The position numbers and the translations under genes were made by a program. Below are positions 1 through 64,000 of a stretch of DNA of 64,000 nt, piece after piece. A model generated the notes under the pieces. The model did no database searches and was not told the DNA's origin. It saw nothing but the letters and a program-made list of their open reading frames with translations. How positions within the stretch are numbered: position 1 is the first letter of the stretch; each line of letters opens with the position of its first letter. Source of the stretch: an uncultured archaeon (GTDB lineage: Archaea > Aenigmatarchaeota > Aenigmatarchaeia > GW2011-AR5); the NCBI GenBank assembly GCA_964373695.1, contig CAYJVT010000001.1, positions 37,773 to 101,772 on the forward strand, read 5' to 3'.

Positions 1-775
1 AAACGGCCGCCTGATAGAGTCCAACTTCGTATAGCGACCTGAAATACGTGAGTATCATTGTGTCGGCAGAGCCTATGAGAAAAGTCGATATGCTCCCCAG
101 AAAAACGAAGGAGCCGAATATTATGACATTCTTTTCCGAACCCATGAGTGCCTTCCCCTTCCCAAGACCCCTCACATGCTTTGCAACATAAAGCGCCATC
201 ATAACCTGTATCATCATTGACGCCGCGAAATAGCTCACGGCAACGCCGATGAGCGTGGCGTCGCCTGATGCCAATATGAAGGAGAAAATGACGGCTATTC
301 TTATCGCTTCTATGAGCGAGAATGCAAGTATTTTCTGGAATCCCTGGAGGAGCATTTTAAGGAACGATACTGCAAGCACCAGCTCGACTGAAAAAAGCTT
401 TATCAGGAAGGATGCCTTCTCCGAGTGGAAGAAAGATAATGCTATGTAGTCGGACATCATGAAAGTTGCGAGCCCTATCACAGCCCCTATTGACAGCTGA
501 AGCAGGAATGATGACTTTATGGCTCTTCCGATGGAAGCATAGGCTCCCTTTACCATGAACTCTGGTATGTATTTTACCAGAGCCGAGCCGAGCCCGAAAT
601 CCTTTATCACGAAAAACAGCGAGAAAAAGGTCAGTATGGAATAAAAGAGGCCGAAATCATCGACAGGGAGGCTCCTTGCAACAAATATCCTGAGAAGATA
701 TCCCATCCCGGTTCCAAGTATGGACAGTACAAAAGCAATTGAAGCGCCTTTTATTATCCTGTTGGCGTAGCCCAT
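1..775 (-). CDS. Wzx/MATE-like oligosaccharide flippase (3' end runs off the window)
   Basis: Not in the ORF track because it has no stop in the window. Manual translation from the ATG at 775 gives MGYANRIIKGASIAFVLSILGTGMGYLLRIFVARSLPVDDFGLFYSILTFF...DFGLGSALVKYIPE...DTMILTYFRSLYEVGLYQAA, the typical Wzx pattern. Confidence 0.88.
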   Translation of the reverse strand, partial: MGYANRIIKGASIAFVLSILGTGMGYLLRIFVARSLPVDDFGLFYSILTFFSLFFVIKDFGLGSALVKYIPEFMVKGAYASIGRAIKSSFLLQLSIGAVIGLATFMMSDYIALSFFHSEKASFLIKLFSVELVLAVSFLKMLLQGFQKILAFSLIEAIRIAVIFSFILASGDATLIGVAVSYFAASMMIQVMMALYVAKHVRGLGKGKALMGSEKNVIIFGSFVFLGSISTFLIGSADTMILTYFRSLYEVGLYQAAV

Positions 776-835
776 TGGTGATATTTCAATAAGACCCTTT
801 TAAAAGTGAAATTATCTTTAGATTTTTGTTCTAAG

Positions 836-2593
836 TTATTTCTTTTCTATCACGTAATTCCCCATTGCAAGGTACCTGAGGCCGCTTCTCTCAAGGGTGC
901 TGAAAGCGTCGTGCGGCGTGCATACGATGGGCTCGCCGTGCAGGTTGAATGAGGTGTTCAGTATGCCGCCGTGACCCGTCTCCTTCTTGAAGGTTTTTAT
1001 CAGTGCATGGTAGCGGGGATTCCATTCCCTGTCAACCACCTGCGGTCTTGCGGTGAAGTCTGACTGGTGCAGGGCAGCGCGCAACGCGTCCCTGCCGAGA
1101 GGCGTCGTATTGAAGGACAGTATCATATACTGGTCATTGGCGGACTTTCTGGGCATCTCAAGGAGCTTCCTCGCGTCCTCCCTCATTATGGAAGGCGCGA
1201 AAGGCATCCAGAAATCGCGCTGCTTTATCTGGGAGTTTATCTCAGTTATTGCGCGCATGTCCCGCGGGTCCGCTAGTATGCTTCTGTTGCCGAGGGAGCG
1301 GGCGCCGAACTCCATCCTGCCGCTAAGGCGGGCAACTATTCGCCCTTCTGACAGCATCTCGCCGACAGCCTTGTCTATGTCCCTGTGGCTCTCTATCCTG
1401 TACTTCTTCCTGTCTATCCCCTTCACGAATTCATCTATTTTGTCGTCGTAGGAGGGTCCTAAATATATGTCCTTTATCTCTTCGAATATTGGTTTGGAGC
1501 CGTCTTCCTTGCACAAGTCCGCGTATCCAAGCATCGCGGCTCCGATGCAGCTGCTCTCGTCTCCGCCCGAAGGCATCGCGAAAATGCTGCCGACCTCAGG
1601 CATCTCCATAAGGCGCTGGTTGCATTTGACGTTCATGAAGAACCCGCCGCATACCATTATATCGTCTATTCCGTAGCGGCTTATGCAGTTCCTGACCCAT
1701 CCAGCCGTCACTTTTTCGGCCATGTTCTGCAACGCATATGCGACGGCGTCGAATCTGTGCTTGTGCAGGCTGTCCCTGAGGTAGAGGCCGTATGAATGCG
1801 CCCACCTCTTCGTCCTGTTCCTGAATTTGACCCCTCTGACATCAGCCATGCGCTCGAACACATCGACGGATTTCCTGGCGTAATGTTCTGATGAATATGG
1901 AGCAAGGCCCATAACCTTGTACTCATGCTCCCATGGCTTCATCCCAAGGTACCATGTCACCTCGTTGTACATCTTCGCTATGGAATGTACGAAGGGTATC
2001 GAAACCGTGCGGTGGATGTCTCCGTTCTCCGCTATGCTGACCGTTGCGCACAGGCCGTCGCCCTCTCCGTCGGATGTGAATACAAGCCTCCTGCCCTTTG
2101 GCGTGCCCTTGAAATAATAAGCGGTCGCCGCATGGACCTTGTGATGCTCATACATGACTATCGGCGCGGTTATCCCGATCTGCCTGAGGGCTTTCATGTA
2201 CGCAGGGAGGAATTTTCTTGTCTTGTAGAAGCGCCTGAACCTCGTCGCGGCCGGGCACAATATGCTCTCCGTCACTTTCATGGGAAATATCCTCGCAGCA
2301 TGGGAGAACGCGACTATGGATTTCCTTTTCTCCTTCCTCATCTTCGCTATCTCGTTCAGGTCGGCGGGGGTTATATCCTTCGAGCTGAAGGCGACGAGGT
2401 TTATCTGTTCGCCGTTTATTCCCTCATCGGACATCATTTTTTGTATGGAATTTATGGGAAACCTGTGGTCGTTCTTTATCCTCGTCAGCCTCTCCTCTAT
2501 TATGCAGGAAACTGTGCGCCCGTTTACCATGATACACGCTGAAGAGGGGTGGCTGTCATTGATTCCAAGAACTATCCTGTCTGTCATTTTCAT
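836..2593 (-). CDS. O-carbamoyltransferase, NodU/CmcH/TobZ family
   Basis: 585 aa with EERLTRIK, metal-binding EHHKVHAATAY, DGEGD, EYKVMGLAPY, GRMEFGARSLGNRSILADPR, FWMPFAPS and LNTSFNLHGEPIV. Confidence 0.93.
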   Translation of the reverse strand: MKMTDRIVLGINDSHPSSACIMVNGRTVSCIIEERLTRIKNDHRFPINSIQKMMSDEGINGEQINLVAFSSKDITPADLNEIAKMRKEKRKSIVAFSHAARIFPMKVTESILCPAATRFRRFYKTRKFLPAYMKALRQIGITAPIVMYEHHKVHAATAYYFKGTPKGRRLVFTSDGEGDGLCATVSIAENGDIHRTVSIPFVHSIAKMYNEVTWYLGMKPWEHEYKVMGLAPYSSEHYARKSVDVFERMADVRGVKFRNRTKRWAHSYGLYLRDSLHKHRFDAVAYALQNMAEKVTAGWVRNCISRYGIDDIMVCGGFFMNVKCNQRLMEMPEVGSIFAMPSGGDESSCIGAAMLGYADLCKEDGSKPIFEEIKDIYLGPSYDDKIDEFVKGIDRKKYRIESHRDIDKAVGEMLSEGRIVARLSGRMEFGARSLGNRSILADPRDMRAITEINSQIKQRDFWMPFAPSIMREDARKLLEMPRKSANDQYMILSFNTTPLGRDALRAALHQSDFTARPQVVDREWNPRYHALIKTFKKETGHGGILNTSFNLHGEPIVCTPHDAFSTLERSGLRYLAMGNYVIEKK

Positions 2594-2685
2594 AATCTTT
2601 GTGAAAGCCTTTTTAAAAACTGATTTTGATATTCAAAATAATGTCCTAATGTAGTATTTTAAACGTGTAACCCATATGCAGTTCA

Positions 2686-4374
2686 ATGAAAAAATACGCG
2701 CTGGCGGCGGCGCTTTGCCTCCTGATTGCCTCGATGGTGCAGTATGCCCTCTTCTTCGGGCTCCATCCCGAAGGTCTGGTATTCAACTCGCTTGGCGAGG
2801 ACGAGGCCCTGTTCGTCACTGCCATAAAGCTGTCTGAGTTCGGCTACGAAAGCCCGTGGACCTTGGAAAGCGACGGCGTTGTCAGGCTTGCGTTCCTGAA
2901 CCCGGCTAACGGCCCGGTTTTCATGCTGTTCCCTATATCCGTTTTTTACGCCGCTTCCGGCATAAGTGCCTTGGGGCTATTTGCGCTCTTCAAGCTCTTT
3001 TCGGCGGCGTTGATGCTCGCAGCCATATACCTGCTTGTCAGGCATTTCGATTTCAAATCAAGGTATAGGATTTTTATCCTACTCGTGCTTTCTGCAGGGT
3101 TCGGCGGATTAATCCATCTCGTGTCATCCTTCTTTTACCCGGACCGCCTTCTGTACCCACAGTCGCTTTTCGGATTCGGCGTCAGCATCTTCCGCTTTGT
3201 GGAATCCTATCAGGCGTTCTCGCTTGCCCTGGGGCTCATGTCCCTGTTATTTTTCGTGAAAAAAAGGATTCTTCTATCGTCAGCGTTCCTCGGATTTACG
3301 GTTCTCGTGTATCCTTTTCACGGCATATCGTTCTTCATAGTAATGGCCATTTATTGCCGCGTCTTTTCGCTTGGAGCGTCTCATATATCAAAGGTGTTCG
3401 CGGCCCTGCTGGCCTTTTCGTCTGTATGGGCATTTTCATACTTTTTCCAGCCGGTTCTGTTTGACAACTATGCAAATGCGGTAGGCACGGTGAGCGTCAA
3501 CGTCCTGCCTTCCGTTCTCCTGGGACTGGGGCCTCTGTTCATATTTCTCCTGTACGACATGAAGAAAAGGTTTCCGTTTGTTTCTGAAAGGAGGCATTTG
3601 GCGTTCTTTCTTGCATCCTTCGCGCTCATGTCGTACTACCAGATATCAAGCTCGGTGTGGGCGCCGCCTCTTCCCTCTAATCCACTGTTCGTCATTTTCA
3701 GCGTGCCATTCCTCGCCTTTCTTGGATATCTTGCAAAGAAGATGCTGGAAAGCGGGCATGAAAAGCGCATTGTTTTCATGTATGCGTGGTTCGTTGTATT
3801 CCTCTTCATTGTGGTGTTTCCAGTCAAGATATTCTCGGTTCTGCCGCCGAAGGTGACGGTGTTCCTTTATTTTCCGCTTGCTTTCCTGGCTTACGAGGGG
3901 ATGAAGAAATCCGGTAAAGTCTTTATTGCCGTTGTAGCGGTTTCTGCACTGTCAATATTCTTCTTCTATTCGTTCGAGCAGATGGACGCCAGGGATATCT
4001 ACGATAACGGCACCATTAAGGAGCAGAACTTCTTTTACACTGAACCAGACATAAAGGCTCTTGGTTTCCTGAAGGGCATGCCGGCCGGGAATGCGATATC
4101 ATCTCAGGCCATAGGAACTTACCTGCCGTATTATTCAGGGAAGAAATCCCTTCTGTTCGGCACCAACAGGGGCGATATAGTCCTTAATGTGGGCGAAAAG
4201 CTTTCGGATTACAGGAAGTTTTATTCGTCTCCGGACAGAAGCGTTCTTGAAAAGTACGGCATCAGGTACGTGTTTTACGGGACTTTTGAAAAACGCCTGG
4301 GAGATTTAGGAAGCCCCGATTATCTCAGAAAGGTGTACAGCGACGGCACCGAGATATACGAATTCATCCCATGA
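2686..4374 (+). CDS. Polytopic membrane protein, probable GT-C-fold glycosyltransferase
   Basis: About 12 hydrophobic segments, an acidic first external loop (EDEALF), and a C-terminal soluble domain (DIKALGFLK...GTYLPYYSGKK...KYGIRYVFYG) like the external domains of AglB-like/GT-C proteins. Confidence 0.6.
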   Translation: MKKYALAAALCLLIASMVQYALFFGLHPEGLVFNSLGEDEALFVTAIKLSEFGYESPWTLESDGVVRLAFLNPANGPVFMLFPISVFYAASGISALGLFALFKLFSAALMLAAIYLLVRHFDFKSRYRIFILLVLSAGFGGLIHLVSSFFYPDRLLYPQSLFGFGVSIFRFVESYQAFSLALGLMSLLFFVKKRILLSSAFLGFTVLVYPFHGISFFIVMAIYCRVFSLGASHISKVFAALLAFSSVWAFSYFFQPVLFDNYANAVGTVSVNVLPSVLLGLGPLFIFLLYDMKKRFPFVSERRHLAFFLASFALMSYYQISSSVWAPPLPSNPLFVIFSVPFLAFLGYLAKKMLESGHEKRIVFMYAWFVVFLFIVVFPVKIFSVLPPKVTVFLYFPLAFLAYEGMKKSGKVFIAVVAVSALSIFFFYSFEQMDARDIYDNGTIKEQNFFYTEPDIKALGFLKGMPAGNAISSQAIGTYLPYYSGKKSLLFGTNRGDIVLNVGEKLSDYRKFYSSPDRSVLEKYGIRYVFYGTFEKRLGDLGSPDYLRKVYSDGTEIYEFIP

Positions 4375-5089
4375 GCCTGATGGCCATGAGCCTTAGCGCC
4401 ATGCGCGGGCCGGACTTTATCCTGAAAGTGGAGAATTCGCTGTGGGACCACTTTACAGGGAATTCTATTATGTTTCCTCCGCTCTTTTTTATTCTCCACA
4501 GCATCTCGGCGTCGAACTCGAATCCGCCGGATTTCATGCTGGCCAGGCATGATAACATTTTCCTCGTCATGACCTTGGCGCCGCATTGGGTGTCCGTAAT
4601 CCCTAGGCCGAAGAGAATGTTGACGTAATGGCTGAAGACATTGCCGAGAAGCCGCCTGTAGGCCGGCTGTTTTTTCGTCACGAATGATTTTTCCATGTTG
4701 CGGGAGCCTATTACAATGCAGTCCGCGCTTTTCCGGCAAGTCTCCATCATGGAACGGAAATTGCCGGGCCCGACGGAGCCGTCGGCATCCGTAAAGCCTA
4801 TTATATCTCCGCTGGCATGCCTTAGCCCTTCCATCACCGCCCTTCCCTTTCCGAGCCGGTTTCCGGACTCGATGATTCTCACGTCCTTATGAGCCTTCAT
4901 GAAGCTTTTCGTGATGGAAGCCGTCGTGTCGCTTCCGTCGCATACCACTATAATCTCAAACTTCATCCCTGACTTCTTGAAGTGCCTGAAATAAGACTCC
5001 AGCGTTCCTTCTATCCTCTTCTCCTCGTTGTAGGCCGGTATCACGATGGAATACGAATTCTTCATGGCATCATCTTCTGTAAACGTCAA
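4364..5089 (-). CDS. GT2 polyprenol-phosphate glycosyltransferase (Dol-P-Glc/ALG5-like)
   Basis: SIVIPAYNEEKRI, CDGSDTT, NRLGKGRAV, FTDADGS, DTQCGAK, GFEFDAEML, FPVKW. Confidence 0.9.
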   Translation of the reverse strand: MTFTEDDAMKNSYSIVIPAYNEEKRIEGTLESYFRHFKKSGMKFEIIVVCDGSDTTASITKSFMKAHKDVRIIESGNRLGKGRAVMEGLRHASGDIIGFTDADGSVGPGNFRSMMETCRKSADCIVIGSRNMEKSFVTKKQPAYRRLLGNVFSHYVNILFGLGITDTQCGAKVMTRKMLSCLASMKSGGFEFDAEMLWRIKKSGGNIIEFPVKWSHSEFSTFRIKSGPRMALRLMAIRLMG

Positions 5090-6803
5090 ACTTTCCGTTC
5101 CCCCACACTTTGTCGCCCGAAGCCGCCGCTCCGGCGCTTCTTTCGTAGGGGCCTATAAGTACGTAGTCTGCTCTGTATTTTTCCCGGTTGGCTGCGTCCT
5201 CCAAATACCTCCTGTAGTTTTCCAGTATGTCAGCTTTCTTGGATTCGGGTATTCCGCTTCCGTACTCGAGGGAAAAGAGGTAGAGGTCCCAGAATGCTAT
5301 TTCGAAGGACGATTTATTGAACGTATTGGTTCTGTGGTCTATTATATAGGAATTTCTTGTCTCTTCGTTGTTTATCATTCCACTGACATGGGATTCGTTG
5401 ATGCCCAGCATCGAGTATGATATGTAGAATCTCTCCCATATCTCATCCGTCGTTGCAAGGGAATACGGGCCGTAAGGAAGGTATACGTTGTTATGGGTGT
5501 AGAGCGGTATGAGATAGCTCTGCTCCGTGCTCAACGTCAGCACGACATCGTCCTTTTCCGTATTTTCATCGAGCCACTCGTAGAGCTCTTTGTCGCTGTC
5601 GTCTATGGCGTAGAGGCTGTGCTTTTTGTCGGCAAATGAATACTGCGAGTAGAATCCTATCGAGAAGAGAAATATGAACAGAATAGCGCCTATCTTCCTC
5701 ATATCAAAGCGCTTTTCCGCGGCCTGCCACAGCGCGTAAATCATCATGATGGAGGCGAATGGCGCCATTGCAAACTCGTAGTGGCTTTTCTGTATCGAGA
5801 ATCCCGTGATTATCTGGGAGTTCATGAGGAAAATTCCGGAAATTATTATGGAGCCCATGAGGAGGGAAAAATAGTCTTTTTTTGAAAACGCGTAGAAAAT
5901 GGCGATGATAACCGCATATTTTGCCGTCTCTGCTATAGGAAGAGGGGACGAATAAGTTTTTCCGTTCCTTGTCGATATGTCCTCCAGAAAGCTCTTGTCG
6001 AAGGACGTATAGGACAACCAGAAAGGCAGCGAAACCGCGGCGAATACCGCGAGTATGATAACAACGTGCTTCAGAATCCCGGGATTTTTCTTTGCCGCAA
6101 AATAGATGGTATGGAGCGCGAGAACGCCTGCGAATATCGTCCAGTAGAAAAAATACGTATAGAACAGGAGTCCTGAAACGAGCCCGCATAGGATAGAATA
6201 AAATGCCTTTCTTTTTTTCATGGAAATGTAGAGGAGGAATACGGAAATGGCGAGAAAGATGAAAGTCATCTGTATGTGCGGTATCCTGCCGAAATAATTA
6301 AGAGGCCCGGATGCGTCCAGTATGTTTGTCGCGTGATAGGATATGTTGCGCAATGTGACAGGCGGCGTCACAATATAATCAAAGGCTATCAGCATGAAAA
6401 CCGGCGCCAGGATGCTCAGATGAAGGTTTCCGGTCTGCCTGTAGATGAGCATGTAGATTATGAGAAATATTATGACTGGGAAGATGAAATTGCCGGCCGC
6501 GAAGGCGCCGGAAACCGAGCCTGAAAGAAGCGACATCGCTGCCAGTAGAGCCGTCGGAACGAGCGGCACGAAGGGGTTTATTTTGCCCTTGTATTCGTAA
6601 ACGGTCGGGTCTCCTGGTATGTTGCCCTCGTAAAAATCCCTCGCAAGGGATGCGTACGTAGTCTGGTCCCTGGAATACGCAAAAACGCCGTTGACGGCAA
6701 GCTGTGTGTAGCTGTCATCCCCTCTGAAGAGGGGCATCAGGATATTGGCTGTGGAAAAATAGATGCCGCAAAGAAGCGCCGCGGCCAGCACTATCTTTTT
6801 CAT
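5070..6803 (-). CDS. Polytopic membrane protein, probable GT-C fold; paralog of 41261..43093
   Basis: Multiple TM segments. Shares RDQTTYA..RD..EG...DP..YE.K, YFGRIPHIQMTF, YFFYWT and WLDENTEKDDVV...EQSYLIPLYTHNNVY with the 41261 ORF. Confidence 0.65.
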   Translation of the reverse strand: MKKIVLAAALLCGIYFSTANILMPLFRGDDSYTQLAVNGVFAYSRDQTTYASLARDFYEGNIPGDPTVYEYKGKINPFVPLVPTALLAAMSLLSGSVSGAFAAGNFIFPVIIFLIIYMLIYRQTGNLHLSILAPVFMLIAFDYIVTPPVTLRNISYHATNILDASGPLNYFGRIPHIQMTFIFLAISVFLLYISMKKRKAFYSILCGLVSGLLFYTYFFYWTIFAGVLALHTIYFAAKKNPGILKHVVIILAVFAAVSLPFWLSYTSFDKSFLEDISTRNGKTYSSPLPIAETAKYAVIIAIFYAFSKKDYFSLLMGSIIISGIFLMNSQIITGFSIQKSHYEFAMAPFASIMMIYALWQAAEKRFDMRKIGAILFIFLFSIGFYSQYSFADKKHSLYAIDDSDKELYEWLDENTEKDDVVLTLSTEQSYLIPLYTHNNVYLPYGPYSLATTDEIWERFYISYSMLGINESHVSGMINNEETRNSYIIDHRTNTFNKSSFEIAFWDLYLFSLEYGSGIPESKKADILENYRRYLEDAANREKYRADYVLIGPYERSAGAAASGDKVWGNGKFDVYRR

Positions 6804-6895
6804 GAGTTTAATGTTGCAATGAGCTTTTTATACTGTGAAGCCGTCTTTGCAATATACTTTTAAATACTATTAAAATTAATAAAAATTCAGGTACC
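6804..6895. promoter_or_regulatory. Divergent archaeal promoter region
   Basis: AT-rich. TATAAAAA on the minus strand about 23-31 nt before the ATG at 6803, and TTTTAAAT/TATTAAAA about 21-38 nt before the ATG at 6896. This spacing fits leaderless or short-leader transcripts. Confidence 0.5.
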
Positions 6896-8359
6896 ATGTC
6901 GGAAATTCTTCTCATCCAGCCAAATATAGGCATACACGATTTCCTAGCCACCAGATTCCCCGACCCTCTGCTCGCAATAGCCTCGGTGCCGCATATGAGG
7001 GGTTACAAGGTCAAGATACTTGACCAGAGGATAGAAAAAAACTTCAAGCATCTTCTGGAGCAGGAAATCGGAAAAAAGCCGCTGTGCATCGCCCTGCCTG
7101 TTATGACTGGCGGCCAGATACTCCGCGCCCTTGAGATATCGAAATTCATCAGAAGCATCGACAAAGACATAAAAATAGTCTGGGGCGGGCCGCATCCGAC
7201 ATTATTCCCTGTCCAGGTCTTGGAAAATGAAAATGTGGACATAATCGTGTCGGGCGAGGGCGAAATAACGTTTTTCGAGCTTGTCGAGGCTCTTTCAAAA
7301 GGCGCTCCTCTTTCAGGCATAAAAGGGATATCGTATAAGGAGGACAGCAGCATAAAAACGAATCCGGAAAGGGAGCTTATCAAAAATCTTGATGAGCTGC
7401 CGCCTATTCCATACGACCTGATAGACGCAAGCAAATATAATCCGACATACATATCAGGAAGGAAAGCCTTCACGCTCCTGACATCGAGGGGATGTCCATA
7501 TCGATGCACGTTCTGCTTCGCTACTGCATACTACAACTTCACATGGCGCGGCTATTCCGTGGACAGGACGATGGAAATGATACATGAAGCTGTCAACAAA
7601 TTCGGCGCGCAGACAATACTGTTCCAGGAAGACAACTTCGCGACCAGCATACCGAGATGCAACGAGATATTTGACAGGATTATAGCGGACGGCCTCGACA
7701 TTACGTTCAGCCTGGTGGGTATACGCGCCACCGATGTCGCAAGGATGGACCTGGACAAGATGTACAAGGCCGGGTGCAGGAACTGCGACATGGGCGTCGA
7801 ATCAGGGGACCCTGAAGTGATGAAAACCATGATAAAGGCCCTGACGCCGGAACTCGTCCTGGACGTGAACAGGAAGATAAGGGATTACGGCATAAAGGTG
7901 AAATATTCCTTCATAGCCGGCCTCCCGATGGAGAAGGACCCGAAGATATCGATAAACTTCGCATTCAAGCTCATAAAGGAGAACAAGAACGCGTATACGC
8001 CGTTCTTCCCCTACACGCCTTTTCCGGGCACTGAAATGTACCATGCCGCGATAGAAAAAGGCTTTGTGCCGCCAACAACGCTCGAAGGCTGGGGCAATTT
8101 TGACCTGGAGCACTGGAGGGACCACTATCCCAGCTGGTACACAGAAGAGGAGAAGCGATGGATAGAGGGCATAGAAAGGATGTCGGTCCTAGGGAACCGC
8201 AACTCGAAATACAAGATATCAAACAAGACTTTCAGGTTTTTCTTCGACCTGTACCACCCGATTGCCAAGTTCAGGTTCATGAGGAACTACTACGGGATGC
8301 CGCTTGACATAAAGATGCAGAACAAGGTCATGAATATGGTAGTCAAGACGCTTGATTAA
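6896..8359 (+). CDS. B12-binding radical SAM protein (class B methyltransferase-like)
   Basis: N-terminal cobalamin-binding Rossmann domain (ILLIQP...WGGPHPT...GEGE), TSRGCPYRCTFC, EDNF, GVESGD, YTPFPGT. Confidence 0.92.
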   Translation: MSEILLIQPNIGIHDFLATRFPDPLLAIASVPHMRGYKVKILDQRIEKNFKHLLEQEIGKKPLCIALPVMTGGQILRALEISKFIRSIDKDIKIVWGGPHPTLFPVQVLENENVDIIVSGEGEITFFELVEALSKGAPLSGIKGISYKEDSSIKTNPERELIKNLDELPPIPYDLIDASKYNPTYISGRKAFTLLTSRGCPYRCTFCFATAYYNFTWRGYSVDRTMEMIHEAVNKFGAQTILFQEDNFATSIPRCNEIFDRIIADGLDITFSLVGIRATDVARMDLDKMYKAGCRNCDMGVESGDPEVMKTMIKALTPELVLDVNRKIRDYGIKVKYSFIAGLPMEKDPKISINFAFKLIKENKNAYTPFFPYTPFPGTEMYHAAIEKGFVPPTTLEGWGNFDLEHWRDHYPSWYTEEEKRWIEGIERMSVLGNRNSKYKISNKTFRFFFDLYHPIAKFRFMRNYYGMPLDIKMQNKVMNMVVKTLD

Positions 8360-10191
8360 TCAATAACAACGAGCTGCTCGTTCACGGATTTTTTTGTCTC
8401 TTCAAGATTCGGATAAAGGCTGAACGCCTCGAACTTGTCTCTCCAGTATTCCGACTCGCTTAGATATTTCTCTACAAGCCGTATTCTTTCAGCCGCCCCG
8501 CCGACGTTGCCGGAATTAAACTCGCATGCGGCAAGCGTCATGTTTGCAAGCGCGTGGCCTGAAGTGACCACATCGCATATGTATCTCATCTGCCTGACGA
8601 TCTTAGACAGCCTATCACGATCTTTTATGTTCATGACCCTCTCGTAATTTATTTTATAATTCATGTAGAACCATATATCCATCAGCTGCTCCGAAGTCGG
8701 CTCCGCATCCAGGTTGCCGCTTTCGAATGGGTTGGCGAATTTTTTCACTTCCTTTTTGTGCTCGACGGTGTTCTGCTTCCCGTGGGGGCCTATCATGAAC
8801 CGCGTTTCATTCGTCTGGAGCTTGTCCTCTATCAGGCCCTCTTTCACCATCGCCTTGTATATCGGGGTAGAGGGCAGAGGCTGCAGTATGTTCAGTGCAT
8901 ACCAGTCCAAGTCCAGCTCAAGTGCAAGGTTCATGGTATCGAGCATCATTCTCAGCGTTTCATGGGGAAAGCCCAGCATGAGGAAGCCGCGGGAGAATAT
9001 CTTGGGATATTTCCTTAGAAGGGCCGCCGCATTCCTGAAATTGTCCACTGTCCCGGGCTTTTTTATGTCCAGAAGTATTTTCGGGTTTCCGGATTCGATG
9101 CCGAAGAAAAGCCCTATGCATCCCGATTCGGCCGTAGCCTCTATTATAGCAGGCTTGCACGCAGCAGCTATGACGCCGTTGGAGGCGTCCCATGTTATGC
9201 CGAGGTTGCGCCTTTTTATCTCCTGGAAAAGCTCTATTGTCCTCTTCTCGTTGAAGAAAAGGTCGTCGTCAAGCCACATTATATGCTTCACGCCGTATTT
9301 CCTGGCAAGGAGTTCTATCTCGTCCGCAACGCTTTCAATGCTTCTCTGCCTGACACCCATGCCATTGAAGCTGCGGACGCTGCAGAACGTGCACATCGCC
9401 CGGCATCCCTTGTTGGAAAGCACGGTCGCGACCCTGGTTCCTGGCTCAAGCAGCGCAGTGAAGGAGCCGATGGTGCCCACGGAAGAATAATTCGATATAT
9501 CGACAAGATCGTACGCCGGTATCCTGTTCAAATCATCCGTCTCCGGTGCCTTCCTTTCCTCCAGCGAATAATATTTGCCGCCTGCAATCACTGACACCTG
9601 ATAAATCTCATCCCCATGACCGTTCGCGGCCTCAAGAAGCTTCTGGAAAGCCACCTCGCTCTCGTAGGAGCATGCTATGAGCCTTTCGTAGTCTATTGAG
9701 CGCAGAACCCTTTCTGTGTCGTTAGACACGTGAACGCCTCCGACAATTATCGGCAGTTCCTTTCCGGCGACCTCGCTGCATACTCGCACAAAGCTGTCGT
9801 GCGTCATCGTGAACATGCATGTTATGCCGACCGCGTCAGGCCTGAATTCGTCAATCTTTCTGGCCAGAAGGCCTTTCCATTCGGCATCGTAATCCATCTT
9901 GCCCCCTGATTCCACGGCCCTCTTTATCACATGATAATTTAGGTCGACAATCTCGGGCTCGTGGCCATTCTCTCGCAAAACGTCGGCGAGAAGCAGCGGG
10001 CCATAAGGCGGATATGTATAACACCTTTTCTGCAATGCGGCCTCAAAGTTGAATTCCTCTGATGCGATGTCCGGCGGGTTGACGAGAAGCACCTTCCTAG
10101 CTTTTTTTCCGCCGAATATCTCGCGTATTCTCGCCAATATTGCCGCCTTCGCCTCCTGTCCCGGCTCGTGCTCTTTCAGAAGCTGCTCCAT
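8356..10191 (-). CDS. B12-binding radical SAM protein
   Basis: VLLVNPP...GGVHVS, SNKGCRAMCTFC, WLDDDL, FGIESG, LQPLPST. Its stop overlaps the convergent gene's stop in a TTAA. Confidence 0.92.
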   Translation of the reverse strand: MEQLLKEHEPGQEAKAAILARIREIFGGKKARKVLLVNPPDIASEEFNFEAALQKRCYTYPPYGPLLLADVLRENGHEPEIVDLNYHVIKRAVESGGKMDYDAEWKGLLARKIDEFRPDAVGITCMFTMTHDSFVRVCSEVAGKELPIIVGGVHVSNDTERVLRSIDYERLIACSYESEVAFQKLLEAANGHGDEIYQVSVIAGGKYYSLEERKAPETDDLNRIPAYDLVDISNYSSVGTIGSFTALLEPGTRVATVLSNKGCRAMCTFCSVRSFNGMGVRQRSIESVADEIELLARKYGVKHIMWLDDDLFFNEKRTIELFQEIKRRNLGITWDASNGVIAAACKPAIIEATAESGCIGLFFGIESGNPKILLDIKKPGTVDNFRNAAALLRKYPKIFSRGFLMLGFPHETLRMMLDTMNLALELDLDWYALNILQPLPSTPIYKAMVKEGLIEDKLQTNETRFMIGPHGKQNTVEHKKEVKKFANPFESGNLDAEPTSEQLMDIWFYMNYKINYERVMNIKDRDRLSKIVRQMRYICDVVTSGHALANMTLAACEFNSGNVGGAAERIRLVEKYLSESEYWRDKFEAFSLYPNLEETKKSVNEQLVVID

Positions 10192-10252
10192 ACAAGAACT
10201 AGCATTTCACAGTTTTTAAAACTTGTAAAAGCAGTTCACGCCCTGCAGGTGG

Positions 10253-10790
10253 CTATGTTGCCTGCAAGACCGAAAGCGATGGAATTATCATTACGCGCTC
10301 GGGATCAACGTTCTTTTCCTCAGGTCCCTTTGTAATCTGGGGCGCAGCAAGATGTCCCTGAATGCGTCACCGACAAGGTATGTTCTTGTCATGAACTCGT
10401 CCTCGCTTATGCCGAAATTTTCTCTCGCCGCCTCCCTGTGCATGACTTTGTCTGGAAATTTCTCGTCAGCGCCGAGCCAGAAATGAAGGTATTTGGCAAT
10501 TTTATGATATGTTACAACTCTGTCAAGATGCTCCTGCGGTATTCCTGTCGAGATGCATGCATGATTTCCGCCTTCTGCCATTCTCCTTAGGCATGCCTCG
10601 GCGTCGTCGTACAGGGGATATATTCTCGAAGTAACTCTTGATACGTATTTTCTTGCCAGTTCTTCCGCCCTTTCAGCCGGAAGACCAAACATTCCCATGA
10701 TTTCCGCATACTGGTGCCCGGCAGGCTTTCCGCCTCCTTCTTTTAAGCTTATCTGCGATATGTGAAAAATGCAAGCTGCAAGGATGGAAG
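10253..10790 (-). pseudogene. Degraded HAD-family hydrolase
   Basis: Has HAD motif II (ISTG) and motif IV (VGDAFRDI), but no motif I DxD: the frame hits a stop at 10792-10794 with no upstream start. A HAD-like tail (...VMIIPSLSVLQAT*) continues in another frame after GDAFRDI. Confidence 0.55.
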
Positions 10791-11704
10791 ACTATCTGTC
10801 TTCTTTGGGATTCAGAGACCTGACAATATATTTGGGCACTGCTGTCAGTATCGGAAGCCAATCGCTTTTGGACGCGAATAGGCATCTTTTTTCAGAGGAT
10901 TTTGAAATGAAACCTGACGGTTCGATGGTTGGCGTTCTTGACAAAACAAGCGATGTGGCCATTGCAGCATATCTTAATTCTACTCCTGCAACTGAAGCCT
11001 GCAGATTCAGGTCAGAGGAAGGGATGGAATTCAGGCAGCCGTCTGAATATGAATATGGGGCAATAATAGACCCTTTGGACGGAAGCATAAATCCACGAAT
11101 AGGCGGGACAAACTTGCACTACATCGGAGTGGGCGGGGCTATTCACCAAAAGCCCGATGATGAACAGGTTGCTGCGGCAGCCTGTCTGCCTTTTGATGAC
11201 GATGCCTTGTACGTGACGGAATGGGGAAAAGGAGTCTATAGAGTAACAAATACTGATGGAGATTTTCAGTCAAGAAAATTGACGGTACCTGAGAAGCCTG
11301 CCCAGACAAATACTTTTATACAGTCAGGATGGCGGACTCCTTACACAAGAAAGGCGGAGGAAGCGCTTCACAGAAGCGGATTTTACGAGGAACTTGACTT
11401 CAACGCAGGCGACACGGTGACTGCCGGTATCTTCCAGACAATTTCCGGTATAAGGGATTACAGACAGGTCGTGATTAATATCGCGGCTACGCATCAGGCG
11501 GATTTTTGCTATCTGTTCCTTAAGGAAACAGGTATGAATCCCATAGCAAACGACGGCAGACCGATACATTCACAGGCATGCGCTATGCTTTCCGTATCGC
11601 CATCATACAGCAAAGATGCAAGTAGGCTTAAAGGAAAATTTGTCGAAGCTTTGCATGATTACAGCGGCCATAACAACACCGGCATGCAGCGCGTCTGCGA
11701 CTAA
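10769..11704 (+). CDS. Inositol monophosphatase/FBPase (FIG) superfamily phosphatase, divergent
   Basis: K.DGSMV..LDK.SD, SEEG and IIDPLDGSIN metal-binding motifs. The C-terminal half is divergent. Alternative start at 10784. Confidence 0.7.
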   Translation: MQAARMEDYLSSLGFRDLTIYLGTAVSIGSQSLLDANRHLFSEDFEMKPDGSMVGVLDKTSDVAIAAYLNSTPATEACRFRSEEGMEFRQPSEYEYGAIIDPLDGSINPRIGGTNLHYIGVGGAIHQKPDDEQVAAAACLPFDDDALYVTEWGKGVYRVTNTDGDFQSRKLTVPEKPAQTNTFIQSGWRTPYTRKAEEALHRSGFYEELDFNAGDTVTAGIFQTISGIRDYRQVVINIAATHQADFCYLFLKETGMNPIANDGRPIHSQACAMLSVSPSYSKDASRLKGKFVEALHDYSGHNNTGMQRVCD

Positions 11705-11734
11705 TCATTTAAGCCTTTTTCTCATACGTAAAGC

Positions 11735-12379
11735 ATGCCAGGTCTCATAATACAGCACCGCGTCAACAATATAGGCGCGCTCCGCAAGATACAACCAAAA
11801 TACGGCGTGGAGATAGACATCCGTCACGACAACAGGACAGGCAGCCTGTATCTGAACCATGACCCGGGAGAGGGCGACGACTTCTTTGAATATTTGGATG
11901 TTTTCGCGGAGCAGGGCAACCGCTTCGCTATATTCAACCCGAAAGAAATCGGCATTGAGCAGCGAATAATAGAAGCTGCCAAGGAACGCGGCATTGAGGA
12001 CTACTTCCTTCTCGACCTTGAATTCCCTTTCATATATCGTGCCGCTCAAGGCGGCGTGCCAAACATCGGCAAACGCATCGCCATCCGCTATTCAGAGGCC
12101 GAGCCTTTGGAGCAGGCAATGCTGCTCAAAGGCAGGTTTGACTGGGTATTCGTCGACGTCAACACTCGCCTGCCGCTCGACAAAAAAATATGCAATATGC
12201 TTGATGAAGCAGGCTTCAGGACCTGCATCGTATGCCCGTCGCGCTGGAAGCGTCCTGATGACATACCAAAGTTCATAGAGCAGATGAAGAAAGAAGGCAT
12301 AAAGATAGACGCTGTCATGACCAAGGACCCGTATGCAGAACAGTGGGAGAACAGCGGCGTTGTGAGGCCGTTCAAATGA
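11735..12379 (+). CDS. GDPD/PI-PLC-like phosphodiesterase-fold protein of the type found in polysaccharide loci
   Basis: IIQHRVNN...YGVEIDIR...LYLNHDP, N.KE, and FLLD motifs. Confidence 0.7.
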   Translation: MPGLIIQHRVNNIGALRKIQPKYGVEIDIRHDNRTGSLYLNHDPGEGDDFFEYLDVFAEQGNRFAIFNPKEIGIEQRIIEAAKERGIEDYFLLDLEFPFIYRAAQGGVPNIGKRIAIRYSEAEPLEQAMLLKGRFDWVFVDVNTRLPLDKKICNMLDEAGFRTCIVCPSRWKRPDDIPKFIEQMKKEGIKIDAVMTKDPYAEQWENSGVVRPFK

Positions 12380-13203
12380 CAAACCTCGTCCCGATGGCAG
12401 GGCTCGGGAAGCGCTTCTCTGACGAAGGCTACAGCTTGCCGAAGCCGCTGATACCAGTGTCAGGCAGGCCGATGATAGTGCAGGCAATAAGGAGCATGCC
12501 TTCTGACAAGGATTGGGTTTTCGTGTGCAGGAAGGAGCACATAGAAAAATATCATGTTGACAAAATCCTCATGAAGGAAGCGCCTTCCTGTAAAATCATT
12601 GCCGTTGACAAAACGACAGAAGGACAGGCATCCACATGCCTCCTCGCAAAGGGCTTCATAGACATGGAAAAGCCGCTTTTCATAGGCGCGTGCGACAACG
12701 GCATGGTATTCGACAGGGAGAAATGGAAAAAGCTTACTTCTGACAAGAGTATAGACGCAATAATTCTGACATTCACGAGGCAGCCCAACATGACAAGAAA
12801 TCCCAAGGCGTGGGGCTGGGTTGTTAATGACAATGGCGTTGTGCGGGATATATCTGTAAAAGTGCCTGTGAGCGACGACCCTTTCAACGACCACGCCGTC
12901 GTGGGCTCGTTCTGGTTCCGCACCGGCCAGGTATTCGTTGACGCGGCGGAGCAGATGATAGCCTCCAACAAGCGCACGAACAACGAGTTCTATGTCGATT
13001 CTGTGCCCATGGAAATCATCGCGAACGGCGGCAAGGTCATGATATTCGACCTGAAGCAGTACATAGGATGGGGAACCCCCATAGACCTCCGCGAGTACGA
13101 GCATTGGGAATCTGCCATATTGAAGGGCGCCTCAGAGCAAGACAGGAAATCCGATTTTTACGGCTTCTGGAAGGATTATTTCACGAAAAACATGATAAGA
13201 TGA
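12376..13203 (+). CDS. Nucleotidyltransferase-fold (GT-A/NTP_transferase) protein, type B
   Basis: MTNLVPMAGLGKRF..GY.LPKPLI, TEGQASTC, CDNG, NNEFYV, WGTP. The start is placed at the ATGA overlap with the upstream stop. Confidence 0.85.
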   Translation: MTNLVPMAGLGKRFSDEGYSLPKPLIPVSGRPMIVQAIRSMPSDKDWVFVCRKEHIEKYHVDKILMKEAPSCKIIAVDKTTEGQASTCLLAKGFIDMEKPLFIGACDNGMVFDREKWKKLTSDKSIDAIILTFTRQPNMTRNPKAWGWVVNDNGVVRDISVKVPVSDDPFNDHAVVGSFWFRTGQVFVDAAEQMIASNKRTNNEFYVDSVPMEIIANGGKVMIFDLKQYIGWGTPIDLREYEHWESAILKGASEQDRKSDFYGFWKDYFTKNMIR

Positions 13204-13246
13204 GCGCCCTGCCAAAAGTTAAATAAACTTGATTTAATGTGGTCAA

Positions 13247-15727
13247 ATGGGGCTCGTGGAAAGGCTTGAAGCGGGCGACAGGATAGGAAGCCAGTTTTCA
13301 AGGTTCGTCGTCATAGGCGGCATAAGCACGCTGATAAACTACGCCGTTTTCCTCGTCCTGTATGCCATGCTTTCCGTAAACTACCTTGTCGCGTCAGCCG
13401 CCGGCTACGTGGTCGGCGCCGTCTTTGGATATTACTTCAACGCCCGCCTGACCTTCAGGAGCAGGCCCGGCCTCAGCGTGATGCCCTATTTTGCCGTATA
13501 CCTGTTCTCGCTGGTGGCGGGTCTTGGGGTGCTGAGGTTCTTCTCTGTGTCGGCCGGCATAGAGCCGCTGTTTTCAAACGTGATTTCAATAGCGTTCACG
13601 GCGGCGGCCAACTTCCTGGGGTGCAGGTATCTGGTTTTCGGCGGCCTGAAAATACCTTCGGTATTCAAAAGTAAGGCATTCCTGTCTGTGCTTGCCTTAA
13701 AGATAATTTTCGCCTTTCTTTTAGCCTCGGACTTCATGACGCAGCTCTTCATACCGTTTGTGCAATATTTCGTCGGGAACCCGCTTTCAAATCCCTACCA
13801 GCATTTCATCGACATAGGCAACGTGAAGGCGTTCCCGTACCCCCCATTCATGCTCCTGGTAGTCTCCGTCCCGTACATGCTGTTTGGCGTCTTCAGCGGG
13901 CCGTTTTTTGAGCTTTTCGCGATGCGTATACCGCTTCTGGCGGCCGACATAGCGATATTCTACGTTCTGTACAGGATTCTGGACGGGAAGAAGGTGATGC
14001 TCCTCTACTGGGCGTCCCCTGTGGTGTTCTACATAACGTATATCCACGGCCAGCTCGACATAATACCCGTGGCGCTCCTGTTCCTGTCAGCCTATTTCCT
14101 CAAAGGCCGTCAGTACGTGAAATCCGCGGCCCTCCTGGGCGCCGGCATCGCGGCGAAGTCGTTTGTCTTCGTGGCGCTTCCTCTTTACCTCGCTTACCTG
14201 ATAAAGAAAAAAATCCGCTGGATAGGGACGGCTGCATTTTTCGCCATTTCCCTGGGGATGTATGCCGCCTTCCTCGTGCCCTTTGTCTTCAGCGAAGGCT
14301 TCGTCCGCATGGTATTCGGCGCCGAGGAGCAGTTCAGGCTGTTCAATCTTTCGGTGGATTTAACCCTTGGCCTGGTCTATTACATAGTTCCTGCAGCCTA
14401 TGCATACATACTTTTCAAGGCATTCTCCTTCAAGAGGATGACGAGTGACATGCTGTTCGTCCTTCTGGGCATGACCCTTACATTTCTTGTCACGTTCATA
14501 CATCCTGAGCGCGGCTGGTATATGTGGGCTATCCCGTTCGTAATCTATTTTCTGGTGAAGGAGAGGATAAGCGTATGGATTTACTCGGCTTTCAATGCCG
14601 CGTACCTCCTTTACTTCCTTTTCGTTCCGGACTCGGACGTGTTCCGCGTATTCCAGGTGGTGTGGCCATCTATATCATCACTGATGACGCCGTACTACAT
14701 GCTGGTTTCCGCAGGAATCCCATCGGACATACTGGTCAACGTCCTGTTCACCGCCATGACGTCGGCGCTGCTTTACCTTACGTACATAATCTACAGGAGG
14801 GGCGTCAGAAGCGGTCTGCTGTTCCAGGAGAAGAACGGAATACCGATAATAGGGATAGGAGGCGACTCAGGCTCCGGCAAGACCACCCTTGCGAAGACTC
14901 TTTCGGAACTGTTTGGCAGGGAGCGCGTGACGACTGTATACGGGGATGACATACACAGATGGGAGAGAAAAGACAGTAACTGGGAAAAGTATACGCATCT
15001 CAACCCTGCCGGAAACAGAATTTACCTGAATTACAGGCAGATAAGGAAGCTGAAGGGCGGCGCCACGATAAGCAGGCCGCATTACGACCACGGCACCGGG
15101 AAATTCACTTCCCCGTCCAGTATAAAGCCGAGAGACATAATAATCTCCGAAGGCCTCCATACGTTTTTCATCAGCGAATCCAATAGCATCTACGAAATAA
15201 AGGCTTTCCTTGACCCCGATCCATCATTAAGAGTTCTGTGGAAGCTCAGGCGTGATATGAAGCTCAGGGGATACTCAAAGAAGGAGGTAATGAAGAAACT
15301 TGGGCAAAGAAGGCGCGACTCAGACAGGTTCATCGCGCCGCAGAAGATGTATGCCGACATGGTGATTTCTTACATGCCTGAAGGGAAGGTGAGCTTTTCC
15401 GACATTGAAAATGACGTTCCTGTAAGGCTGCAGATCGACGTGAAGAACGACATACCGCTCGAAGGTTTTCTGGAGGCTGCGTCCGGAATAAAATCTCTCG
15501 GCATAGAGATGGAATACCATGACCACAGATTCCAGCGCATGGTGTTCAGGGGCGGCGCTTCGGTGGAAGATATTGGAAATCTGCTGAACTCCCTTGACAT
15601 AGATTACGAAACGTACGAAATAGACAGGAACGGAATCAGGGGCGGGTTCGACGGCATTTTACAGGTTATTTTCCTTTATTGCCTCAACGAAAGGCTCAAG
15701 GTGCTGGGTGGTGGCGGCGATGAATGA
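13247..15727 (+). CDS. Fusion protein: GtrA flippase-like domain + GT-C (GT87/PIG-M-like) membrane domain + phosphoribulokinase/uridine kinase-like domain
   Basis: Residues ~10-130 are GtrA-like (QFSRFVVIGGISTLINY...NARLTF...NFLGCRYLVF). Residues ~140-520 are polytopic with FPYPP, RIPLLAAD, HGQLDIIP, AAKSF and PERGWYMW. Residues ~530-826 carry IIGIGGDSGSGKTT, GDDIHRWER, YDHGTGKF, EGLH, WKLRRDMKLRGY and PQKMYAD, which match archaeal/cyanobacterial-type PRK motifs. Confidence 0.85.
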   Translation: MGLVERLEAGDRIGSQFSRFVVIGGISTLINYAVFLVLYAMLSVNYLVASAAGYVVGAVFGYYFNARLTFRSRPGLSVMPYFAVYLFSLVAGLGVLRFFSVSAGIEPLFSNVISIAFTAAANFLGCRYLVFGGLKIPSVFKSKAFLSVLALKIIFAFLLASDFMTQLFIPFVQYFVGNPLSNPYQHFIDIGNVKAFPYPPFMLLVVSVPYMLFGVFSGPFFELFAMRIPLLAADIAIFYVLYRILDGKKVMLLYWASPVVFYITYIHGQLDIIPVALLFLSAYFLKGRQYVKSAALLGAGIAAKSFVFVALPLYLAYLIKKKIRWIGTAAFFAISLGMYAAFLVPFVFSEGFVRMVFGAEEQFRLFNLSVDLTLGLVYYIVPAAYAYILFKAFSFKRMTSDMLFVLLGMTLTFLVTFIHPERGWYMWAIPFVIYFLVKERISVWIYSAFNAAYLLYFLFVPDSDVFRVFQVVWPSISSLMTPYYMLVSAGIPSDILVNVLFTAMTSALLYLTYIIYRRGVRSGLLFQEKNGIPIIGIGGDSGSGKTTLAKTLSELFGRERVTTVYGDDIHRWERKDSNWEKYTHLNPAGNRIYLNYRQIRKLKGGATISRPHYDHGTGKFTSPSSIKPRDIIISEGLHTFFISESNSIYEIKAFLDPDPSLRVLWKLRRDMKLRGYSKKEVMKKLGQRRRDSDRFIAPQKMYADMVISYMPEGKVSFSDIENDVPVRLQIDVKNDIPLEGFLEAASGIKSLGIEMEYHDHRFQRMVFRGGASVEDIGNLLNSLDIDYETYEIDRNGIRGGFDGILQVIFLYCLNERLKVLGGGGDE

Positions 15728-16652
15728 ACTTGAATGGCTCGTAAAGACCTCAGGGAATATCGGAAGCGACCCAAGGCTTGTCCAGGGCACCGGGGGCAAC
15801 CTGTCAGTGAAGCTCGGCGGAAAGATGATGATAAAATCCTCCGGGGTCAGAATGGATGCTGTCAGTAACGGCAGCGGATGGAGCGTCGTCGACCACGGGA
15901 AGATAGCCGGCATATATTCAAGAAGATTAACAGAGGAAGACGCCGGGAGGGTTTTGGAAGAAGCCATTATCGAAGGCTCAAAGCCCTCGATAGAGACGGG
16001 GTTTCACTCGTTTCTTGAAAAATACGTCATTCACGTCCACCCTGTCCATCTTAATGTCATTCTGTGCTGTGAAAAAAGCGCTGAAATTATGTCCGAAATT
16101 TTCTCGCCGGACGAATTCACCTGGGTTCCTTATACCAAGGTAGGCCACAGACTGGCAGCAGAGATAAAAGACCGCGGCCATGACAGAGGGATTATATTCC
16201 TGGAAAATCACGGTGTGATAATATCATCAGACAGCCCCAAGGACTGCACAGAAATTCTTTCGTCTGTCGAGGAGCGTGTAAGAAAATACCTAGAGTCAAA
16301 AATCCGGCCGTTCGAGCCGTTTTCATATACGATACCAAGGGAAGCGGAAGGCTGCTATGTCAGCACTTCCGAAGCGGTTCTGCGCGGCAGGTCGGGAATT
16401 TTCTCCGGCTTTCTTTTCCCTGACGCCGTCGTCTTCTCCTTGCCGGAAAAGATAAAAGCTGACGCCAAGGGCGTAACGTATTTAATGGATTATGCGAATG
16501 CTGTAAACGTTGATGGCGTGCTGGCGGCTCATGCATACATAAAGGAAAATGCCGCAAAGCTCGGCATGCTGAAATACCTCACGGAAATGGAAATCAGCGA
16601 CATAATAGGCATGGAATCTGAAAAATACAGGAGAAAGATGGTTGGATTATGA
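15720..16652 (+). CDS. Class II aldolase/adducin family protein (RhaD N-terminal-like)
   Basis: LVQGTGGNLSVK, IKSSG, PSIETGFH, VIHVHP and LENHG zinc/phosphate motifs. ATG at 15720 overlaps the upstream gene end. Confidence 0.85.
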   Translation: MNELEWLVKTSGNIGSDPRLVQGTGGNLSVKLGGKMMIKSSGVRMDAVSNGSGWSVVDHGKIAGIYSRRLTEEDAGRVLEEAIIEGSKPSIETGFHSFLEKYVIHVHPVHLNVILCCEKSAEIMSEIFSPDEFTWVPYTKVGHRLAAEIKDRGHDRGIIFLENHGVIISSDSPKDCTEILSSVEERVRKYLESKIRPFEPFSYTIPREAEGCYVSTSEAVLRGRSGIFSGFLFPDAVVFSLPEKIKADAKGVTYLMDYANAVNVDGVLAAHAYIKENAAKLGMLKYLTEMEISDIIGMESEKYRRKMVGL

Positions 16653-17518
16653 AAGTGATAATACCGGCGGCCGGGATTGGCCAGAGATTTCTGGATGCCG
16701 GATATAAAAAACCGAAGCCGCTGATACTCGCCGACGGCATCCCGTTTGCCAGGCATGTGGCAAATATGTTTTCCCCTAGCGATGAGTTTGTTTTCGTGTG
16801 CAATGAAGAGCACCTGAAAACGACGGAGATGCGCAGCGTCGTCGAAAGCGTCGGCCGCATAGTTTCCATAAAGCCCCACTCCCTCGGCCCTGTGCACAGC
16901 GTTCTTGCCGCCTCTGACCTCATAGAGGAAGATGAGCCTGTGATGGTCTGCTACTGCGATTTCTACGAATGGTGGGATTATCAGCATTTCAAAGATACAG
17001 TGAAAGAAAGCGGATGCGACGCGGCCGTCACCGCGTACACCGGATTCCACCCCCACCTTCTGGGCACCGGCCTATACGCCTCGATGAAAGTGGAAAACGG
17101 CTGGATGCTGGAATGCAGGGAGAAGCACAGCTTTACGGAGGACAAGATGGACAGCTTCCACCAGACTGGAAAGTTTTACTTCTCCACCGGAAGCATTTTG
17201 AAAAGGTTCTTCAGTGATATAAAGGAAAGGAACCTCGTAGTGAACGGTGAATTCTACATCAGCGTCGTGACGCAGGCGATGGTGGAGGCGGGCCTGAAGG
17301 TGATGGTATATCCGGTGGAGCATTTCCTCCAGTGGGGCACGCCGCAGGAGCTGGAGGAATACACGCAGTGGTCAGGGTACTTCTCGGGCAAGAACGGGTT
17401 GCCGGAGGCTTTCGACGAAAGGAGCTTAGGATACTGGGAATCGTTCTTCAGGAAATGCCCGTGGCATCCGTACGGAAAAGGTGGGGCTCATGATAAAGGG
17501 GATTATGCTAGACCTTGA
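16649..17518 (+). CDS. Nucleotidyltransferase-fold protein, type A
   Basis: MKVIIPAAGIGQRF..AGYKKPKPLI, GPVHSV, YCDF, GFHPHLL, NGEFYIS, QWGTPQELEEY. Confidence 0.85.
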   Translation: MKVIIPAAGIGQRFLDAGYKKPKPLILADGIPFARHVANMFSPSDEFVFVCNEEHLKTTEMRSVVESVGRIVSIKPHSLGPVHSVLAASDLIEEDEPVMVCYCDFYEWWDYQHFKDTVKESGCDAAVTAYTGFHPHLLGTGLYASMKVENGWMLECREKHSFTEDKMDSFHQTGKFYFSTGSILKRFFSDIKERNLVVNGEFYISVVTQAMVEAGLKVMVYPVEHFLQWGTPQELEEYTQWSGYFSGKNGLPEAFDERSLGYWESFFRKCPWHPYGKGGAHDKGDYARP

Positions 17519-18149
17519 CAACACCCTCTATGACTATGAAACCTGCAATGAATACGCAAAATACGAGCTTTTCCGCAAAATCGAGGGCGATATGGGCGTT
17601 GCCGGCGCCGAAAAGGCGTTCGACGAAGCAAGAAAATCCGTGAAGAAGTCTCTTGAGAAGACGGCGGCCGGCCATTCGCGCCTTCTTTACATAGGGAAGG
17701 CGCTAGAGGCCCTTGGCATAAGCGCACTCCATTCGGTGCGCTATCATGATTTTTTCTGGGAAAAATATTTCGAGAAAATGGAGCTTTTCGAGAGCGTCGC
17801 GGATTTTCTCGAGCATGCAAAAAATTCCGGGATGAAAATCTGCATAGTCACGGACCTCACCGCCGAAATCCAGATGAAGAAAATAATCCACCTCGGGATA
17901 GAAGGCTATGTAGATTTTATCGTGTCGTCTGAGGAGGTGGGTGAAGATAAGCCGTCATCGAAGGTGTTCTGCATGGCCCTAGAGAAGATGGGTATGAAAA
18001 AGGAGGATGTTGTTATGGTGGGGGACGACGAGGAAAAGGACATAAAAGGCGCGGAAAATGCAGGCATCCGTGCGGTGAAGGCGGACCCTTCCATCTTTGC
18101 ATCCGGGAGGCTCGTGGAAATCCTGCAGGCGGCGGATAGGTTTAAGTAA
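17490..18149 (+). CDS. HAD-family phosphatase
   Basis: MLDLDNTLY (motif I), IVTD, EDKP, MVGDDEEKDI. An AGGTGG RBS precedes the ATG at 17490. Confidence 0.9.
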   Translation: MIKGIMLDLDNTLYDYETCNEYAKYELFRKIEGDMGVAGAEKAFDEARKSVKKSLEKTAAGHSRLLYIGKALEALGISALHSVRYHDFFWEKYFEKMELFESVADFLEHAKNSGMKICIVTDLTAEIQMKKIIHLGIEGYVDFIVSSEEVGEDKPSSKVFCMALEKMGMKKEDVVMVGDDEEKDIKGAENAGIRAVKADPSIFASGRLVEILQAADRFK

Positions 18150-18171
18150 ATTTTTTGCGTATCTTTGGAAT

Positions 18172-18801
18172 ATGATACTGCTCCCGAAGCTCAGGCTCGG
18201 CGTAACCGCATTTTCGGGCCCAGAATCCGTGGAAGCGATAAGTAAAATGGGGGTCAGGCATGTGAACATCCCTTCATCTCTCCTGAATGCTGACAACGCC
18301 GGTGCCTACATGGAGAACGCCAAAAAATTCAATATCACAATCGAGGCCGTGTGCACCGGCGGCTCGGATAATTTCGCGGAGCTGGCGGCAGCCGTGGGAG
18401 CGAAGGCACTGTGCATAGCCTTGGATGACATAAGCCTTATCGGAGCCGTTTCGGACAGCGCCAAGAGCACAGGACTTAATTATCTGATATGGGAACCTGC
18501 AGGCATCGGTATGGAAGACTGTAAAAGGACTCTGACAGACATCAGCAAGACGTCTGCCATTCCTGTGAAGCTCGCACTCTCTCTCGAGTCGGATAACATC
18601 TACGAGATGTCGAGAATTATAGGAAAGGACGCCATGATAATCATAAGGAGGAAGGAAGACATTGCAATACTCGGGAAGGTTATCGACAGCCTGAGAACGG
18701 GTGGCTCTAGGGAAAACATGATAATGCTGGATATGCCTTCGGCAGCCATTGACAGCCTCGAGACCTCGGTGGACTACTGTAGGAGTTTCGTCAGAGAGTG
18801 A
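18172..18801 (+). CDS. Degenerate, shortened TIM-barrel paralog of the downstream EryC-like gene
   Basis: LNYLIWEP, IPVKLAL, GKDAMII and SVDYCRSFVRE align with CLTFEH, IPILLCL, GKDAPIL and SVNFWKPYADE of 18798..19706. Probable start is the ATG at 18172. Confidence 0.55.
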   Translation: MILLPKLRLGVTAFSGPESVEAISKMGVRHVNIPSSLLNADNAGAYMENAKKFNITIEAVCTGGSDNFAELAAAVGAKALCIALDDISLIGAVSDSAKSTGLNYLIWEPAGIGMEDCKRTLTDISKTSAIPVKLALSLESDNIYEMSRIIGKDAMIIIRRKEDIAILGKVIDSLRTGGSRENMIMLDMPSAAIDSLETSVDYCRSFVRE

Positions 18802-19706
18802 AATTAATGACAAAAATCAAATTCGGCACTGACCTTGACTTTGCGGTTAACAGGTATCCGGAGCCTGAGGAATGGGCACGCGTCCTGTCGGAAGAGCTTG
18901 GCGTCAGGCATGCCCAGTTCCGCTCCGACCTCATCCAGCCGCATTTTTCCGATGAAATAATAAATGAGCAGGCTGAAAGGGTAAGAGCCGCATGCAAGGA
19001 ATACGGAATCAGGCTGGAGCATGCGTTCACCAGCCAGAGATGGGCCTACTGCGGCCATCCTGACGCAAAAATAAGGGAATACTGGCACTGGTGGCTGAAG
19101 CGCTATTCTGATATTGCTGCAAAAGTCGGTGCGCGGAGCGCAGGAAGCCGCCTCGGCATATACAGCATGAAAGACCTTTCAACAAGGAAGGAGTTCATTC
19201 TAAAGGAGATAATGAGTTTCTGGAAGAAATGGGCATCTTATTCGAAGAAGGCCGGCCTTGACTGCCTGACATTCGAGCATCTCTCAATCCCGAGGGAGCT
19301 TGCCGACACGATAGAAGGCGCAAGACAGGTGCTTGACATGGCAAAGGGCTCCGAAATTCCAATCCTGTTGTGCCTTGACACCGACCAAGGAAATGTGATG
19401 TCCGGAAACCCGAAGGATGGCGACCCGTACGAATGGCTCAGGGAATTCGGCAAAGACGCGCCTATCCTGCACCTCAAACAGAGAATAAGAGGCAACGCCT
19501 CGTCTGGCAAGCCGTTCACGCCCGAAAACAACAAGGAAGGAATGATAATACCGGAGAAAGTCGTGGAAGCACTTGAAGAAAGCGGAGCGAAGGAAGTCAA
19601 CCTTTACCTTGAGCCTTCATTCCGCGAACGCCTGCCGCAGGACAACAACGTAATCAGTGACCTCAGGCAGTCGGTCAACTTCTGGAAGCCTTACGCCGAC
19701 GAATAG
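18798..19706 (+). CDS. EryC-like sugar-phosphate 3-epimerase (xylose-isomerase/AP-endonuclease-2 TIM barrel)
   Basis: VNRYPEP, GHPD..IR.YW..W, FEHLSIPRE, DTDQG.V.S.NP.D.DPY.W, ILHLKQ, PFT...N.EG.I.PE, LE.SFRER.P.D, SVNFW. This follows the pattern of Brucella EryC (D-erythrulose-1-P 3-epimerase) as recalled. Confidence 0.75.
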   Translation: MKLMTKIKFGTDLDFAVNRYPEPEEWARVLSEELGVRHAQFRSDLIQPHFSDEIINEQAERVRAACKEYGIRLEHAFTSQRWAYCGHPDAKIREYWHWWLKRYSDIAAKVGARSAGSRLGIYSMKDLSTRKEFILKEIMSFWKKWASYSKKAGLDCLTFEHLSIPRELADTIEGARQVLDMAKGSEIPILLCLDTDQGNVMSGNPKDGDPYEWLREFGKDAPILHLKQRIRGNASSGKPFTPENNKEGMIIPEKVVEALEESGAKEVNLYLEPSFRERLPQDNNVISDLRQSVNFWKPYADE

Positions 19707-19734
19707 CTCAAAGCCTATGAAACGTCTGTCATGC

Positions 19735-20307
19735 TCACTCCAGATTCGCGTGGTATTTCCACAGCTCTTCGCCGGGAATGCTTTTCCTGCCTTGTATCAT
19801 CAAAGATACTATGTCCCCGAATACGTGGAGTGACTGGTCAAAGAGCGTGCTCATGGGCTGTATAGACTTCACGCCTTCCTGCATATTGGTCTTCGTCGGG
19901 CATTTCAGGTGGACGCACATGTCTGCAAGAGATTTTATTGTGGATTGCTCCGAAGATGTAATGAGAGCCAGCTTGGCGTTGTGCTTCTTCGCTATCTGCG
20001 ATATTGTGACAGGAACCTTGCTCTCGCCTGAGCCGCTGGCGACTATGAGGAGATCGCGCGGCGTTATGGCCTTTTCTGCGACGGAGCCGACGACGTGGCA
20101 GTCTATGCCCAAATGGCTTAAGCGCTTTGCCATGCACTGCAAGGAAAGGAATACGCGGCCGACTGCTATGAAGAATACTTTCTCGGCTCTCAGTATTTCT
20201 TCCACTAGCGCATCCACTTCGTTTGTATCGACCATTTTCGTTACGCTGTATATCTCGTCCAGGACAGACACTGTGAACTTGCTGTATTCGTGCTCCATAA
20301 ACATCAC
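19735..20307 (-). CDS. SIS-domain sugar-phosphate isomerase, 6-phospho-3-hexuloisomerase (HxlB/PHI)-like
   Basis: VGRVFL...AKRL.HLG, ASGSGES, QPMSTLFDQS and a C-terminal HANLE. Confidence 0.85.
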   Translation of the reverse strand: MMFMEHEYSKFTVSVLDEIYSVTKMVDTNEVDALVEEILRAEKVFFIAVGRVFLSLQCMAKRLSHLGIDCHVVGSVAEKAITPRDLLIVASGSGESKVPVTISQIAKKHNAKLALITSSEQSTIKSLADMCVHLKCPTKTNMQEGVKSIQPMSTLFDQSLHVFGDIVSLMIQGRKSIPGEELWKYHANLE

Positions 20308-21344
20308 GGTTCCACGACGACCTTCAGGCCGTCACGGTTTTTTACTGTTTCAAACGCCTTTAAAATATCGTCAAGTGGGAATTTGTGAGTTATGATATTT
20401 TTCGTCTTTATGTCTCCGTTTGCAAGCAGCTCCAGGGCCTTCCTGTGGTGATCTTTTGTGGAGGAAAATGAGCCGCCGACGGCGAACTGCCTGTAATGCA
20501 TGTAGTTGTTCTGGAATGTCACGGTGTCGTCGGTGCCTTTCGGCACGCCGCCAAAAAGGTTCACGAAACCGCCCTTTGCCACAGCCTGGATGCAGGCGCG
20601 ATGCGCATTTATGTCACTGCACGCCGAAACAACGATATCATATCCCCTTCCGCCTGTCAGCTCTATGGACTCCTCAAGGAAGTCGTTGTTCTCCGAATGG
20701 ATATAATGGTCGGCGCCTGTAGGCCTTGACATCTCAAGCCTTTTCTCATTCCTGTCAACAAGAACAGCCATCGAGGCGCCCATTATCTGTGCCGTATTTA
20801 TCATGAGATTTCCTATCGGCCCAGCCCCTATCACGAGCACACTTTTCCCTTCTTTCATGCCGGCGAATTCCAGCCCGTTGTATACGCATGCGAGCGGCTC
20901 TGCAAAGGACGCCTCGACAAAGTCGAGGTTCTTCGGCATGAAATTAATCGGCCCGCGTTCCGCCGCTTCCTTCGGCAAAAGCAGATATTCAGCGAAGCCT
21001 CCCGGGACGGTCGAGCCTATGGAGATAACATTCTGGCAAAGCATGTCCAGGCCCCTCCGGCATTCCTCACAGTTTCTGCATGATATCTCATTACCCATGG
21101 CAAGCCTGTCTCCAATGCTGAAATTCTCCACGCCTTTTCCAATTTCAGTAACAGTGCCGGCGATTTCGTGCCCCATTACAAAGGGGAATTTCTTTATCCT
21201 GTCGCCGTACTCGTAGAACCTGAGGTCTGAGCCGCAGACGCCGCATGCGCCAACCTTAAGGAGTATCTCACCTTCTTTCGGGACAGGCGTTTCGACATCC
21301 CCGACCCTCATATTTTTGGGGCTTTCAAGAAGGGCGGCTTTCAT
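20304..21344 (-). CDS. Zn-dependent polyol/sugar-alcohol dehydrogenase (MDR)
   Basis: GVCGSD, MGHE, CRNCEECRRGLDMLC, GGFAEY, EPLAC, IGAGPIG. Confidence 0.9.
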   Translation of the reverse strand: MKAALLESPKNMRVGDVETPVPKEGEILLKVGACGVCGSDLRFYEYGDRIKKFPFVMGHEIAGTVTEIGKGVENFSIGDRLAMGNEISCRNCEECRRGLDMLCQNVISIGSTVPGGFAEYLLLPKEAAERGPINFMPKNLDFVEASFAEPLACVYNGLEFAGMKEGKSVLVIGAGPIGNLMINTAQIMGASMAVLVDRNEKRLEMSRPTGADHYIHSENNDFLEESIELTGGRGYDIVVSACSDINAHRACIQAVAKGGFVNLFGGVPKGTDDTVTFQNNYMHYRQFAVGGSFSSTKDHHRKALELLANGDIKTKNIITHKFPLDDILKAFETVKNRDGLKVVVEP

Positions 21345-21465
21345 GCTAGTCCTAAATCAAAAGTCTTTATAACAGTATCGTATGAAAAAAACGTCGTTTT
21401 GTTGCATTGTTTATGAAGAATAGAACGGTTTCGGTTTTAAAAGCGTTTTTCCTTAATACAAATAA

Positions 21466-23073
21466 ATGAAGGTTATCATACCGATGGCCGGGAATAACGA
21501 GGACTTCCGCCGGGAAGGGATGGATGAAGTAAAGCACATGATGAATATAGACGGCAAGAGCATGATAGAGCACGTATGCGGCATGTTCCCCCAGAACAGC
21601 AGCTTCATATTTCTCTGCAGGAAGGCGCATCTGGATAATTCAGGCCTTATGGAACATCTCCAGAAAATAGTCAAGAATTCCACGATAATAGTAGTTGAAA
21701 ACGACACGAGAGGGCCGGTGGAAACTGTGTTGCTCGCTGACGGGGCTGTGAGAGATGATGAGGAAGTAATAATAGCCCATTCCGACGCCATATCGGACTG
21801 GGATTTCAGCGTGTTCCTGAAGAAAATAAAGGACAGAAAAGCCGATGGCGCCCTTTCAACGTTCATAGGCTTTCATCCGACACACCTCAACGGGGTGCGT
21901 TATGCCTCCATATCAACAGACGACAACGACTATGTAGTCAGTATAAAGGAAAAGGAGCTCATAACAAAGGGCTACATTGAAAACTACACTTCCGCCGGTG
22001 TGTATTATTTTTCAAGGTGGGATGTGTTCAAGAAATACGCTGAAAGGATGATAGAAAACGTCGAACACGAGATGTTTTACATAAGCCTGGTATACAACGA
22101 GATGTTGAAAGACGGCCTGAAGGTCGTGCCTTTCGAGGCTGAGGGCCTAATTTACTGGGGTGAACCGCAGAATCTGAAGGAGTATGTGTTCTGGTCGGAA
22201 TATTTTGCGTCCCTGACCAAGCAGGGCAAGGAAAGGGGAATGTACGATATGGTAAATCTCATACCTTCCGCAGGCCGCGGAAAGAGATTTGCAGACGCTG
22301 GGTACAAGATTCCCAAGCCGTTCATAGATGTTCTTGGCGAGCATATGATAGTGAAATGTGCAAAATCGCTTCCAAAAACGGCCAGATACGTCTTCGTCTG
22401 CCTAAGGCAGCATGTAGAAAATTTCGGGCTCGACGAAATTCTGAAAAAAAACTTCCCGGAATGCGATATTGTCATAGTAAATGACTATACAGACGGCATG
22501 GCACGCTCGTGTCTCATGGCCAAGCATCTTCTGGACAAGGACAAGCCTGTTTTCGTCTCGTCATGCGACTACAGCTTCGTCTACAACGACGAAAATCTCA
22601 GGAGGCTGATTGAGGACGAGGACCCTGATGCAGTAGTGTGGACATTCAGGGGGTATCCGGATGCCAGAATAGCACCAATGGCATACGCCTACATGGTAGT
22701 GGAGAACGGCCGTGTCAAAAGAATCTCGGAAAAGGTTCCGATAAGCGACGAGCCGCACAAGGATCCAATAGTGCAGGGCATTTTCTACTTCAAGACAGCC
22801 AAGCTTCTGATAGATTGCATAAACGAGATGATAGAAAAAAACATAACCGTCAACGGCGAGTTCTACGTCGGAACCGCCATAAACCATCTCATAGAGAAGG
22901 GTATGAAAGTCATGCCATTTGAGCTGGATAAATACATATGCTGGGGAACGCCGCACGACCTGCTTGTGTTCCAGTTCTGGGAAAACTACTTCATAAATAA
23001 TCCGAATCACCCATATAAAAGGATTGTACCTAAATCGGAATTAAGCCAACTGAAATTGGCTAAGATGTGGTAA
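21466..23073 (+). CDS. Tandem double nucleotidyltransferase-fold protein (type A + type B domains)
   Basis: Domain 1 (MKVIIPMAG...GFHPTHL...WGEPQNLKEY) resembles 16649..17518. Domain 2, from ~22249 (VNLIPSAGRGKRF...PKP...NGEFYV...WGTP), resembles 12376..13203. Confidence 0.85.
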   Translation: MKVIIPMAGNNEDFRREGMDEVKHMMNIDGKSMIEHVCGMFPQNSSFIFLCRKAHLDNSGLMEHLQKIVKNSTIIVVENDTRGPVETVLLADGAVRDDEEVIIAHSDAISDWDFSVFLKKIKDRKADGALSTFIGFHPTHLNGVRYASISTDDNDYVVSIKEKELITKGYIENYTSAGVYYFSRWDVFKKYAERMIENVEHEMFYISLVYNEMLKDGLKVVPFEAEGLIYWGEPQNLKEYVFWSEYFASLTKQGKERGMYDMVNLIPSAGRGKRFADAGYKIPKPFIDVLGEHMIVKCAKSLPKTARYVFVCLRQHVENFGLDEILKKNFPECDIVIVNDYTDGMARSCLMAKHLLDKDKPVFVSSCDYSFVYNDENLRRLIEDEDPDAVVWTFRGYPDARIAPMAYAYMVVENGRVKRISEKVPISDEPHKDPIVQGIFYFKTAKLLIDCINEMIEKNITVNGEFYVGTAINHLIEKGMKVMPFELDKYICWGTPHDLLVFQFWENYFINNPNHPYKRIVPKSELSQLKLAKMW

Positions 23074-24110
23074 AAATGAGCTCGATGGATGCTGTCGTTG
23101 TTGAGGGGATAGGGAATATAGAATGCAAGAAAATACCTTTTCCTGAATGCGGCGACAACGACGTCATCATACTTACCGAAAGGTCCGGGATATGCAGCAC
23201 CGACGTCATAAGGTCGATGAAAACCGGATTCTACCGCTACCCAATCGTGCCAGGCCATGAATTCTGCGGGGTTGTGGTCAAGAAAGGGAAGAACGTCGCC
23301 GGCGTTGATATAGAGGATAACGTGGTCGTGTACCCCCTCATACCGTGCAAGAAATGCGTTCCGTGCATGGCAGGACACCACAACCTGTGCGACACGTACG
23401 ATTTTCTGGGCTCGAGATCCAACGGAGGGCACGCCGAATACGTCAAGTGTCCCTCAGAAAACCTGCTGAAAATACCGAAAAACATAAGCTTCGATGAAGC
23501 CTGTATGGCGGAGCCGTCGTCTGTCGGTCTTCATGCCAGCCGAGTTTCCGGAAAGGCTGTGAATGTGGTCGTAATGGGCCTTGGCCCAATAGGCTTCTTT
23601 ACGGCCCAATGGGCAAAGATTCTGGGAGCGAACCATATTTTTGGTGTGGACAGACACGACCAGAGATTCAAAATCTCCAGAAAGGTCGGCATCCACGAAT
23701 TCATAGACTCCAGGGACCAGGAAATTACAAAGGCAATAAAGGAGCTTACGGACGGTCAGGGAGCCGACGTGATATTTGAGTGCTCGGGCTCCATAGACCT
23801 TCAGAGGGAAGCTATCTCATCGGCCGCGAAGCGTGGCAGGATTATTCTCCTTGGAAACCCGACTAACGACCTTGTTTTGAACAAGGAAACTTATTCGATG
23901 GTGCTCAGAAGGGAACTGAGTATAATAGGCTCATGGAGCTCGCTTATCTCGACCGACGAATGGAGCCAGTCCCTGGAGCACATGTCGAGCAAAAAGATAA
24001 ACGCAATGCCGGTGATAACCCATAATTTTCACGTGAGCGAGGCCAAGAACGTCATAGAGGACATGCATCACAAGAGATTCGAGTTCTCCAAAGTGGTCTT
24101 CCGGATGTAG
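23067..24110 (+). CDS. Zn-dependent polyol(-phosphate) dehydrogenase (GatD/sorbitol DH-like)
   Basis: GICSTD, PGHEF, CKKCVPCMAGHHNLC, GGHAEY, GLGPIG. Confidence 0.9.
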   Translation: MVKMSSMDAVVVEGIGNIECKKIPFPECGDNDVIILTERSGICSTDVIRSMKTGFYRYPIVPGHEFCGVVVKKGKNVAGVDIEDNVVVYPLIPCKKCVPCMAGHHNLCDTYDFLGSRSNGGHAEYVKCPSENLLKIPKNISFDEACMAEPSSVGLHASRVSGKAVNVVVMGLGPIGFFTAQWAKILGANHIFGVDRHDQRFKISRKVGIHEFIDSRDQEITKAIKELTDGQGADVIFECSGSIDLQREAISSAAKRGRIILLGNPTNDLVLNKETYSMVLRRELSIIGSWSSLISTDEWSQSLEHMSSKKINAMPVITHNFHVSEAKNVIEDMHHKRFEFSKVVFRM

Positions 24111-24148
24111 TATGAATTTAAAAGTCATAGCATCAATATTTCTCTTGG

Positions 24149-24841
24149 ATGACAAAGCTTTCCGTTATACTCCCGTGCTACAACGAGGGGGAGAACATAC
24201 CGCTCATTCTTGAGAGATATTCGCAGGTTGCGAAGAGGGTGCCTATGGAGCTCGTCTTGGTCGATAACGGCTCTACGGACGGGACTGAAGGCATCCTCAG
24301 AAAGGAGCTCCCGAAATACAAGTTCGCAAGGTCTGTGAAAGTCGGAAAGAACATAGGGTACGGCTTCGGCATCCTTTCTGGCCTCAGAACCGCCAAGAGC
24401 GGGTATCTGGCGTTCTCCCATGCCGACATGCAGTGCGACCCCAGAGACATAGAGAAGGGGTGGAAAATTCTCATATCATCCGTCTCCCCGGAAAGGACGC
24501 TGGTAAAGGGCAACCGCGAGGGGAGGGCGAACTTCTTCACGTCATGCTTCCATGCGGCATCCTCTGCCGTCCTTATGAAGCATTTCGACGACGTCAACGG
24601 CCAGCCGAAGATATTCCATAAAGACCTTCTGGGAATGATGAAGAAGCCGCCGAACGGGTTTTCTCTGGACCTTTACGTTCAGTACACCGCCCTCAGGAAC
24701 GGATTTGCCGTCAGAAGCTTCCCGGTGAAATTCAAGAGAAGGCTTCATGGGAAGTCCAGCTGGGCGACCGGCATACGCTCAAGAGCGAAGACGATAGCCG
24801 GAATGTCCGCATATATTCTGAAGCTCAGGATGGGGCTTTAG
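24149..24841 (+). CDS. GT2 polyprenol-phosphate glycosyltransferase (DPM1-like)
   Basis: VILPCYNEGENI, VDNGSTDGT, NIGYGFGI, HADMQCDP, DVNGQPK, R.HGKS. Confidence 0.85.
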   Translation: MTKLSVILPCYNEGENIPLILERYSQVAKRVPMELVLVDNGSTDGTEGILRKELPKYKFARSVKVGKNIGYGFGILSGLRTAKSGYLAFSHADMQCDPRDIEKGWKILISSVSPERTLVKGNREGRANFFTSCFHAASSAVLMKHFDDVNGQPKIFHKDLLGMMKKPPNGFSLDLYVQYTALRNGFAVRSFPVKFKRRLHGKSSWATGIRSRAKTIAGMSAYILKLRMGL

Positions 24842-24872
24842 CATTTAAGAATCGTGCTAAAATAGTGTCTTT

Positions 24873-25583
24873 ATGTCCAGACCAGAGCTTTCCGTGGTTG
24901 TCCCGTTTTACAACGAGCAGGACAACGCAAAAACAGTTCTATCCGGCCTCGGCAACGCCCTGGATGATATAAATTACGAAATCATAGCCGTCAACAACGG
25001 CTCTACAGACAATACGGCGTCCGTGCTCCGTGAGGTGAAAAACAGCAGAATAATAATCGTGACAGTGGAAAAAAACATCGGATTCGGCTACGGCATCAGA
25101 AAGGGCCTGGAATCGGCGAAAGGCAAATATCTCGGCTACATGTGGGGGGACAACCAGATTTCCGCCGGCGTCGTCGCGGAGATTTACAGGAAGCTCGCCA
25201 AAGAGGGGCTGGATTTGTGCAAGATAAGGCGCGCCGCAAGGGATTACGGATTTTTCAGGAAGCTTGAATCCGCCGCATACAACAGGATATTTCTGGCGCT
25301 GTTTTTTGGGAAGATAAGCAACGACATAAACGGAAGCCCCAAGATAATGAAGAGGGCGCTTTACGAAAGGCTGGGCCTGGAGTCAAACGACTGGTTCATC
25401 GACACGGAACTCATGGTGAAAGTGAAGGTCCTGGGCGGCAGGGTTGGCGAAGTGAAGGCTGCCTACAACAAGAGAAGCAAGGGAAAGTCCAAAGTAAAGT
25501 TCTACGTCATGATGGAATTCCTCTCAAATATCCTCAGATTCAGGTTCAGCGGGCTCAAGAAATTTAAAGACTCCGTAGACTAG
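24873..25583 (+). CDS. GT2 polyprenol-phosphate glycosyltransferase (DPM1-like), tandem paralog
   Basis: VVPFYNEQDN, VNNGSTDNT, NIGFGYGI, MWGDNQ (in place of DxD), DINGSPK, R.KGKS. Confidence 0.85.
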   Translation: MSRPELSVVVPFYNEQDNAKTVLSGLGNALDDINYEIIAVNNGSTDNTASVLREVKNSRIIIVTVEKNIGFGYGIRKGLESAKGKYLGYMWGDNQISAGVVAEIYRKLAKEGLDLCKIRRAARDYGFFRKLESAAYNRIFLALFFGKISNDINGSPKIMKRALYERLGLESNDWFIDTELMVKVKVLGGRVGEVKAAYNKRSKGKSKVKFYVMMEFLSNILRFRFSGLKKFKDSVD

Positions 25584-25589
25584 TCAAGA

Positions 25590-26525
25590 ATGTCATCGCT
25601 CGGCGGCGCCAGTGTTCTTGTGACAGGTGGCAACGGCTTCATAGGCTCGCACCTCGTGGAAAGACTTGCCGATGAAGGCGCTGCAGTTCACGTTCTTTCC
25701 AGAAGCGACGTTAATATCAGGGGTATGGGAAATGTCATATTCCATAAAGCCGACATCAGGGACTACGGGGCCGTCAAAAACGTCGTAAACGAAGCGGAGC
25801 CAAAAAAAATCTTCCATCTTGCCGCAATGGTCAACCTCAGCAGGGAAATGAAGGACCTGAAGCCTGTGATGGAAACGAAAATAAACGGGACGCTGAACCT
25901 GCTGAATGCTCTTGACGGCATCGATTATGACTGCTTTATCAACACGGGAACGTGTGAGGAATACGGCTCAAACCACCCGCCTTTCAGGGAGGACATGACT
26001 CCAAGGCCCATATCCCACTATTCGGCCGCCAATGCGTCCGTGACTTCCATATGCAGGATGCTGTACGAAACAAACGCTCTGCCGATTCTTACTCTGCGGC
26101 AGTTCACATGCTACGGCCCGGGCCAGAAGCCCAGCATGCTGATACCCTACGTCATAAGCTCCGCGATGACGGGGAATGACATCAGGCTGACGAAGGGGGA
26201 GCAGAAAAGGGATTTCAACTACGTGGATGACGCCGTCGAATCATTCATGAAAGCTTCGGCAGAGAAGCGAGCCATAGGCGAGGTGATAAACATAGGGACC
26301 GGCGAGAGCCGTAGAATAACGGATGTCGTGGCGTCAATACTTTCCATTACAAATAGTTCCGCGAAGCCGCTGTTCGGGGCCATTCCATACAGGAAACCTG
26401 AGATATGGGAAATAAGGGCCGACATCTCAAAGGCGGAGCGCATCCTGGGATGGAGACCTGTAACCGGCATGGAAGACGGGTTGAAAAGGACTGTGGAATG
26501 GTACAGAAAATCTATTTCCTCGTGA
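25590..26525 (+). CDS. Extended SDR NDP-sugar epimerase/reductase
   Basis: VTGGNGFIG, FHLAA, TCEEYG, YGPGQ, RDFNYVDD. The catalytic YxxxK reads YSAAN. Confidence 0.85.
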   Translation: MSSLGGASVLVTGGNGFIGSHLVERLADEGAAVHVLSRSDVNIRGMGNVIFHKADIRDYGAVKNVVNEAEPKKIFHLAAMVNLSREMKDLKPVMETKINGTLNLLNALDGIDYDCFINTGTCEEYGSNHPPFREDMTPRPISHYSAANASVTSICRMLYETNALPILTLRQFTCYGPGQKPSMLIPYVISSAMTGNDIRLTKGEQKRDFNYVDDAVESFMKASAEKRAIGEVINIGTGESRRITDVVASILSITNSSAKPLFGAIPYRKPEIWEIRADISKAERILGWRPVTGMEDGLKRTVEWYRKSISS

Positions 26526-27939
26526 GTATATCAAAAGGCCCGACCGAAGCGCTTTTTCGGTATTCGTTCTCCAGATATTCGTATGTTATGGGATTGAAAT
26601 ATCTCGACTGCTGTGTGTTGTCCACCACGACTGTCTTTACGCCGCTTGAGCGTAATATCTCCACAGTCCTTGCCTGCTCAGTGTCGTTCACGTGCTCTTT
26701 GTAAGGATAAAGGTAATACATGCCGGGCGGCGGGTCCCTTTCCGACAGATGGTATATGGTGGGGTTGTATCCGAACACGTAGAGCATCTCCTCCTCTTCC
26801 ATGGTATTTTTCAGGTAAGACGACACGTCCTCCATATGTGTGTAGTAATCCGACGATGCGCTATGCAGCCTGTAGACGCTGTAGGAATTGAGACCAAGTG
26901 AAAGTGCCAGGAGCACGGCTATCGGGAAGACGATGAGTATTTTGGCGTATAAGCTATCAATTTTAGCCGACATCGTCCTCTGAATCATTATCGCAGACAA
27001 GACGGAAAGTGGTATTACCATAAGGCTCATGTACTTGAGAACCGCCACGAACGGATACGACGTTACAGCAAGCAGGATGGCGAAAAACATGTCGCTGCCC
27101 ATGTCCCTTTTCCTGTCCAAAAGGAAAGCTATGAAAAAGGCCGTGGCAAGGAAAAGTACCGGCGACATGACGGAGAGATTATATATGGTCTCCAGTGATG
27201 TGAATTTCGACGGGTCGCTCAGCCAGGTATCATCTTTTCTTATGTTCAGTGCCTCCGCGGTGGTCCAGTTGAGTATCTCGGCGAAGGCTCCTATGAGAAT
27301 GAAATGAGCTGCAACAATGATGAGCGGTATAAGCAGGGAAGCGACTATAAGCACTGCCGGCTTTATTTTGGCGGCTATGTTTTTTCTCTCGGCAGCGAAG
27401 CATATGAAATAAAATAGAATAAGCATCGCTGCCGTCTGTTTTGAAAGCAGGGCCAGCCCGGCAAGCATTCCAGAGGCGGCTATGTATTTTGCTCTTTTCT
27501 CTTTGGTAAAAAAGAACAAGGATGCGGCGGAAAACAGTATCATAAGTCTGTCTCCATTGAGAGCATAACCAAAAAACGAGGGCATCGTGAATATGAAGAG
27601 GAATATTGATGCGGCCGCCAGAGCCGTTCTCTTGCTGTACATCCTTGTAACGATCGTGTATATCATCAAGGAGGCGGCGGCATTCATGGAGATTGCCAGC
27701 ATCCTTATGAGCTGCAGAATCTGGCCTGAATACGCCAGAACGGAAAAGATGTAGTAATTGAGGGGGGGCTTTACGTCCGTCGAATAGTCCTTGTAGGGGG
27801 CGTAACCTTCTAGCATTTTTTCTGAAGTGAAAATATAATTGCTTTCGTCCGGAGTAAACCCTGTATTCAGGTATATCGAGCTGTTTACAAGGATGTATGC
27901 AACAACGACAATCCAAATCTCCTTGCCTCTCAGGTCCAT
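26512..27939 (-). CDS. ArnT/PMT-like (GT-C) glycosyltransferase
   Basis: PDESNY, DVKPPL, DRLM, SKQT, multiple TM segments and a C-terminal soluble domain. Probable start is the ATG at 27939. Confidence 0.8.
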   Translation of the reverse strand: MDLRGKEIWIVVVAYILVNSSIYLNTGFTPDESNYIFTSEKMLEGYAPYKDYSTDVKPPLNYYIFSVLAYSGQILQLIRMLAISMNAAASLMIYTIVTRMYSKRTALAAASIFLFIFTMPSFFGYALNGDRLMILFSAASLFFFTKEKRAKYIAASGMLAGLALLSKQTAAMLILFYFICFAAERKNIAAKIKPAVLIVASLLIPLIIVAAHFILIGAFAEILNWTTAEALNIRKDDTWLSDPSKFTSLETIYNLSVMSPVLFLATAFFIAFLLDRKRDMGSDMFFAILLAVTSYPFVAVLKYMSLMVIPLSVLSAIMIQRTMSAKIDSLYAKILIVFPIAVLLALSLGLNSYSVYRLHSASSDYYTHMEDVSSYLKNTMEEEEMLYVFGYNPTIYHLSERDPPPGMYYLYPYKEHVNDTEQARTVEILRSSGVKTVVVDNTQQSRYFNPITYEYLENEYRKSASVGPFDILTRK

Positions 27940-28042
27940 TCTAAAAACTTCATTTTTAATGCTTAAAAATCGCCATCGTTTCATTAGGACATATTTTGAA
28001 CCAATTTTTGTATATTAAAAGGGTTTTTGCGTATCTGATAAA

Positions 28043-28813
28043 ATGGACGTTGTGATACTCTGCGGCGGCCGCGGAACACGGCTTGCTGAAAAGACTTCTG
28101 TGATGCCGAAGCCGCTCGTTCCGATAGGGGAGAAGCCGATAATCTGGCATATAATGAAGCTGTATTTCCACTACGGCTACAAGAGGTTTGTTCTTCCTCT
28201 AGGATATTTGGGACATGAGATAAAGAGGTTCTTCGTCGAATATCCGTGGATAAGCGGGGACTTCGAGCTTAATATGCATTCCGTGTCGGTGCCGAAGCCG
28301 AGGGAAGACTGGTCTGTGGCGCTTGTCGACACCGGTATCGACTCTAAGACGCAGAAAAGGCTGCATCTGGTGAAGGAGCACATAAAAACCGACAGGTTCA
28401 TGCTCACGTACGGGGACGGCGTCGCCGACATAGACATCGGAGACCTTGTAAGAAGGCATGAATACCTGAGGAAAACATATGGCGTCCTGGGCACGGTAAC
28501 TCTCCATACTCCGAAATCAAAGTTCGGCGTGGTCGACATAGAAAAAGACCTTGCCACGGCATTCAGGGAAAAGCCTGATGCCGACAAGTTCGTGAATATA
28601 GGATTCATGGTCCTTGAAAAAGGCGTCTTCGACTACATGGACGGCTCGGATGTGATGCTTGAGACTTCTCTTCTGCCGAAGCTTGCAGCCGAAGGCAAGA
28701 TAGGATTCTATCACCATCGAAACTTCTGGGGGTGCATGGACACCTATGGCGACTATATGCACCTTAATGATATATGGAAAAATGAAAGGCCGTGGAAGGT
28801 ATGGCAGGACTAG
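28043..28813 (+). CDS. rfbF: Glucose-1-phosphate cytidylyltransferase
   Basis: VILCGGRGTRL.E.T...PKPLV.IG.KPIIWHIMK.Y, LGYLG..IK.FF, VDTG, FMLTYGDGVADI, FWGCMDT. Confidence 0.92.
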   Translation: MDVVILCGGRGTRLAEKTSVMPKPLVPIGEKPIIWHIMKLYFHYGYKRFVLPLGYLGHEIKRFFVEYPWISGDFELNMHSVSVPKPREDWSVALVDTGIDSKTQKRLHLVKEHIKTDRFMLTYGDGVADIDIGDLVRRHEYLRKTYGVLGTVTLHTPKSKFGVVDIEKDLATAFREKPDADKFVNIGFMVLEKGVFDYMDGSDVMLETSLLPKLAAEGKIGFYHHRNFWGCMDTYGDYMHLNDIWKNERPWKVWQD

Positions 28814-29784
28814 ATTTCTGGAAGGGTAAAAAAGTGCTTATAACGGGAGCCACCGGGTTCATAGGCTCTCACGTAGCTTCGGCTCTGTGCAGAACAGCTG
28901 ATGTCACGGTGCTGGAAAGGGATAGTACAAAGGATTCTTTTCTCACTCTGTCGGGAAACATGAAACACGTTAACATAGCGAGGGGAGAGCTTGAAAGCAT
29001 GGATGCTGTGATGCGCGTCCTTGCTGAGTATGAGATAGACACAGTCTTCCATATAGGCGCCCAGCCGATAGTGGAAATATCCAAAGTAGAGCCCAGGAAG
29101 ACATTCGAATCAAACATAGAAGGGACATGGAACGTACTGGAAGCCTGCCGCCTCGTTTCGTATGAAAGCAGGAAGCTACAGAGAATAATCGTTGCGTCAA
29201 GCGACAAGTCCTACGGCAGCCAGGCGCCGCCTTACACTGAGGACATGCCCCTCGGAGGCGAGTCTCCATACGACGTGTCGAAGGCGTGCGCAGACCTGAT
29301 ATCACAGTCGTACCGAAAAAACTATGCTCTGCCGATATGCATCTCCCGCCTGGGAAACGTTTTCGGCCCGGGCGACACGAACTTCAACCGTATCGTGCCT
29401 GGAACTATAAAGTCCATAATCGAAGGCGGCGACGTGAAAATAAGAAGCGACGGCTCTCTGGTCAGGGAATATTTCTATGTGAAGGACGCCGTCTCGGCCT
29501 ATCTCACATTGGCGGAAAACATGCACAGGAAGGAAGTTCTTGGCGAAGCCTTCAATTTCGGCAGCGGCGAAAAAATGTCTGTCCTGGACGTGGTGAAAAG
29601 GATTTCGGACTTCATGGGATACAAAGGGCAGCCCAAAATACTCGATTCGGCAAGGAACGAGATACAGACGCAGTTCCTGTCGACGGGAAAGGCAAGGCGT
29701 ATCCTTGGATGGTCGCCTTCGTTCTCATTTTCCGGCGCTTTGCCGGAAACCGTGGGATGGTACAAAGCATTCCTGGGTGGATGA
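28801..29784 (+). CDS. rfbG: CDP-glucose 4,6-dehydratase-like SDR
   Basis: FWKGKKVLITGATGFIG, AQPIV, SSDKSY, SPYDVSK, GPGDTNFNRIVP. Lies between rfbF and rfbH. Confidence 0.8.
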   Translation: MAGLDFWKGKKVLITGATGFIGSHVASALCRTADVTVLERDSTKDSFLTLSGNMKHVNIARGELESMDAVMRVLAEYEIDTVFHIGAQPIVEISKVEPRKTFESNIEGTWNVLEACRLVSYESRKLQRIIVASSDKSYGSQAPPYTEDMPLGGESPYDVSKACADLISQSYRKNYALPICISRLGNVFGPGDTNFNRIVPGTIKSIIEGGDVKIRSDGSLVREYFYVKDAVSAYLTLAENMHRKEVLGEAFNFGSGEKMSVLDVVKRISDFMGYKGQPKILDSARNEIQTQFLSTGKARRILGWSPSFSFSGALPETVGWYKAFLGG

Positions 29785-29785
29785 A

Positions 29786-31084
29786 ATGGAGAAAGAACTT
29801 AGGGAGGAAATAAGGAAGAAGGTTGCAGAATACTACAGGGAAGTCCTGTCGGAAAGGCAGAGGCACAAGATACCGGCATCGGGAAAGGTCTTTGACGAGA
29901 ACGAAATGATGAATGCCGTTGACGCTGTACTGGACGGTGTTTGGACCCACGGAAGGTTCGCTCTTGCATTTGAAAATGCTCTCTCCTCATTTCTAAGCGT
30001 AAGGCACTGCGTCATAACCAATTCGGGGTCGTCAGCTAATCTTCTCGCGGCCTCTGTACTGTTCTCCGCTGAGGTGGAAAACAGCATCAGGAAGGGGGAT
30101 GAGATAATCACGGCCGCAGCCGGTTTCCCGACGACGACAAACCCTATAATACAGAATGGCGGTGTCCCAGTGTTTGTCGACATAAAAGAGGGCACATACA
30201 ACATAGACGAAAGTCTTGTGGAAGATGCCATAACAGACAAAACAAAAGCCATAATGACGGCCCATACTCTGGGAAATCCTTTCAACTTGGATAAAATTGT
30301 GTCAATATGCAAAAAGCACGGCCTGTTCCTTATAGAGGACTGCTGCGACGCCCTCGGCTCAAAATACAGGGATAAATACGTATCAACATTCGGCGATTTG
30401 GCGACTTTCAGCTTTTATCCGGCCCATCATATAACAATGGGGGAGGGAGGGGCGGTTGTCACGAACTCCGACATACTTGAAAAGTGCGCCGAATCCATAA
30501 GGGACTGGGGAAGGGACTGCTGGTGCATGCCTGGCGTGGACAACACATGCGGAAAGCGCTTCTCCTGGAAGCTCGGCGGGCTCCCGGAAGGATACGACCA
30601 CAAATATACGTATTCCAGGCTCGGATACAACCTTAAGGCAACGGACATGCAGGCTGCCATAGGCCTTGCCCAGCTCGGCAAGCTCCCTTCGTTCATCGAG
30701 GCCAGGAAAAGGAACTTTGATGCTCTCAAGTCGGCGCTTTCCGGGTTCGACTGCCTTGCATTCGCTGAAAGCGAGCCTGGCGCGGAGCCGTCATGGTTCG
30801 GGTTCATCATAAGACTGAAAGGGGGGTGCGGCTTCAGCAGGGAGCATCTGACAGGCTTCCTGGAAAAAAACGGGATAGTGACGCGGCTTGTATTCGCCGG
30901 AAACCTGACAAAACAGCCCTATTTATTCAACGGAAATGTTGATTACAGAATCTCAGGAAATCTGGAAAAGTCGGACAACGCCATGAAGAACGCATTCTGG
31001 ATAGGCGTCTGGCCCGGTATTACCGAACAGGACATAAGCCATATATACGAGACGTTTGGAAAATTTATTGGTGGTTCAAGATGA
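29786..31084 (+). CDS. rfbH: CDP-4-keto-6-deoxy-D-glucose 3-dehydratase (E1, PMP/[2Fe-2S])
   Basis: NSGSSANL, AHTLGNPF, EDCCDALG, SFYPAHHITMGEGG (His in place of the PLP Lys), RDWGRDCWC..G.DNTC (Fe-S ligands), YDHKY. Start at the ATG at 29786 after a GGTGG RBS. Confidence 0.93.
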   Translation: MEKELREEIRKKVAEYYREVLSERQRHKIPASGKVFDENEMMNAVDAVLDGVWTHGRFALAFENALSSFLSVRHCVITNSGSSANLLAASVLFSAEVENSIRKGDEIITAAAGFPTTTNPIIQNGGVPVFVDIKEGTYNIDESLVEDAITDKTKAIMTAHTLGNPFNLDKIVSICKKHGLFLIEDCCDALGSKYRDKYVSTFGDLATFSFYPAHHITMGEGGAVVTNSDILEKCAESIRDWGRDCWCMPGVDNTCGKRFSWKLGGLPEGYDHKYTYSRLGYNLKATDMQAAIGLAQLGKLPSFIEARKRNFDALKSALSGFDCLAFAESEPGAEPSWFGFIIRLKGGCGFSREHLTGFLEKNGIVTRLVFAGNLTKQPYLFNGNVDYRISGNLEKSDNAMKNAFWIGVWPGITEQDISHIYETFGKFIGGSR

Positions 31085-32028
31085 AGCCTCTCGTGAGCAT
31101 ATGCATACCCAATTACAACGGAGAAAGGTATATAAGGCACGCCATAGAGAGCGCCCTGGCGCAGACATACCGCAGGACTGAAATCATCGTGACGGACAAC
31201 GCATCCACGGACGGCTCGTGGGATATAATAAAATCCTTCAGGAGGATAAAAAAATTCAGGCATAAGTCCAACATGGGATATAACAGGAACCTCAATACAT
31301 GCGTAGAGCTTGCAAAAGGAAAGTATGTGAAGATTCTACATTCCGATGACATGCTTGAAAAGGATGCCGTGAAAACGCAGGTGGAAGCGATGGAAAGCGC
31401 GCCGGCAGCCGGCTTCATATACAGCCCGGTGAAGCTTATTGACGAGAAGGGGGATTTCATTGAAAATTTCTCCGCCGGAGACGCCGCCCTCATAATACCG
31501 GGGAAGCAGAAACTGGCCGAGCTACTCAATGGCAACCATATAATGTTTCCTTCTGTCATGATAAGGGCCGAATGCTTCAGGAAGGTCGGTTTGTTCGACG
31601 GTGAAATACCGTACTGCAATGACTGGGACATGTGGATGAGGATATCCATGAAATATGACGTCGCGTACAGCAATTGTGTTTCCGCATCATACAGGGTATA
31701 CCGCCATAGCGGAGGCACCGTCAGGTATGAGGTTCATGACATATCGGGCTTCCAGATGTACATGTGCCTGACAAAAATCCTCTCCATGATAAGCGACGAA
31801 TCTATCCTGAAAAACGGGAGAAGATACTATAAGAATCTTGCGATGGAGCAGATATCCAGGGGCCTTTCCCTGATAAAGAAGGGAAGAAAATCCCACGGCA
31901 GGAGATACGTCCTGGCGGCTTCTTCCATGTATGACGGCTTCCTGTTCAGGCTGTCCGTCTATGCCGTATATCTTCTGACATATGCCGGCATGAGCGGAAT
32001 TATTCTCAGGCTGGGAAAAATCAAGTAG
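31081..32028 (+). CDS. GT2 glycosyltransferase
   Basis: SICIPNYNG, DNASTDGS, LHSDD, DWDMW. Confidence 0.9.
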   Translation: MKPLVSICIPNYNGERYIRHAIESALAQTYRRTEIIVTDNASTDGSWDIIKSFRRIKKFRHKSNMGYNRNLNTCVELAKGKYVKILHSDDMLEKDAVKTQVEAMESAPAAGFIYSPVKLIDEKGDFIENFSAGDAALIIPGKQKLAELLNGNHIMFPSVMIRAECFRKVGLFDGEIPYCNDWDMWMRISMKYDVAYSNCVSASYRVYRHSGGTVRYEVHDISGFQMYMCLTKILSMISDESILKNGRRYYKNLAMEQISRGLSLIKKGRKSHGRRYVLAASSMYDGFLFRLSVYAVYLLTYAGMSGIILRLGKIK

Positions 32029-32042
32029 GACATTATTCGAAA
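32022..32042 (+). repeat. Direct repeat copy 1 (CAAGTAGGACATTATTCGAAA)
   Basis: 19/21 identical to 34806..34826. Both copies overlap a TAG stop codon. Confidence 0.7.
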
Positions 32043-32104
32043 CTCCTGTATATATTCATAAATTTATTTGGGCATGTTATGTTACCAAAAACTTTGGTGT
32101 AAAT

Positions 32105-32992
32105 ATGCGTATACTTGTGACTGGCGGAAGCGGATTCGTAGGCAGGAATGCGGCGGAACATTTCGGGAAAAAACACGAAGTCCTGGCGCCAACGCACAGG
32201 GAACTGGACCTGCTTGAGGAAAACAAGGTAAGGGATTTCTTCAGGCAGAATGAAGTGGACGTTGTAGTCCACGCTGCAATAAAGCCAGGAAACAGGAATA
32301 CAAAAGAGACTTCCAACCGATTTTACAGCAACGTCAGGATGTTCTTCAACATAATGCGCAATTCCGACAGGTTTGGTAAGATGATATTCACGAGTTCTGG
32401 CGCCATTTATGACATGAGGTATCCGATACAGAAAGTGACGGAGGATTTCGCCGGCGAACGCGTCCCGGCAGACGACCTGGGCTTTTCCAAGTATATAATA
32501 TCAAAACACATCGACCACTCGCCAAACGTGACGGAGCTCAGGGTATTCGGGGTTTTCGGGAAATACGAGGATTATGAAATAAGGTTTATTTCAAATGCAA
32601 TTTGCAGGGCGCTTCTAGGTCTGCCGATAGCAATAAAACAGAACAGGGTTTTCAGCTATGTTTACATTGATGACCTGATGAAAGTAATGGAGCACTTCAT
32701 CAAAAAGGATGGTGAATACAGGTCGTACAACGTCACGGACGGGCTCCCTATGGAGCTTTTGACCATCGCAAAGAAGGTATCTGAAATAGCCGGAAAGGAC
32801 GCGGGTATCAAAGTGAGGTATGAAGGCATGGAAGACGAGTACAGCGGAGACAATTCACGCTTGAAGAAAGAGACAGGCATCGGATTCACGCCAATAGGCG
32901 ATGCAATAAAGAACCTTGTTGCATGGTATGAAGAAAATATAAGCCAAATCAACAAAGACCTGTTGGTTCTGGATGAAAAGAGTAGGTGGTAA
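32105..32992 (+). CDS. SDR NDP-sugar reductase/epimerase (YerF-like by context)
   Basis: VTGGSGFVG, VHAA, SSGAIY, GFSKY, FGVFG.YE...RFISNAI. Confidence 0.8.
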   Translation: MRILVTGGSGFVGRNAAEHFGKKHEVLAPTHRELDLLEENKVRDFFRQNEVDVVVHAAIKPGNRNTKETSNRFYSNVRMFFNIMRNSDRFGKMIFTSSGAIYDMRYPIQKVTEDFAGERVPADDLGFSKYIISKHIDHSPNVTELRVFGVFGKYEDYEIRFISNAICRALLGLPIAIKQNRVFSYVYIDDLMKVMEHFIKKDGEYRSYNVTDGLPMELLTIAKKVSEIAGKDAGIKVRYEGMEDEYSGDNSRLKKETGIGFTPIGDAIKNLVAWYEENISQINKDLLVLDEKSRW

Positions 32993-32997
32993 TAAAT

Positions 32998-34812
32998 ATG
33001 ATGATACTATCCGACTACATTATGAAGAGGCTTGTTGAATACGGGGTCAGGCATATTTTCACTATCACTGGCGGCGGCGCCATGTACCTTAACGATGCCA
33101 TGCAGAAATGCAAGGAAATAGAATACATATGTAACCACCACGAGCAAGCGTGCGCCATGGCCGCGGAAGGCTACTCGAGGGCGTGCGAAAAGATGGCCGT
33201 CGTCCAGGTGACGACAGGCCCGGGGGGCACCAATACGGTTACCGGGGTCTTGGGCCAGTGGACGGACTCCGTGCCAGTATTGTATATCTCCGGCCAGGTG
33301 AAGCTGGAGACTTCTGTTGAATCGTGCCTAGATATAGGACTGAGGCAGCTGGGCGACCAGGAAGCCAGGATTGTGAAAATAGTGAAGCCAATAACCAAAT
33401 TCGCTGCTGTCGTAAAGAACCCGGAAGATATCAGGAAACTCCTTGAGAAAGCGATATACATCTGCACACATGGCAGGCCTGGACCTGTCTGGCTTGACAT
33501 ACCGACAAATGTGCAGAGCACGCTGATAGACGAAACAAATCTGGAAGGGTATGACGAAAAGGAAGATGAGATGAAGTTCAATGGGGACAGTTTGAAGGAA
33601 AACGTAAAGAAGGTAGTTGCGCTTATAAAGGCGTCCAAGAGGCCTGTAATCATAGCGGGCCGCGGAATAAGGATTTCAGGCTCGCGCGACATTTTCCTGG
33701 GCATAGCAGAGAGCATGGGGATTCCAGTCCTGTCCACCCACAACGGCTACGACGTAATCTATACGGACCATCCTCTGTCAGTAGGGAGGATAGGGATATA
33801 CGGCGACAGGTCTGGCAACTTTGCGCTGCAGAATTCCGATTTATTGATATCAATAGGCTCGAGAAACAACGTGAAGCAGGTGAGCTACAACTGGAAATGC
33901 TTCGCAAGGGAGGCAAAAAAGGTTTTTGTTGACATAGACGAGTCCGAGCTGAAGAAGCCTACGATAAGCCCCGATATCGCAATACATTCCGACGCCAAGG
34001 ATTTTCTTCTGGAGCTCAAATCTCAGATGGCGAAGGAAAAAATGCCTTCTTTCTCTGAATGGCTTAAATGGTGCATCGAAAGGAAAAAGCGGTATCCTGT
34101 GGTACTTCCCGAATATAAAAAGCCGGGAAAGTTTGTCAACCCATATTATTTCAACCAGAAGGTCACGGAATGCCTGAAAGAAGACGACATCATTGTGACC
34201 GGCGTCGGCACGTCATTCTTTGCTGTCTATCAGTCGGCAATAGTGAAGAAAAACCAGCGGTTTATATGGAACACCGGATGCTCGGCAATGGGGTACGACC
34301 TCCCGGCTGCGATAGGCGCGTGCGTCGCAAGCGGAAGAAAGGACATAATATGCCTCGCGGGCGACGGGAGCATACAACTGAACATCCAGGAGCTTCAAAC
34401 TATTTCTTATCACAAAATGCCGATAAAGATTTTCGTCTACAACAACAACGGATACGTCTCCATGAGGCAGACGCAGGAGAACTTTTTTGACAAAAGGTAC
34501 ATAGGATGCGACAAGAACTCTGGAGTAGGATTCCCGGACATCAGAAAAGTGGCAGCCGCCTACAACATACAGTCCGAAATAATAGAAAGTCATGAAGACA
34601 TGGAGAGAAAAATAATGAAAGTTCTGGGGCACAAGGGACCAATTGTATGCGAAGTCGTGATGGACCCTGACTGCAGGTTCCTGCCGAAGATAACGTCGAG
34701 AAAGGTTAACGGCACTTTCGTTTCGAGCCCGCTGGAAGACATGTCCCCATTCCTTGAGCGCGAGGAACTCAAGGACAACATGATAATACCCATGTGGGAA
34801 GAAAGCAAGTAG
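32998..34812 (+). CDS. ThDP-dependent acetolactate-synthase-like enzyme (YerE-like branched-sugar synthase by context)
   Basis: GGGAMYLND, HHEQACAMAAEGY, TTGPGGTN, SGQV, LGDQE, MGYDLPAAIG and the ThDP motif GDGS...N...NNNGY. No regulatory subunit or ilv genes are nearby. Confidence 0.88.
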   Translation: MMILSDYIMKRLVEYGVRHIFTITGGGAMYLNDAMQKCKEIEYICNHHEQACAMAAEGYSRACEKMAVVQVTTGPGGTNTVTGVLGQWTDSVPVLYISGQVKLETSVESCLDIGLRQLGDQEARIVKIVKPITKFAAVVKNPEDIRKLLEKAIYICTHGRPGPVWLDIPTNVQSTLIDETNLEGYDEKEDEMKFNGDSLKENVKKVVALIKASKRPVIIAGRGIRISGSRDIFLGIAESMGIPVLSTHNGYDVIYTDHPLSVGRIGIYGDRSGNFALQNSDLLISIGSRNNVKQVSYNWKCFAREAKKVFVDIDESELKKPTISPDIAIHSDAKDFLLELKSQMAKEKMPSFSEWLKWCIERKKRYPVVLPEYKKPGKFVNPYYFNQKVTECLKEDDIIVTGVGTSFFAVYQSAIVKKNQRFIWNTGCSAMGYDLPAAIGACVASGRKDIICLAGDGSIQLNIQELQTISYHKMPIKIFVYNNNGYVSMRQTQENFFDKRYIGCDKNSGVGFPDIRKVAAAYNIQSEIIESHEDMERKIMKVLGHKGPIVCEVVMDPDCRFLPKITSRKVNGTFVSSPLEDMSPFLEREELKDNMIIPMWEESK

Positions 34813-34826
34813 GACATTCTTCAAAA
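34806..34826 (+). repeat. Direct repeat copy 2 (CAAGTAGGACATTCTTCAAAA)
   Basis: See copy 1 at 32022..32042. Confidence 0.7.
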
Positions 34827-34861
34827 AATAAAGTCAAGCTTAAATAACTTGCCAATTTATT

Positions 34862-35479
34862 ATGAAAATGTTTGATGTATCCGACAGGCTCGTTACGGAA
34901 AGAAGGGCGCTTTTCAGCTACAGTCCTGTGCTTTTCAGAACTGGCGAATCTTATGGCCGTTCGATGGAGCAAGTGCCTGAAGGATTCGCTGCATCCTCAT
35001 TGCGACATGAAGGGTACATAATACAGCAGATGAGAGAAGATGTCGGGCCCCTTTCTTACGAGCCGTATTCAGAAGTCTTCGGCATCGGAAGCAGCGAGCG
35101 AGCGAGGCTCATGCTATCCACAAGGCTTCGCGTTCCGCACGGCCATGACCCGGAGAAATACGAAACACGGGGCGGGAGAAGACACTGGAGAAGGATGCTT
35201 GTGGAAGGAGACAGCGAGACAGGTGTGATGGTTCCTGAAAGCGGCGTTGTCTATCGGTTCGACAAAGAGTCGGGACTTCCGGAAGTCACCGGACCGCTTG
35301 CAGAAAGTTTGTATCCGTTTTCGGTAAGATTCAATTTCAGGCCGTTGTGGAGTGACTCGGTTATTGTAATAAAAGATGCCGGCCCTGACACAGACAAAGG
35401 CCTAGTAATAGAAGCGTCCAGAAGCACGCGCTACAGGCATCCGGACCACTCTGTAAGGCTTGTAAGAGAACTGGCCTAA
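34862..35479 (+). CDS. Hypothetical protein (possible CLec-like ligand-binding fold)
   Basis: 205-aa ORF with its own AT-rich upstream region. Contains VPESGVVYRFDKESGLPEVTG and a C-terminal ...IEAS...HPDHSVRLV. Confidence 0.5.
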   Translation: MKMFDVSDRLVTERRALFSYSPVLFRTGESYGRSMEQVPEGFAASSLRHEGYIIQQMREDVGPLSYEPYSEVFGIGSSERARLMLSTRLRVPHGHDPEKYETRGGRRHWRRMLVEGDSETGVMVPESGVVYRFDKESGLPEVTGPLAESLYPFSVRFNFRPLWSDSVIVIKDAGPDTDKGLVIEASRSTRYRHPDHSVRLVRELA

Positions 35480-35645
35480 ATCTTTCTGCATTTGGCTTTG
35501 TAGAAATGCTCTAAAGTTCAGCTAGAATCGACAAGGATATATAAATTAACGCAAAATCCACTCCTACCAAAACCTGTAATAAACAGAGTGATTTATTAAC
35601 TCCTTAATTTGACAGGAAAGAAATTCAAGGATAATCATAGGGTTT

Positions 35646-36266
35646 CTACAGAGCCCTGCATTTCACTATGTAGCCTTCACAGAAGAACTCGTTCTTGAAT
35701 GGCATCTCAAACCTGAAGAACGGTATCATTGGCCTGTGGTAGTGCACCTCTTCTATTTCAAACATGCCATGAAGCATCTTCTTCAGGTACCACAGGAAAA
35801 CAGGCGTAACGTGCACTTTCTTTTCCGGTTCGTCGGCAAAGAAGCCGTGGAAGCCGCCAGTGAAAAGGAAGTACAGTTTCTGGTACCAGTTGTTCGGGTT
35901 CGGGGTTGAGATTATGGCTTGGCCGCCTTTTCTTAGCACCCTATGAAACTCTTTTATCGCGGTATATGGGCTGTCAAGGTGCTCCAGATTCTCTATTGAA
36001 AATATGAAGTCGAATGAATTGTCATTGAAAGGTATTTTCTCGTTGAGGTCGGCTTTCTTGAATTCCACTCCATCGGCAAAGAATTTTTCCTTCTCTATAT
36101 CGACTCCATGGAGGTTCTTGTACCCCATCTTCTGCAGTTCATTGAGAAGCGCCCCCTCGCCGCAGCCGGCATCGAGTACCGCGGCTTTCTTGGCTATATT
36201 ATTTCTCAGAAATATCTCCATGACCTTTTCATGAAGTTTCGGCGTGGCAATAGGCTTCGGTTCCAT
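35646..36266 (-). CDS. Class I SAM-dependent methyltransferase
   Basis: VLDAGCGEG, GVDI, ADLN..IPF.D.SFD, LEHL, VLRKGG.AIISTPN. Confidence 0.9.
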   Translation of the reverse strand: MEPKPIATPKLHEKVMEIFLRNNIAKKAAVLDAGCGEGALLNELQKMGYKNLHGVDIEKEKFFADGVEFKKADLNEKIPFNDNSFDFIFSIENLEHLDSPYTAIKEFHRVLRKGGQAIISTPNPNNWYQKLYFLFTGGFHGFFADEPEKKVHVTPVFLWYLKKMLHGMFEIEEVHYHRPMIPFFRFEMPFKNEFFCEGYIVKCRAL

Positions 36267-36344
36267 TAATTATCCTCTGATTATAGAAGATTAATCAAAC
36301 GTTTAAAAAGAATGAATAATAGGGGTTTTACTGGTCGTATTGTC

Positions 36345-37007
36345 TTACTGCAATCCGTTCACTTCTATCAGGTCTCCAACGCCATCGTATCTGGGACGGG
36401 AGCCTACATTGTCAAGCCCTTCAAAATCATGTCGCCAGTCAAAGCTGATGTTGAATTTTCCGTGTCCTTTAAGCGGGTATGTGCGCCCTACAAATCTATC
36501 ATCACTAGAGGCGCTGCTGGGCTGAAAAAAGAATGAAACCTGGCCAGGCGGCACGCCTTTTTTCTCCAGCCTTCTCATCGCCTCTTCTTTGCTGTCAACT
36601 GTCTCGAGCGGTATGAGTGTTTCAAAGGTCTCGCATCCGCGTGTTTCTTTACGGAACCATCCGTCTTCTGTGAGCACATACCAGCCGCTCCTCGGCGCCC
36701 ACGTATCAATGACTGCTTCTCTTTCTGTACCGGTATTGAGAACATACTTCAAATGAATCCTGCCTCTTCTGTCGGACCCGTTTTTGCGTATTCTTGCCGC
36801 ATCCATTGTTATCTCAGACCAATATCTCATTTCTCTGCCTCTTTCATCGTCCGTACGGCATATGGGATTGTCAAAATTGTTGTGGCTATAGCCTTTCCAT
36901 AAATTGGCTCCTGAATCCGCCCGCTCAGAAAGTGTTCTGTACGGCAAAGAAAATCCGTCCACAAAATTTGCAACAGCCAGTCCATTTCCGAGAGAAATAT
37001 ATTGCAT
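36345..37007 (-). CDS. Hypothetical protein (possible CLec-like ligand-binding fold)
   Basis: 220-aa ORF. Contains WAPRSGWYVLTEDG...LIPLET and a C-terminal FVGR...GKFNISFDW...NVGSRP. Confidence 0.55.
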   Translation of the reverse strand: MQYISLGNGLAVANFVDGFSLPYRTLSERADSGANLWKGYSHNNFDNPICRTDDERGREMRYWSEITMDAARIRKNGSDRRGRIHLKYVLNTGTEREAVIDTWAPRSGWYVLTEDGWFRKETRGCETFETLIPLETVDSKEEAMRRLEKKGVPPGQVSFFFQPSSASSDDRFVGRTYPLKGHGKFNISFDWRHDFEGLDNVGSRPRYDGVGDLIEVNGLQ

Positions 37008-37068
37008 AGATTTTTTAGGTGGTAAATTTATTTAAAAAACATGAAAAACTTTTATCTTTGTTCTAGGC

Positions 37069-37170
37069 GTTCATATAGTGCTCCAAGAAAACAATCATAA
37101 TTATTAGTTTTCTTGGCACTATATGTGAACCAAATAAGTTATATCCTGTTTATTTATTTGGTTCACTATA
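37069..37170 (-). repeat. Double-hairpin intergenic element, copy 1
   Basis: Inverted repeats at 37069-37092/37107-37130 (two 2-nt bulges) and 37125-37137/37154-37166 (perfect 13 bp). Homologous to 41156..41254 on the opposite strand. Confidence 0.8.
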
Positions 37171-38230
37171 GAAGCGATTTATATATTTTGTAAACTTTTT
37201 CCGACACTTCGCCGTCCCTGAACTGCGTTGTGTGCTTTATTGCTTTCTTTCCAAGAGACTTTCTTTTTCTGCTGTCGTCGATGAGATTCTCTATCTTCTC
37301 TTTCATGTCTTTCCAGTCCCCGTAATCAACTAGGACTCCGCCTTCGCCAACTGTCTCAGGCACGGCACCGACGCGTGTGCTCACTACGGGCGTGCCGCAC
37401 ATCCCTGCCTCGGCAAGCACATATCCGAACGACTCGTATTTCGTTGGTGCCACCAATATGTCCATGGAATTCAGGTGCGAGGCTATGTTCTTTGGGGCAA
37501 GTTCTCTGTGGAATTTGAACCTGCCGTTCTTTCTTATCTCGCTCTCAAGTTCGCCGAACCCTATGAAAACAAACTCGACGTCTTTCCTCTCCTCCTGTAT
37601 CTTGCCGAAAATCTCGGCCGCTACCAGAGCCCCTTTCCACGGAAGCATGGGGCCTATGAAACCTATGCGTGTTTTTCCGCTTTCCTTCCTGTCAGGATAG
37701 AATGTTCTGCTGTCGACCGGCGGCGGCACGACATCGAAGTTCCCTTTCACGTACCTGGAAAGCCTTGTCCTCTCGTCTTTGTTGAAGGCCAGCGTCTTTT
37801 TTGAGAATTTCAGGAGCGGCCATCCCTGAAAAATCCCGTACTGCCAAGAAAGCATCCTCTTTCCTGTGGTGTAAATGGGGGGGTGGAAGGCCGGGGTGAA
37901 AATATGCGGGCTCTTCATCCTTATCGACGATACGAAGCCGGCCGTTGCCGGAAAGTATCCGTAATGGAACGAATGAAATATGTCAGGCCTGGATCTGGGC
38001 TCCGTCAGCATCTTTCTGGCGAAAAGAAAGCTTTTCATTCCGGCTTCGAATCTTTTCACGCTTATGTTGCCCTCTTTTTCGTATGTTTTCTGGGGGCCGG
38101 AAACTATGGAACAGACGCTTATTTCGTCGCCTTTTTCAGCCATATTTCTCGCTAGGAAATACGCAGCATTGGATATGCCGAATTTCGAATGGCCGAGGCT
38201 GAACATTGTGGTGAACATAGATACTTTCAT
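37166..38230 (-). CDS. GT4 glycosyltransferase
   Basis: FIGPMLPWKG, YESFGYVLAEAGMCGTPVV. Confidence 0.9.
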   Translation of the reverse strand: MKVSMFTTMFSLGHSKFGISNAAYFLARNMAEKGDEISVCSIVSGPQKTYEKEGNISVKRFEAGMKSFLFARKMLTEPRSRPDIFHSFHYGYFPATAGFVSSIRMKSPHIFTPAFHPPIYTTGKRMLSWQYGIFQGWPLLKFSKKTLAFNKDERTRLSRYVKGNFDVVPPPVDSRTFYPDRKESGKTRIGFIGPMLPWKGALVAAEIFGKIQEERKDVEFVFIGFGELESEIRKNGRFKFHRELAPKNIASHLNSMDILVAPTKYESFGYVLAEAGMCGTPVVSTRVGAVPETVGEGGVLVDYGDWKDMKEKIENLIDDSRKRKSLGKKAIKHTTQFRDGEVSEKVYKIYKSLL

Positions 38231-39132
38231 TCCATCATCACCTTGGAAAAAACATCCGAATAAAGTTTTGCCTGGTTCTTCCAGTCATGTTTTTTCGCCA
38301 CCTCGACGGCATCTTTACCCTTCACATTATAGACGCCTTTCCTGATGGGGAATATCTCTAAATTAGACTCCATGCTGGCGATTATGTTCAGACCGCATGC
38401 AGCCGCCTCCATAGGCACCAGCGGATGTCCCTCGAATTTCGAAAAAAACAGCAGAGTGCTGGCAGCCCTGTATAAATCTGGCATATCCTCATGCCTCATC
38501 ATGCCAAGATACCTGATGCCGTCAGAATCCTGGCCTTCGACGCCGACTATTGTTATCACGCCTTTGTGCCTCTTGGCGTATTCTATGGCACCATCAAGTC
38601 CTTTCAGCGCCGGGTTGTCGCCGACCCAGATAAAACCCCTGCCCCTTTTCGTGGGGCTGAAAAATCCCGTATCAACGCCGTTATGCACCACTGTTATCTT
38701 CTCTGAATCTATCCTATATTCCTGGATTATCTGGCTTTTGACGCTGTTGGAAACCGCTATTATATGGTCCGACTTCCTCAATAGCCTTCCCTGGAAGAAC
38801 ACCGCCATCCTGGACTTTATTTTCTCTGTTGCTGTACGCGGGGGCGATATCTTGTAGTAGTTTTTCCACAGTCCGTGGCATGTGTACACCGTCTTTTTCA
38901 TGAAAGGTCGGAAGGTGCAGAAATATCCGTGAGTGTCATGAATATTGACGATGTCGCATCCGCTTGCCGCGACCCTCAGAGGTGCCGCCAGCATCAATAA
39001 AATATTTTTCACGGCGCTCCTTGAGCCGGAAACCGTGTGCCCCCCGACATATCTCCTTATGTTTCTCACGACGTTCGGCGTGCCGCCATTATACCTGTCC
39101 GGATTGGAATCGAGCACATAGCAGACCTGCAT
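38227..39132 (-). CDS. GT4 glycosyltransferase
   Basis: IAVSNSVK, VHNGVD, KG, FEGHPLVPMEAAACG. Probable ATG at 39132 (GTG at 39141 in the track). Confidence 0.88.
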   Translation of the reverse strand: MQVCYVLDSNPDRYNGGTPNVVRNIRRYVGGHTVSGSRSAVKNILLMLAAPLRVAASGCDIVNIHDTHGYFCTFRPFMKKTVYTCHGLWKNYYKISPPRTATEKIKSRMAVFFQGRLLRKSDHIIAVSNSVKSQIIQEYRIDSEKITVVHNGVDTGFFSPTKRGRGFIWVGDNPALKGLDGAIEYAKRHKGVITIVGVEGQDSDGIRYLGMMRHEDMPDLYRAASTLLFFSKFEGHPLVPMEAAACGLNIIASMESNLEIFPIRKGVYNVKGKDAVEVAKKHDWKNQAKLYSDVFSKVMME

Positions 39133-39156
39133 TTTATACACTATTAAGCATACCCA

Positions 39157-39212
39157 TTTAAACCGTAATTGATTAGAACAGTCTTGGAAAGAATTACGGC
39201 TTTAAAGCCGTA
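39157..39212. promoter_or_regulatory. Symmetric bidirectional promoter with an 18-bp perfect palindrome
   Basis: TACGGCTTTAAAGCCGTA at 39195-39212 is centred on TTTAAA about 25-30 nt before the ATG at 39231. An inverted copy (TTTAAACCGTAATT, 39157-39170) sits about 25 nt before the ATG at 39132. Confidence 0.6.
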
Positions 39213-39230
39213 GTATAATACTCTTCTGAA

Positions 39231-40178
39231 ATGAAAAGGAAGAAAATCAGCGTCGTCATAACAACGTACAACAGGGCGCCGCAGCTTCTCAAATGTGTGA
39301 ATTCTGTCATTAACCAGAATTATCCCAGAAACATGTATGAAATAATAGTCGTGAACGACTGCTCGACAGACAGCACGAAAAGTGTGATGGATGGTATTTC
39401 GAGGAGCCATAAAAATATTCGTGTATTGTCGCACAGCGAAAATAGGGGCGAGGCCGGAGCCCGCAACACCGGAATAAAGGCCGCCGGAGGCGATGTAATA
39501 GCGTTTATTGACGACGACTGCATTGCCGGGAAGGGATGGCTCTCTTCCATTAACCATTCGTTTGGTAAGAACGTGGACGGAGTCGAGGGTAAAACATTCG
39601 CTGTGGGTGTTAAGGGGCCTTTTGACAATTATGTGGAGAATCTTCACGGCGGGAAATACATGACATGCAACATGTCGTACAGGGCACGGCTCATAAAGGG
39701 AATAAGATGCGATGAGCGCCTTCTATATGCAAACAGGGTGGACAGCGACCTCGCATTCTCCGTCATTGAAAATGGTGGGAAGATGGTTTTCAGCAAAGAA
39801 GCTTCCGTGGAGCATTCAATAACGCGCGGCTCCTTTTGCTCAAAGCTGCGCAGAAAGAAGTTCTTCATGAACGACGCCCTGCTCTATAAGAAGCATCCGG
39901 CTCTGTATAAGAGGGATATAAGATTCCCCTTCGAGAAATTCACGCCGTTTTACATGCTCTTTGCAGTAGCCTCGCTCATAAGCCCGCTTTTCCTCGCAGG
40001 GCTTTTCTTGGTGGCGGCGGCCGAGCTCGTTGACAGGGGATGGCGCGCCGGTCCCGCGGACTTCGTTAAATTTGCCGTTCTCCAGTCCGTCGGTTCCTTT
40101 GTAATAATAGCCTCCGTTTTATATGGGTGCTGGAAATACGGCTCTTCTCCGAGAATCCTCCTCCCTTTTAAATCTTGA
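39231..40178 (+). CDS. GT2 glycosyltransferase with C-terminal TM segments
   Basis: SVVITTYNR, VNDCSTD, GEAGARN.G, FIDDDC, TCNMSYR. Confidence 0.9.
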   Translation: MKRKKISVVITTYNRAPQLLKCVNSVINQNYPRNMYEIIVVNDCSTDSTKSVMDGISRSHKNIRVLSHSENRGEAGARNTGIKAAGGDVIAFIDDDCIAGKGWLSSINHSFGKNVDGVEGKTFAVGVKGPFDNYVENLHGGKYMTCNMSYRARLIKGIRCDERLLYANRVDSDLAFSVIENGGKMVFSKEASVEHSITRGSFCSKLRRKKFFMNDALLYKKHPALYKRDIRFPFEKFTPFYMLFAVASLISPLFLAGLFLVAAAELVDRGWRAGPADFVKFAVLQSVGSFVIIASVLYGCWKYGSSPRILLPFKS

Positions 40179-40193
40179 CTTTATAGGAAATAC

Positions 40194-41141
40194 ATGCGCG
40201 CCCTAATAACAGGCATCAGCGGCTTTGTAGGCTCACACCTGGCCGAGCATCTCATAGAAAATGGAGTTGAAGTATTCGGCAGCATAAGGTGGAGGAGCAG
40301 GCTGGACAACATAGTGCACATAAAAGACAGGATAAAGCTCATAGAAACAGACATGAGAGATTCGCACAGCGTTGTCGGTCTCATAAAGGACACAGAACCT
40401 GATTTGATATTTCATCTGGCTGCCCAGTCTTTCGTTCCGACAAGCTGGAACGCGCCCCAGGACACCATATACACCAACGTGATAGGGACGGTGAATCTTC
40501 TGGAGGCGGTGCGCTCGTCAAAGATCGACCCGAAGATACACATAGCAGGCAGCAGCGAGGAGTACGGGCTCGTAACCCAGGATGAGGTGCCGATAAAGGA
40601 GACCAACCAGCTGAGGCCGCTGAGCCCTTACGGCGTCAGCAAAGTGGCGGAGGAAATGCTTGGATTCCAGTACTTCCGCTCTTATTCTCTGAGGAGCGTT
40701 ATAACCCGCGCGTTCAACCATTCTGGCCCTAGAAGGGGGGACGTCTTCGTCGAGTCCAATTTCGCGAAGCAGATAGCTGACATAGAGAACGGGAAAGAGC
40801 CTGTCATATATGTGGGAAACCTGGAAGCCCAGCGGGACTTCACCGATGTCAGGGATGTTATAAAGGCTTATGTGATGGCGCTGGAAAAGTGCAGGCCAGG
40901 GGAGACGTACAACATATGCTCCGAGAAGGCCGTAAGAATAAAGGACATGCTGGATATGCTTCTTTCCATGTCCGGGAAGGAGATATCAGTCGAAAAGGAC
41001 GCAAAAAGGATGAGGCCTTCGGACGTCGACCTGCTCGTAGGCGACTGCTCAAAGTTCAGGAAAGCGACAGGATGGAAGCCCGAAATTCCCCTGAAAAAAA
41101 CGCTCGAAGACCTTCTGGACTACTGGCGGCAAAAGGCTTAA
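40194..41141 (+). CDS. GDP-mannose 4,6-dehydratase / GDP-4-keto-6-deoxymannose reductase (Gmd/Rmd-like SDR)
   Basis: ITGISGFVGSHL, HLAAQSFV..SW..P, SSEEYG, SPYGVSK, RAFNHSGPRRG..FV.S.FAKQIA, RDFTDVRDV. Confidence 0.85.
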   Translation: MRALITGISGFVGSHLAEHLIENGVEVFGSIRWRSRLDNIVHIKDRIKLIETDMRDSHSVVGLIKDTEPDLIFHLAAQSFVPTSWNAPQDTIYTNVIGTVNLLEAVRSSKIDPKIHIAGSSEEYGLVTQDEVPIKETNQLRPLSPYGVSKVAEEMLGFQYFRSYSLRSVITRAFNHSGPRRGDVFVESNFAKQIADIENGKEPVIYVGNLEAQRDFTDVRDVIKAYVMALEKCRPGETYNICSEKAVRIKDMLDMLLSMSGKEISVEKDAKRMRPSDVDLLVGDCSKFRKATGWKPEIPLKKTLEDLLDYWRQKA

Positions 41142-41155
41142 ATCGCTCCCATTTT

Positions 41156-41254
41156 TATAGTGAAACAAGAAAATAATACCGACATTATAGCTTGTTTCAC
41201 ATATAGTGCCCAATGATATAATATCCTTTTTATTTCATTGGAGCACTATATAAC
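41156..41254 (+). repeat. Double-hairpin intergenic element, copy 2
   Basis: Inverted repeats at 41160-41169/41191-41200 (perfect 10 bp) and 41202-41216/41235-41250 (1 bulge). Shares TATAGTGAA, TTCACATATAGTGC and TTGGAGCACTATAT with copy 1. Confidence 0.8.
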
Positions 41255-41260
41255 TATCAT

Positions 41261-43093
41261 ATGCTTAAATCTCGCGAAGTGATTCTGTCGGCATTGCTGT
41301 GCGCCGTGATATTTTCATTGCCTAATTTTCTTATGCCTGTCTTGAGGGGTGACGGCGCATATACCCCGCTTCTCGTGAAGGACGTCAATACATATGCAGT
41401 AGACCAGACCATGCTCTATGCTCCGGGCATAAGGGACGTGATGGACGGGCACCTCATCGCCAATGATCCGGCCATCTTTGAAAACAAGGACAGGCTGTCG
41501 TTTCTGGCGCCGCTCTTCCCGACTCTGTTTCTTGGGATTATGTCGGTGCTTGCTGGTTCCGTTCAGGCGACATTTATGCTGGGGAGCTTCGTATTTCCGT
41601 TCATAGCATTTATTCTGGTGTATTTCCTCTTCTACGAGGCCACGAAAAGCAGGAACGCCTCTTTGCTGTCGTCTTTCTGCGTTTCTCTGGGATTCAATTT
41701 CATAGCCAATATGCCGGTGACGGCGGAAACCATACGGTTTTACTTGGGGAGGCTTTTTCTGAATCCTATAGAGCCCATAAACTATCTTGGGAGGCTGCCG
41801 CACATACAGTTTACCTTCATCTTGCTGCTCCTTTCGCTGATATTCATCTACCTTACGCTTGAAAGGAAGAAGGTATCGTATGCAGCAGCAGGAGGCATAA
41901 TGCTTGGGGTGCTTTTCTATTCGTATTTCTATTACTGGACTGCGATATTGGCCGCGGTAGGGATTCTGTTCCTTGTTTCCATGGCGAAAAGGGACTTCAG
42001 AACAGCCGGAAACATGGTGGTGATATCCGTTGTGGGCGCTGTTCTGGCAGCGCCGTACATAGCGAATCTTTTTGTCATGGCATCATCAGAGAGTTATGCA
42101 GACATAGGGAGCAGGCTGGGGCTTGAGTCCGGATTTGAAGTGCTCCTGCCCGTGAAATACCTGGCCGTTTACCTGATATTCGCCGGGCTGACCAGAAAAA
42201 GGAATAATTTTTTCTGGCTTGTGTCGTCGGCTTTCATGGCCGGGATCGCCCTTATCATCATGCCTGTGCTGACGGGCTTCGGCATACAGAGCAGGCACTA
42301 CGACACGACTCTTCTGGCGCCGCTTTCTGCCATGGCTCTGGTTTACGCATTCAGGGAGCTCTCCATAGGCGACCATAAAAGGCCTGTTCTGTCGCAGATG
42401 TCCGATTTTATAAGGACCAATTCCAGGAATATAACGCTTGTGGTTGCGCTGTTTCTTGTCGTTGTCAGCTTCTACTCGCAAGCCGCTTACGCATTCAATG
42501 CTTACAGGGCTTTCGGGCTCAAAGGCGAATATAAAGAGGTTTACGACTGGCTTAACGAAAACACCGAAAAAGACAGCGTCGTTTTTACTATGAGCGTCGA
42601 GCAGAACTCCCTTATACCTGTCTATACGCACAACAATGTTTTTATTCCAAATGGATTCTTCTCTCCATATTCAGACGAGGAGATACTCGAGAGGCTTTTC
42701 ATTGTCTACAGGCTCTTCGGCGTGACACCGGAATACCTGGAGGGCCTTATGGAAAACGGGGATTCGGCAAGAAGGTACAACGGGATGCGGGAGAGGCTTG
42801 AGGAGTCCGACCAGGCCCTGTTTGAAAGCGCATACTGGAACCTTTACCCGTTCCACGAAAAGTTCATCAATGAAAGGATAATTCAGTCGGAACTCCTGGG
42901 GGAGATGGACAAAGCCGGGATATACAAGGCCATGCTCGACTACTACAGAAACTTCACGCCGGACATGGAGAAATACAGGATTGATTATATGATGGCCGGC
43001 GAATATGAAAGAAGCGTCTCCGATTTTGAGCCGCCGTCGGGGTTCAGGCTTCTGTGGTCGAATGAAAAGATTTCTATATACGGGAGGGAATGA
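41261..43093 (+). CDS. Polytopic membrane protein, probable GT-C fold; paralog of 5070..6803
   Basis: VDQTMLYA..IRD..DG...DP..FE.K, YLGRLPHIQFTF, YFYYWT, WLNENTEKDSVV...EQNSLIPVYTHNNVF. Confidence 0.65.
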   Translation: MLKSREVILSALLCAVIFSLPNFLMPVLRGDGAYTPLLVKDVNTYAVDQTMLYAPGIRDVMDGHLIANDPAIFENKDRLSFLAPLFPTLFLGIMSVLAGSVQATFMLGSFVFPFIAFILVYFLFYEATKSRNASLLSSFCVSLGFNFIANMPVTAETIRFYLGRLFLNPIEPINYLGRLPHIQFTFILLLLSLIFIYLTLERKKVSYAAAGGIMLGVLFYSYFYYWTAILAAVGILFLVSMAKRDFRTAGNMVVISVVGAVLAAPYIANLFVMASSESYADIGSRLGLESGFEVLLPVKYLAVYLIFAGLTRKRNNFFWLVSSAFMAGIALIIMPVLTGFGIQSRHYDTTLLAPLSAMALVYAFRELSIGDHKRPVLSQMSDFIRTNSRNITLVVALFLVVVSFYSQAAYAFNAYRAFGLKGEYKEVYDWLNENTEKDSVVFTMSVEQNSLIPVYTHNNVFIPNGFFSPYSDEEILERLFIVYRLFGVTPEYLEGLMENGDSARRYNGMRERLEESDQALFESAYWNLYPFHEKFINERIIQSELLGEMDKAGIYKAMLDYYRNFTPDMEKYRIDYMMAGEYERSVSDFEPPSGFRLLWSNEKISIYGRE

Positions 43094-44003
43094 AATGCCC
43101 GATTGTAATTTTGAGCCCCTCGTCTATTCCGGTCTTGGGTCTCCAGTCGAGAAGTTTTTTTGCCTTGGATATGTCCGGCCTTCTCCTCCGGGGGTCGTCC
43201 TGCGGCATCTCCGCGAAAACTATGTTCGAACTGCTCGAGGCGAGCTTCCTTATCTTCCGCGCGGCGTCTATTATCCTGCATTCATCGGGGTTTCCGAGGT
43301 TTATTGCAGTGCCGGCGACGTCTGCTTCCGACATCTTTATCAGGCCTTCTGTCATGTCGGCGGCATAGCAGAATGACCTCGTCTGTTTCCCGTTTCCGTA
43401 TACAACTATGTCTTCGTTTTTCAGTGCATTTGCTATAAACGACGGTATCGCCCGGCCGTCGTCCTTCTGCATCCTCGGCCCGTAGGTGTTGAATATGCGC
43501 GCTATTCTTGCGCTTGTATTCATCCTGTAATAGGACATACACAGCGCTTCACCGAATCTTTTTGATTCGTCATAACATGACCTCACGCCCAGAGGATTCA
43601 CGTTGCCCCAGTACCTCTCATTCTGTGGATGCTCCTTGGGGTCCCCGTAGACTTCGGATGTGGATGCAAATACCAATTTGGCATTGTGCTTTCTTGCGTT
43701 GTCAAGGAGGTTTTTTGTCCCGACAGAGTTTGCAAGCATGGTCTCTACCGGATATTTCTGGTAGTGCTTCGGGCTTGCCGGTGACGCAAGATGGAATGCG
43801 ACATCGAATTTCTTCAGGGATTTTACAGACGTGACGTCCTTGCGGACGAACCTGAACCGGCTGTTCTTTTCAAGGTTCCTTACGTTTTCCATGGAACCGG
43901 TAATCAGGCTGTCAATGCACATGACATCGTCGCCGCGCTGAAGAAGGGCGTCGCACAGCCACGAACCGAGGAATCCTGCGCCGCCGGTGACAATCGTTTT
44001 CAT
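43074..44003 (-). CDS. uxs: UDP-glucuronate decarboxylase (UDP-xylose synthase)
   Basis: GGAGFLGS, HLASPASP..Y...PVET, STSEVYGDP..HPQ.E.YWGNVNP.G.RSCYDESKR, RIFNTYGPRM...DGR. ATG at 44003 after a GGTGA RBS. Confidence 0.92.
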   Translation of the reverse strand: MKTIVTGGAGFLGSWLCDALLQRGDDVMCIDSLITGSMENVRNLEKNSRFRFVRKDVTSVKSLKKFDVAFHLASPASPKHYQKYPVETMLANSVGTKNLLDNARKHNAKLVFASTSEVYGDPKEHPQNERYWGNVNPLGVRSCYDESKRFGEALCMSYYRMNTSARIARIFNTYGPRMQKDDGRAIPSFIANALKNEDIVVYGNGKQTRSFCYAADMTEGLIKMSEADVAGTAINLGNPDECRIIDAARKIRKLASSSSNIVFAEMPQDDPRRRRPDISKAKKLLDWRPKTGIDEGLKITIGHFIPSRI

Positions 44004-44004
44004 C

Positions 44005-46048
<2,044 letters not shown>

Positions 46049-46052
<4 letters not shown>

Positions 46053-46981
46053 CCAGACGCCTCTTTCATCCATTCAGCCGCGCTCTCCACTATAGACCTT
46101 ATATCATGCCGCGGCTTCCATCCGAGAACTTTTCTGGCCCTCGTTTCATCTGCAAATACTTCGGGAGGGTCGCCCGGCATCCTCGGCAATATCCTGAGAC
46201 GTATGTCCTTTCCTGTGACCTCCTCGACAACCCTGACTATCTCCATGTTGGAAACGCCGGAGCCGTATCCTATGTTGTATGTCCCTGTCTTGTCCAGCGA
46301 AAGTATGTGCGCCTGCGCTATGTCCTCGACATGCACGTAGTCCCGTATGCACGTGCCGTCCCTTGTCGGGTAGTCGTTGCCGTATATGTCAAGCGCATGC
46401 CCGCCGAGAGCGGCGCCGAGCGCGTTGGATACGAGCCTTCCGGACATTTCGCCTGTGCCGCGGCTGGCTCCCGCGACGTTGAAATACCTGAGTATTGTGC
46501 ATTCGAATCCGCGCTGTTTTTCGTACCAGAGAAGTGTCTTTTCCGCCATGGCTTTCGTTTCGGCGTATACGCTTTCCGGACTTATTGGCGTTTCCTCCGT
46601 CACTGGCAGTCTTTTCGGGATGCCATAAACGGCGCACGACGACGAGAATATGATTTTTTTTATTCCGAAGTCATCCATCGAGCCGAGCAGGTTTACGGTC
46701 CCTGAAACATTGTTCACGAAGTAAGCTCCTGGCCGTTTCATTGAATCCCCGACATGCGCCAGCGCCGCCAGATGCATCACAGCATCTATGTCGCCTTTTC
46801 CCATAACATCGTCTATCTGGGATTTGTTCGTGATATCGCCTTTTACTATATTGACGCCTTTCGGAGGGGCGCGGCCTGATGAAAAATTGTCGAAGACTAT
46901 GGTGTCAAAGCCCTTCTCCTGAAGAACCGCATTGGTCACAGAGCCTATGTACCCTGCGCCTCCTGTTATAAGCACAGCCAT
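46049..46981 (-). CDS. galE: UDP-glucose 4-epimerase
   Basis: ITGGAGYIGS, HLAALA.VG.S, FSSS.AVYG, YA.TK, RYFNVAGA, GNDYPTRDGTCIRDYVHV.D. True start is the ATG at 46981; the track's extension to 47290 is spurious. Confidence 0.92.
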
Positions 46982-47034
46982 TTGTTCCTTATCGAATCGA
47001 CGTTTTAAAAGGAATCTTAGAACAATGCTTGAAA

Positions 47035-49683
47035 TTACTTTCCGGCGAGAAGGCTCTTTATGACCATCTTCGCGGCGCGCGGATAGTCCCTCTTCTTGGT
47101 GAACTTCAGGTTTGCCAGATAGAAAGCTTTTACCCTCTCGTCCGCCGGGTATTCGGGTGTGTCGAATACGGGCTTCGGCCTGGCGCCTATGTGGAACCCT
47201 TCCTTCCAGTCCCTCAGCATCCTCACGTTCGGGTCGGCCCTCACCTGGTTCCATACCTCTGTCCCTGGGTAGGGCACAAGTATTCCCCACGAAGCCGATT
47301 CAAGCCCGACCTTTTTCACGAATTCCATCGAGCGTTTGTCAGTCTCGTAGGTGCTTCCGACCAGACCAAGTATGAAGAATCCGTGGACCTTGAGGCCGGC
47401 TTTCTTTGCAATTGCTATGCCATGCTCCACGTCCTCGAGCTTCTCGCCCTTGTTTATCTTCCTGAATACCTCGGGGTCGCCGCTTTCCACCCCTATCGAC
47501 ACCGAGTAGCATCCGGCCTTCACCATGAGCTCGCACAGCTCGTCATCAAGCCTGTCCGCCCGTATGCCGTTGGGGCATGTCCATTTCATGTCCAGCCCTT
47601 CGTCGATGAAGAACCTGCATATGTCCTTTGCCCTGTCCATCAGGAGCGTGAAGTTGTCGTCAAGCACCTTGAATTCCGTGCATCCGTATTTCTCCTGGGC
47701 ATATCTCAGCTCATTCATTATGTTCTCGCCAGAGCGCGTCCTGAACTTCCTGCCTATTACTGTCGGGACATTACAGTTGTTCACAAGGAAGCCGTTTGCC
47801 GTGTAGGTGTGGTCTTCTTCTACTTCTATGTTATATACAATGCCGGTGAAATCCTCGGTATCAGCGCTTTCTACCGGGAAGTATACGGCATTTTCATCTC
47901 TTATCTCAATTTCTGTTCTTCCTGCATCCTCTGCAATTTCTATTCCAAAAATGCTCTCAGATAGTCTTTTCACATCCCTTTTTGACTTGAAACTAAGATG
48001 ATAATTGTAGCCGCAGGAGTCTATTTTCCTGCCGTTTATTTCGCTGCTACCAGCGTTGTTTTTCTGGAGGCTGGGCGAAAACCCTATTTTTTGGGCGATT
48101 ATGAAAAACTGGTAGGCGAGGGAATGCGATACAGTTGAAGCCTTTATCATCTTTTTGCCTTCATATCTGACTATTCCGCCATCTCCGAGTATCCAGCCCT
48201 TTAGAAGCCCTTCTAAAGTCACCGCGTCAGATTTCATTATGATTTCAGGTATTGATTTTTTGCCTGAACCTGAGCCAAAGAGCTTTTCGAAAAGCATTGA
48301 AATCGGGGCATTTGAAACATAAACTCTTGTTACACTATTTTGATTCACAATTAGTGGATCTAAATCAAAAATATTCTTTATCAGGTATTTTACATCTTCT
48401 ATGTATGCAATTTCATCATTTCTGAATGTCCATGATATTGTATAGCTATTTGGCCTTCTTTTGCTCTTTGTTACCGAACCCTCTGCCAGATAATATCCAA
48501 AAAGCCTGGACAAATCTTTTGTTATAGGTATTTTTGAAGGGATTCCTTTAGAGAGCGTAAATTTAGCTATGCCTTCCTTTTCATTAAATGAATTTTTTAC
48601 TCTCTTTTTCTCTTCAAAGACGTTATTCATTGCTGTATGGACAAAGCTTTTGCTAAGACCCGTCTTTGATGCTATTTGTCTTGTTGAAAATCCTTCTTTA
48701 TGCAACTGTACTGCAACTTTAATTTTTTCAAAGGGGATTTTTCTCGAATATTCGTATATTAATTCATGGTTGCCTATAACTTGCTTGACATCAATATATT
48801 CAGTATGTTCTGTATAGGGAATCTGGACAGCCATATAATCTCCTTTTTGAATTTCCTCTGCTCCAAGCTCCATCTTTATGCCGTTCCTAAGTACATGGAA
48901 TTTGTGATTTAGCGTGGCTTTTATGGTCGGCAGTTTTCGCGCTTTTATTTTGACTAATTTGCCGCTATAACTCCTTTCATAAGAGCGTATAACAGGCATC
49001 CATTTGCCGGAATGCGACAGAACCCTTATTCCGCGGCTTTCTTTCAGTTTTTCTATCTCTACCATACCTTTTTCCGTATGCACTAGCGTACCGCTTGGAA
49101 AGCAGTAGCTGCAAACGTAAGGACATCCCCTGCTTGTGACAAGCGGCCACTTGTCTATCTTGTGTATTTCGCCGTTGTAGTTCACCGAATCGAAGCTGTC
49201 GTAATCAGGGAACTCAAGCTCGTCAAGCTCCGATATCCACTTCCTCGCGCAGTTCTCCCTTACCTCGCCGCCTTCCCTGTAGAGTGCGCCGTCCACCTCG
49301 TTTGGCGGTTTTTCCATCAGCTCCTTGAAGGCCAGCTCGGCTTCGCCCTTTATCCCGACGTCAAATATCGGGTTTTCCTTCATGAAATTCATGCCGTCGA
49401 CCATTATGTGCGGCCCGCCGGCTATTATGACGGCTTTAGGGTTCAGTTTCTTTATCTTATCGGCCAGCCTTACGGACTCGTCGAGGGTGAAGGATTTTAT
49501 TGATATCCCCACATAGTCAGCGTCTTTTGCTATCTCCAGGCGTTTGTCCTCGTTCCCCTGCCTGTTGACAAAATCAACGACATTGACAGAATGGCCGGAC
49601 TTGGACAGATTCGTGGCTATGTAGGCTATTCCGTTGTTCAGGCCTTCCCATACGCCCTTTGGGTCTATGAAAACTATTCTCAT
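47035..49683 (-). CDS. B12-binding radical SAM protein containing an intein
   Basis: B12-binding domain (AGGPH...GEAE), TSRGCPYVCSY-[intein]-CNVPT, LDDNF, NGIRAD, GVESG, VPYPGT. Probable start at 49683 after GAAGTGA. Confidence 0.93.
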   Translation of the reverse strand: MRIVFIDPKGVWEGLNNGIAYIATNLSKSGHSVNVVDFVNRQGNEDKRLEIAKDADYVGISIKSFTLDESVRLADKIKKLNPKAVIIAGGPHIMVDGMNFMKENPIFDVGIKGEAELAFKELMEKPPNEVDGALYREGGEVRENCARKWISELDELEFPDYDSFDSVNYNGEIHKIDKWPLVTSRGCPYVCSYCFPSGTLVHTEKGMVEIEKLKESRGIRVLSHSGKWMPVIRSYERSYSGKLVKIKARKLPTIKATLNHKFHVLRNGIKMELGAEEIQKGDYMAVQIPYTEHTEYIDVKQVIGNHELIYEYSRKIPFEKIKVAVQLHKEGFSTRQIASKTGLSKSFVHTAMNNVFEEKKRVKNSFNEKEGIAKFTLSKGIPSKIPITKDLSRLFGYYLAEGSVTKSKRRPNSYTISWTFRNDEIAYIEDVKYLIKNIFDLDPLIVNQNSVTRVYVSNAPISMLFEKLFGSGSGKKSIPEIIMKSDAVTLEGLLKGWILGDGGIVRYEGKKMIKASTVSHSLAYQFFIIAQKIGFSPSLQKNNAGSSEINGRKIDSCGYNYHLSFKSKRDVKRLSESIFGIEIAEDAGRTEIEIRDENAVYFPVESADTEDFTGIVYNIEVEEDHTYTANGFLVNNCNVPTVIGRKFRTRSGENIMNELRYAQEKYGCTEFKVLDDNFTLLMDRAKDICRFFIDEGLDMKWTCPNGIRADRLDDELCELMVKAGCYSVSIGVESGDPEVFRKINKGEKLEDVEHGIAIAKKAGLKVHGFFILGLVGSTYETDKRSMEFVKKVGLESASWGILVPYPGTEVWNQVRADPNVRMLRDWKEGFHIGARPKPVFDTPEYPADERVKAFYLANLKFTKKRDYPRAAKMVIKSLLAGK
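47776..49104 (-). mobile_element. Intein (443 aa) with LAGLIDADG homing endonuclease and an HTH-like insert
   Basis: Block A CFPSGTLV, block B KATLNHKF, LAGLIDADG motifs FGYYLAEGSV and KGWILGDGG, block F VYNIEVEEDHTYTANGF, terminal VNN followed by extein Cys. Visibly more AT-rich than the flanking exteins. Confidence 0.95.
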
Positions 49684-49816
49684 TGGAATCACTTCATTCA
49701 AAGATTTATAAAAGTTATAAAAGGTCTTTATATATGTTTTTTCATTTTGTCTTATAAAGCCGTTTTGGTACGTTTTTTCCCCTTAGAACGGTTAAAAGCT
49801 TGATTCATTATTTCAT

Positions 49817-50914
49817 ATGATGAAGGTCGCACTCTGTACCGAAACCGTCTACCCCATATACGGGGTCGAGCGCCGCGTCTACGAGATGGCGAAACGCCTG
49901 CCCAAGCATGGTATAGAGCCCGTTCTCATAACGTCCTTGGGAAAGGAGTACGACCATGGCATAAGGACGGTAAAGGCCAGCGACCCTACGATATCAATAC
50001 CTCCGAAAAGGTTATACGGAAACTGCATCAGATATTCCGTAAACACAATGAGATTTGCCCTTGAGGGGTACGACATCATAGACGCCAACGGCCACTTGTC
50101 CTTGTTACCGTGCTTCATGGCATCAAAACTGTCGGGCAGGCCTGCCGTGGCCACCATACATGATGTTTACGGCAGCAGCTGGAAGTCGATGTACAAGAGC
50201 CCGCTGTCCTTCGCTGGAAAATACGCCGAGCGCTTCCTGTGCAAGCTGCCTTACCGGAAGCTTGTGCTTCTAAACAACACGACGAAAAAGCGCCTTATTT
50301 CTATGGGAGTGCCGGAAGAGCGTATTTCGGTTATCTACAGCGGCATAGACACCAAAAAGATAGATTCGGTGAAATCCGGCAGGAAGTCTGGCGATCGTGT
50401 GTTATATGTCGGCCGCCTCGCTCCGCAGAAAAACCTTGACATCCTCATCAGGGCCTTTTCGATGCTGAATAACAAGGCCTCGCTGAGGATAGTTGGAGAT
50501 GGAAGCGAATCTGGAAGGCTAAGGTCGCTTTCGAACTCTCTTGGGATTGACGTCGAGTTCGTCGGGAAGGTTTCCAACGAACGAGCGATAAGGGAAATGA
50601 AGGAGGCCTCTATACTTGCACTTACATCGTCAAGGGAGAATTTCGGCATAGTGCCGCTTGAGGCTATGAGGTGCGGCGCCGTTGTGGTGTCGACAAGGAC
50701 GGAAGGGCCGGTGGATTACATAAGGGATGGGAAGAACGGGTTCCTGGCCAACATAGGGGATGTGAAACGTGTAGCAGACAAGATGGACCTCCTGCTTTCC
50801 GACAAAGGCCTCATGTCAAGGATGAGAAGGAACGGGTTCAGGACGTCATCTGAATTCGACTGGGACAAAATAGTCGGCGAAATAGCGCATCTTTACAGGG
50901 AAATACTAGGATGA
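49817..50914 (+). CDS. GT4 glycosyltransferase
   Basis: YGVERRVYE, HDVY, YVGRL.PQKN, RENFGIVPLEAM.CG. Confidence 0.92.
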   Translation: MMKVALCTETVYPIYGVERRVYEMAKRLPKHGIEPVLITSLGKEYDHGIRTVKASDPTISIPPKRLYGNCIRYSVNTMRFALEGYDIIDANGHLSLLPCFMASKLSGRPAVATIHDVYGSSWKSMYKSPLSFAGKYAERFLCKLPYRKLVLLNNTTKKRLISMGVPEERISVIYSGIDTKKIDSVKSGRKSGDRVLYVGRLAPQKNLDILIRAFSMLNNKASLRIVGDGSESGRLRSLSNSLGIDVEFVGKVSNERAIREMKEASILALTSSRENFGIVPLEAMRCGAVVVSTRTEGPVDYIRDGKNGFLANIGDVKRVADKMDLLLSDKGLMSRMRRNGFRTSSEFDWDKIVGEIAHLYREILG

Positions 50915-51919
50915 CTCGGGGAATGTCACCCTGTAAAGCTTTACTTCGCCGCCCCAGTTGTTGACAAGCTTGAAGTTTTCCAGTCCGGAGCCGTCAAGGA
51001 ACATCAGGCGTGTAAACATGGAACCTTGGAGCTCAGACGGCACGAATATGACACTCGACTTGTCCGGCGACTGTATTAGAAGTCCAGGCACTTCTGCGTT
51101 TTCATTCCTCGATATTACCCCGCTAGACTGCGTGAAGAAAAGGAGGTTTTCCACTGTTCCGACGGTATTGCCCTGCTGCACGAAGGCGCGTCTTGTCCCG
51201 TTTATTTCATATATCAGGAACGACTGCTGTGAGGAAAATGGGTACGAATAGATTATGGCATTGTCTGCAGGGGATGGCCTGGCCTGCTGCAATCTCACAG
51301 TTATGTAATTGTAGCAGCTTCCCTTATTGAGCTCGGAATTGCACGGCCTGGGAGAGCCCTCCGGACTCCAAGTGGCAAAATATGTCCACCATGTGCTTTT
51401 TCCTATTAAGTCAGATGATGCTATGTAATAGAATTCGCTGCATCCAGGCTGCTTGTAGTCCTCCAGGTACTTCAGGGCGAGACTTTCATTTGATGTGAAA
51501 AGCGATATGGCGATGTCCTTTATCCTGGCCCTGAAGAGTGTGACATCATCGGTTTCGGAGTTGTAGGCCTTGTTTATTATCTGCACTATTCCGTTGTCGT
51601 AATTTTCCAGGCGTATGTCGTTTTCTTCCATGTCCGAATACTTTGGGTCGTCAAAATAAAGCGTGTCGCTTTGGTGCGCACCGTCAAAAACCACTGGCCT
51701 TCTTGCAAGTCCTGTGATGAAGTGCCCAGGGTCCCAGTATGTGGCGATAACGGCACACTCTTCCGTGTTCTGGTTTATCCATGTCAGGGCCTCGTACCAG
51801 TTGTCATCCAGGACGGTCCCCTGATTCTTCGCGATGATTGACGCGGGCGAAAAGTAGTAGAAATTAGCGACCAGGAGTATGAATGCCATGACAATTGCGA
51901 CCAAGACTGTTCTTTTCAT
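50906..51919 (-). CDS. aglB: Oligosaccharyltransferase AglB, C-terminal part (last TM + soluble domain)
   Basis: N-terminal signal-anchor, WYEAL.WI..NT....VIATYWDPGHFI (WWDYG variant), R....DG, RIKDIA, SDLIGK (DK-like), SMFTRL. Confidence 0.88.
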   Translation of the reverse strand: MKRTVLVAIVMAFILLVANFYYFSPASIIAKNQGTVLDDNWYEALTWINQNTEECAVIATYWDPGHFITGLARRPVVFDGAHQSDTLYFDDPKYSDMEENDIRLENYDNGIVQIINKAYNSETDDVTLFRARIKDIAISLFTSNESLALKYLEDYKQPGCSEFYYIASSDLIGKSTWWTYFATWSPEGSPRPCNSELNKGSCYNYITVRLQQARPSPADNAIIYSYPFSSQQSFLIYEINGTRRAFVQQGNTVGTVENLLFFTQSSGVISRNENAEVPGLLIQSPDKSSVIFVPSELQGSMFTRLMFLDGSGLENFKLVNNWGGEVKLYRVTFPESS

Positions 51920-51923
51920 ATCA

Positions 51924-53132
51924 TCAATCCTCTATTTTGGCGTCCTCTCCGGTAGCCATGCGTATTAGCTTTGACAGTATTATGCCGGAGCCTATCGCCA
52001 TTGGCGCCGTGAACAGTATTGAGAAGCGGACGGCGACAAGCGTGGCGGCAAACGGCCCGACAAACCATATAAACAAAAGGAATAGCGTGTCTATATGCTG
52101 CCTCTTCCTTATGAACGAGTAGAAAAGGTACATGAGGCAGTATAGCATGAGGAAGAACGGCGATATGAGTATTCCTATTCCCTGCACGGCGCTGGTCCTG
52201 GATATTATTTCCCTCGCTCCGCCGCTCTGCTGAAGCTCTGCCACGGACACATAGACGTTGGGGAATACTATCTTCTCCTCGCCCTTTATGCTCTGGAACT
52301 CGAAGGGGCCCCTCAAGACATACAGGTTCTTGTCGGCGCCGTATATGGATGTCAGTATCAGCGACATGACGAATATGTATATTCCATAGCTTGCAAGGAT
52401 ATGCTTTATGCTGCCGAGCGAGGCTTTCAGGTTTCTGCTGCCGGCAAGATGGAACATGAATTTCAGGATGATAAGACCAGAAATTATCCATACTATGTAC
52501 CAGTAGCCTATCCATGTGTTTGCCCATATCCCTAGGAGTATTCCAAGGGCGATGGAATATGAGATGAATTTCTTGTCGAATTTTCTCGTTCGTTCTATGT
52601 ATTTGTATGAATAGATGAAAACTGCCATGACTATCATCGGGATGAGAAGCACGAAGCCGTCGTTGTCGGGGTCGCCGGCAAGGGATCTCGCCACTAGGGA
52701 CAGGTCAAAAACGGTGAAGAAGGCCGCGAGAAGTCCCGCCTTTTTGTCGTACAGAGCCTTCCCTATGAAATACATGGGTATTGCTATGAGCGCAGCGATA
52801 AACGCGGGGAAGTATATCAGATACTGCCACATCTGCATTTCGGGGATAAATATCCTCAGAAGCATGAATGAGTAGGCTCCGAAATATTCGTACGGATGCA
52901 GCTCGAAGTTCCTCGTCGTGCCGACTGGCGATCTGACCAGCTCATCTCTTTCAGGCAGTACGCCGTTCTCGACGATGTCATCCATGAACCTTGCGAACGT
53001 GTAAGAGTCTATGTTCCTGAGATACTGCCATCTGTACTCCTCCACCCTCACGTAAAAGGTCAGAAGGACAATAAGGATAAGGCATATGGGGGCCCAGTTC
53101 TTCTTGATAAACTCCAAAGCCCTTCGCTTCAT
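51924..53132 (-). CDS. aglB: Oligosaccharyltransferase AglB, N-terminal membrane part
   Basis: IDSYTFAR (EL1 Asp), RSLAGDPDND (DxD), VSVAELQ (TIXE/SVSE), AVRF (conserved Arg) and about 12 TM segments. Confidence 0.9.
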   Translation of the reverse strand: MKRRALEFIKKNWAPICLILIVLLTFYVRVEEYRWQYLRNIDSYTFARFMDDIVENGVLPERDELVRSPVGTTRNFELHPYEYFGAYSFMLLRIFIPEMQMWQYLIYFPAFIAALIAIPMYFIGKALYDKKAGLLAAFFTVFDLSLVARSLAGDPDNDGFVLLIPMIVMAVFIYSYKYIERTRKFDKKFISYSIALGILLGIWANTWIGYWYIVWIISGLIILKFMFHLAGSRNLKASLGSIKHILASYGIYIFVMSLILTSIYGADKNLYVLRGPFEFQSIKGEEKIVFPNVYVSVAELQQSGGAREIISRTSAVQGIGILISPFFLMLYCLMYLFYSFIRKRQHIDTLFLLFIWFVGPFAATLVAVRFSILFTAPMAIGSGIILSKLIRMATGEDAKIED

Positions 53133-53162
53133 TCTCCAAGTTTTTATATAAAGTATTAAAAA

Positions 53163-54320
53163 CTACATCAGAAGGCTTCTGTAAAATGAAACTATGTCAA
53201 TTTCGCCGTTTACGTGATTTGCCAGCGCGAGAAGCTGCATGAAGAAAAACAATGAGAATATTACGGCAATAGCTATGGACATCCTTCTGGACTTTTCGGA
53301 AATTCCGGACATAGCCGCGAATATTGGGAACATCATAAGCTCGAATCTAGTGACCGAAGACAGTATTCCTGAAGAGAATATCATGATGAAGCTGAAAGCG
53401 ACATACATGACATATTCCGGGGGTATTTTTTTCCAGCAAAGCGCCAGTATGGAAATAAACGCCAGAGACATCACTATGTTGAAATAATTGTACAGCACAA
53501 CGAAAAGGCTTTCTGTCGAGGCTATTTCATTCAGCGTGTTCAGGAAGGCGGTGTGAGGAAGCCCTATTCCCCTGCTGAACTGGCCCTGCGTGTAGAACTG
53601 GAGCAGGGGGTCGCCGAAGGCGGCGTAATGATAGAGCATGACGGTGACAAAAGCGGCCGGCACGAGAAGCGTGAGGAGTATTTTCCTGTCCACGTTCCTT
53701 ATCTTGAAGCCCTTCTCCCTCATGTACATGTAGAGTAGGGGGATGAACATGGAAATCCCGACGAAGCGCGTCAGCGTGGCGAAATATCCCATTACGCCGG
53801 CATAATGCCACCTGCCTTTTAGGGCAAAATAGAACGTCATACAGGAGAAAAACAGGAATATCGGCTCGGTATAAAGCGCTGTCAGGAAGTACGCTGACGG
53901 GAACATCAGCATATATATTATGGATTTTCTTGTCTGGCGTTCGCTCCATGTCTGCCTGAGAAGTATGTACATGGATGCTATTGCAAGGAATGAGAATATC
54001 TGGGGTAATAAATAAGCTGCGATATCATGTCCCACGAATCCGAGGGCCGCTATGAGAAACGGATAGAACGGGTACCAGCCGAAATTAGTTGTCGTCACGC
54101 CGTATTCGTAGTTGTACCCCATGGTGGCTATGTCCAGGTAAGCCCTTGTATCAAACTGGTGCCATGGCCTTATTAACGGGTTCTGCAGTTCGGTATTCTT
54201 GTGGGAAAACTGCTCCGGAACTGCGTAATAGGATGCAGTCGCAAACGACAGTATCAGTATTTTGTATACGATGAATATGACGAGTATTTTTTTCAGTCCG
54301 CCGTCCATGTGTATTTTCAT
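53163..54320 (-). CDS. PIG-V/GT76-like mannosyltransferase (GT-C)
   Basis: WHQFDTRAYLDIA..GY, WYPFYP, FPSAYFL.A.YTE..F, LTRFVG, RF....FP. Confidence 0.85.
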   Translation of the reverse strand: MKIHMDGGLKKILVIFIVYKILILSFATASYYAVPEQFSHKNTELQNPLIRPWHQFDTRAYLDIATMGYNYEYGVTTTNFGWYPFYPFLIAALGFVGHDIAAYLLPQIFSFLAIASMYILLRQTWSERQTRKSIIYMLMFPSAYFLTALYTEPIFLFFSCMTFYFALKGRWHYAGVMGYFATLTRFVGISMFIPLLYMYMREKGFKIRNVDRKILLTLLVPAAFVTVMLYHYAAFGDPLLQFYTQGQFSRGIGLPHTAFLNTLNEIASTESLFVVLYNYFNIVMSLAFISILALCWKKIPPEYVMYVAFSFIMIFSSGILSSVTRFELMMFPIFAAMSGISEKSRRMSIAIAVIFSLFFFMQLLALANHVNGEIDIVSFYRSLLM

Positions 54321-54363
54321 TATTCTGTGTTTGGAAAATAGGCTTAAAAATAGACCAGCACAC

Positions 54364-55854
54364 TTATTTCGTGTATCCGGCGGCTATCTTGGCTATTCTT
54401 ATTGTGCTTCTGGGGTGCTTGACAAGGACCTTGACATCATGTAAGAGCTTGGACGGGTTTTGTATCTTGCGCATCAGGTAAACCTTCCTGACCTTCTTGT
54501 AGAACTGCACGGAAAATTCCCTGAGGTCTTCGGGAGTGAAGTGCTCCGTCTTTATCCTCCCCGTTCCCTGTATGAAGCCTTCTGTATAGTCCTCGCTGGT
54601 GAGATAGCCGTTCTTCTTGGCTATCTCGTACATTTCCGTCCCTACAAGTGGTATGGCGATATGCAGATGAGGCGTGACGTTGTGTTTTTTCATCATCTCG
54701 AATGCAAAATTCAGGGTGCCATTTATGTCTTCCTTGGTCTCGCCCGGAAATCCTATTATATAGAAGGCGCTCAGCGGTATTTTGAGCTTGTGGCAGTTCT
54801 TCATTGTCTCAACCGTCTTCTGGAGGTCGAGCTTCTTCTTCACTATGTCATTAAGGACGTGCGGATTCGATGACTCCACAGCTATCCTGAGTTCTCTCAC
54901 GCCAGAGCGCTTCACCTTTTCGAGAAGCCTGAAATTAATGGCGTCTGCTCTGACTCCGTTGGGGGTGTCCCACTCGAATCTCAGCCCGCGCTCCCACATA
55001 ATGTCCAGGATGGACTCGAAACGGGGCTGGTTAAGCGTCAGGTTGTCATCCTCGAAATGTATAAGCTGGACGCCGTATTTTTTTACCAGAAGCTCTACAT
55101 GTCCGGCAACATATTCGGGCGACTGGTACCTGAACTTGTATCCCATGGTTGGGTGTATCGAGCAGAATATGCATTCATAGGGGCATCCCCTGCTTGTTAT
55201 CACGGTTATCTCGCGCTTGGGCTCGTGGAATATGTCGGTGTACCTGGAGCCGAGGCCCTGCATGGCAAGGCTGAAATATTTCTCCATGTCAACCATGTGG
55301 TATGCAGGATATGGCAGGGAATCAAGGTCCTGTATGTATTCCGGCGGCTTTGCGCATATTTCCCCGTCTTTCATGTATGCTATCCCGTTTATTTCGTCTA
55401 TGCTTTTCTTTCCTGAATAATAATCAAGCACTTCACAGAGCGTTACTTCACCCTCAGCCAGGACGACCATGTCTATGCTTCCGGATGAAAGGAACTCGCC
55501 AGGCCTGGATGTCGCGTGCGGCCCCCCGACGACTATTTTGGCTGTGGGGTATATGGATTTTATGTACTCCGTAACGCCAAGAGCCTTTTTCATCTGAGTG
55601 GAGAACAGGTTTGCGATTCCTATCACGTCCGGCCTGAATTCCAGGACCGCGTTCCCTATCCTCTCAAGAGACGCCCCGAAGTGCGTCTTGTCTTCTGTAT
55701 CTGACGGGTAAAGCAGGGAATCGAATATCTTCACATCATGCCCCTTCTTCTCGACGGAAGCTGCTATGCTTAATGTCCCCAAAGGTATCCCGACCCTCGG
55801 GGGCTCCATGGTCTGCAAATCGAGGTGTGGGGGCCTTATAAACAGGACTTTCAT
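54364..55854 (-). CDS. B12-binding radical SAM protein
   Basis: MKVLFIRPP...PLG..SIAA, GGPHAT, EGE, TSRGCPYECIFC, FEDDNL, NGVRAD, AVES, IGFPGET. Probable start at 55854. Confidence 0.93.
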   Translation of the reverse strand: MKVLFIRPPHLDLQTMEPPRVGIPLGTLSIAASVEKKGHDVKIFDSLLYPSDTEDKTHFGASLERIGNAVLEFRPDVIGIANLFSTQMKKALGVTEYIKSIYPTAKIVVGGPHATSRPGEFLSSGSIDMVVLAEGEVTLCEVLDYYSGKKSIDEINGIAYMKDGEICAKPPEYIQDLDSLPYPAYHMVDMEKYFSLAMQGLGSRYTDIFHEPKREITVITSRGCPYECIFCSIHPTMGYKFRYQSPEYVAGHVELLVKKYGVQLIHFEDDNLTLNQPRFESILDIMWERGLRFEWDTPNGVRADAINFRLLEKVKRSGVRELRIAVESSNPHVLNDIVKKKLDLQKTVETMKNCHKLKIPLSAFYIIGFPGETKEDINGTLNFAFEMMKKHNVTPHLHIAIPLVGTEMYEIAKKNGYLTSEDYTEGFIQGTGRIKTEHFTPEDLREFSVQFYKKVRKVYLMRKIQNPSKLLHDVKVLVKHPRSTIRIAKIAAGYTK

Positions 55855-55974
55855 GCATCTAGATTCGCCGCAGCGTTTATAAGTTTTATAAAATGCTAAA
55901 TGAGCTCCGCCTTTCATGTGCCTGCGAACCTCATGAAAACTTGCTCTTTAAAGATTTGCTGCTTTTATTTTTGC

Positions 55975-56727
55975 ATGGAATCGTGCGTTGCGGTCTGTAC
56001 CATCAACAGCGATGATATAAGCCTTGGGGAAGGCAAAGCAGTCCTCCGTGGAATGTGCAAAACAGAAAATCTGGGGGTTGAGAGCATAGTGAAGGCCGTT
56101 ATCAACAACCCGAAGATAAGGTTCCTTCTTCTCTGCGGTGAGGAACTCGTCCCGAGGTTCGCTGGCTTTGCGATAAAATGCCTGTGGAAAAACGGGGCCG
56201 AGAGGAATGGGAGGATAAGGGGAGCAAAAGGTCTCATGCCGTTTGTGAAGAACCTGAGTGCGGATGAAATTGATTATTTCAGGAAGCAGGTGGTGGTTAT
56301 AGACTCCATCGGAGAAAGGGATGCGAAAAAAATAGAGAAAATTATAGACGACTGTAACGCGAAGAATCCGGGCCCGTACAGCGCCCCGGCGCCGGAGGCA
56401 ATGGAAACAAAAATCGTTGAAGCCGACTACAACCCAGACAGCGGATGGACTGCCGACGAGAAGAATGATGAGAACTGGTTCATTATAGGCATAGAAAGGG
56501 GGAAGGACCGCCTTTTCGCGGAGCACTACATAGGCTACGGCGAGAACATGAAAAAATGCTGCAGGATAGTCGGCAAAACCACCGAATCCGTTCTCGGAAC
56601 TATAGTCAGGCTTGGCAAGGTTACGGCGTTGTACCATGCCGGATACCTTGGGAAGGAGCTTCAGAAGGCCGAGATAGCCATGAAGAAGGGAATAAAATAC
56701 AACCAGGAATTGGAATTTGAGATATAA
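55975..56727 (+). CDS. MtrA-like domain fused to a DUF4346-like domain
   Basis: G.CKTENLG.E.IV..VI.NP.IRFL.LCG.E, G.I.GAKG..PFV.NL....I..F..QV (MtrA pattern), and a C-terminal HAGYLGKELQKAEIA...G..Y.QE (DUF4346 pattern). Probable start at 55975. Confidence 0.82.
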   Translation: MESCVAVCTINSDDISLGEGKAVLRGMCKTENLGVESIVKAVINNPKIRFLLLCGEELVPRFAGFAIKCLWKNGAERNGRIRGAKGLMPFVKNLSADEIDYFRKQVVVIDSIGERDAKKIEKIIDDCNAKNPGPYSAPAPEAMETKIVEADYNPDSGWTADEKNDENWFIIGIERGKDRLFAEHYIGYGENMKKCCRIVGKTTESVLGTIVRLGKVTALYHAGYLGKELQKAEIAMKKGIKYNQELEFEI

Positions 56728-56751
56728 GAGCTGGCGGCCACAGTTTTCATT

Positions 56752-57450
56752 ATGATAACAGTAATACTGCCTACGTACAACGAGAGGGAAAATATAGAGG
56801 GCATGGTCAGAAAGATAGCCCCTACTGGATTCAAAATACTCATTGTAGACGACAATTCTCCAGACGGCACGGGAGAACTGGCCGATAAGCTCGCAAAAAA
56901 ATACAAAGCAGTCTCGGTGATTCATAGGAAGGATAAAAAGGGCCTTGGTTCGGCCATAATTGAAGGCCTAGTCGCTGCGCATACCGATATCGTGGGTGTC
57001 ATGGACGCTGACATGAGCCACGACCCTTCCATACTGCCTGAGATATCGGAACGTTTTGGGGCCGGAGCCGACTTCGTCATAGGCTCCAGATATGCAAAGG
57101 GAGGTGGCATCGGCGACTGGCCATTTTGCAGGAAACTCGTATCGATAATTGCCACCGCGATAGTGAAGCCGATTGCCGGCGTAAAGGACCCGGTCTCCGG
57201 ATATTTTTTTGTCAGAAAATCCGTCATAAATGGCATGAAGCTCAATCCGGAAAGTTGCAAGATATGCCTTGACATACTTGTTCGCGGGAATTACAGGAAT
57301 GTCGTGGAAGTTCCGTATGTTTTTCACGACAGGATTAGGGGCTCAACAAAAATACTAAACTTCGGGGAAGTGATAAGGTACGTGAAATACGTGTCTTATC
57401 TATACTTTTATAAAATCACGAGACTTAATAGTCGTGTTATAGATGAATAA
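56752..57450 (+). CDS. Dolichol-phosphate mannose synthase-like GT2
   Basis: ILPTYNERENI, VDDNSPDGT, GLGSA, VMDADMSHDP, IGSRY..GG, DP.SGYF. Confidence 0.92.
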   Translation: MITVILPTYNERENIEGMVRKIAPTGFKILIVDDNSPDGTGELADKLAKKYKAVSVIHRKDKKGLGSAIIEGLVAAHTDIVGVMDADMSHDPSILPEISERFGAGADFVIGSRYAKGGGIGDWPFCRKLVSIIATAIVKPIAGVKDPVSGYFFVRKSVINGMKLNPESCKICLDILVRGNYRNVVEVPYVFHDRIRGSTKILNFGEVIRYVKYVSYLYFYKITRLNSRVIDE

Positions 57451-58390
57451 AATAAAAATTGTGCCGTTCGTAATAAGCATAATAATTATAGCCGCTATAA
57501 TTTATTTTTCCAATCCCTATCAGATATACATATCTATTTCCGGAATTGACAAAACTTACATTATACTGGCGCTTGCATTTTCTTGCGTGAATGTTTTTCT
57601 TCGTGTTGTAAAGTGGAAGGTTATACTGGAGAACGTGGGGGTTTTTGAGCTTTTTCCGATTCAGATGCTAGGGATGACTCTGAGCAACTTTACGCCGGGG
57701 AAGATAGCAGAGCCGGCAAAGAGCGTCCTGTTGAGGCTCAGGAAGGGTATTGCGGTGTCGGCGTCTCTCCCTACAATTATATGGGAGCGCATAAACGACA
57801 TCATATCCACCATAATACTGGCTTTCGTCGCCATACAGGCGTTGAGCATAGAGTCAAATCTTCTTTTCTTGGGCGCCGCCAGTATGGTTATTTTCCTGGC
57901 ACTGATAGTCGTTCTGCTGTTTGTCGTGCATAGCAGGTCCTTTGGTATCAGGATTTTTTCATTCATAAAGAGGTTTCCTGGGACGAAGGGCATCTCCGAA
58001 AGCTTCATGGAGAGTTTTTACTCCATAAAAACAAAGAAACTGGCCGTGCTGAAAAGCTTCGTTGTGACGTTTGCGGCATGGGTCCTTGAAGGCCTGATAT
58101 TCCATATAGTCCTGCTTTCGATGGGTGTGCAAATAAACTTCATTCTTCTGGCCGGCATAATATCCCTTTCACTTCTCATAGGAATAGCCTCATCGCTTCC
58201 GGGAGGCATAGGCTCATCAGAGTTCGTGATGATATTCCTTCTGGGAATAAGTGGTGTTGGAGGGGCGTTGGCCGTGTCCGCTGTTTTTATCTACAGGATA
58301 CTCACATTCTGGTTCGGGGCTTTGATAGGGGGTCTGTCTTTCGTCTATCTTAGCAGGAAGATAAACATGAAGGACTTCAATCTCAGATGA
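57443..58390 (+). CDS. UPF0104/LPG-synthase TM (AglD-flippase-like) membrane protein
   Basis: LRVVKW, NFTPGKIAE, ERI.D, SLPGGIGSSE, YRILTFW. Confidence 0.88.
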   Translation: MNKIKIVPFVISIIIIAAIIYFSNPYQIYISISGIDKTYIILALAFSCVNVFLRVVKWKVILENVGVFELFPIQMLGMTLSNFTPGKIAEPAKSVLLRLRKGIAVSASLPTIIWERINDIISTIILAFVAIQALSIESNLLFLGAASMVIFLALIVVLLFVVHSRSFGIRIFSFIKRFPGTKGISESFMESFYSIKTKKLAVLKSFVVTFAAWVLEGLIFHIVLLSMGVQINFILLAGIISLSLLIGIASSLPGGIGSSEFVMIFLLGISGVGGALAVSAVFIYRILTFWFGALIGGLSFVYLSRKINMKDFNLR

Positions 58391-59480
58391 AGGCTGAATG
58401 GATGTTTGAAATGACGAACTTTGCCAGCTTCATTTTTGGCAGATACCTCCAGGATTTGCTGAACTTGTCGTAGTCGAATCCACGGAGACTCTCCATATGG
58501 CTTCCGAAGTCGCTGAATATCCTGTCTATGCCATCGTTGTTCATTCTTGCATACGCGCGCCTCATAAGAAGCTGCTTCCTTATCTCAAGGGATAGCTCTT
58601 TTTTCCACGCTCTTTCGTAAATGGACAAAATTTTTCTGTCGAATCTGTTCCTTTCGGCGCACGTCTTTATCGTGGATGAGGCGTGTCTTGCGCCAATGAG
58701 AGAAAATATTATCCCGCCTCCGGTCAGGGGCTTGTTCTGGCCGCACGCGTCCCCCACGAGGATGCACCTCTCCGAATAGCTTTTTGTCATGCCTGTAGGA
58801 ATCATGTATGCATACGTCTTCCCGGGACCAAGTCCCTGCTCGGAGATGAATCTTTCGAGACACATGCCGCTTCCAGAGCCCGACATTAGACCGTATTCAT
58901 CGCTATGGGGAATTATCCATGAGAAGAAGTCCGGTGAGTAGTCTTTGTTGAAGAACGTCCTTATATGGCTGGATTTGACGCCGCTCCCTTTCACCATAAC
59001 ACCCACAGAAAGCTTCGGTGGGGTTATGCCGGCGGCTTTTCTCACGACAGACGATGCCCCATCACAGCCGATTATCATCTTGCCTTCGTAGGAGCCTTTG
59101 TCTGTCGTAACGGCCGCCATTTCCTTGGAAATATCGGCAGAAATAATCGTTTCATTTCTGAAATCAGCACTTTCTTTTGTTTCCTTGACAAGGAATTCGG
59201 CGAACCTCTCCCTATGAAGTATATAAGCAAACGGATTTTCATCCTTCAGAAAAAAACTTCTGCTTCTTGACACCAGCTCTATCTCTGTTATTTCATGCCT
59301 TATGAATTTCCTGTCGTAATGCTCCAGGAATCTTTTTGATACAATCCCGGAGTCCTTCGGCACGACTTTTTTGTTCTTCTCCAGAACAAGTACGTCGAGC
59401 TCGCCAAGGCTTCGCGCAATAGTGCTTCCGGCTATTCCGGAACCGACTATAATAACGTCGTACATGCAAAGACTAAGCAT
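58383..59480 (-). CDS. Geranylgeranyl reductase family FAD oxidoreductase
   Basis: YDVIIVGSGIAG, IIGCDGASS.VR, FSWIIP, LVGDACGQ.KP.TGGGI. Confidence 0.85.
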   Translation of the reverse strand: MLSLCMYDVIIVGSGIAGSTIARSLGELDVLVLEKNKKVVPKDSGIVSKRFLEHYDRKFIRHEITEIELVSRSRSFFLKDENPFAYILHRERFAEFLVKETKESADFRNETIISADISKEMAAVTTDKGSYEGKMIIGCDGASSVVRKAAGITPPKLSVGVMVKGSGVKSSHIRTFFNKDYSPDFFSWIIPHSDEYGLMSGSGSGMCLERFISEQGLGPGKTYAYMIPTGMTKSYSERCILVGDACGQNKPLTGGGIIFSLIGARHASSTIKTCAERNRFDRKILSIYERAWKKELSLEIRKQLLMRRAYARMNNDGIDRIFSDFGSHMESLRGFDYDKFSKSWRYLPKMKLAKFVISNIHSAFI

Positions 59481-59550
59481 AAAATGGTTAAATGCTCACC
59501 TGGAAGAAATGCCTTTTAAGCCATAATGTTCATACTCTCTGTAGATAAAT

Positions 59551-60393
59551 ATGATATTCGGCACACTGGACAGGCACTACAAGAAACTTGCCCTCATACC
59601 GGTTGTTCTGCTTGCCATATCCGTCTTCATTCTGGCCGGAAATATCATGACTCACGGCTCCGTTCTGGAGAGGGACACCGAGCTTGTCGGCGGCAAGATG
59701 ATAAGCATTGGCGTCGGCAGCCCGGATATACAAGAGGTGAAGGGCATCCTGCCTGAGGCCTCTGTCAGACTCACGAAAGGCGTCAGCAACATCCTTATAG
59801 TGGAAATACCTCTCGAAATGAACGAATTTGACGCATTCAACAGAATCAAAGACGCGGCCGACGCCAGAGGGGAACCGACATACAGAACAGTGGGGCCGAT
59901 TATAGGAGAGCTGTTCTTCCAGCAGGCTCAGATAGCGATTGTGGCCGCATTCATCATGATGTCGATAATAGTTTTCATCGTGTTCCGGAGCCTCGTGCCG
60001 TCGTCTATAGTGGTGTTCGCGGCCGCCACCGACATAATAGTGACGGTGGCTATCATGGGATTTCTGGAGATGAAGCTTTCCCTGGCCACGATAGCGGCCC
60101 TCATGACTCTCATAGGCTATTCGGTCGACACCGACATACTTCTGACCACTAACATGCTGAAATCCAGGGATAAAGAAATAAGGGATAGGATAAAAACGGC
60201 CATGAAGACCGGCCTGACTCTGACCGCAACCACACTAGTGGCGCTTGCCGCTCTTTACTTCGCGACCGGCTCGTTCGTGATAGAACAGATAGCCGCAGTG
60301 CTGATAATAGGGCTTGTGGTAGACATCTTCGCTACGTGGCTGACCAATGCAGGCATATTGAGATACTGGATGGAGAAAAAACATGCTGCTTAA
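59551..60393 (+). CDS. secF: Protein translocase subunit SecF
   Basis: ELVGG, VGP..G, VFRS..PS, A...DI, IGYSVDTDILL. Confidence 0.93.
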   Translation: MIFGTLDRHYKKLALIPVVLLAISVFILAGNIMTHGSVLERDTELVGGKMISIGVGSPDIQEVKGILPEASVRLTKGVSNILIVEIPLEMNEFDAFNRIKDAADARGEPTYRTVGPIIGELFFQQAQIAIVAAFIMMSIIVFIVFRSLVPSSIVVFAAATDIIVTVAIMGFLEMKLSLATIAALMTLIGYSVDTDILLTTNMLKSRDKEIRDRIKTAMKTGLTLTATTLVALAALYFATGSFVIEQIAAVLIIGLVVDIFATWLTNAGILRYWMEKKHAA

Positions 60394-61990
60394 GAATATC
60401 AGGATAATCATTTTGCTGGCTGCAATAATTCTGTCCTTGGTACTCATATCTCCCAACCCATGGCCATCCGGGATGAAGATAAGCTACGTCGGCGAGAACC
60501 TTTCTTCAAAGTTACAGCCTGGAGAGGTACTTTACATGATAAACGATATGCCTGTCACCCAGGACGTTCTGTCAAAGAGGTATCAAGGAACCGTGAAATT
60601 CGAAACCGGCTCCGGTGTAAAATTCGCGTCGGTTGACGGGAAGATGGACATAATAGCGGAGGGCGTGGACCCCACGAAACTGAAGTTTGGCCTTGATATA
60701 AAGGGGGGAACCCGCGCCTTCGTGAAGGTTAATTCGTCGGAGCCGGACACGGTGGCGCAGGTAATTTCGACTCTTCAGAACAGGATAAACTTTTTCGGCC
60801 TGAGGGATGCCTCTTTCAGGCAGGTCGACAAGAACTACATCGAGATAAGCATGGCTGCCGGAAGGCCGGACGAGCTGAAGACCCTGGTCGAACAGCAGGG
60901 CGTTTTCGAGGCCAAGATACCCATATTCCTCTCTGTCAAAAATAACAAAACTCAGCTCAGGATGGAAAAAATCCACAACATTTCCGTGATGCACGGTGGG
61001 ATATTAGTCGACGGAAAATCCTACGCGTGGGGCTCTATGATATCCGTTGAAGGTGTGGATATAGAGCTGGCCGGCATGGAGAAGGGGCTGCTCAATATGA
61101 GCTCTACAGTGTTCACCGGAGATGACATAAAAACCGTGTTCTCGGACCCCCAGCGCTCCAGGATACAGCCAGTGGAGGGCGGCGGTTACGTCTGGTCGTT
61201 TGCAGTACAGCTGAGCTCGGATGGGGCGTCCAGATTCGCCAAGATAACCAAAAACCTTGACGTAGTCCCTGGCAACCGTGAATCGTACCTGAGTTCCCAG
61301 ATATATTTCTATCTGGATGGCAGCCTGCTCGACTCGCTGAACATAGTCTCATCTCTGAGGGGGAGGGAGGAAACTGAAATATCCATAACGGGTTCATCTG
61401 ATTCTATCGATGAATCTTCCAAGGAGCGTGCAAGGCTCCAGTCCATACTGAGGTCGGGCGCCCTTCCGGCTTCCATAGAAATCGTCCAGACGGATTCGGT
61501 CTCGCCAAGTTTGGGGGAGGAGTTCCTGAAAGGCGCCGTTCTGGCGGGCATTGCCGCGATGATTGGAGTCGTCTGCGTTGTCACAATAAGGTATAGGAAA
61601 TTCAGAATCATCCTGCCCATGGTTGTGATATCTCTGTCCGAAGTTTTGATAATATTAGGAGTTTCGGTGCTGATAGGATGGACGATAGATGTCGCTGCTG
61701 TAGCCGGCATCATAGCCGCTGTAGGCACAGGCATAGACTCCCAGATAATAATAATCGACCAGGCCATAAGGAAAGAAAGGACTAAAAACATGAGGGAAAA
61801 GCTGAGGGACGCATTCTTCATAATATTTGGCGCTGGCGGCACGGTGATAGCGGCTATGCTGCCGCTTATGATAATCGGCTTCGGCGCCCTGCGCGGCTTT
61901 GCAATAACGACGATGATAGGCGTCCTGGCTGGCATCCTCATCACGCGTCCGGCATTCGGCGCGATAGTCGAGAAGCTCATCAAAGAATGA
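60383..61990 (+). CDS. secD: Protein translocase subunit SecD
   Basis: LKFGLDIKGG, L.NR.N.FGL, IL.SGALP, VS.SLG, AGII...GTGID.QIII, R..AF..I, L.GFA.TT..G, TRP. Confidence 0.93.
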   Translation: MLLKNIRIIILLAAIILSLVLISPNPWPSGMKISYVGENLSSKLQPGEVLYMINDMPVTQDVLSKRYQGTVKFETGSGVKFASVDGKMDIIAEGVDPTKLKFGLDIKGGTRAFVKVNSSEPDTVAQVISTLQNRINFFGLRDASFRQVDKNYIEISMAAGRPDELKTLVEQQGVFEAKIPIFLSVKNNKTQLRMEKIHNISVMHGGILVDGKSYAWGSMISVEGVDIELAGMEKGLLNMSSTVFTGDDIKTVFSDPQRSRIQPVEGGGYVWSFAVQLSSDGASRFAKITKNLDVVPGNRESYLSSQIYFYLDGSLLDSLNIVSSLRGREETEISITGSSDSIDESSKERARLQSILRSGALPASIEIVQTDSVSPSLGEEFLKGAVLAGIAAMIGVVCVVTIRYRKFRIILPMVVISLSEVLIILGVSVLIGWTIDVAAVAGIIAAVGTGIDSQIIIIDQAIRKERTKNMREKLRDAFFIIFGAGGTVIAAMLPLMIIGFGALRGFAITTMIGVLAGILITRPAFGAIVEKLIKE

Positions 61991-61995
61991 TAATC

Positions 61996-62361
61996 CTAGC
62001 AAAAATCTAGCTGGTATTCAGGTATCCCAGAAGAAATTCCGTATCTCCTCGCTTCAGCATATTGCTCTTTGCTTTTCCTGTCTATTCTGAAGATTTTGCC
62101 GCGGAAAATTATGTAGTGGTATTCATCGTTTTTGAAGTCCGAATACCATTTGTCCTGCAGGGATTTGCTGATTTCCTTTGCTATTTCACCGGCCTTGCTT
62201 TCAGGAATTTCAACGGTGTGCAGCGTCCATTTCTCCAGATGAGGCGTCATGTGCCTCTTGGTTACCCTCTCGGTTTTTGTGCTGAGAATTTTTACATCCT
62301 TCAGGACTTCTTTATTCGCGAGGCTTTCCTCGATTATAACACCTGAGAATTCATTCGTCAT
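61996..62361 (-). CDS. Conserved-looking hypothetical protein
   Basis: 121 aa, co-transcribed after nac (ATGA overlap). Pattern G.IIEESL...W..H...WY.DF......IIF..K.F...YG...GIP..QLDF. Confidence 0.7.
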   Translation of the reverse strand: MTNEFSGVIIEESLANKEVLKDVKILSTKTERVTKRHMTPHLEKWTLHTVEIPESKAGEIAKEISKSLQDKWYSDFKNDEYHYIIFRGKIFRIDRKSKEQYAEARRYGISSGIPEYQLDFC

Positions 62362-62681
62362 TTTTCCTTCAGTTCCATTATGACCTTGGCAAGGTCGTTG
62401 TCCAGTTCCTCCAGCTTGCCCACCACTGTCTCCCTGTCCTTCCCAGTCTTCTCCATTACCATCTGTATGTCCTCTTCGCTGGCGGGAACGCTTTCCTCAA
62501 CATCCCCTGTTATCTGGTAGACTTCGCGCCCGACCATGTCGGCTATCATTATTTCCGGATTCTTTATGACTATCTTCTTGCTCTTCCCCATGATTACAAC
62601 TTCCTCCGCCTCGACCTGCCTCACGTTCAGGTTCAGCTTCTTCATCATCTTCTCTATTTTCTTGGGGTCTTTGCCGAACAT
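62358..62681 (-). CDS. nac: Archaeal nascent polypeptide-associated complex protein
   Basis: DPKK...MMKKL......V.A.EV.I, I.NP.., YQI.G, and a UBA-like tail EEDI.MV...TG......LEE...DLAK.I. Confidence 0.93.
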   Translation of the reverse strand: MFGKDPKKIEKMMKKLNLNVRQVEAEEVVIMGKSKKIVIKNPEIMIADMVGREVYQITGDVEESVPASEEDIQMVMEKTGKDRETVVGKLEELDNDLAKVIMELKEK

Positions 62682-62758
62682 ATGACTAATTATTCTTCTT
62701 CGTTTAAAAAACCATTGCCGGACTTATGTGTTATAAAGAAGCGCGCCGTATGTATAGT

Positions 62759-63934
62759 ATGCTGGAGCTCCTTATTTTCGCTCTCGCAGGTATTCTGGCC
62801 GGAATCGTGTTCGGCCTAGTTCCAGGCCTTCATCCGAATACTGTGGTCGCGTTCACGCCGCTCTTCGCCGGCTTCGAGCCTCTAGGCGCGGCGGTATTTT
62901 TGATAAGCATGGGCGTCTCGAATATAATGGTCGACTTCATACCGTCGGTCATGCTGAGCGCGCCTGATGCCGGCAGCGAGCTTTCCGTCCTTCCAGCGCA
63001 GCGCCTCATGTCACAGGGCCACGGCTACAGCGCCATACGGTTCATGCTCATAGGCTTTGTCTGCTCCTTCGTGACGTTTGTCTCCATCGCGCCGCTCATC
63101 GGTTTCTTGGTTCCTGCCGCCTTCTCTGTTTCGCGCCATTTTATTTTTGCGGTCCTCATATTCATATCGTGCGTAATGGTGCTTTCAGAGAAGCGCATAG
63201 CCCCCGCTGTCATAGTGTTTTCTGCGGCAGGCGTAATAGGTCTCGTATCCGGTGGCCTGCCTGTCAACCCGGCTTTCATTCTCTTTCCGATGCTTGCAGG
63301 GTTCTTCGGCGTCTCATCAATGATTCTTCAGATGAGAAGCCGCTCCTCTATTATCTTACAGTCAGGCGGGTACCTGACAACAGGCAAGAAATCCTATGCA
63401 AAATCATCTATTACTGGATGCGCCGGCGGCATTCTTTCCGGATTCCTTCCTGGAGTAGGCTCCAGCGAAATCGCATCGCTGTTCTCCTTGAAGAAAGATG
63501 AGAAATCGTTCCTTGTAACTATAGGTGCCATAGCCTCGTCAAACTTCATAATGTCCATCTTCGCCGTATGGCTCATAGGAAAGACAAGGAGCGGCATTGC
63601 CGTTGCCGTCAATAATGTCTACAGCCTCTCGTCCAGCGATGTTTTTATGGTAGTGTTCGCCTCCATGCTCTCGCTCGGCATTTCTGCTATTTTCGTGCTG
63701 AAAGCGTCCAAGTTCCTCATAGGAAGGATGCAGAAGATGAATTATTCAAGGATAAGCGCCGCCGTCATTTCCTTCATCGTCTTCATGACGTTCGTGTTTT
63801 CCGGCATCTATGGCATCATGCTTCTTTTTGCGTGCGCCTCGCTCGGCATCTACGCAATCCTTTCCGGCGTGAAGCGCGGGCTCATGATGGCCGCGCTTAT
63901 CGTCCCAACTGTGCTTTTCTTCGCCGGCTTGTAG
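62759..63934 (+). CDS. TctA/DUF112-family (tripartite tricarboxylate transporter-like) membrane protein
   Basis: G...GLVPGLHPNT, DFIPS..L.AP, VLP..RL...G.G, PM..GFFG.S, GFLPGVGS, GKTRSG. Confidence 0.85.
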   Translation: MLELLIFALAGILAGIVFGLVPGLHPNTVVAFTPLFAGFEPLGAAVFLISMGVSNIMVDFIPSVMLSAPDAGSELSVLPAQRLMSQGHGYSAIRFMLIGFVCSFVTFVSIAPLIGFLVPAAFSVSRHFIFAVLIFISCVMVLSEKRIAPAVIVFSAAGVIGLVSGGLPVNPAFILFPMLAGFFGVSSMILQMRSRSSIILQSGGYLTTGKKSYAKSSITGCAGGILSGFLPGVGSSEIASLFSLKKDEKSFLVTIGAIASSNFIMSIFAVWLIGKTRSGIAVAVNNVYSLSSSDVFMVVFASMLSLGISAIFVLKASKFLIGRMQKMNYSRISAAVISFIVFMTFVFSGIYGIMLLFACASLGIYAILSGVKRGLMMAALIVPTVLFFAGL

Positions 63935-64000
63935 TTATTTTAAAGTAAATTCTTTTATTTTGGTCCATATTTTATCTCTCTCGTTGCTGTGAAAGAGGCT

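Follow-up and report, generated by a model that had tools for sequence, protein, structure and literature searches.

A composite gene block of a DPANN archaeon joins a phosphoribulokinase-GT-C fusion module and a phosphoribulokinase-free module to one back end, probably for a rare surface sugar

Does a packed run of sugar-phosphate, nucleotidyltransferase and glycosyltransferase genes encode one pathway, and what would that pathway make? The question is raised by positions 11735-25583 of the window, a 64,000-nucleotide stretch of DNA from the 91%-complete genome of a genome-reduced groundwater DPANN archaeon. The block consists of 14 genes (g02-g15), tightly packed and with mostly overlapping ORFs, and an earlier note read them as a single cassette making and exporting a ketose- or polyol-phosphate substituent of a glycan. 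Profile searches and predicted structures recovered every domain that it had listed, each in its place. The 14 genes as one set did not hold up across genomes, as the whole block does not co-occur elsewhere and only two subsets, referred to as modules A and B, recur. The block is thus probably a composite of two independently conserved modules with one common back end. Its genes, and one upstream of it, are as follows.

Module A, 11735-18149
11735-12379, forward strand: g02, GDPD/PI-PLC-like TIM-barrel phosphodiesterase, the only copy in the block, of module A lineage
12343-13203, forward strand: g03, type A nucleotidyltransferase (NTase; PF00483, 25.4 bits), likely start at 12376
13247-15727, forward strand: g04, fusion of GtrA, GT-C and a complete phosphoribulokinase (PRK)
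13280-13645, forward strand: GtrA domain of g04 (PF04138, 67.4 bits; residues 12-133)
13649-14821, forward strand: GT-C fold of g04 (residues 135-525)
14825-15712, forward strand: PRK domain of g04 (PF00485, 132.5 bits against a cut-off of 22; residues 527-822)
15708-16652, forward strand: g05, class II aldolase family (PF00596, 63.7 bits), with a C-terminal extension of ~110 aa
16649-17518, forward strand: g06, type B NTase (PF12804, 48 bits)
17481-18149, forward strand: g07, HAD phosphatase, best named relative the haloarchaeal RuBP 5-phosphatase
Module B, 18097-24841
18097-18801, forward strand: g08, decayed paralogue of the g09 TIM barrel
18798-19706, forward strand: g09, xylose-isomerase-like TIM-barrel sugar isomerase/epimerase, the signature of the module (PF01261, 38.3 bits against 31.1)
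19735-20307, reverse strand: g10, 6-phospho-3-hexuloisomerase HxlB (TIGR03127, 167.8 bits, above the equivalog cut-off of 160)
20304-21344, reverse strand: g11, Zn-dependent MDR dehydrogenase with ADH_N and ADH_zinc_N domains
21466-23073, forward strand: g12, fused type B and type A NTases
23067-24110, forward strand: g13, Zn-dependent MDR dehydrogenase, best named relative galactitol-1-P 5-dehydrogenase
24149-24841, forward strand: g14, DPM1/GtrB/ArnC-like GT2 (PF00535, 62.2 bits), the only cassette-type GT2 of the block, of module B lineage
Outside both conserved modules
24873-25583, forward strand: g15, second GT2
10769-11704, forward strand: g01, divergent phosphatase of the IMPase/FBPase superfamily, a possible accessory lying upstream of the span first read

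HxlB excepted, every family assignment in the block lies below the corresponding NCBIfam equivalog cut-off.

Module A occurs in the genomes of at least 496 species, and its gene order was compared across 80 loci belonging to DPANN, CPR, Bacteroidota, Rickettsiales, Gammaproteobacteria and others. It is also borne by E. coli and Azospirillum plasmids, the E. coli copy measuring 9 kb and the Azospirillum copy adjoining wzm/wzt, gmd and fcl, and, devoid of its membrane parts, by 45 viral contigs of giant viruses and large phages. The viral copies combine the PRK domain alone with the HAD, aldolase, GDPD-like and NTase-NTase genes and lack GT2, GtrA and GT-C, which suggests that the soluble enzymes constitute a self-sufficient nucleotide-sugar route. 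Module B, without PRK, aldolase and HAD, occurs in sister Aenigmatarchaeota and at 37 metagenome loci, and none of the 80 PRK-fusion loci of other genomes carries the TIM barrels, HxlB or either dehydrogenase. This second, PRK-free module with the same back end is new. The gene association is far beyond chance, the sets recurring across phyla. Elsewhere, Rosetta-stone fusions link NTase-NTase-GT2, NTase-GT2, aldolase-HAD and aldolase-GDPD, and the GDPD-like domain is joined in GDPD-NTase, GDPD-GT2, GDPD-GT61 and GDPD-GT-C-PRK arrangements and, rarely, to 2H-cyclic-phosphodiesterase and IMPase domains. Like the domain identities, folds and conserved catalytic residues given below, the two syntenic sets and the fusions are direct observations. 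Of 40 related genomes, 39 lack the cassette, which marks it as an accessory trait.

In the AF2 model of g04 (pLDDT 92.7), three domains are resolved. Residues 12-133 resemble the TM domain of DPMS (5mlz, Z 17.8), while residues 135-525 match GPI-MT-I (9wno, Z 27.9), ALG3 (26.3), ALG6 (24.6), PimE (19.6) and ArnT (18.9). The modelled GT-C domain is therefore closest in structure to transferases using Dol-P-Man or Dol-P-Glc, i.e., polyprenyl-monophosphate sugars. Pfam GT87 gave no match to g04 at E<=0.01 and was matched by the homologues P0008 (26.1 bits against 25) and P0273 (39 bits). D234, D271 and K304 of the GT-C domain are invariant among homologues. Residues 527-822 are modelled as a complete PRK fold including the C-terminal sheet, as seen against 9qko (VIA Z 30.5, rmsd 2.4 A, 281 residues aligned) and the M. 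hungatei PRK 5b3f (Z 27), with a Foldseek TMt of 0.77. No variation was seen across 67 homologues at R574, Y613, H615, R669, D670 and R674, which were mapped by motif to the Ru5P-phosphate and catalytic residues R64, Y103, H105, R159, D160 and R164 of CrPRK. Archaeal and cyanobacterial PRKs (M. hungatei 5b3f; Kono et al. 2017, PMC5241800) thus share with g04 the full fold (Z 27-30), ~40% identity and all reported Ru5P-site residues, whereas g04 differs from them in its fusion to membrane domains, in belonging to a glycan cassette, in occurring in RuBisCO-free organisms and in scoring below the PRK07429 cut-off (205.4 bits against 236).

All 51 homologues compared share N31, S45-G46, S94, E96, H109, H111 and H168 of g05, which, when mapped by motif to FucA, predict an intact active site comprising the catalytic Glu, the phosphate pocket and the three His ligands of Zn. 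This type of aldolase is encoded in 71 of the 80 loci and is elsewhere fused to HAD or GDPD-like domains. The HAD phosphatase, present in 57 of the 80, conserves D11/D13/K157/D182/D187 in g07, which matches the RuBP 5-phosphatase family NF053830 with 182 bits (E 1.3e-53) and does not reach its equivalog cut-off of 330. A source of Ru5P is available, RpiB being encoded in the genome.

The front end of module B is of another kind. Its signature g09, in which E160, D194 and E272 are invariant, has homologues only in PRK-free relatives and in the 37 metagenome loci carrying module B genes. The relation of g08 to it is weak (BLASTP E 1.9e-9, 22.5% identity), and g08 has neither a Pfam match nor a homologue in the other loci compared. 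The pair had been described as an EryC-like 3-epimerase and a degenerate copy; a PF01261 TIM barrel and a weak paralogue were indeed found, EryC-like being a putative label. Within module B, HxlB is restricted to this archaeal lineage (L091, L094, L099), an Rpe-family epimerase standing in its place in the other loci, and a search for its partner HxlA with TIGR03128 found nothing in the 91%-complete genome. Among the 19 long module B loci, 16 carry the g11 type and 16 the g13 type of dehydrogenase. In the block, g11 overlaps g10 by 4 nt and g13 overlaps g12 by 7 nt; g13 scores 217 bits against NF007642, below the cut-off of 550.

The two module types have their last enzymes in common, namely two paired NTases, a phosphodiesterase of the GDPD-like family and a GT2 of DPM1/GtrB type. 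The block holds four NTase domains (g03, g06 and two in g12), g03 being 42% identical to the C-half of g12 and g06 32% identical to its N-half. Type A has the family-wide loop PMAGxGSRF and type B the family-wide loop PM(S/T)GxGxRF, and each is found in 76 of the 80 module A loci. These two NTase types are different and apparently both active; in the N-half of g12, the Gly loop is degenerate (PMAGNNEDF). The NTase-B::NTase-A fusion is present in 11 of the 19 long module B loci and stands in for g03 and g06 in many module A loci. Pfam did not recognize g02, for which GDPD (PF03009) gave no match even at E<=1. Its AF2 model (pLDDT 97) is a TIM barrel, with GDPDs (TMq 0.63-0.70), spider PLD/SMase D and PI-PLC as top Foldseek matches, and the catalytic set HR...ExD...H(D) is conserved in its family as H8, R9, E26, D28 and H42. 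This GDPD-like family comprises 1,188 clusters at 50% identity (E<=1e-10) and is represented in 64 of the 80 cassette loci. The upstream g01 matches NF009321 weakly (E 4.4e-5), its motifs SEEG and DPLDGS align to the IMPase domain of the GDPD-IMPase fusion P0128, and its position beside the cassette is not conserved in the 80 loci compared.

Sequence matches of g14 in the PDB include ArnC, DPMS and GtrB. GT2s of its type occur in 66 of the 80 module A loci and in 10 of the 19 module B loci, and elsewhere they are fused to NTases. Two DPM1-like lipid-phosphate synthases had been proposed; two GT2s are present, of which g15 falls outside both modules and has only weak, scattered matches in other loci. 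It is packed against an SDR gene at 25590-26525. Copies from A-type and B-type modules are intermingled in the trees of the GDPD-like enzyme and of the GT2, and the block has one gene per lineage, g02 grouping with A-type copies (100/98) and g14 with B-type copies (97-99). From these trees, the back end appears interchangeable between modules A and B.

With a probability of about 0.6, the front ends each yield a rare sugar phosphate that the back end activates and loads on a lipid for a cell-surface glycan, the substrates, step order, carrier and acceptor being those that we infer. In module A, the PRK domain would convert ribulose-5-P, or a very similar pentulose-5-P, into the 1,5-bisphosphate, the HAD would take off the 5-phosphate, and the class II aldolase-family enzyme would reshape the ketose-1-phosphate, more likely by epimerization than by cleavage. 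In module B, HxlB, the two Zn-dehydrogenases and the TIM-barrel isomerase would turn fructose-6-P into a second sugar phosphate or one of the same kind. The two NTases and the GDPD/PI-PLC-like phosphodiesterase would then give a nucleotide-activated sugar, which the DPM1/GtrB-type GT2 would move onto dolichyl phosphate, the GtrA domain would flip, and a GT-C, either the PRK-fused domain or a neighboring polytopic protein, would transfer to the surface glycan. The S-layer glycan that the earlier note named as acceptor is, like Dol-P as carrier, a putative assignment. The named relatives fit this reading, the HAD being nearest to RuBP 5-phosphatase and the haloarchaeal HAD and class II aldolase pair acting on RuBP and then Ru1P (PMC9700705). 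The overall sugar-activation logic, from remodeled sugar phosphate to GT-C transfer, is that of the earlier note and is supported by the conserved synteny and the Rosetta-stone fusions. Against the two-module reading counts the product of the PRK, a non-anomeric 1-phosphate, from which an ordinary NTase and GT2 need extra chemistry to form a glycosyl donor.

For its membrane part, the cassette resembles Gtr-type systems (GtrA/GtrB/GtrC, ArnC-ArnT, CsbB-GtcA-YfhO and Dol-P-Man-dependent GT-C), as the block encodes together a GtrA module, a DPM1/GtrB-like GT2 and a GT-C, a trio found in 66 of the 80 loci. It differs from them by the fusion of its GT-C to a complete phosphoribulokinase and by its own six-domain sugar-activation pathway, whereas Gtr-type systems use a housekeeping UDP-sugar. 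Many cassettes also add a second, variable polytopic protein, which makes the PRK-fused GT-C less certain as the transferase.

A more specific and speculative proposal is that the soluble set supplies the missing genetic route by which ketofuranoses become nucleotide-activated. One such sugar is xylulofuranose, which occurs in E. coli O95/O97, in Y. enterocolitica O:10 and in the glycans of chloroviruses. On this view, the two front ends would converge on a 2-ketose 1-phosphate, module A by moving the phosphate (Ru5P to RuBP to Ru1P, before an aldolase-type epimerization) and module B by moving the carbonyl through reduction and re-oxidation. The back end would walk the phosphate to the anomeric carbon. 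The first NTase would form an NDP-1-ketose, on which the PI-PLC/GDPD-like enzyme would let the anomeric OH attack to give a 1,2-cyclic phosphate and then the 2-phosphate, and the second NTase would produce a true NDP-2-ketofuranose donor. If true, this would give a role to every conserved domain and account for the two active NTase types and for the rare cases in which the GDPD-like enzyme is fused to 2H-cyclic-phosphodiesterase or IMPase domains.

The polyol-phosphate product first suggested is unlikely. In such a CDP-alditol, teichoic-acid-like route, the dehydrogenases would reduce ketose phosphates or NDP-ketoses, the NTases would yield CDP-ribitol, -arabinitol or -hexitol, and the polyol phosphate would be put on the glycan. 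TarI/TarJ, AbpA/AbpB and the C. jejuni CDP-6-glucitol pathway have the same dehydrogenase/NTase pairing on ketose phosphates, which module B recalls by its overlapping g12 and g13 genes and by the weak IspD signal of the NTase domains. This signal amounts for g12 to 18.8 bits against TIGR00453 (cut-off 181), and the block NTases belong to an uncharacterized family arranged in an A/B pair. Module A, without any reductase, has yet the same NTase/GDPD/GT2 back end. The product thus fits poorly, as the modules showed no transferase of the TagF, LicD or CDP-alcohol type and the back end combines a GDPD-like enzyme with a glycosyl-type GT2, to which NTases are also fused.

Rather improbable is a pathway following heptose logic to an aldopentofuranose, in which the PRK-like kinase would add an anomeric phosphate to ribose-5-P or arabinose-5-P, the HAD would remove the 5-phosphate, and the NTases would supply NDP-Ribf or NDP-Araf to the GT2. 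The E. coli genes for nucleotide-activated Ribf are unknown (PMC7685785), which leaves room for such a route. The succession of sugar monophosphate, kinase bisphosphate, HAD phosphatase and nucleotidyltransferase is that of GmhA / HldE (or HddA) / GmhB / HldE (or HddC), and it would yield a true anomeric donor for GT2. However, the cassette kinase is of the PRK family and not a ribokinase or GHMP kinase, it keeps every Ru5P residue of PRK at ~40% identity to true PRKs, and it would phosphorylate the non-anomeric C1. The class II aldolase, the GDPD-like phosphodiesterase and the second NTase, all additions to the NDP-heptose scheme, would be left without a role. Moreover, bacterial Ribf is reported to be PRPP-derived.

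That the genes serve central or catabolic carbon metabolism with a coincidental glycan link, PRK feeding RuBisCO or, as in haloarchaea, PRK, HAD and aldolase breaking pentoses down to DHAP and glycolaldehyde, is very improbable. In favor of it are the RuBisCO large subunit and IF-2B-family protein encoded in the genome, the RuBP 5-phosphatase kinship of the HAD, the aldolase active site predicted to be intact and the place of HxlB in the methanogen PRK/RuBisCO pathway (PMC5241800). Against it, five cassette-bearing genomes lack RuBisCO, a plasmid of E. coli carries the cassette, and PRK forms one polypeptide with GtrA and GT-C. The aldolase and HAD have GDPD-like fusion partners and occur, in various phyla, in operons that also encode NTases and GT2, and HxlA was not found in the 91%-complete genome. 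The haloarchaeal non-carboxylating pentose bisphosphate pathway (Sato et al. 2022, PMC9700705) likewise places a HAD phosphatase and then a class II aldolase after RuBP, but it is catabolic, is supplied with RuBP by R15P isomerase, and includes neither an NTase or GT2 nor any membrane component.

The reading of two front ends feeding one glycan-directed back end implies the unexpected recruitment of a Calvin-cycle kinase into glycan biosynthesis, joined to a GT-C transferase. Although the cassette is very widespread, reaching species genomes, plasmids, giant viruses and large phages, a literature search gave no paper describing it or its gene set, in agreement with the earlier statement that no characterized pathway has these genes. 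In E. coli O-antigens, the genes and nucleotide donors are unknown for pentofuranose and pentulofuranose residues (PMC7685785), a question that the cassette makes directly testable, and the PRK-free module with its common back end narrows the possible back-end chemistry. For the archaeon itself, the finding would mean that a genome-reduced DPANN organism spends ~13 kb on two routes, both acquired horizontally, that lead to a rare sugar of its surface.

The block between 10.7 and 25.6 kb of the window is made of closely spaced ORFs, many of them overlapping on the ORF map. All the domains that the earlier note had named there were recovered by Pfam and NCBIfam profile searches, HxlB being the only enzyme of the block to pass an NCBIfam equivalog cut-off. 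Based on their separate synteny sets, the genes form two modules standing side by side.

Features in and around the block (window coordinates)
10769-11704 (+), g01, highly divergent member of the IMPase/FBPase superfamily carrying SEEG and DPLDGS motifs, separated by 30 nt from the GDPD-like gene that follows
11735-18149, module A (g02-g07): GDPD-like protein, NTase-A, GtrA::GT-C::PRK fusion, class II aldolase, NTase-B and HAD
18097-24841, module B (g08-g14): TIM barrel and its decayed copy, HxlB, two Zn-dehydrogenases, fused NTase-B/A and GT2
24873-25583, GT2b, outside both modules
25590-26525, SDR epimerase/dehydratase, packed together with GT2b and likewise outside both modules
28043, beginning of a CDP-hexose operon that GT2b and the SDR protein may serve

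The 826-aa fusion g04 displays GtrA and PRK domains detectable by sequence, and its AF2 model (67 input homologues, pLDDT 92.7) resolves three domains on structure comparison. The GtrA part is predicted to be a DPMS-type four-helix module (5mlz, Z 17.8, rmsd 1.4 A), the middle part adopts a modelled GT-C fold whose nearest structural matches are GPI-mannosyltransferase I, ALG3, ALG6, PimE and ArnT (Z 27.9-18.9), and the C-terminal part appears as a complete PRK (9qko, Z 30.5; M. hungatei PRK, Z 27). This kinase shares about 40% identity with cyanobacterial and archaeal PRKs. Residues R64, Y103, H105, R159, D160 and R164 of CrPRK are reported to act in Ru5P-phosphate binding or catalysis (bioRxiv 10.1101/422709); their counterparts in g04, matched by motif, are R574, Y613, H615, R669, D670 and R674, all invariant across 67 homologues.

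The other soluble enzymes of module A also keep their signatures. In the aldolase family, all three Zn-binding histidines are retained, as are the catalytic Glu and phosphate pocket, g05 itself being described in the ESM Atlas as nothing beyond "class II aldolase", and the HAD retains its four motifs. Both NTases give only marginal matches to PDB sequences; their G-x-G-x-R-F loop is kept family-wide in both types and is degenerate only in the N-half of g12, the fused NTase of the window. The 214-aa g02, devoid of any Pfam hit, is modelled as a GDPD/PI-PLC-like TIM barrel (pLDDT 97), with an HR...ExD...HD set conserved in its family. Upstream, g01 could serve the pathway as an additional phosphatase, considering that a GDPD-IMPase fusion (P0128) exists outside the window; its position beside the cassette is not conserved in other loci.

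Homologues of the fusion are common, either as forms of about 830 aa with GtrA or as bacterial forms of about 700 aa lacking it. In a survey using one genome per species, relatives were found in at least 496 genomes, and the nearest public copy (92% identity) belongs to a Candidatus Aenigmatarchaeota groundwater MAG. The best 80 loci of this survey span DPANN, CPR, Flavobacteriaceae/Bacteroidia, Rickettsiales, Gammaproteobacteria, Omnitrophota, Rokubacteria, Melainabacteria and a spirochaete symbiont. These loci carry, no more than 10 kb from the fusion, NTase-B and NTase-A, separate or fused (76/80), the class II aldolase (71/80), a g14-type GT2 (66/80), the GDPD-like gene (64/80) and the HAD (57/80); such counts rule out chance adjacency. 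TIM barrels, HxlB or either dehydrogenase adjoin the fusion in none of the 80. Seventeen of them have a TylF-like O-methyltransferase within or next to the cassette (e.g., L004:15065-15793), which suggests that the cassette sugar is sometimes methylated. Among 40 related genomes, only the one of the same genus has the fusion, and module A is thus regarded as a mobile accessory trait. The set is also found on an Azospirillum brasilense plasmid, adjoining wzm/wzt, gmd and fcl, and on an E. coli IncR plasmid; when 5,426 complete genomes of E. coli were searched at the DNA level, this 9-kb cassette was detected only on two 33-kb plasmids, those of strains S1-CAM-01-A and ES3. Eudoraea adriatica DSM 19308 and Zeaxanthinibacter enoshimensis DSM 18435 are further carriers of the cassette.

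Module B has its own distribution. Five further genomes from the same family contain homologues of the g09 TIM barrel, which is related to xylose isomerase; there, these homologues neighbor both dehydrogenases, HxlB, an NTase-NTase fusion, a g14-type GT2 and their own GDPD-like gene; the fusion was absent from all three of these genomes that were searched. The adjoining 234-aa ORF g08 is a weak paralogue of g09, and its assignment as an Rpe-family epimerase was rejected on comparison. Module B recurs in 37 metagenome loci, in the order dehydrogenase, GT2, GDPD-like, polytopic membrane protein, dehydrogenase, Rpe-family epimerase, TIM barrel and NTase-NTase, and none of the 37 includes PRK, aldolase or HAD. 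The earlier proposal of one PRK-driven cassette holds in its overall logic, its polyol-phosphate product and S-layer target being hypothetical, but the single conserved set gives way to two modules, each with its own synteny.

Both module types have in common the NTase-A/NTase-B pair, the GDPD-like enzyme and the DPM1/GtrB-like GT2. In the GDPD-like and GT2 trees, A and B copies interleave with 3-5 label changes. The sole GDPD-like gene of the window clusters with A-type copies (100/98) and its sole cassette-type GT2 with B-type copies (97-99), so that the two modules appear to share them. Outside the window, many of these domains are fused: aldolase-HAD, NTaseB-NTaseA-GT2, NTaseA-GT2, aldolase-GDPD, GDPD-NTase(-NTase), GT2-GDPD, GDPD-IMPase and GDPD-GT-C-PRK. 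The GDPD-like family is large (1,188 clusters at 50% identity, E<=1e-10), and some members are fused to GT61 glycosyltransferases (P0143, P0163, P0246) or to a 2H phosphoesterase (P0124, P0151). In another Aenigmatarchaeota MAG, a phosphoesterase of the 2H cyclic phosphodiesterase type follows the cassette GT2 (L013:15458-16006). This is the only such case among the 80 module A loci, and none was found in the window, the module B loci or the viral loci; the 2H enzyme is hence a rare accessory, weakly hinting at a cyclic phosphate intermediate.

Cassettes of either type usually include a second polytopic membrane protein with 7-11 predicted helices and no Pfam hit.

Examples of the second polytopic membrane protein
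L083:13224-14984
L084:3637-5280
L122:6732-8276
L112:2702-4714

BLAST detects no resemblance among these variable proteins (586 aa in E. coli, 547 aa in Azospirillum, 514 aa in L122, and further ones), nor between them and the membrane domain of the fusion (hhalign probability 1%). They may act as the transferases specific for the acceptor; the PRK-fused GT-C would then have no settled role.

Viral copies separate the soluble part from the lipid-linked one. In 45 contigs with a GDPD-like gene, from giant-virus MAGs and large phages (L137-L181), this gene is accompanied by NTase-NTase (39), aldolase (36), HAD (26) and a free PRK domain lacking membrane parts (35), and GT2, GtrA and GT-C are found in none. 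The six soluble domains thus constitute a self-contained route, most simply leading to a nucleotide sugar, and the lipid-linked part would be a cellular addition.

The best match of the HAD is a haloarchaeal RuBP 5-phosphatase, an enzyme followed in haloarchaea by a class II Ru1P aldolase (PMC9700705). With a true PRK ahead of these steps, the most economical scheme would convert Ru5P to RuBP (PRK), RuBP to Ru1P (HAD) and Ru1P to a further product (aldolase-family enzyme). Judging by the fusions and viral copies, the GDPD-like enzyme and the two NTases would act next, followed by the GT2; GtrA and the GT-C, closest to users of Dol-P-sugars, would complete a Gtr-type system. A chemical gap stands in this scheme, as a ketose-1-phosphate differs from an anomeric phosphate. 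Speculatively, it could be bridged by a first NTase, a PI-PLC-like cyclization and opening to a 2-phosphate, then the second NTase. In module B, the two dehydrogenases would shift the carbonyl to give a ketose-1-phosphate.

The dehydrogenase-NTase pairs of module B would also match a CDP-alditol route, but this is unlikely given that module A has no reductase, the GT2 is of the glycosyl type and a polyol-phosphate transferase is absent. Even less probable is an aldopentofuranose made by heptose logic, which would yield a proper donor but takes no account of the PRK-specific residues and assigns no task to three enzymes. The genome (1.02 Mb, 91% complete) bears on the origin of the substrates.

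Related genes elsewhere in the genome
C8:6276-7205, RuBisCO large subunit
C2:337-1020, IF-2B-family protein, candidate R15P isomerase
C4:8018-8443, RpiB, which can supply Ru5P

HxlA, RpiA and Rpe were not found in it, making the HxlB of the window an orphan. Given the RuBisCO and IF-2B-family genes, RuBP from nucleotide salvage could also reach the HAD. A purely metabolic PRK, feeding RuBisCO or breaking down pentoses, would fit these two genes but is highly improbable in view of cassette carriers without RuBisCO, the plasmid copy, the gene fusions and the missing HxlA.

Three publications touch on the identity of the sugar. D-Xulf (O95, O97) and D-Ribf occur in E. coli O antigens, their genes and nucleotide donors being stated as unknown (PMC7685785); L-Xulf side chains decorate the D-rhamnan of Y. 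enterocolitica O:10, with xylulose synthesis genes unassigned (PMC11380512); and some chlorovirus N-glycans contain Xulf (PMC9614988). Xulf is also chemically proven in Y. enterocolitica O:5,27 and in chloroviruses MT325 and TN603, PBCV-1 being a Xulf-free relative. No published description of a PRK-GtrA/glycosyltransferase fusion or cassette was found. What is new here is the PRK-free module B, together with a back end common to both modules.

What the first reader, a model, noticed from the sequence alone, without database searches (positions are those of the whole stretch)
13247..15727. GtrA / GT-C / phosphoribulokinase-like triple fusion
One uninterrupted 826-aa ORF joins a GtrA-like flippase domain, a polytopic GT87/PIG-M-like transferase and a cytoplasmic P-loop kinase. 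The kinase carries motifs of archaeal/cyanobacterial PRK (GDSGSGKTT, DD.H..ER, Y.H..G.F, EGLH, WK.RRDM..R.Y, PQ...AD). PRK is normally a soluble Calvin/RHP-cycle enzyme. Here it is tethered to a glycan-export machine with no RuBisCO in view, which suggests PRK has been repurposed to activate a pentulose for glycosylation.
Basis: partly seen in the sequence, partly recalled or inferred. Interest (0 to 1): 0.8.

Follow-up and report, generated by a model that had tools for sequence, protein, structure and literature searches.

The report
Membrane glycosyltransferase fused to phosphoribulokinase
One archaeal gene joins a lipid-carrier membrane module, a membrane sugar transferase and a true phosphoribulokinase-type kinase, and it sits in an undescribed operon, found across bacteria and archaea, that probably turns ribulose 5-phosphate into an unusual surface sugar.

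Summary
Window 13247-15727 (+) is one 826-aa ORF with three confidently modelled domains: a GtrA/DPMS-type four-helix module, a GT-C transferase fold, and a complete two-subdomain phosphoribulokinase (PRK). The kinase is PRK-type, not uridine kinase. All PRK catalytic and Ru5P-phosphate residues are invariant across the family.

The fusion is not an assembly artefact. GT-C+kinase proteins occur in at least 552 species genomes and at least 1,501 protein clusters.

The fusion sits in a near-constant operon. Its partners are a HAD phosphatase nearest to RuBP 5-phosphatase, an aldolase-fold enzyme of the ketose-1-phosphate type, two distinct nucleotidyltransferases, a minimal GDPD-like phosphodiesterase, a small GT2 and GtrA.

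Best reading (about 0.55): a Gtr-like, lipid-carrier glycosylation system with its own precursor pathway, Ru5P to RuBP to Ru1P to an activated pentulose-derived unit. Only the first two steps rest on characterised homologues. The later steps and the sugar itself are inferred.

RuBisCO exists elsewhere in this genome, but 4 of 5 cultured bacterial carriers lack it. I found no paper on this system. Databases call these proteins 'uridine kinase'. This scan had already noted the same family in another genome.

The parts
13247..13651 (+). Fusion residues 1-135: GtrA/DPMS-type four-helix membrane module. It is the likely polyprenyl-phosphate binding platform or flippase candidate, and the likely docking site for the small GT2.
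   Evidence: Pfam PF04138, 67.4 bits. Superposes on the membrane domain of P. furiosus DPMS 5mlz residues 229-352: Z 17.8, rmsd 1.3 A, 120 residues. K/R pattern fits N-in/C-in.
13652..14836 (+). Fusion residues 136-530: GT-C fold polytopic transferase domain.
   Evidence: VIA Z 27.4 (9wno, GPI-MT-I), 26.1 (ALG3), 25.0 (ALG6), 19.4 (PimE, ArnT). Invariant residues include F196-P197-Y198, D234, H267, Q269, D271, P420, W424, W427. Most of these motifs lie in K/R-poor, outward-facing loops. Of the best 150 relatives, 118 are at least 640 aa, a length that fits the kinase fusion.
14837..15727 (+). Fusion residues 531-826: cytoplasmic PRK-type kinase with both PRK subdomains.
   Evidence: NCBIfam PRK07429 at 205 bits against udk at 80-88 bits. 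PDB PRKs at 1e-40 against Udk at 1e-15. Z 30.6 over 281 residues to 9qko and 27.1 to MhPRK 5b3f. Invariant P-loop, D567, H570, R574, Y613, H615, K666, R669, D670, R674. The linker before the kinase is K/R-rich.
11735..12379 (+). U190: minimal GDPD/PI-PLC-like phosphodiesterase, soluble, 214 aa. Conserved operon partner.
   Evidence: No Pfam or PDB sequence hit. AF2 pLDDT 96.5. The top 22 structural matches are all GDPD or phospholipase D-type enzymes, with Z up to 16.5. Near-invariant H8, R9, E26, D28, H42. Present in 72 of 83 loci. A canonical PF03009 GDPD takes its place in L017.
12343..13203 (+). NTP-B: nucleotidyltransferase, orthologous to the C-terminal half of the ~550-aa didomain form.
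   Evidence: Pfam NTP_transferase. 45-48% identity to the B halves and 25% to NTP-A. G20, G22, R24, K34 and D118 are conserved.
15708..16652 (+). ALD: class II aldolase/epimerase-fold metalloenzyme with a C-terminal extension.
   Evidence: Pfam Aldolase_II 2.6e-17. All 33 of 33 operon members hit the RhaD-type aldolase N-domain. Invariant GGNxS, S45-G46, S94, E96, H100, H109, H111, and H168 in at least 90%. Present in 69 of 83 loci and truly absent from some complete ones.
16649..17518 (+). NTP-A: second, distinct nucleotidyltransferase, orthologous to the N-terminal half of the didomain form.
   Evidence: Pfam NTP_transf_3. 45% identity to Maribacter didomain residues 1-250. G9, G11, R13, K23, D104, E158-K159 are conserved.
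17481..18149 (+). HAD phosphatase nearest to ribulose-1,5-bisphosphate 5-phosphatase.
   Evidence: NCBIfam NF053830 at 1.3e-53, 182 bits, below the 330-bit cut-off. All 33 of 33 operon HADs match this model, which has the best E-value of the families tallied. Invariant D11, D13, K157, D182, D187.
24149..24841 (+). Small GT2, ortholog of the operon GT2. Candidate polyprenyl-phosphate sugar synthase that lacks its own membrane domain.
   Evidence: 44-48% identity to the operon GT2 of L004 and L005. Weak hits to ArnC, DPMS and GtrB-like sll0501. Present in 73 of 83 loci.
21466..24110 (+). Second NTP-A/NTP-B didomain (21466-23073) plus a Zn-dependent polyol-phosphate-type dehydrogenase (23067-24110). 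Possible side branch of the same island.
   Evidence: 37% identity over the full length to the Maribacter didomain. The dehydrogenase is nearest to galactitol-1-phosphate 5-dehydrogenase at 217 bits, below cut-off.

Best explanation
The fusion is the membrane core of a self-contained, Gtr-like glycosylation system that makes its own sugar precursor. On the cytoplasmic face, the PRK domain phosphorylates ribulose 5-phosphate (or a close pentulose 5-phosphate) at C1. The HAD partner removes the 5-phosphate to give a ketose 1-phosphate such as Ru1P. The aldolase-fold enzyme, which is optional, most likely re-sets stereochemistry at C3/C4. Two different nucleotidyltransferases and the GDPD-like phosphodiesterase then convert this into a nucleotide-activated donor. 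The small GT2, docked on the GtrA/DPMS-type helices, loads the unit onto polyprenyl phosphate. After flipping, the GT-C domain transfers it to a surface glycan or glycoprotein. Shown here: domain identities, folds, conserved active-site residues, the conserved operon and its spread. Inferred: substrates, order of steps, the sugar and the acceptor. Fusing the first committed enzyme to the last would tie RuBP production to the presence of the transferase.
For: The kinase is PRK-type by score, structure, tree and residues, with Ru5P-binding positions as defined in the PRK structure papers. The operon is nearly constant over 83 loci from DPANN-type archaea to Firmicutes and Proteobacteria. All 33 of 33 HAD partners match RuBP 5-phosphatase, with the best E-value among the families tallied. 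The characterised member of that family is strict for RuBP and yields Ru1P (PMC9700705). All 33 of 33 aldolase-fold partners hit the ketose-1-phosphate (RhaD-type) aldolase models and keep metal, phosphate and Glu residues. Both nucleotidyltransferases keep catalytic motifs. U190 has a GDPD fold with a catalytic His/Arg/Glu/Asp set, and a canonical GDPD replaces it in L017. Other fusions link the parts: GTC-PRK-HAD, NTP-GT2 and GtrA-ALD. The GtrA module matches the DPMS membrane domain, and the GT-C domain matches Dol-P-Man/Glc-using enzymes. The kinase sits on the K/R-rich side. The operon travels as a cassette on an E. coli plasmid between IS26 copies.
Against: No enzyme activity was tested. 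The PRK score (205 bits) and the HAD score (182 bits) are both below NCBIfam's curated cut-offs (236 and 330). A ketose 1-phosphate carries no anomeric phosphate, so how a glycosyl donor arises is unexplained without extra, speculative chemistry. Two nucleotidyltransferases could instead form one hetero-oligomer. The GT-C fold also matches PIG-U, which is not a transferase. The one E. coli carrier whose O-antigen locus I read has O35-family wzx/wzy genes rather than belonging to the xylulose serogroups O95/O97. This genome has RuBisCO and an IF-2B-family protein, so RuBP has other uses here.
Confidence: 0.55

Rival explanations
1. Same system, different kinase substrate. The PRK-like domain phosphorylates another phosphorylated ketose (xylulose 5-P, a hexulose 6-P or sedoheptulose 7-P) or a lipid-linked sugar phosphate at the membrane surface, not Ru5P.
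For: Scores lie below the curated PRK cut-off. The fusion kinases form a grade beside the named PRKs rather than nesting inside them. CrPRK Arg67 is not kept (Ser in the window). Tethering to the membrane would suit a lipid-linked substrate.
Against: Every residue assigned to Ru5P binding and catalysis in PRKs is invariant. The HAD partner's nearest curated family acts on RuBP specifically.
Confidence: 0.2
2. In this archaeon the kinase domain mainly supplies RuBP to the genome's RuBisCO, as in an RHP- or CBB-like route. The fusion to glycan machinery would then be incidental.
For: The genome has a RuBisCO large subunit, and this fusion is its only PF00485 member. The nearest stand-alone relatives are methanogen PRKs of the RHP pathway (PMC5241800).
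Against: RuBisCO lies on another contig. An IF-2B-family gene, possibly ribose-1,5-bisphosphate isomerase, could supply RuBP without PRK. Four of five cultured bacterial carriers have no RuBisCO homologue. The kinase is always fused to GT-C and sits in an operon with glycan enzymes.
Confidence: 0.07
3. It is a uridine/cytidine kinase, as databases annotate it, providing nucleotides for the neighbouring nucleotidyltransferases.
For: PGAP and JGI name family members 'uridine kinase'. PF00485 covers both enzymes.
Against: udk models score 80-88 bits against cut-offs of 180-220. A branch with 100% SH-aLRT support separates Udk from the fusion kinases plus PRKs. Udk lacks the DDxHxxxR and YxH motifs and the C-terminal PRK subdomain, all of which the fusion has.
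Confidence: 0.03
4. The fusion is an assembly or frameshift artefact that joins separate genes.
For: None beyond its unusual look. In many bacteria GtrA is a separate gene.
Against: Triple fusions of 822-843 aa at 35-76% identity occur on independent contigs. GT-C+kinase fusions occur in at least 552 species genomes and at least 1,501 clusters. The AF2 model is confident across the domain junctions.
Confidence: 0.01

Closest known systems
Gtr-type three-component glycosylation (GtrA / GtrB-like GT2 / GtrC-like GT-C), including ArnC-ArnT, CsbB/GtcA/YfhO and the mycobacterial polyprenyl-phosphate sugar systems
   Same: All three roles are present: a small GT2 of the polyprenyl-phosphate sugar synthase type, a GtrA module, and a GT-C fold enzyme with conserved residues in outward-facing loops. 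It is often a mobile cassette outside the main glycan locus.
   Different: Known systems draw on housekeeping UDP-sugars. This one carries a dedicated precursor pathway of five or six enzymes, and its GT-C is covalently fused to a kinase. I found no described system with that feature. GT87 membership is not shown by sequence for this protein.
Class II (archaeal/cyanobacterial/plant-type) phosphoribulokinase, e.g. M. hungatei PRK 5b3f and the 'cyanobacteria-specific PRK' 9qko/9qkp
   Same: Two-subdomain fold (Z 27-31 over about 280 residues), P-loop, DDxHxxxR, YxH and RDxxxR motifs. About 43% identity to methanogen PRKs over the N-terminal subdomain.
   Different: It is membrane-tethered, scores below the curated family cut-off, lacks regulatory Cys pairs, and is not tied to RuBisCO across the family.
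Haloarchaeal non-carboxylating pentose bisphosphate pathway (RuBP 5-phosphatase + Ru1P aldolase; PMC9700705)
   Same: A HAD nearest to RuBP 5-phosphatase sits next to a class II aldolase-fold enzyme, downstream of a RuBP-forming enzyme.
   Different: There, RuBP comes from nucleosides via ribose-1,5-bisphosphate isomerase, and the pathway is catabolic, ending in DHAP and glycolaldehyde. Here, RuBP would come from a PRK. The aldolase-fold enzyme is RhaD-like, longer and optional. The neighbours are biosynthetic: nucleotidyltransferases, GT2 and GT-C.
GDP-/ADP-heptose pathway (kinase, HAD phosphatase GmhB, nucleotidyltransferase)
   Same: The same logic: phosphorylate a sugar phosphate to a bisphosphate, remove the distal phosphate with a HAD enzyme, then nucleotidylate. 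This is my own comparison from general knowledge.
   Different: The kinase family differs (GHMP/PfkB against PRK). The heptose 1-phosphate is anomeric, whereas a ketose 1-phosphate is not. That difference may explain the extra GDPD-like enzyme and the second nucleotidyltransferase.

Membership tests
Phosphoribulokinase (PF00485; NCBIfam NF005655, class II type) | Walker A P-loop GxxGxGK[ST] | tested here: met
   G536, G539, S541, G544 and K545 are invariant in 22 family members.
Phosphoribulokinase (PF00485; NCBIfam NF005655, class II type) | Catalytic and Ru5P-binding residues (CrPRK Arg64, Tyr103, His105, Arg159, Asp160, Arg164; RsPRK Asp42/His45) | tested here: met
   D567, H570, R574, Y613, H615, R669, D670 and R674 are invariant and align to PRKs, not Udk. 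CrPRK Arg67, which is not strictly conserved in PRKs, is Ser here.
Phosphoribulokinase (PF00485; NCBIfam NF005655, class II type) | Two-subdomain PRK fold including the C-terminal sheet domain | tested here: met
   Z 30.6, rmsd 2.4 A over 281 of 302 residues to 9qko. Z 27.1 to 5b3f. Udk covers only 195 residues.
Phosphoribulokinase (PF00485; NCBIfam NF005655, class II type) | Score at or above the curated family cut-off | tested here: not met
   NF005655 scores 205.4 bits against a cut-off of 236. The Pfam PF00485 cut-off is met (132.5 against 22), but that family also holds Udk.
Phosphoribulokinase (PF00485; NCBIfam NF005655, class II type) | ATP-dependent conversion of Ru5P to RuBP | not testable with these tools
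   Needs an enzyme assay.
Uridine kinase (TIGR00235 / NF004018) | Curated score cut-off, nucleoside-binding motifs, single-domain size of about 210 aa | tested here: not met
   80-88 bits against cut-offs of 180-220. A branch with 100% SH-aLRT support separates it from Udk. The Udk DxYY/YxF motifs are replaced by PRK motifs, and an extra C-terminal subdomain is present.
GtrA (PF04138) | Pfam gathering score and a four-helix membrane bundle | tested here: met
   67.4 bits against 26.1. Four helices at 13-130. Z 17.8, rmsd 1.3 A to the DPMS membrane domain.
GtrA (PF04138) | Flippase activity for polyprenyl-phosphate sugars | not testable with these tools
   To my knowledge this role is only putative, even for characterised GtrA proteins.
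GT-C glycosyltransferases (GT87 / GT50 / ALG3 / ALG6-like) | GT-C membrane fold | tested here: met
   Z 27.4, 26.1 and 25.0 over 331-354 aligned residues.
GT-C glycosyltransferases (GT87 / GT50 / ALG3 / ALG6-like) | Sequence membership of GT87 (PF09594) | tested here: inconclusive
   No Pfam hit in this protein at E up to 0.1. Some homologues carry PF09594, PF26314, PF03155 or PF05208 in the precomputed lists, marked weak or faint where a mark was shown.
GT-C glycosyltransferases (GT87 / GT50 / ALG3 / ALG6-like) | Conserved acidic or catalytic residues on the extracytoplasmic face | tested here: inconclusive
   H267, Q269 and D271 lie in a K/R-free loop, and D234 lies inside a helix. No residue-level superposition on a catalytic Asp was possible.
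Ribulose-1,5-bisphosphate 5-phosphatase (NF053830), for the HAD partner | Curated equivalog cut-off | tested here: not met
   182 bits against 330. It is still the best-scoring family for the window's HAD. All 33 operon HADs match it, with the best E-value of the families tallied. HAD catalytic motifs are intact.
GDPD / PI-PLC-like phosphodiesterases, for U190 | TIM-barrel fold with the His/Arg...Glu/Asp...His catalytic set | tested here: met
   Z 16.5, 190 residues aligned, rmsd 2.7 A to 2pz0. The top 22 rows are all of this superfamily. H8, R9, E26, D28 and H42 are at least 90% conserved. There is no Pfam PF03009 hit, so sequence-level membership is not shown.

The most novel reading that the evidence does not exclude
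The operon encodes a so far unknown route to a nucleotide-activated ketopentofuranose (ribulo- or xylulofuranose). PRK and a RuBP 5-phosphatase make ribulose 1-phosphate. One nucleotidyltransferase activates it. The GDPD-like enzyme uses the neighbouring anomeric hydroxyl to form a 1,2-cyclic phosphate and shifts the phosphate to C2. The second nucleotidyltransferase then makes the true glycosyl donor for the GT2 / GtrA / GT-C relay. The optional aldolase-fold enzyme would switch ribulose to xylulose stereochemistry. This could explain where xylulofuranose branches come from in O antigens such as E. coli O95/O97 and Yersinia enterocolitica O:10, whose precursor genes are reported as unidentified (PMC7685785, PMC11380512). 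It would also make RuBP an intermediate of glycan synthesis.
Probability: 0.2. Interest if true: 0.85.

Novelty: new variant of a known kind. Interest (0 to 1): 0.7.

Why it matters
If the reading is right, the enzyme considered unique to CO2-fixing cycles has a second, widespread life as the entry point of a surface-sugar pathway. RuBP would then be a biosynthetic intermediate in heterotrophs that have no RuBisCO. The family has at least 1,501 protein clusters, including Erwinia amylovora, gut Lachnospiraceae, marine Flavobacteriia, and small-genome (CPR and DPANN-type) lineages. It is uniformly mis-annotated as 'uridine kinase' or 'phosphoribulokinase', which can mislead metabolic reconstructions into calling Calvin-cycle potential. 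The operon is compact (7-8 genes), occurs in cultured bacteria and on an E. coli plasmid, and could therefore be tested at the bench. It may also solve the open question of how ketopentofuranose residues in bacterial glycans are activated.

Tried and rejected
1. I looked for a link to xylulofuranose serogroups. Only 2 of 5,426 complete E. coli genomes carry the operon, both on plasmids of about 33 kb. The O-antigen locus of carrier S1-CAM-01-A has O35-family wzx/wzy genes, so it is not O95/O97. This gives no support and no refutation, because I could not look specifically for O95/O97 or Yersinia O:5,27/O:10 genomes.

2. A phage origin like classical gtr operons found nothing: no match in 50,697 phage records.

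3. Literature searches for the fusion or operon returned nothing relevant. No paper was found for the nearest solved structures, 9qko, 9qkp and 9qkn.

4. Sequence searches of U190 against Pfam and PDB were empty. Only the fold search identified it.

5. PDB sequence searches for the two nucleotidyltransferases gave only marginal N-terminal hits, so the nucleotide and sugar specificity stay unknown.

6. A simple helix count could not settle the full GT-C topology around residues 200-320. I used family-wide K/R density instead.

7. Taking a whole E. coli assembly through a plasmid locus handle fails, because the handle gives only that record.

8. The neighbouring first-reader note called 18798-19706 'EryC-like' and 19778-20395 'HxlB-like SIS'. 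I could confirm only a xylose-isomerase-like TIM barrel for the first, and nothing for the second.
Full report
**Observation.** Window 13247..15727 (+) is a single ATG-to-stop ORF of 826 aa. Pfam recognises GtrA_DPMS_TM at residues 19-131 and PRK (PF00485) at 534-715. An AlphaFold model built on 22 homologues is confident throughout, with mean pLDDT 88 and pTM 0.79. An all-against-representatives structure search resolves three domains:
- Residues 12-133 superpose on the four-helix membrane domain of Pyrococcus dolichyl-phosphate mannose synthase (5mlz: Z 17.8, rmsd 1.3 A, 120 residues).
- Residues 136-534 have the GT-C fold: GPI mannosyltransferase I at Z 27.4, ALG3 at 26.1, ALG6 at 25.0, PimE and ArnT at 19.4.
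- Residues 527-822 are a complete PRK: 9qko at Z 30.6 over 281 residues, and M. hungatei PRK 5b3f at 27.1.

**Is the kinase PRK or uridine kinase?** Five lines of evidence point to PRK.
- NCBIfam's PRK subfamily model scores 205 bits (cut-off 236), while the udk models score 80-88 bits (cut-offs 180-220).
- Solved PRKs match at 1e-40, and uridine kinases at 1e-15.
- Uridine kinases cover only the first 195 residues or so of the domain, whereas PRKs also cover the C-terminal subdomain.
- In a tree rooted on E. coli Udk, a branch with 100% SH-aLRT support separates Udk from fusion kinases plus PRKs. The fusion kinases form a grade beside the named archaeal and bacterial PRKs.
- The residues that the PRK structure papers assign to catalysis and to the Ru5P phosphate are CrPRK Arg64, Tyr103, His105, Arg159, Asp160 and Arg164. 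They correspond to R574, Y613, H615, R669, D670 and R674, which are invariant in the family, as are D567 and H570. They are shared with PRKs, including E. coli PrkB, and absent from Udk.

The 'would refute' condition of the finding, that the kinase groups with uridine kinase, is therefore not met.

**Not an artefact; a large family.**
- Triple fusions of 822-843 aa at 35-76% identity occur on independent contigs.
- GT-C+kinase fusions of about 700 aa fill the rest of the hit list.
- A scan of one genome per species found at least 552 genomes with a relative. They span Micrarchaeia, Woesearchaeota, CPR, Bacteroidota, Acidobacteriota, Omnitrophota, Firmicutes, Melainabacteria and Proteobacteria.
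- A search with the Erwinia ortholog found at least 1,501 clusters at E<=1e-50. Every named member is called 'uridine kinase' or 'phosphoribulokinase'.
- Searching the GT-C part alone against 1.84 billion representatives gave 977 relatives. Of the best 150, 118 are at least 640 aa, a length that fits the kinase fusion. This GT-C subfamily is therefore mostly, perhaps always, kinase-fused.

**The context decides the reading.** I labelled ORFs in 83 related loci by BLASTP. The fusion sits in a near-constant operon.

| Partner | Loci (of 83) | Window coordinates |
|---|---|---|
| HAD phosphatase | 66 | 17481-18149 |
| Class II aldolase-fold protein (ALD) | 69 | 15708-16652 |
| Two nucleotidyltransferase domains, as two genes or one ~550-aa protein | 77 | NTP-B 12343-13203, NTP-A 16649-17518 |
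| GT2 of about 240 aa | 73 | 24149-24841 |
| Unannotated ~195-aa protein (U190) | 72 | 11735-12379 |
| GtrA | fused in 16, separate in 26 | part of the fusion |

The window coordinates come from orthology mapping. Other gene fusions tie the parts together: GTC-PRK-HAD in L070, NTP-GT2 in L011, L024 and L033, and GtrA-ALD in L046. In E. coli the eight genes lie on a 33-kb plasmid between IS26 copies. They are also on Azospirillum and Hirschia plasmids. They are in no phage record.

**What the partners are.**
- **HAD.** The best NCBIfam family for the window's copy is the haloarchaeal ribulose-1,5-bisphosphate 5-phosphatase (1.3e-53, below cut-off). All 33 of 33 operon HADs scanned match that model, which has the best E-value of the families tallied. 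Their catalytic Asp/Lys motifs are intact. The characterised enzyme is strict for RuBP and yields cyclised ribulose 1-phosphate (PMC9700705).
- **ALD.** All 33 of 33 members hit the N-terminal aldolase of rhamnulose-1-phosphate aldolase/dehydrogenases. They keep the phosphate loop GGNxS, the Ser-x-Glu, and the three metal histidines. ALD is really absent from some complete loci (L017, L068, L076, L034). It therefore looks like a tailoring step rather than a core step.
- **NTP-A and NTP-B.** They share 25% identity with each other, but each is 45-48% identical to its counterpart from archaea to Flavobacteriia. Both keep the GxGxR...K and Asp signatures.
- **U190.** It has no Pfam or PDB sequence match. 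It folds with pLDDT 96.5 into a small TIM barrel whose 22 best structural matches are all glycerophosphodiester phosphodiesterases or related phospholipases D, with Z up to 16.5. The His-Arg / Glu-x-Asp / His set is conserved. NCBI's pipeline names the E. coli ortholog a PI-PLC/GDPD family protein. In L017, which lacks U190, a canonical PF03009 GDPD sits in the operon. The phosphodiesterase step therefore seems to be required.
- **GT2.** It resembles ArnC, DPMS and GtrB-type polyprenyl-phosphate glycosyltransferases only weakly, and it lacks a membrane domain of its own.

**Topology.** K/R density, averaged over 22 family members, alternates along the loops. The GtrA-GT-C linker has 0.19 K/R per residue, and the segment before the kinase has 0.22, so both are on the K/R-rich (cytoplasmic) side. 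The loops carrying most of the invariant GT-C motifs are K/R-poor: EL1 162-199, HGQLD 267-271 and P420/W424/W427. This places the kinase in the cytoplasm and the GT-C motifs outside, as the reading needs. The exact helix count between residues 200 and 320 remains unclear.

**Most likely mechanism.** The order of steps is inferred.
1. In the cytoplasm, the PRK domain makes a pentulose 1,5-bisphosphate from Ru5P.
2. The HAD partner removes the 5-phosphate.
3. ALD, where present, re-sets stereochemistry by retro-aldol/aldol chemistry.
4. The two nucleotidyltransferases and the phosphodiesterase produce an activated donor.
5. The GT2, docked on the GtrA/DPMS-type helices, loads polyprenyl phosphate.
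6. The GT-C domain transfers the unit outside the membrane.

Only steps 1 and 2 rest on characterised homologues. A ketose 1-phosphate is not anomeric, which makes donor formation hard to explain. The most economical idea that uses all conserved genes is a phosphate shift from C1 to the anomeric C2, through a cyclic phosphodiester made by the GDPD-like enzyme, with one nucleotidylation before it and one after. I rate this at about 0.2.

**RuBisCO.**
- The window's genome is 1.02 Mb and 91% complete. It is archaeal by PTH2 and by matches to the archaeal SSU rRNA model, which alone would not tell the domain.
- It has a RuBisCO large subunit on another contig and an IF-2B-family gene. RuBP therefore has another possible source and sink here, and some cross-talk cannot be excluded.
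- Four of five cultured bacterial carriers have no RuBisCO homologue: Virgibacillus necropolis, Halobacillus halophilus, Acetobacter lovaniensis and Erwinia mallotivora. The family's role is therefore not carbon fixation.

[quoted passage not shown] Y. enterocolitica O:10 has L-Xulf side branches (PMC11380512). This makes a pentulofuranose an attractive product. However, the one E. coli carrier I could type has O35-family wzx/wzy genes, so the link is untested.

**Prior knowledge.** I found no paper describing the fusion or the operon. Earlier notes of this scan had flagged the same stretch, the wider cassette in this window, and the same family in another genome. My results agree with them. 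They add the PRK-against-Udk tests, the identity of U190, the RuBP-phosphatase relation of all HAD partners, the A/B split of the nucleotidyltransferases, and the optional status of ALD.

**Verdict.** This is a real, widespread and so far uncharacterised variant of lipid-carrier glycosylation with a PRK-driven precursor pathway. The biochemistry of its middle steps and its product remain open.

Noticed in passing
window 21466-24110 (+): A second copy of the NTP-A/NTP-B pair is fused into one 535-aa protein. A Zn-dependent dehydrogenase follows directly; its nearest family is galactitol-1-phosphate 5-dehydrogenase (217 bits, below cut-off). Then come the operon GT2 (24149-24841), a GT2 paralog (24873-25583) and an NAD-dependent sugar dehydratase/epimerase-family protein (25590-26525). 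This may be a parallel branch making a nucleotide-activated polyol phosphate.
   Followed up: partly
window 6896-8359 (+) and 8356-10191 (-): Two B12-binding radical SAM enzymes lie beside the glycan island. For the 611-aa enzyme (8356-10191), the best family is the PhpK-type P-methyltransferases, far below cut-off. A similar gene lies next to the fusion in the archaeal locus L004. They may methylate a glycan.
   Followed up: no
window 2686-4374 (+), 5070-6803 (-); L005:10101-12155; L088:13224-14984: Polytopic membrane proteins of 520-690 aa (6-11 hydrophobic segments) with no Pfam match accompany the operon in several lineages, including on the E. coli plasmid. They may be further transferases or polymerases.
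   Followed up: partly
L096 (own genome, contig 12: 16799-22150): The archaeal SSU rRNA model matches in three separate pieces spread over about 5 kb. This suggests large insertions or introns in the 16S rRNA gene of this small-genome archaeon.
   Followed up: no
L088 (E. coli plasmid NZ_CP145712.1, 6022-14984): The complete 8-gene operon lies between IS26 copies on a 33-kb plasmid of a human stool isolate whose chromosome has O35-family wzx/wzy genes. A second E. coli strain, from a bullfrog, carries the fusion gene on a 32.6-kb record that the search also counts as a plasmid.
   Followed up: partly
L017:11797-12825: In a Flavobacteriales genome the operon lacks both U190 and the aldolase-fold gene. 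It has a canonical 343-aa GDPD (PF03009, 1.9e-25) in that position, an apparent replacement of the minimal phosphodiesterase.
   Followed up: yes
window 18097-19706 (+): A 234-aa ORF with no family hit and a 302-aa xylose-isomerase-like TIM-barrel protein follow the HAD gene. They are not found in the 83 related loci, so they are specific to this lineage.
   Followed up: partly
PDB 9qko / 9qkp / 9qkn: The closest solved structures are newly released 'cyanobacteria-specific PRK' entries, one deposited as 'uridine kinase'. No paper on them was found in the library.
   Followed up: partly

Follow-up and report, generated by a model that had tools for sequence, protein, structure and literature searches.

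The window, a 64,000-nucleotide stretch of DNA from a tiny groundwater archaeon of the Aenigmatarchaeota, carries an aglB gene that is split over two minus-strand ORFs, aglB-N (402 aa) and aglB-C (337 aa; Table 1). At their junction the minus strand reads GAG GAT TGA TGA T ATG AAA, which leaves a gap of 4 nt between the genes and places aglB-C in the +1 frame relative to aglB-N. The first protein ends in ...GEDAKIED and the second begins with MKRTVL.... A sequence-only reading of this DNA had described two adjacent, co-oriented ORFs with a double stop followed by a fresh ATG, and direct reading of the coordinates and the junction gives the same picture. The GAGGA within the last two codons of aglB-N is Shine-Dalgarno-like, and the arrangement GAGGA(T)-stop-ATG recurs in most relatives with a spacing of -11 to +13 nt. 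We infer a role for this junction motif in translational coupling.

Table 1. Features of the split aglB locus, in positions of the window.
Feature	Position	Strand	Remarks
aglB-N, OST membrane core (~TM1-TM12 and catalytic loops)	51924..53132	-	Stop TGA at 51926-51924; Pfam STT3, 1.4e-20
aglB-C, N-terminal signal-anchor helix (TM13 equivalent) and external globular domain	50906..51919	-	Aligns with STT3/AglB from TM13 through WWDYG
Junction	51917..51932	-	GAGGA 51932-51928, TGA 51926-51924, TGA 51923-51921, T, ATG 51919-51917; read directly
TTTATATAAAAA, TATA-box-like element ~10-20 nt upstream of the aglB-N ATG	53141..53152	-	Read directly; putative promoter
D42 codon (NIDSY, external loop 1 catalytic Asp)	53007..53009	-	Invariant in 20 sequences from 8 families
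D154-P-D156-N-D158, DxD-type metal-binding motif	52659..52673	-	D154, P155, D156 and D158 invariant in 20 sequences from 8 families
S296-V-A-E299, TIXE/SVSE-type motif of external loop 5	52236..52247	-	V295, S296 and E299 invariant
Signal-anchor/TM13-equivalent helix of aglB-C, residues 2-32	51824..51916	-	AF2 helix 2-32; hydropathy peak at residues 5-23
Y61-W-D-P-G65 at the WWDXG position	51725..51739	-	Aligned to WWDYG of human and yeast STT3 and Pyrococcus AglB
Variable acidic segment, residues 81-129, between FDG and the conserved R-x-R-I-K/Q-D-I helix	51533..51679	-	12 D/E vs 3 K/R

The N subunit matches Pfam STT3 (PF02516, GT66) with 74.6 bits against a cut-off of 24.5, over profile positions 10-373 of 405. 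Neither half belongs to TIGR04154 (archaeo_STT3, the archaeosortase A-associated OST), for which the N half scores 71.9 and the C half 20.8 bits against a cut-off of 450 bits. Judged by motif position, D42, D154/D156/D158 and E299 of the N subunit are putative catalytic-site acids. With YWDPG lying in the C subunit, the STT3/AglB catalytic motifs are indeed spread over both genes, as the sequence-only reading had proposed. In the AF2 model of aglB-N (pLDDT 84), the EL5 loop at residues 282-300 has low pLDDT, as would be consistent with the flexibility of EL5 in solved OSTs.

For the C half there is no Pfam match. Its AF2 model (pLDDT 92) starts with one long helix at residues 2-32, and the break falls where it had been placed earlier, in the loop that leads into the last TM helix, with the second gene carrying its own signal-anchor. 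Alignment also agrees that YWDPG occupies the WWDYG position. The motif is peculiar neither to aglB-C nor to the split: ATYWDPGHFI is invariant in 20 sequences and YWDPG is constant across the order. YWDPG is present in some fused relatives too, WWDPG is found in other fused members of the phylum, and the change from Trp to Tyr does not follow the split. A Pro at the fourth position of the motif is shared throughout the phylum. W-D-x-G is retained, and recognition of the sequon is not guaranteed because the first Trp of WWDXG is replaced by a Tyr that is invariant in the order. An acidic insert of about 45 residues had been claimed to follow FDG. The segment is acidic and 49 aa long, which exceeds its length in the shortest relatives by ~30 aa, so that the term insert holds with a size that depends on the reference used; it is variable, being missing in several genera and lacking or shortened in G004, G012, G016, G017, G029, G031 and G037, and is modelled here as beta strands with pLDDT 87-94. 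YWDPG and the insert may each affect sequon specificity, as the sequence-only reading had suggested. The conserved helix R-x-R-I-(K/Q)-D-I-A that follows (R132 nearly invariant, D135 invariant) resembles the MI-type IxxI by sequence pattern. Across relatives, the C subunit has 1, 3 or 5 TM helices owing to extra TM hairpins.

Both models resemble known OSTs. The best Foldseek match of aglB-N is Archaeoglobus fulgidus AglB-L (3wak, TMq 0.69), and the top 37 matches of aglB-C are all OST C-terminal domains, led by PglB (6gxc, 9e-11). A 13-TM core and a C-terminal external domain in one fold are found only in the sum of both chains. A predicted complex of the two halves passes its controls, with an ipSAE of 0.77 against 0.00 for the best control, a mark that 58 of 80 solved complexes attain, as do 2 of 110 mismatched pairs. 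Contact agreement between runs is at least 97% and partner pLDDT at least 86. In this model the aglB-C helix 2-32 contacts N residues 25-48, 135-151 and 382-395, and the predicted interface reproduces single-chain architecture. The prediction speaks for fold likeness and not for binding, and its success may reflect single-chain OST structures that the predictor has memorised.

Split genes in MAGs are often artefacts, and the locus could accordingly reflect a sequencing or assembly error, or a newly broken gene heading for loss. We give this explanation almost no credence, given that Logan contigs from runs X1, X2 and X4, which are per-run assemblies, all span 51915-51930 without a single difference or gap and show no continuous ORF; X1 and X2 possibly represent the source sample. 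None of the RNA runs on record holds this DNA. Purifying selection acts on both halves, with dN/dS values against the relative G001 of 0.12 for N and 0.064 for C, and 34 columns in N and 53 in C are invariant across 8 families. Neither half has internal stops. Apparent internal stops in the C halves of two relatives (G010 and G024) were rejected as natural gene ends. A separate intact aglB, which would have marked this copy as a decaying duplicate, was not found: searches of the 91%-complete genome with PF02516, TIGR04154 and a fused 714-aa relative returned the two halves only, the relative matching N with residues 19-404, C with residues 405-711 and nothing else. Two GT-C-like proteins of 440 and 451 aa on contig C14 were considered as spare AglBs and rejected; ~40-80 of their residues match around the WWDYG neighbourhood only, where they read FLEGH or WQWGH, and they have no STT3 Pfam match and an hhalign probability of 0.4 against the N half.

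The cut itself is also against error or decay, since it is identical in ~60 distinct relatives from at least 11 GTDB families, whose genomes come from many studies. The N ORF always ends at the same alignment column, and the split state is seen for 62 of the 75 distinct C-domain sequences. The intergenic distance is -4 to +13 nt in 17 of the 21 loci in which both ORFs can be delimited. Among the 41 genomes searched, the present one (G000) included, the N half was found in 36 and the C half in 37. The sequence-only reading had taken the locus for a clean natural two-subunit design in place of a random frameshift and had asked whether related genomes share the split point. They do, and the conserved cut, the low dN/dS and the failure to find a second aglB support that design. 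Outside the phylum, two distant short matches (P0107 and P0140) of the WWDFG type start just before TM13 and lie on 1.7-kb contigs.

The close packing of the genes raises another explanation, in which one fused polypeptide is still produced through programmed frameshifting, stop-codon readthrough or protein trans-splicing. The genes abut here, and in some relatives (L028 and L029) one in-frame TAA alone separates the halves. However, a fused product would require getting past two stops and a +1 shift at our locus, relatives differ freely in both frame relation and spacing, and every C ORF starts from an ATG of its own and has an SD-like motif. Moreover, in genus g16 the halves are separated by a whole gene, for a methyltransferase, in three species they occupy different contigs, and no intein-like sequence was seen at the ORF ends. 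We therefore regard a fused product as very improbable.

In those three species (G055, G161 and G091), the N gene has moved from the ancestral Obg-N-C locus, and in G055 and G091 its neighbour is an AAA ATPase gene. Such unlinked halves, like those interrupted by a methyltransferase gene in g16, speak for two independent genes. The unlinked state is seen with conserved flanks and rests on binning, because all genomes are MAGs or SAGs. In a gene tree from a quick search with the C domain only, the split forms together make up one clade (SH-aLRT 99), inside which fused forms branch at three places, and the minimum number of changes is four, one split and three re-fusions. The fused outgroup of this clade consists of Aenigmatarchaeota families such as G113 (714 aa, WWDPG), and the re-fused protein of G263 still has the two additional TM helices seen in its split sisters. 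The tree thus supports one ancient split, which three re-fusions would have followed. The unlinked halves, together with a C subunit that evolves features of its own in its number of TM helices, would also suit two functional genes that do not form one enzyme, with N as another GT-C glycosyltransferase and C as an independent tethered peptide- or glycan-binding protein. We consider this improbable, as nearly all relatives have both halves, in tight coupling, the catalytic and sequon-site motifs are all invariant in both, and searches of the genome turned up no further OST. Furthermore, neither part was lost in the three re-fusions, and the predicted interface is that of a single chain.

Our analysis makes it highly probable that the two genes encode a functional two-chain oligosaccharyltransferase, and that the split goes back to one event early in a large Aenigmatarchaeota clade and has been kept since. 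The enzyme most likely works as two assembled chains, because there are two conserved genes and the cut falls just before the last membrane helix. The genes are most likely co-transcribed and translationally coupled, with GAG GAT resembling a ribosome-binding site for aglB-C. The C subunit would insert itself by an N-in/C-out signal-anchor helix, the former TM13, and the chains probably assemble in the membrane to the usual STT3 fold, in which TM13 would pack against TM1, TM12 and the helix at ~135-151 while the external domain would sit on EL1 and EL5. In the active enzyme, aglB-N would bear the lipid-linked-glycan and metal site (D42, D154/D156/D158 and E299), and the YWDPG loop of the aglB-C external domain would provide the predicted pocket for the +2 Ser/Thr of the sequon.

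The split appears to be retained even where the genes are unlinked. A selected split kept clade-wide would show that the TM12-TM13 loop is a natural seam, that the peptide-binding part can be delivered in trans, and that the C subunit is able to acquire extra TM helices. For structural biologists and glyco-engineers, split AglB would be a natural design of two-piece OSTs, and annotators would have reason not to flag split aglB genes as pseudogenes or as 'hypothetical'. It is tempting to speculate that the split has functional consequences, with AglB-C as an independent module whose separate supply or exchange could set when, or on which sequons, the core glycosylates. In favour of such a module, AglB-C has gained TM hairpins, changes its place in the genome, and bears the YWDPG loop specific to the clade as well as the variable acidic segment. 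We regard this as unlikely at present; if true, it would be the first OST with a separable peptide-recognition subunit.

To our knowledge, the catalytic OST subunit is a single polypeptide in every characterised system (STT3, AglB and PglB), and TM13 and the external domain of single-chain OSTs are treated as integral to the active site. This single-chain rule is broken here by two ORFs in different frames that are conserved across a clade, although homology still holds. A. fulgidus AglB-L (PDB 3WAJ, 3WAK, 5GMY and 7E9S) has a like fold in both parts, shares the EL1 Asp, DxD and EL5 Glu motifs, and likewise has a WWDXG-type loop after TM13. In contrast, it is one polypeptide of ~870 aa, where ours is two genes cut between TM12 and TM13, its motif is WWDYG rather than YWDPG, and the external domain here is much smaller (~300 aa), with a variable acidic segment. 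The fused AglB of other Aenigmatarchaeota families, such as that of G113, is collinear with N and C and shares the Pro at motif position 4, but is a single ORF with WWDPG. Campylobacter lari PglB (PDB 3RCE, 5OGL and 6GXC), the top structural match of the C half at a sequence identity of 10-13%, is a single-subunit OST that holds its 13-TM core and periplasmic domain in one chain, unlike the two chains here, and it has traits of its own in the extended D/E-x-N-x-S/T sequon and the MI motif.

A full-text literature search found no description of a split AglB/STT3, and 'oligosaccharyl' was not found in a paper on archaeal fusion and fission (PMC11237513). Small-genome DPANN archaea, namely Nanoarchaeum equitans and relatives, are known for split genes (PMC3655853); that source names STT3 only as a divergent homologue, in reply to reviewers. 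A parallel is offered by Alg13/Alg14 and EpsE/EpsF, same-pathway enzymes whose domains are separate genes in many lineages, with one split and several re-fusions (PMC8993221, PMC4973528). Those enzymes are GT-B and divide a membrane anchor from a soluble catalytic domain, whereas AglB is a polytopic GT-C protein cut inside its TM bundle. The one split and three re-fusions of AglB parallel the pattern of Alg13/Alg14 (PMC8993221).

In the window, the catalytic oligosaccharyltransferase (OST) protein STT3/AglB is encoded in two parts: aglB-N, the membrane-core half, and aglB-C, which carries the last transmembrane (TM) helix, TM13, and the external domain. Direct reading confirmed the arrangement described in the sequence-only reading, with two adjacent, co-oriented minus-strand ORFs separated by a double stop and a fresh ATG. 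The junction runs GAG GAT TGA TGA T ATG on the minus strand, placing the aglB-C start 4 nt past the first stop and in the +1 frame relative to aglB-N. In profile searches, aglB-N scores 74.6 bits against Pfam STT3 (cut-off 24.5) and aglB-C has no Pfam match; residues 15-86 of aglB-C, spanning the last TM helix to the sequon-binding motif WWDYG, are alignable to human and yeast STT3 and to Pyrococcus AglB, with YWDPG at the motif position. A 385-aa GT-C-like gene ends 30 nt upstream of aglB-N and is possibly part of one glycosylation gene set with it; the gap between them contains a TATA-like TTTATATAAAAA. At the other end, the last 9 nt of aglB-C (50906-50914, stop-proximal) overlap the 3′ end of a GT4 gene.

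Features of the split aglB locus and related loci (window coordinates, or positions within individual loci, L)
Feature	Coordinates	Strand	Details
GT-C-like gene	53163-54320	minus	385 aa; weak PMT_2 match, below cut-off
aglB-N	53132..51924	minus	402 aa ORF
aglB-C	51919..50906	minus	337 aa ORF
GT4 glycosyltransferase gene	49817-50914	plus	convergent to aglB-C
Methyltransferase gene, genus g16	L082:2120-2782	plus	220 aa; SAM-dependent; Methyltransf_11 1.7e-21
Relic of aglB-N 3′ end, genome G055	L142:4082-4186	plus	35 aa; 69% identical
aglB-N, sister species G001	L005:2007-3281	minus	425 aa
GT-C-like gene, source contig C14	L003:1031-2353	minus	440 aa
GT-C-like gene, source contig C14	L004:547-1902	plus	451 aa

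It is extremely improbable that this arrangement reflects artefact or decay. Per-run Logan contigs from three runs, two of which may represent the source sample, bridge the junction with 0 differences and 0 gaps, and the frame relation between the halves differs among relatives, which excludes a shared frameshift error; the split is not an artefact. Both halves are under selection, with dN/dS values of 0.12 (aglB-N) and 0.064 (aglB-C) against a 95%-identical species, and the C half of the closest relative is 95% identical. A fused 714-aa relative matches aglB-N over residues 19-404 and aglB-C over residues 405-711, indicating that no sequence was lost at the cut. The sequence-only reading had considered that an intact aglB elsewhere might make this copy a decaying duplicate; searches of the source genome (1.02 Mb, 60 contigs, 91% complete) with PF02516, TIGR04154 and the fused relative found no other AglB, and the pair is single-copy. 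Contig C14 encodes a divergently transcribed pair of polytopic GT-C-like proteins whose STT3 likeness is confined to a short C-terminal region around WWDYG; several relatives have a comparable pair. The C14 proteins were rejected as spare AglBs, having no STT3 Pfam hit and FLEGHW or WQWGHW in place of WWDxG.

The split point proved common to related genomes. Among 41 genomes of the same genus, family and order, the source included, the N half was found in 36 and the C half in 37, adjacent and co-oriented wherever contigs permit judging. In all, the aglB-N ORF ends at one alignment column with the tail ...GEDKxxED, just after a helix taken to be TM12. The aglB-C start lies -4 to +13 nt from this end in 17 of the 21 loci with both ORFs delimited (-11 to +13 nt in a wider locus set), and a GAGGA-like motif often falls within the final aglB-N codons. 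That recoding across such junctions yields a fused product is very unlikely. Invariant residues include D42, D154/D156/D158 and E299 in aglB-N, and ATYWDPGHFI, WW177-178 and GGEV in aglB-C. In sister species G001, aglB-N is ~90% identical except at about residues 225-270, where its hydrophobic segment is unrelated and 23 aa longer.

Across a phylum-wide sample of 301 genomes, stand-alone C halves (open frames of ~290-520 aa) occur in the source's own order (families f1-f8) and in families f13, f23 and f34, and single frames of ~680-875 aa occur in families including f11, f14, f18, f19, f20, f24 and f25. With fused forms as the root, our tree of 75 distinct C domains places every split form within one clade (SH-aLRT 99), in which four fused proteins are nested at three places (genomes G065 with G045, G030, and G263). 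The minimum is four changes, one split and three re-fusions. The fused G263 protein retains the two additional TM helices seen in its split sisters, the pattern expected of secondary fusion. A C-half profile searched against 1.84 billion representative proteins gave, as its best ~23 matches, stand-alone proteins or fragments 240-435 aa long. Two records in the tree, 'Thermoplasmata archaeon B82_G9' (L111) and 'Candidatus Pacearchaeota SRBZ-2_201901_bins_113' (L134), have split C halves that are almost the same as their counterparts in Aenigmatarchaeota MAGs, and the record names are probably taxonomic mislabels.

In genus g16, a methyltransferase gene sits between the halves, overlapping the aglB-N 3′ end by 20 nt. 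In genus g48, the ancestral order (Obg GTPase, N, C) is seen at eight loci, and in three species (G055, G161, G091) C directly follows Obg and N is on a separate contig. The N gene adjoins an AAA_14/DUF4143 ATPase gene in G055 and G091, is also in a different sugar-gene context in G055, and is cut by the contig end in G161. This interruption and unlinking indicate that the halves are independent genes; that they have also diverged to independent functions is unlikely. Just downstream of the ATPase gene that follows aglB-N, G055 carries a relic copy of the aglB-N 3′ end, hinting that an ATPase cassette may have inserted at the former N/C junction. In many genera, aglB-C has one or two added TM hairpins ahead of the TM13 equivalent (a rough hydropathy-based count gives ~3 or 5 TM helices); as the added helices are even in number, the N-in topology would persist.

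Structure models place both halves within the OST fold. In the aglB-C model (pLDDT 92), a helix of 31 residues leads into a mixed alpha/beta domain. Each of the first 37 Foldseek hits to this model is an OST catalytic subunit or the C-terminal domain of one, including PglB (6gxc, 9e-11) and Pyrococcus AglB (3vu1). Confidence in the aglB-N model (pLDDT 84) is low only in the external loop EL5, and the closest structural match of this model is A. fulgidus AglB-L (TMq 0.69). Modelling the two halves as a complex, as the sequence-only reading had proposed, gave an ipSAE of 0.77 (best control, 0.00), a mark that 58 of 80 solved complexes and 2 of 110 mismatched pairs attained. Contact agreement between runs was at least 97%, with partner pLDDT of at least 86. 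The predicted interface sets the C helix against aglB-N residues 25-48, 135-151 and 382-395, and the YWDPG loop (62-67) against the EL1 region near D42. Single-chain OST structures have already been solved, and the pass may therefore come from the prediction model having learned them; the prediction shows a fit of the modelled halves to the known fold rather than binding between them.

We infer that the pair is very probably an obligate two-chain OST. The halves would share one transcript with coupled translation, each chain would enter the membrane separately, and both would then assemble into an active STT3 fold. No description of a split AglB/STT3 was found in the literature searched, in which coverage of phylogenetic surveys is incomplete, and the predicted two-chain enzyme is of real interest to OST specialists.

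The sequence-only reading had also linked a YWDPG variant and an acidic insert after FDG to altered sequon specificity. Both features are present, the segment holding 12 D/E against 3 K/R over 49 residues, but YWDPG extends across the order and into fused forms and the insert is variable in length and missing in seven relatives; any effect of either on sequon choice is speculation. YWDPG is invariant in both the order and f13, whether the gene is split or fused, and Tyr in place of Trp at position 1 marks a clade and does not follow the split. The motif is WWDPG in f34 and the fused outgroup families and WWDQG in f23, so that Pro is common throughout the phylum at the variable fourth position, where f23 has Gln. 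The fourth position of the WWDXG motif is likewise known to vary in Euryarchaeota (PMC11407970).
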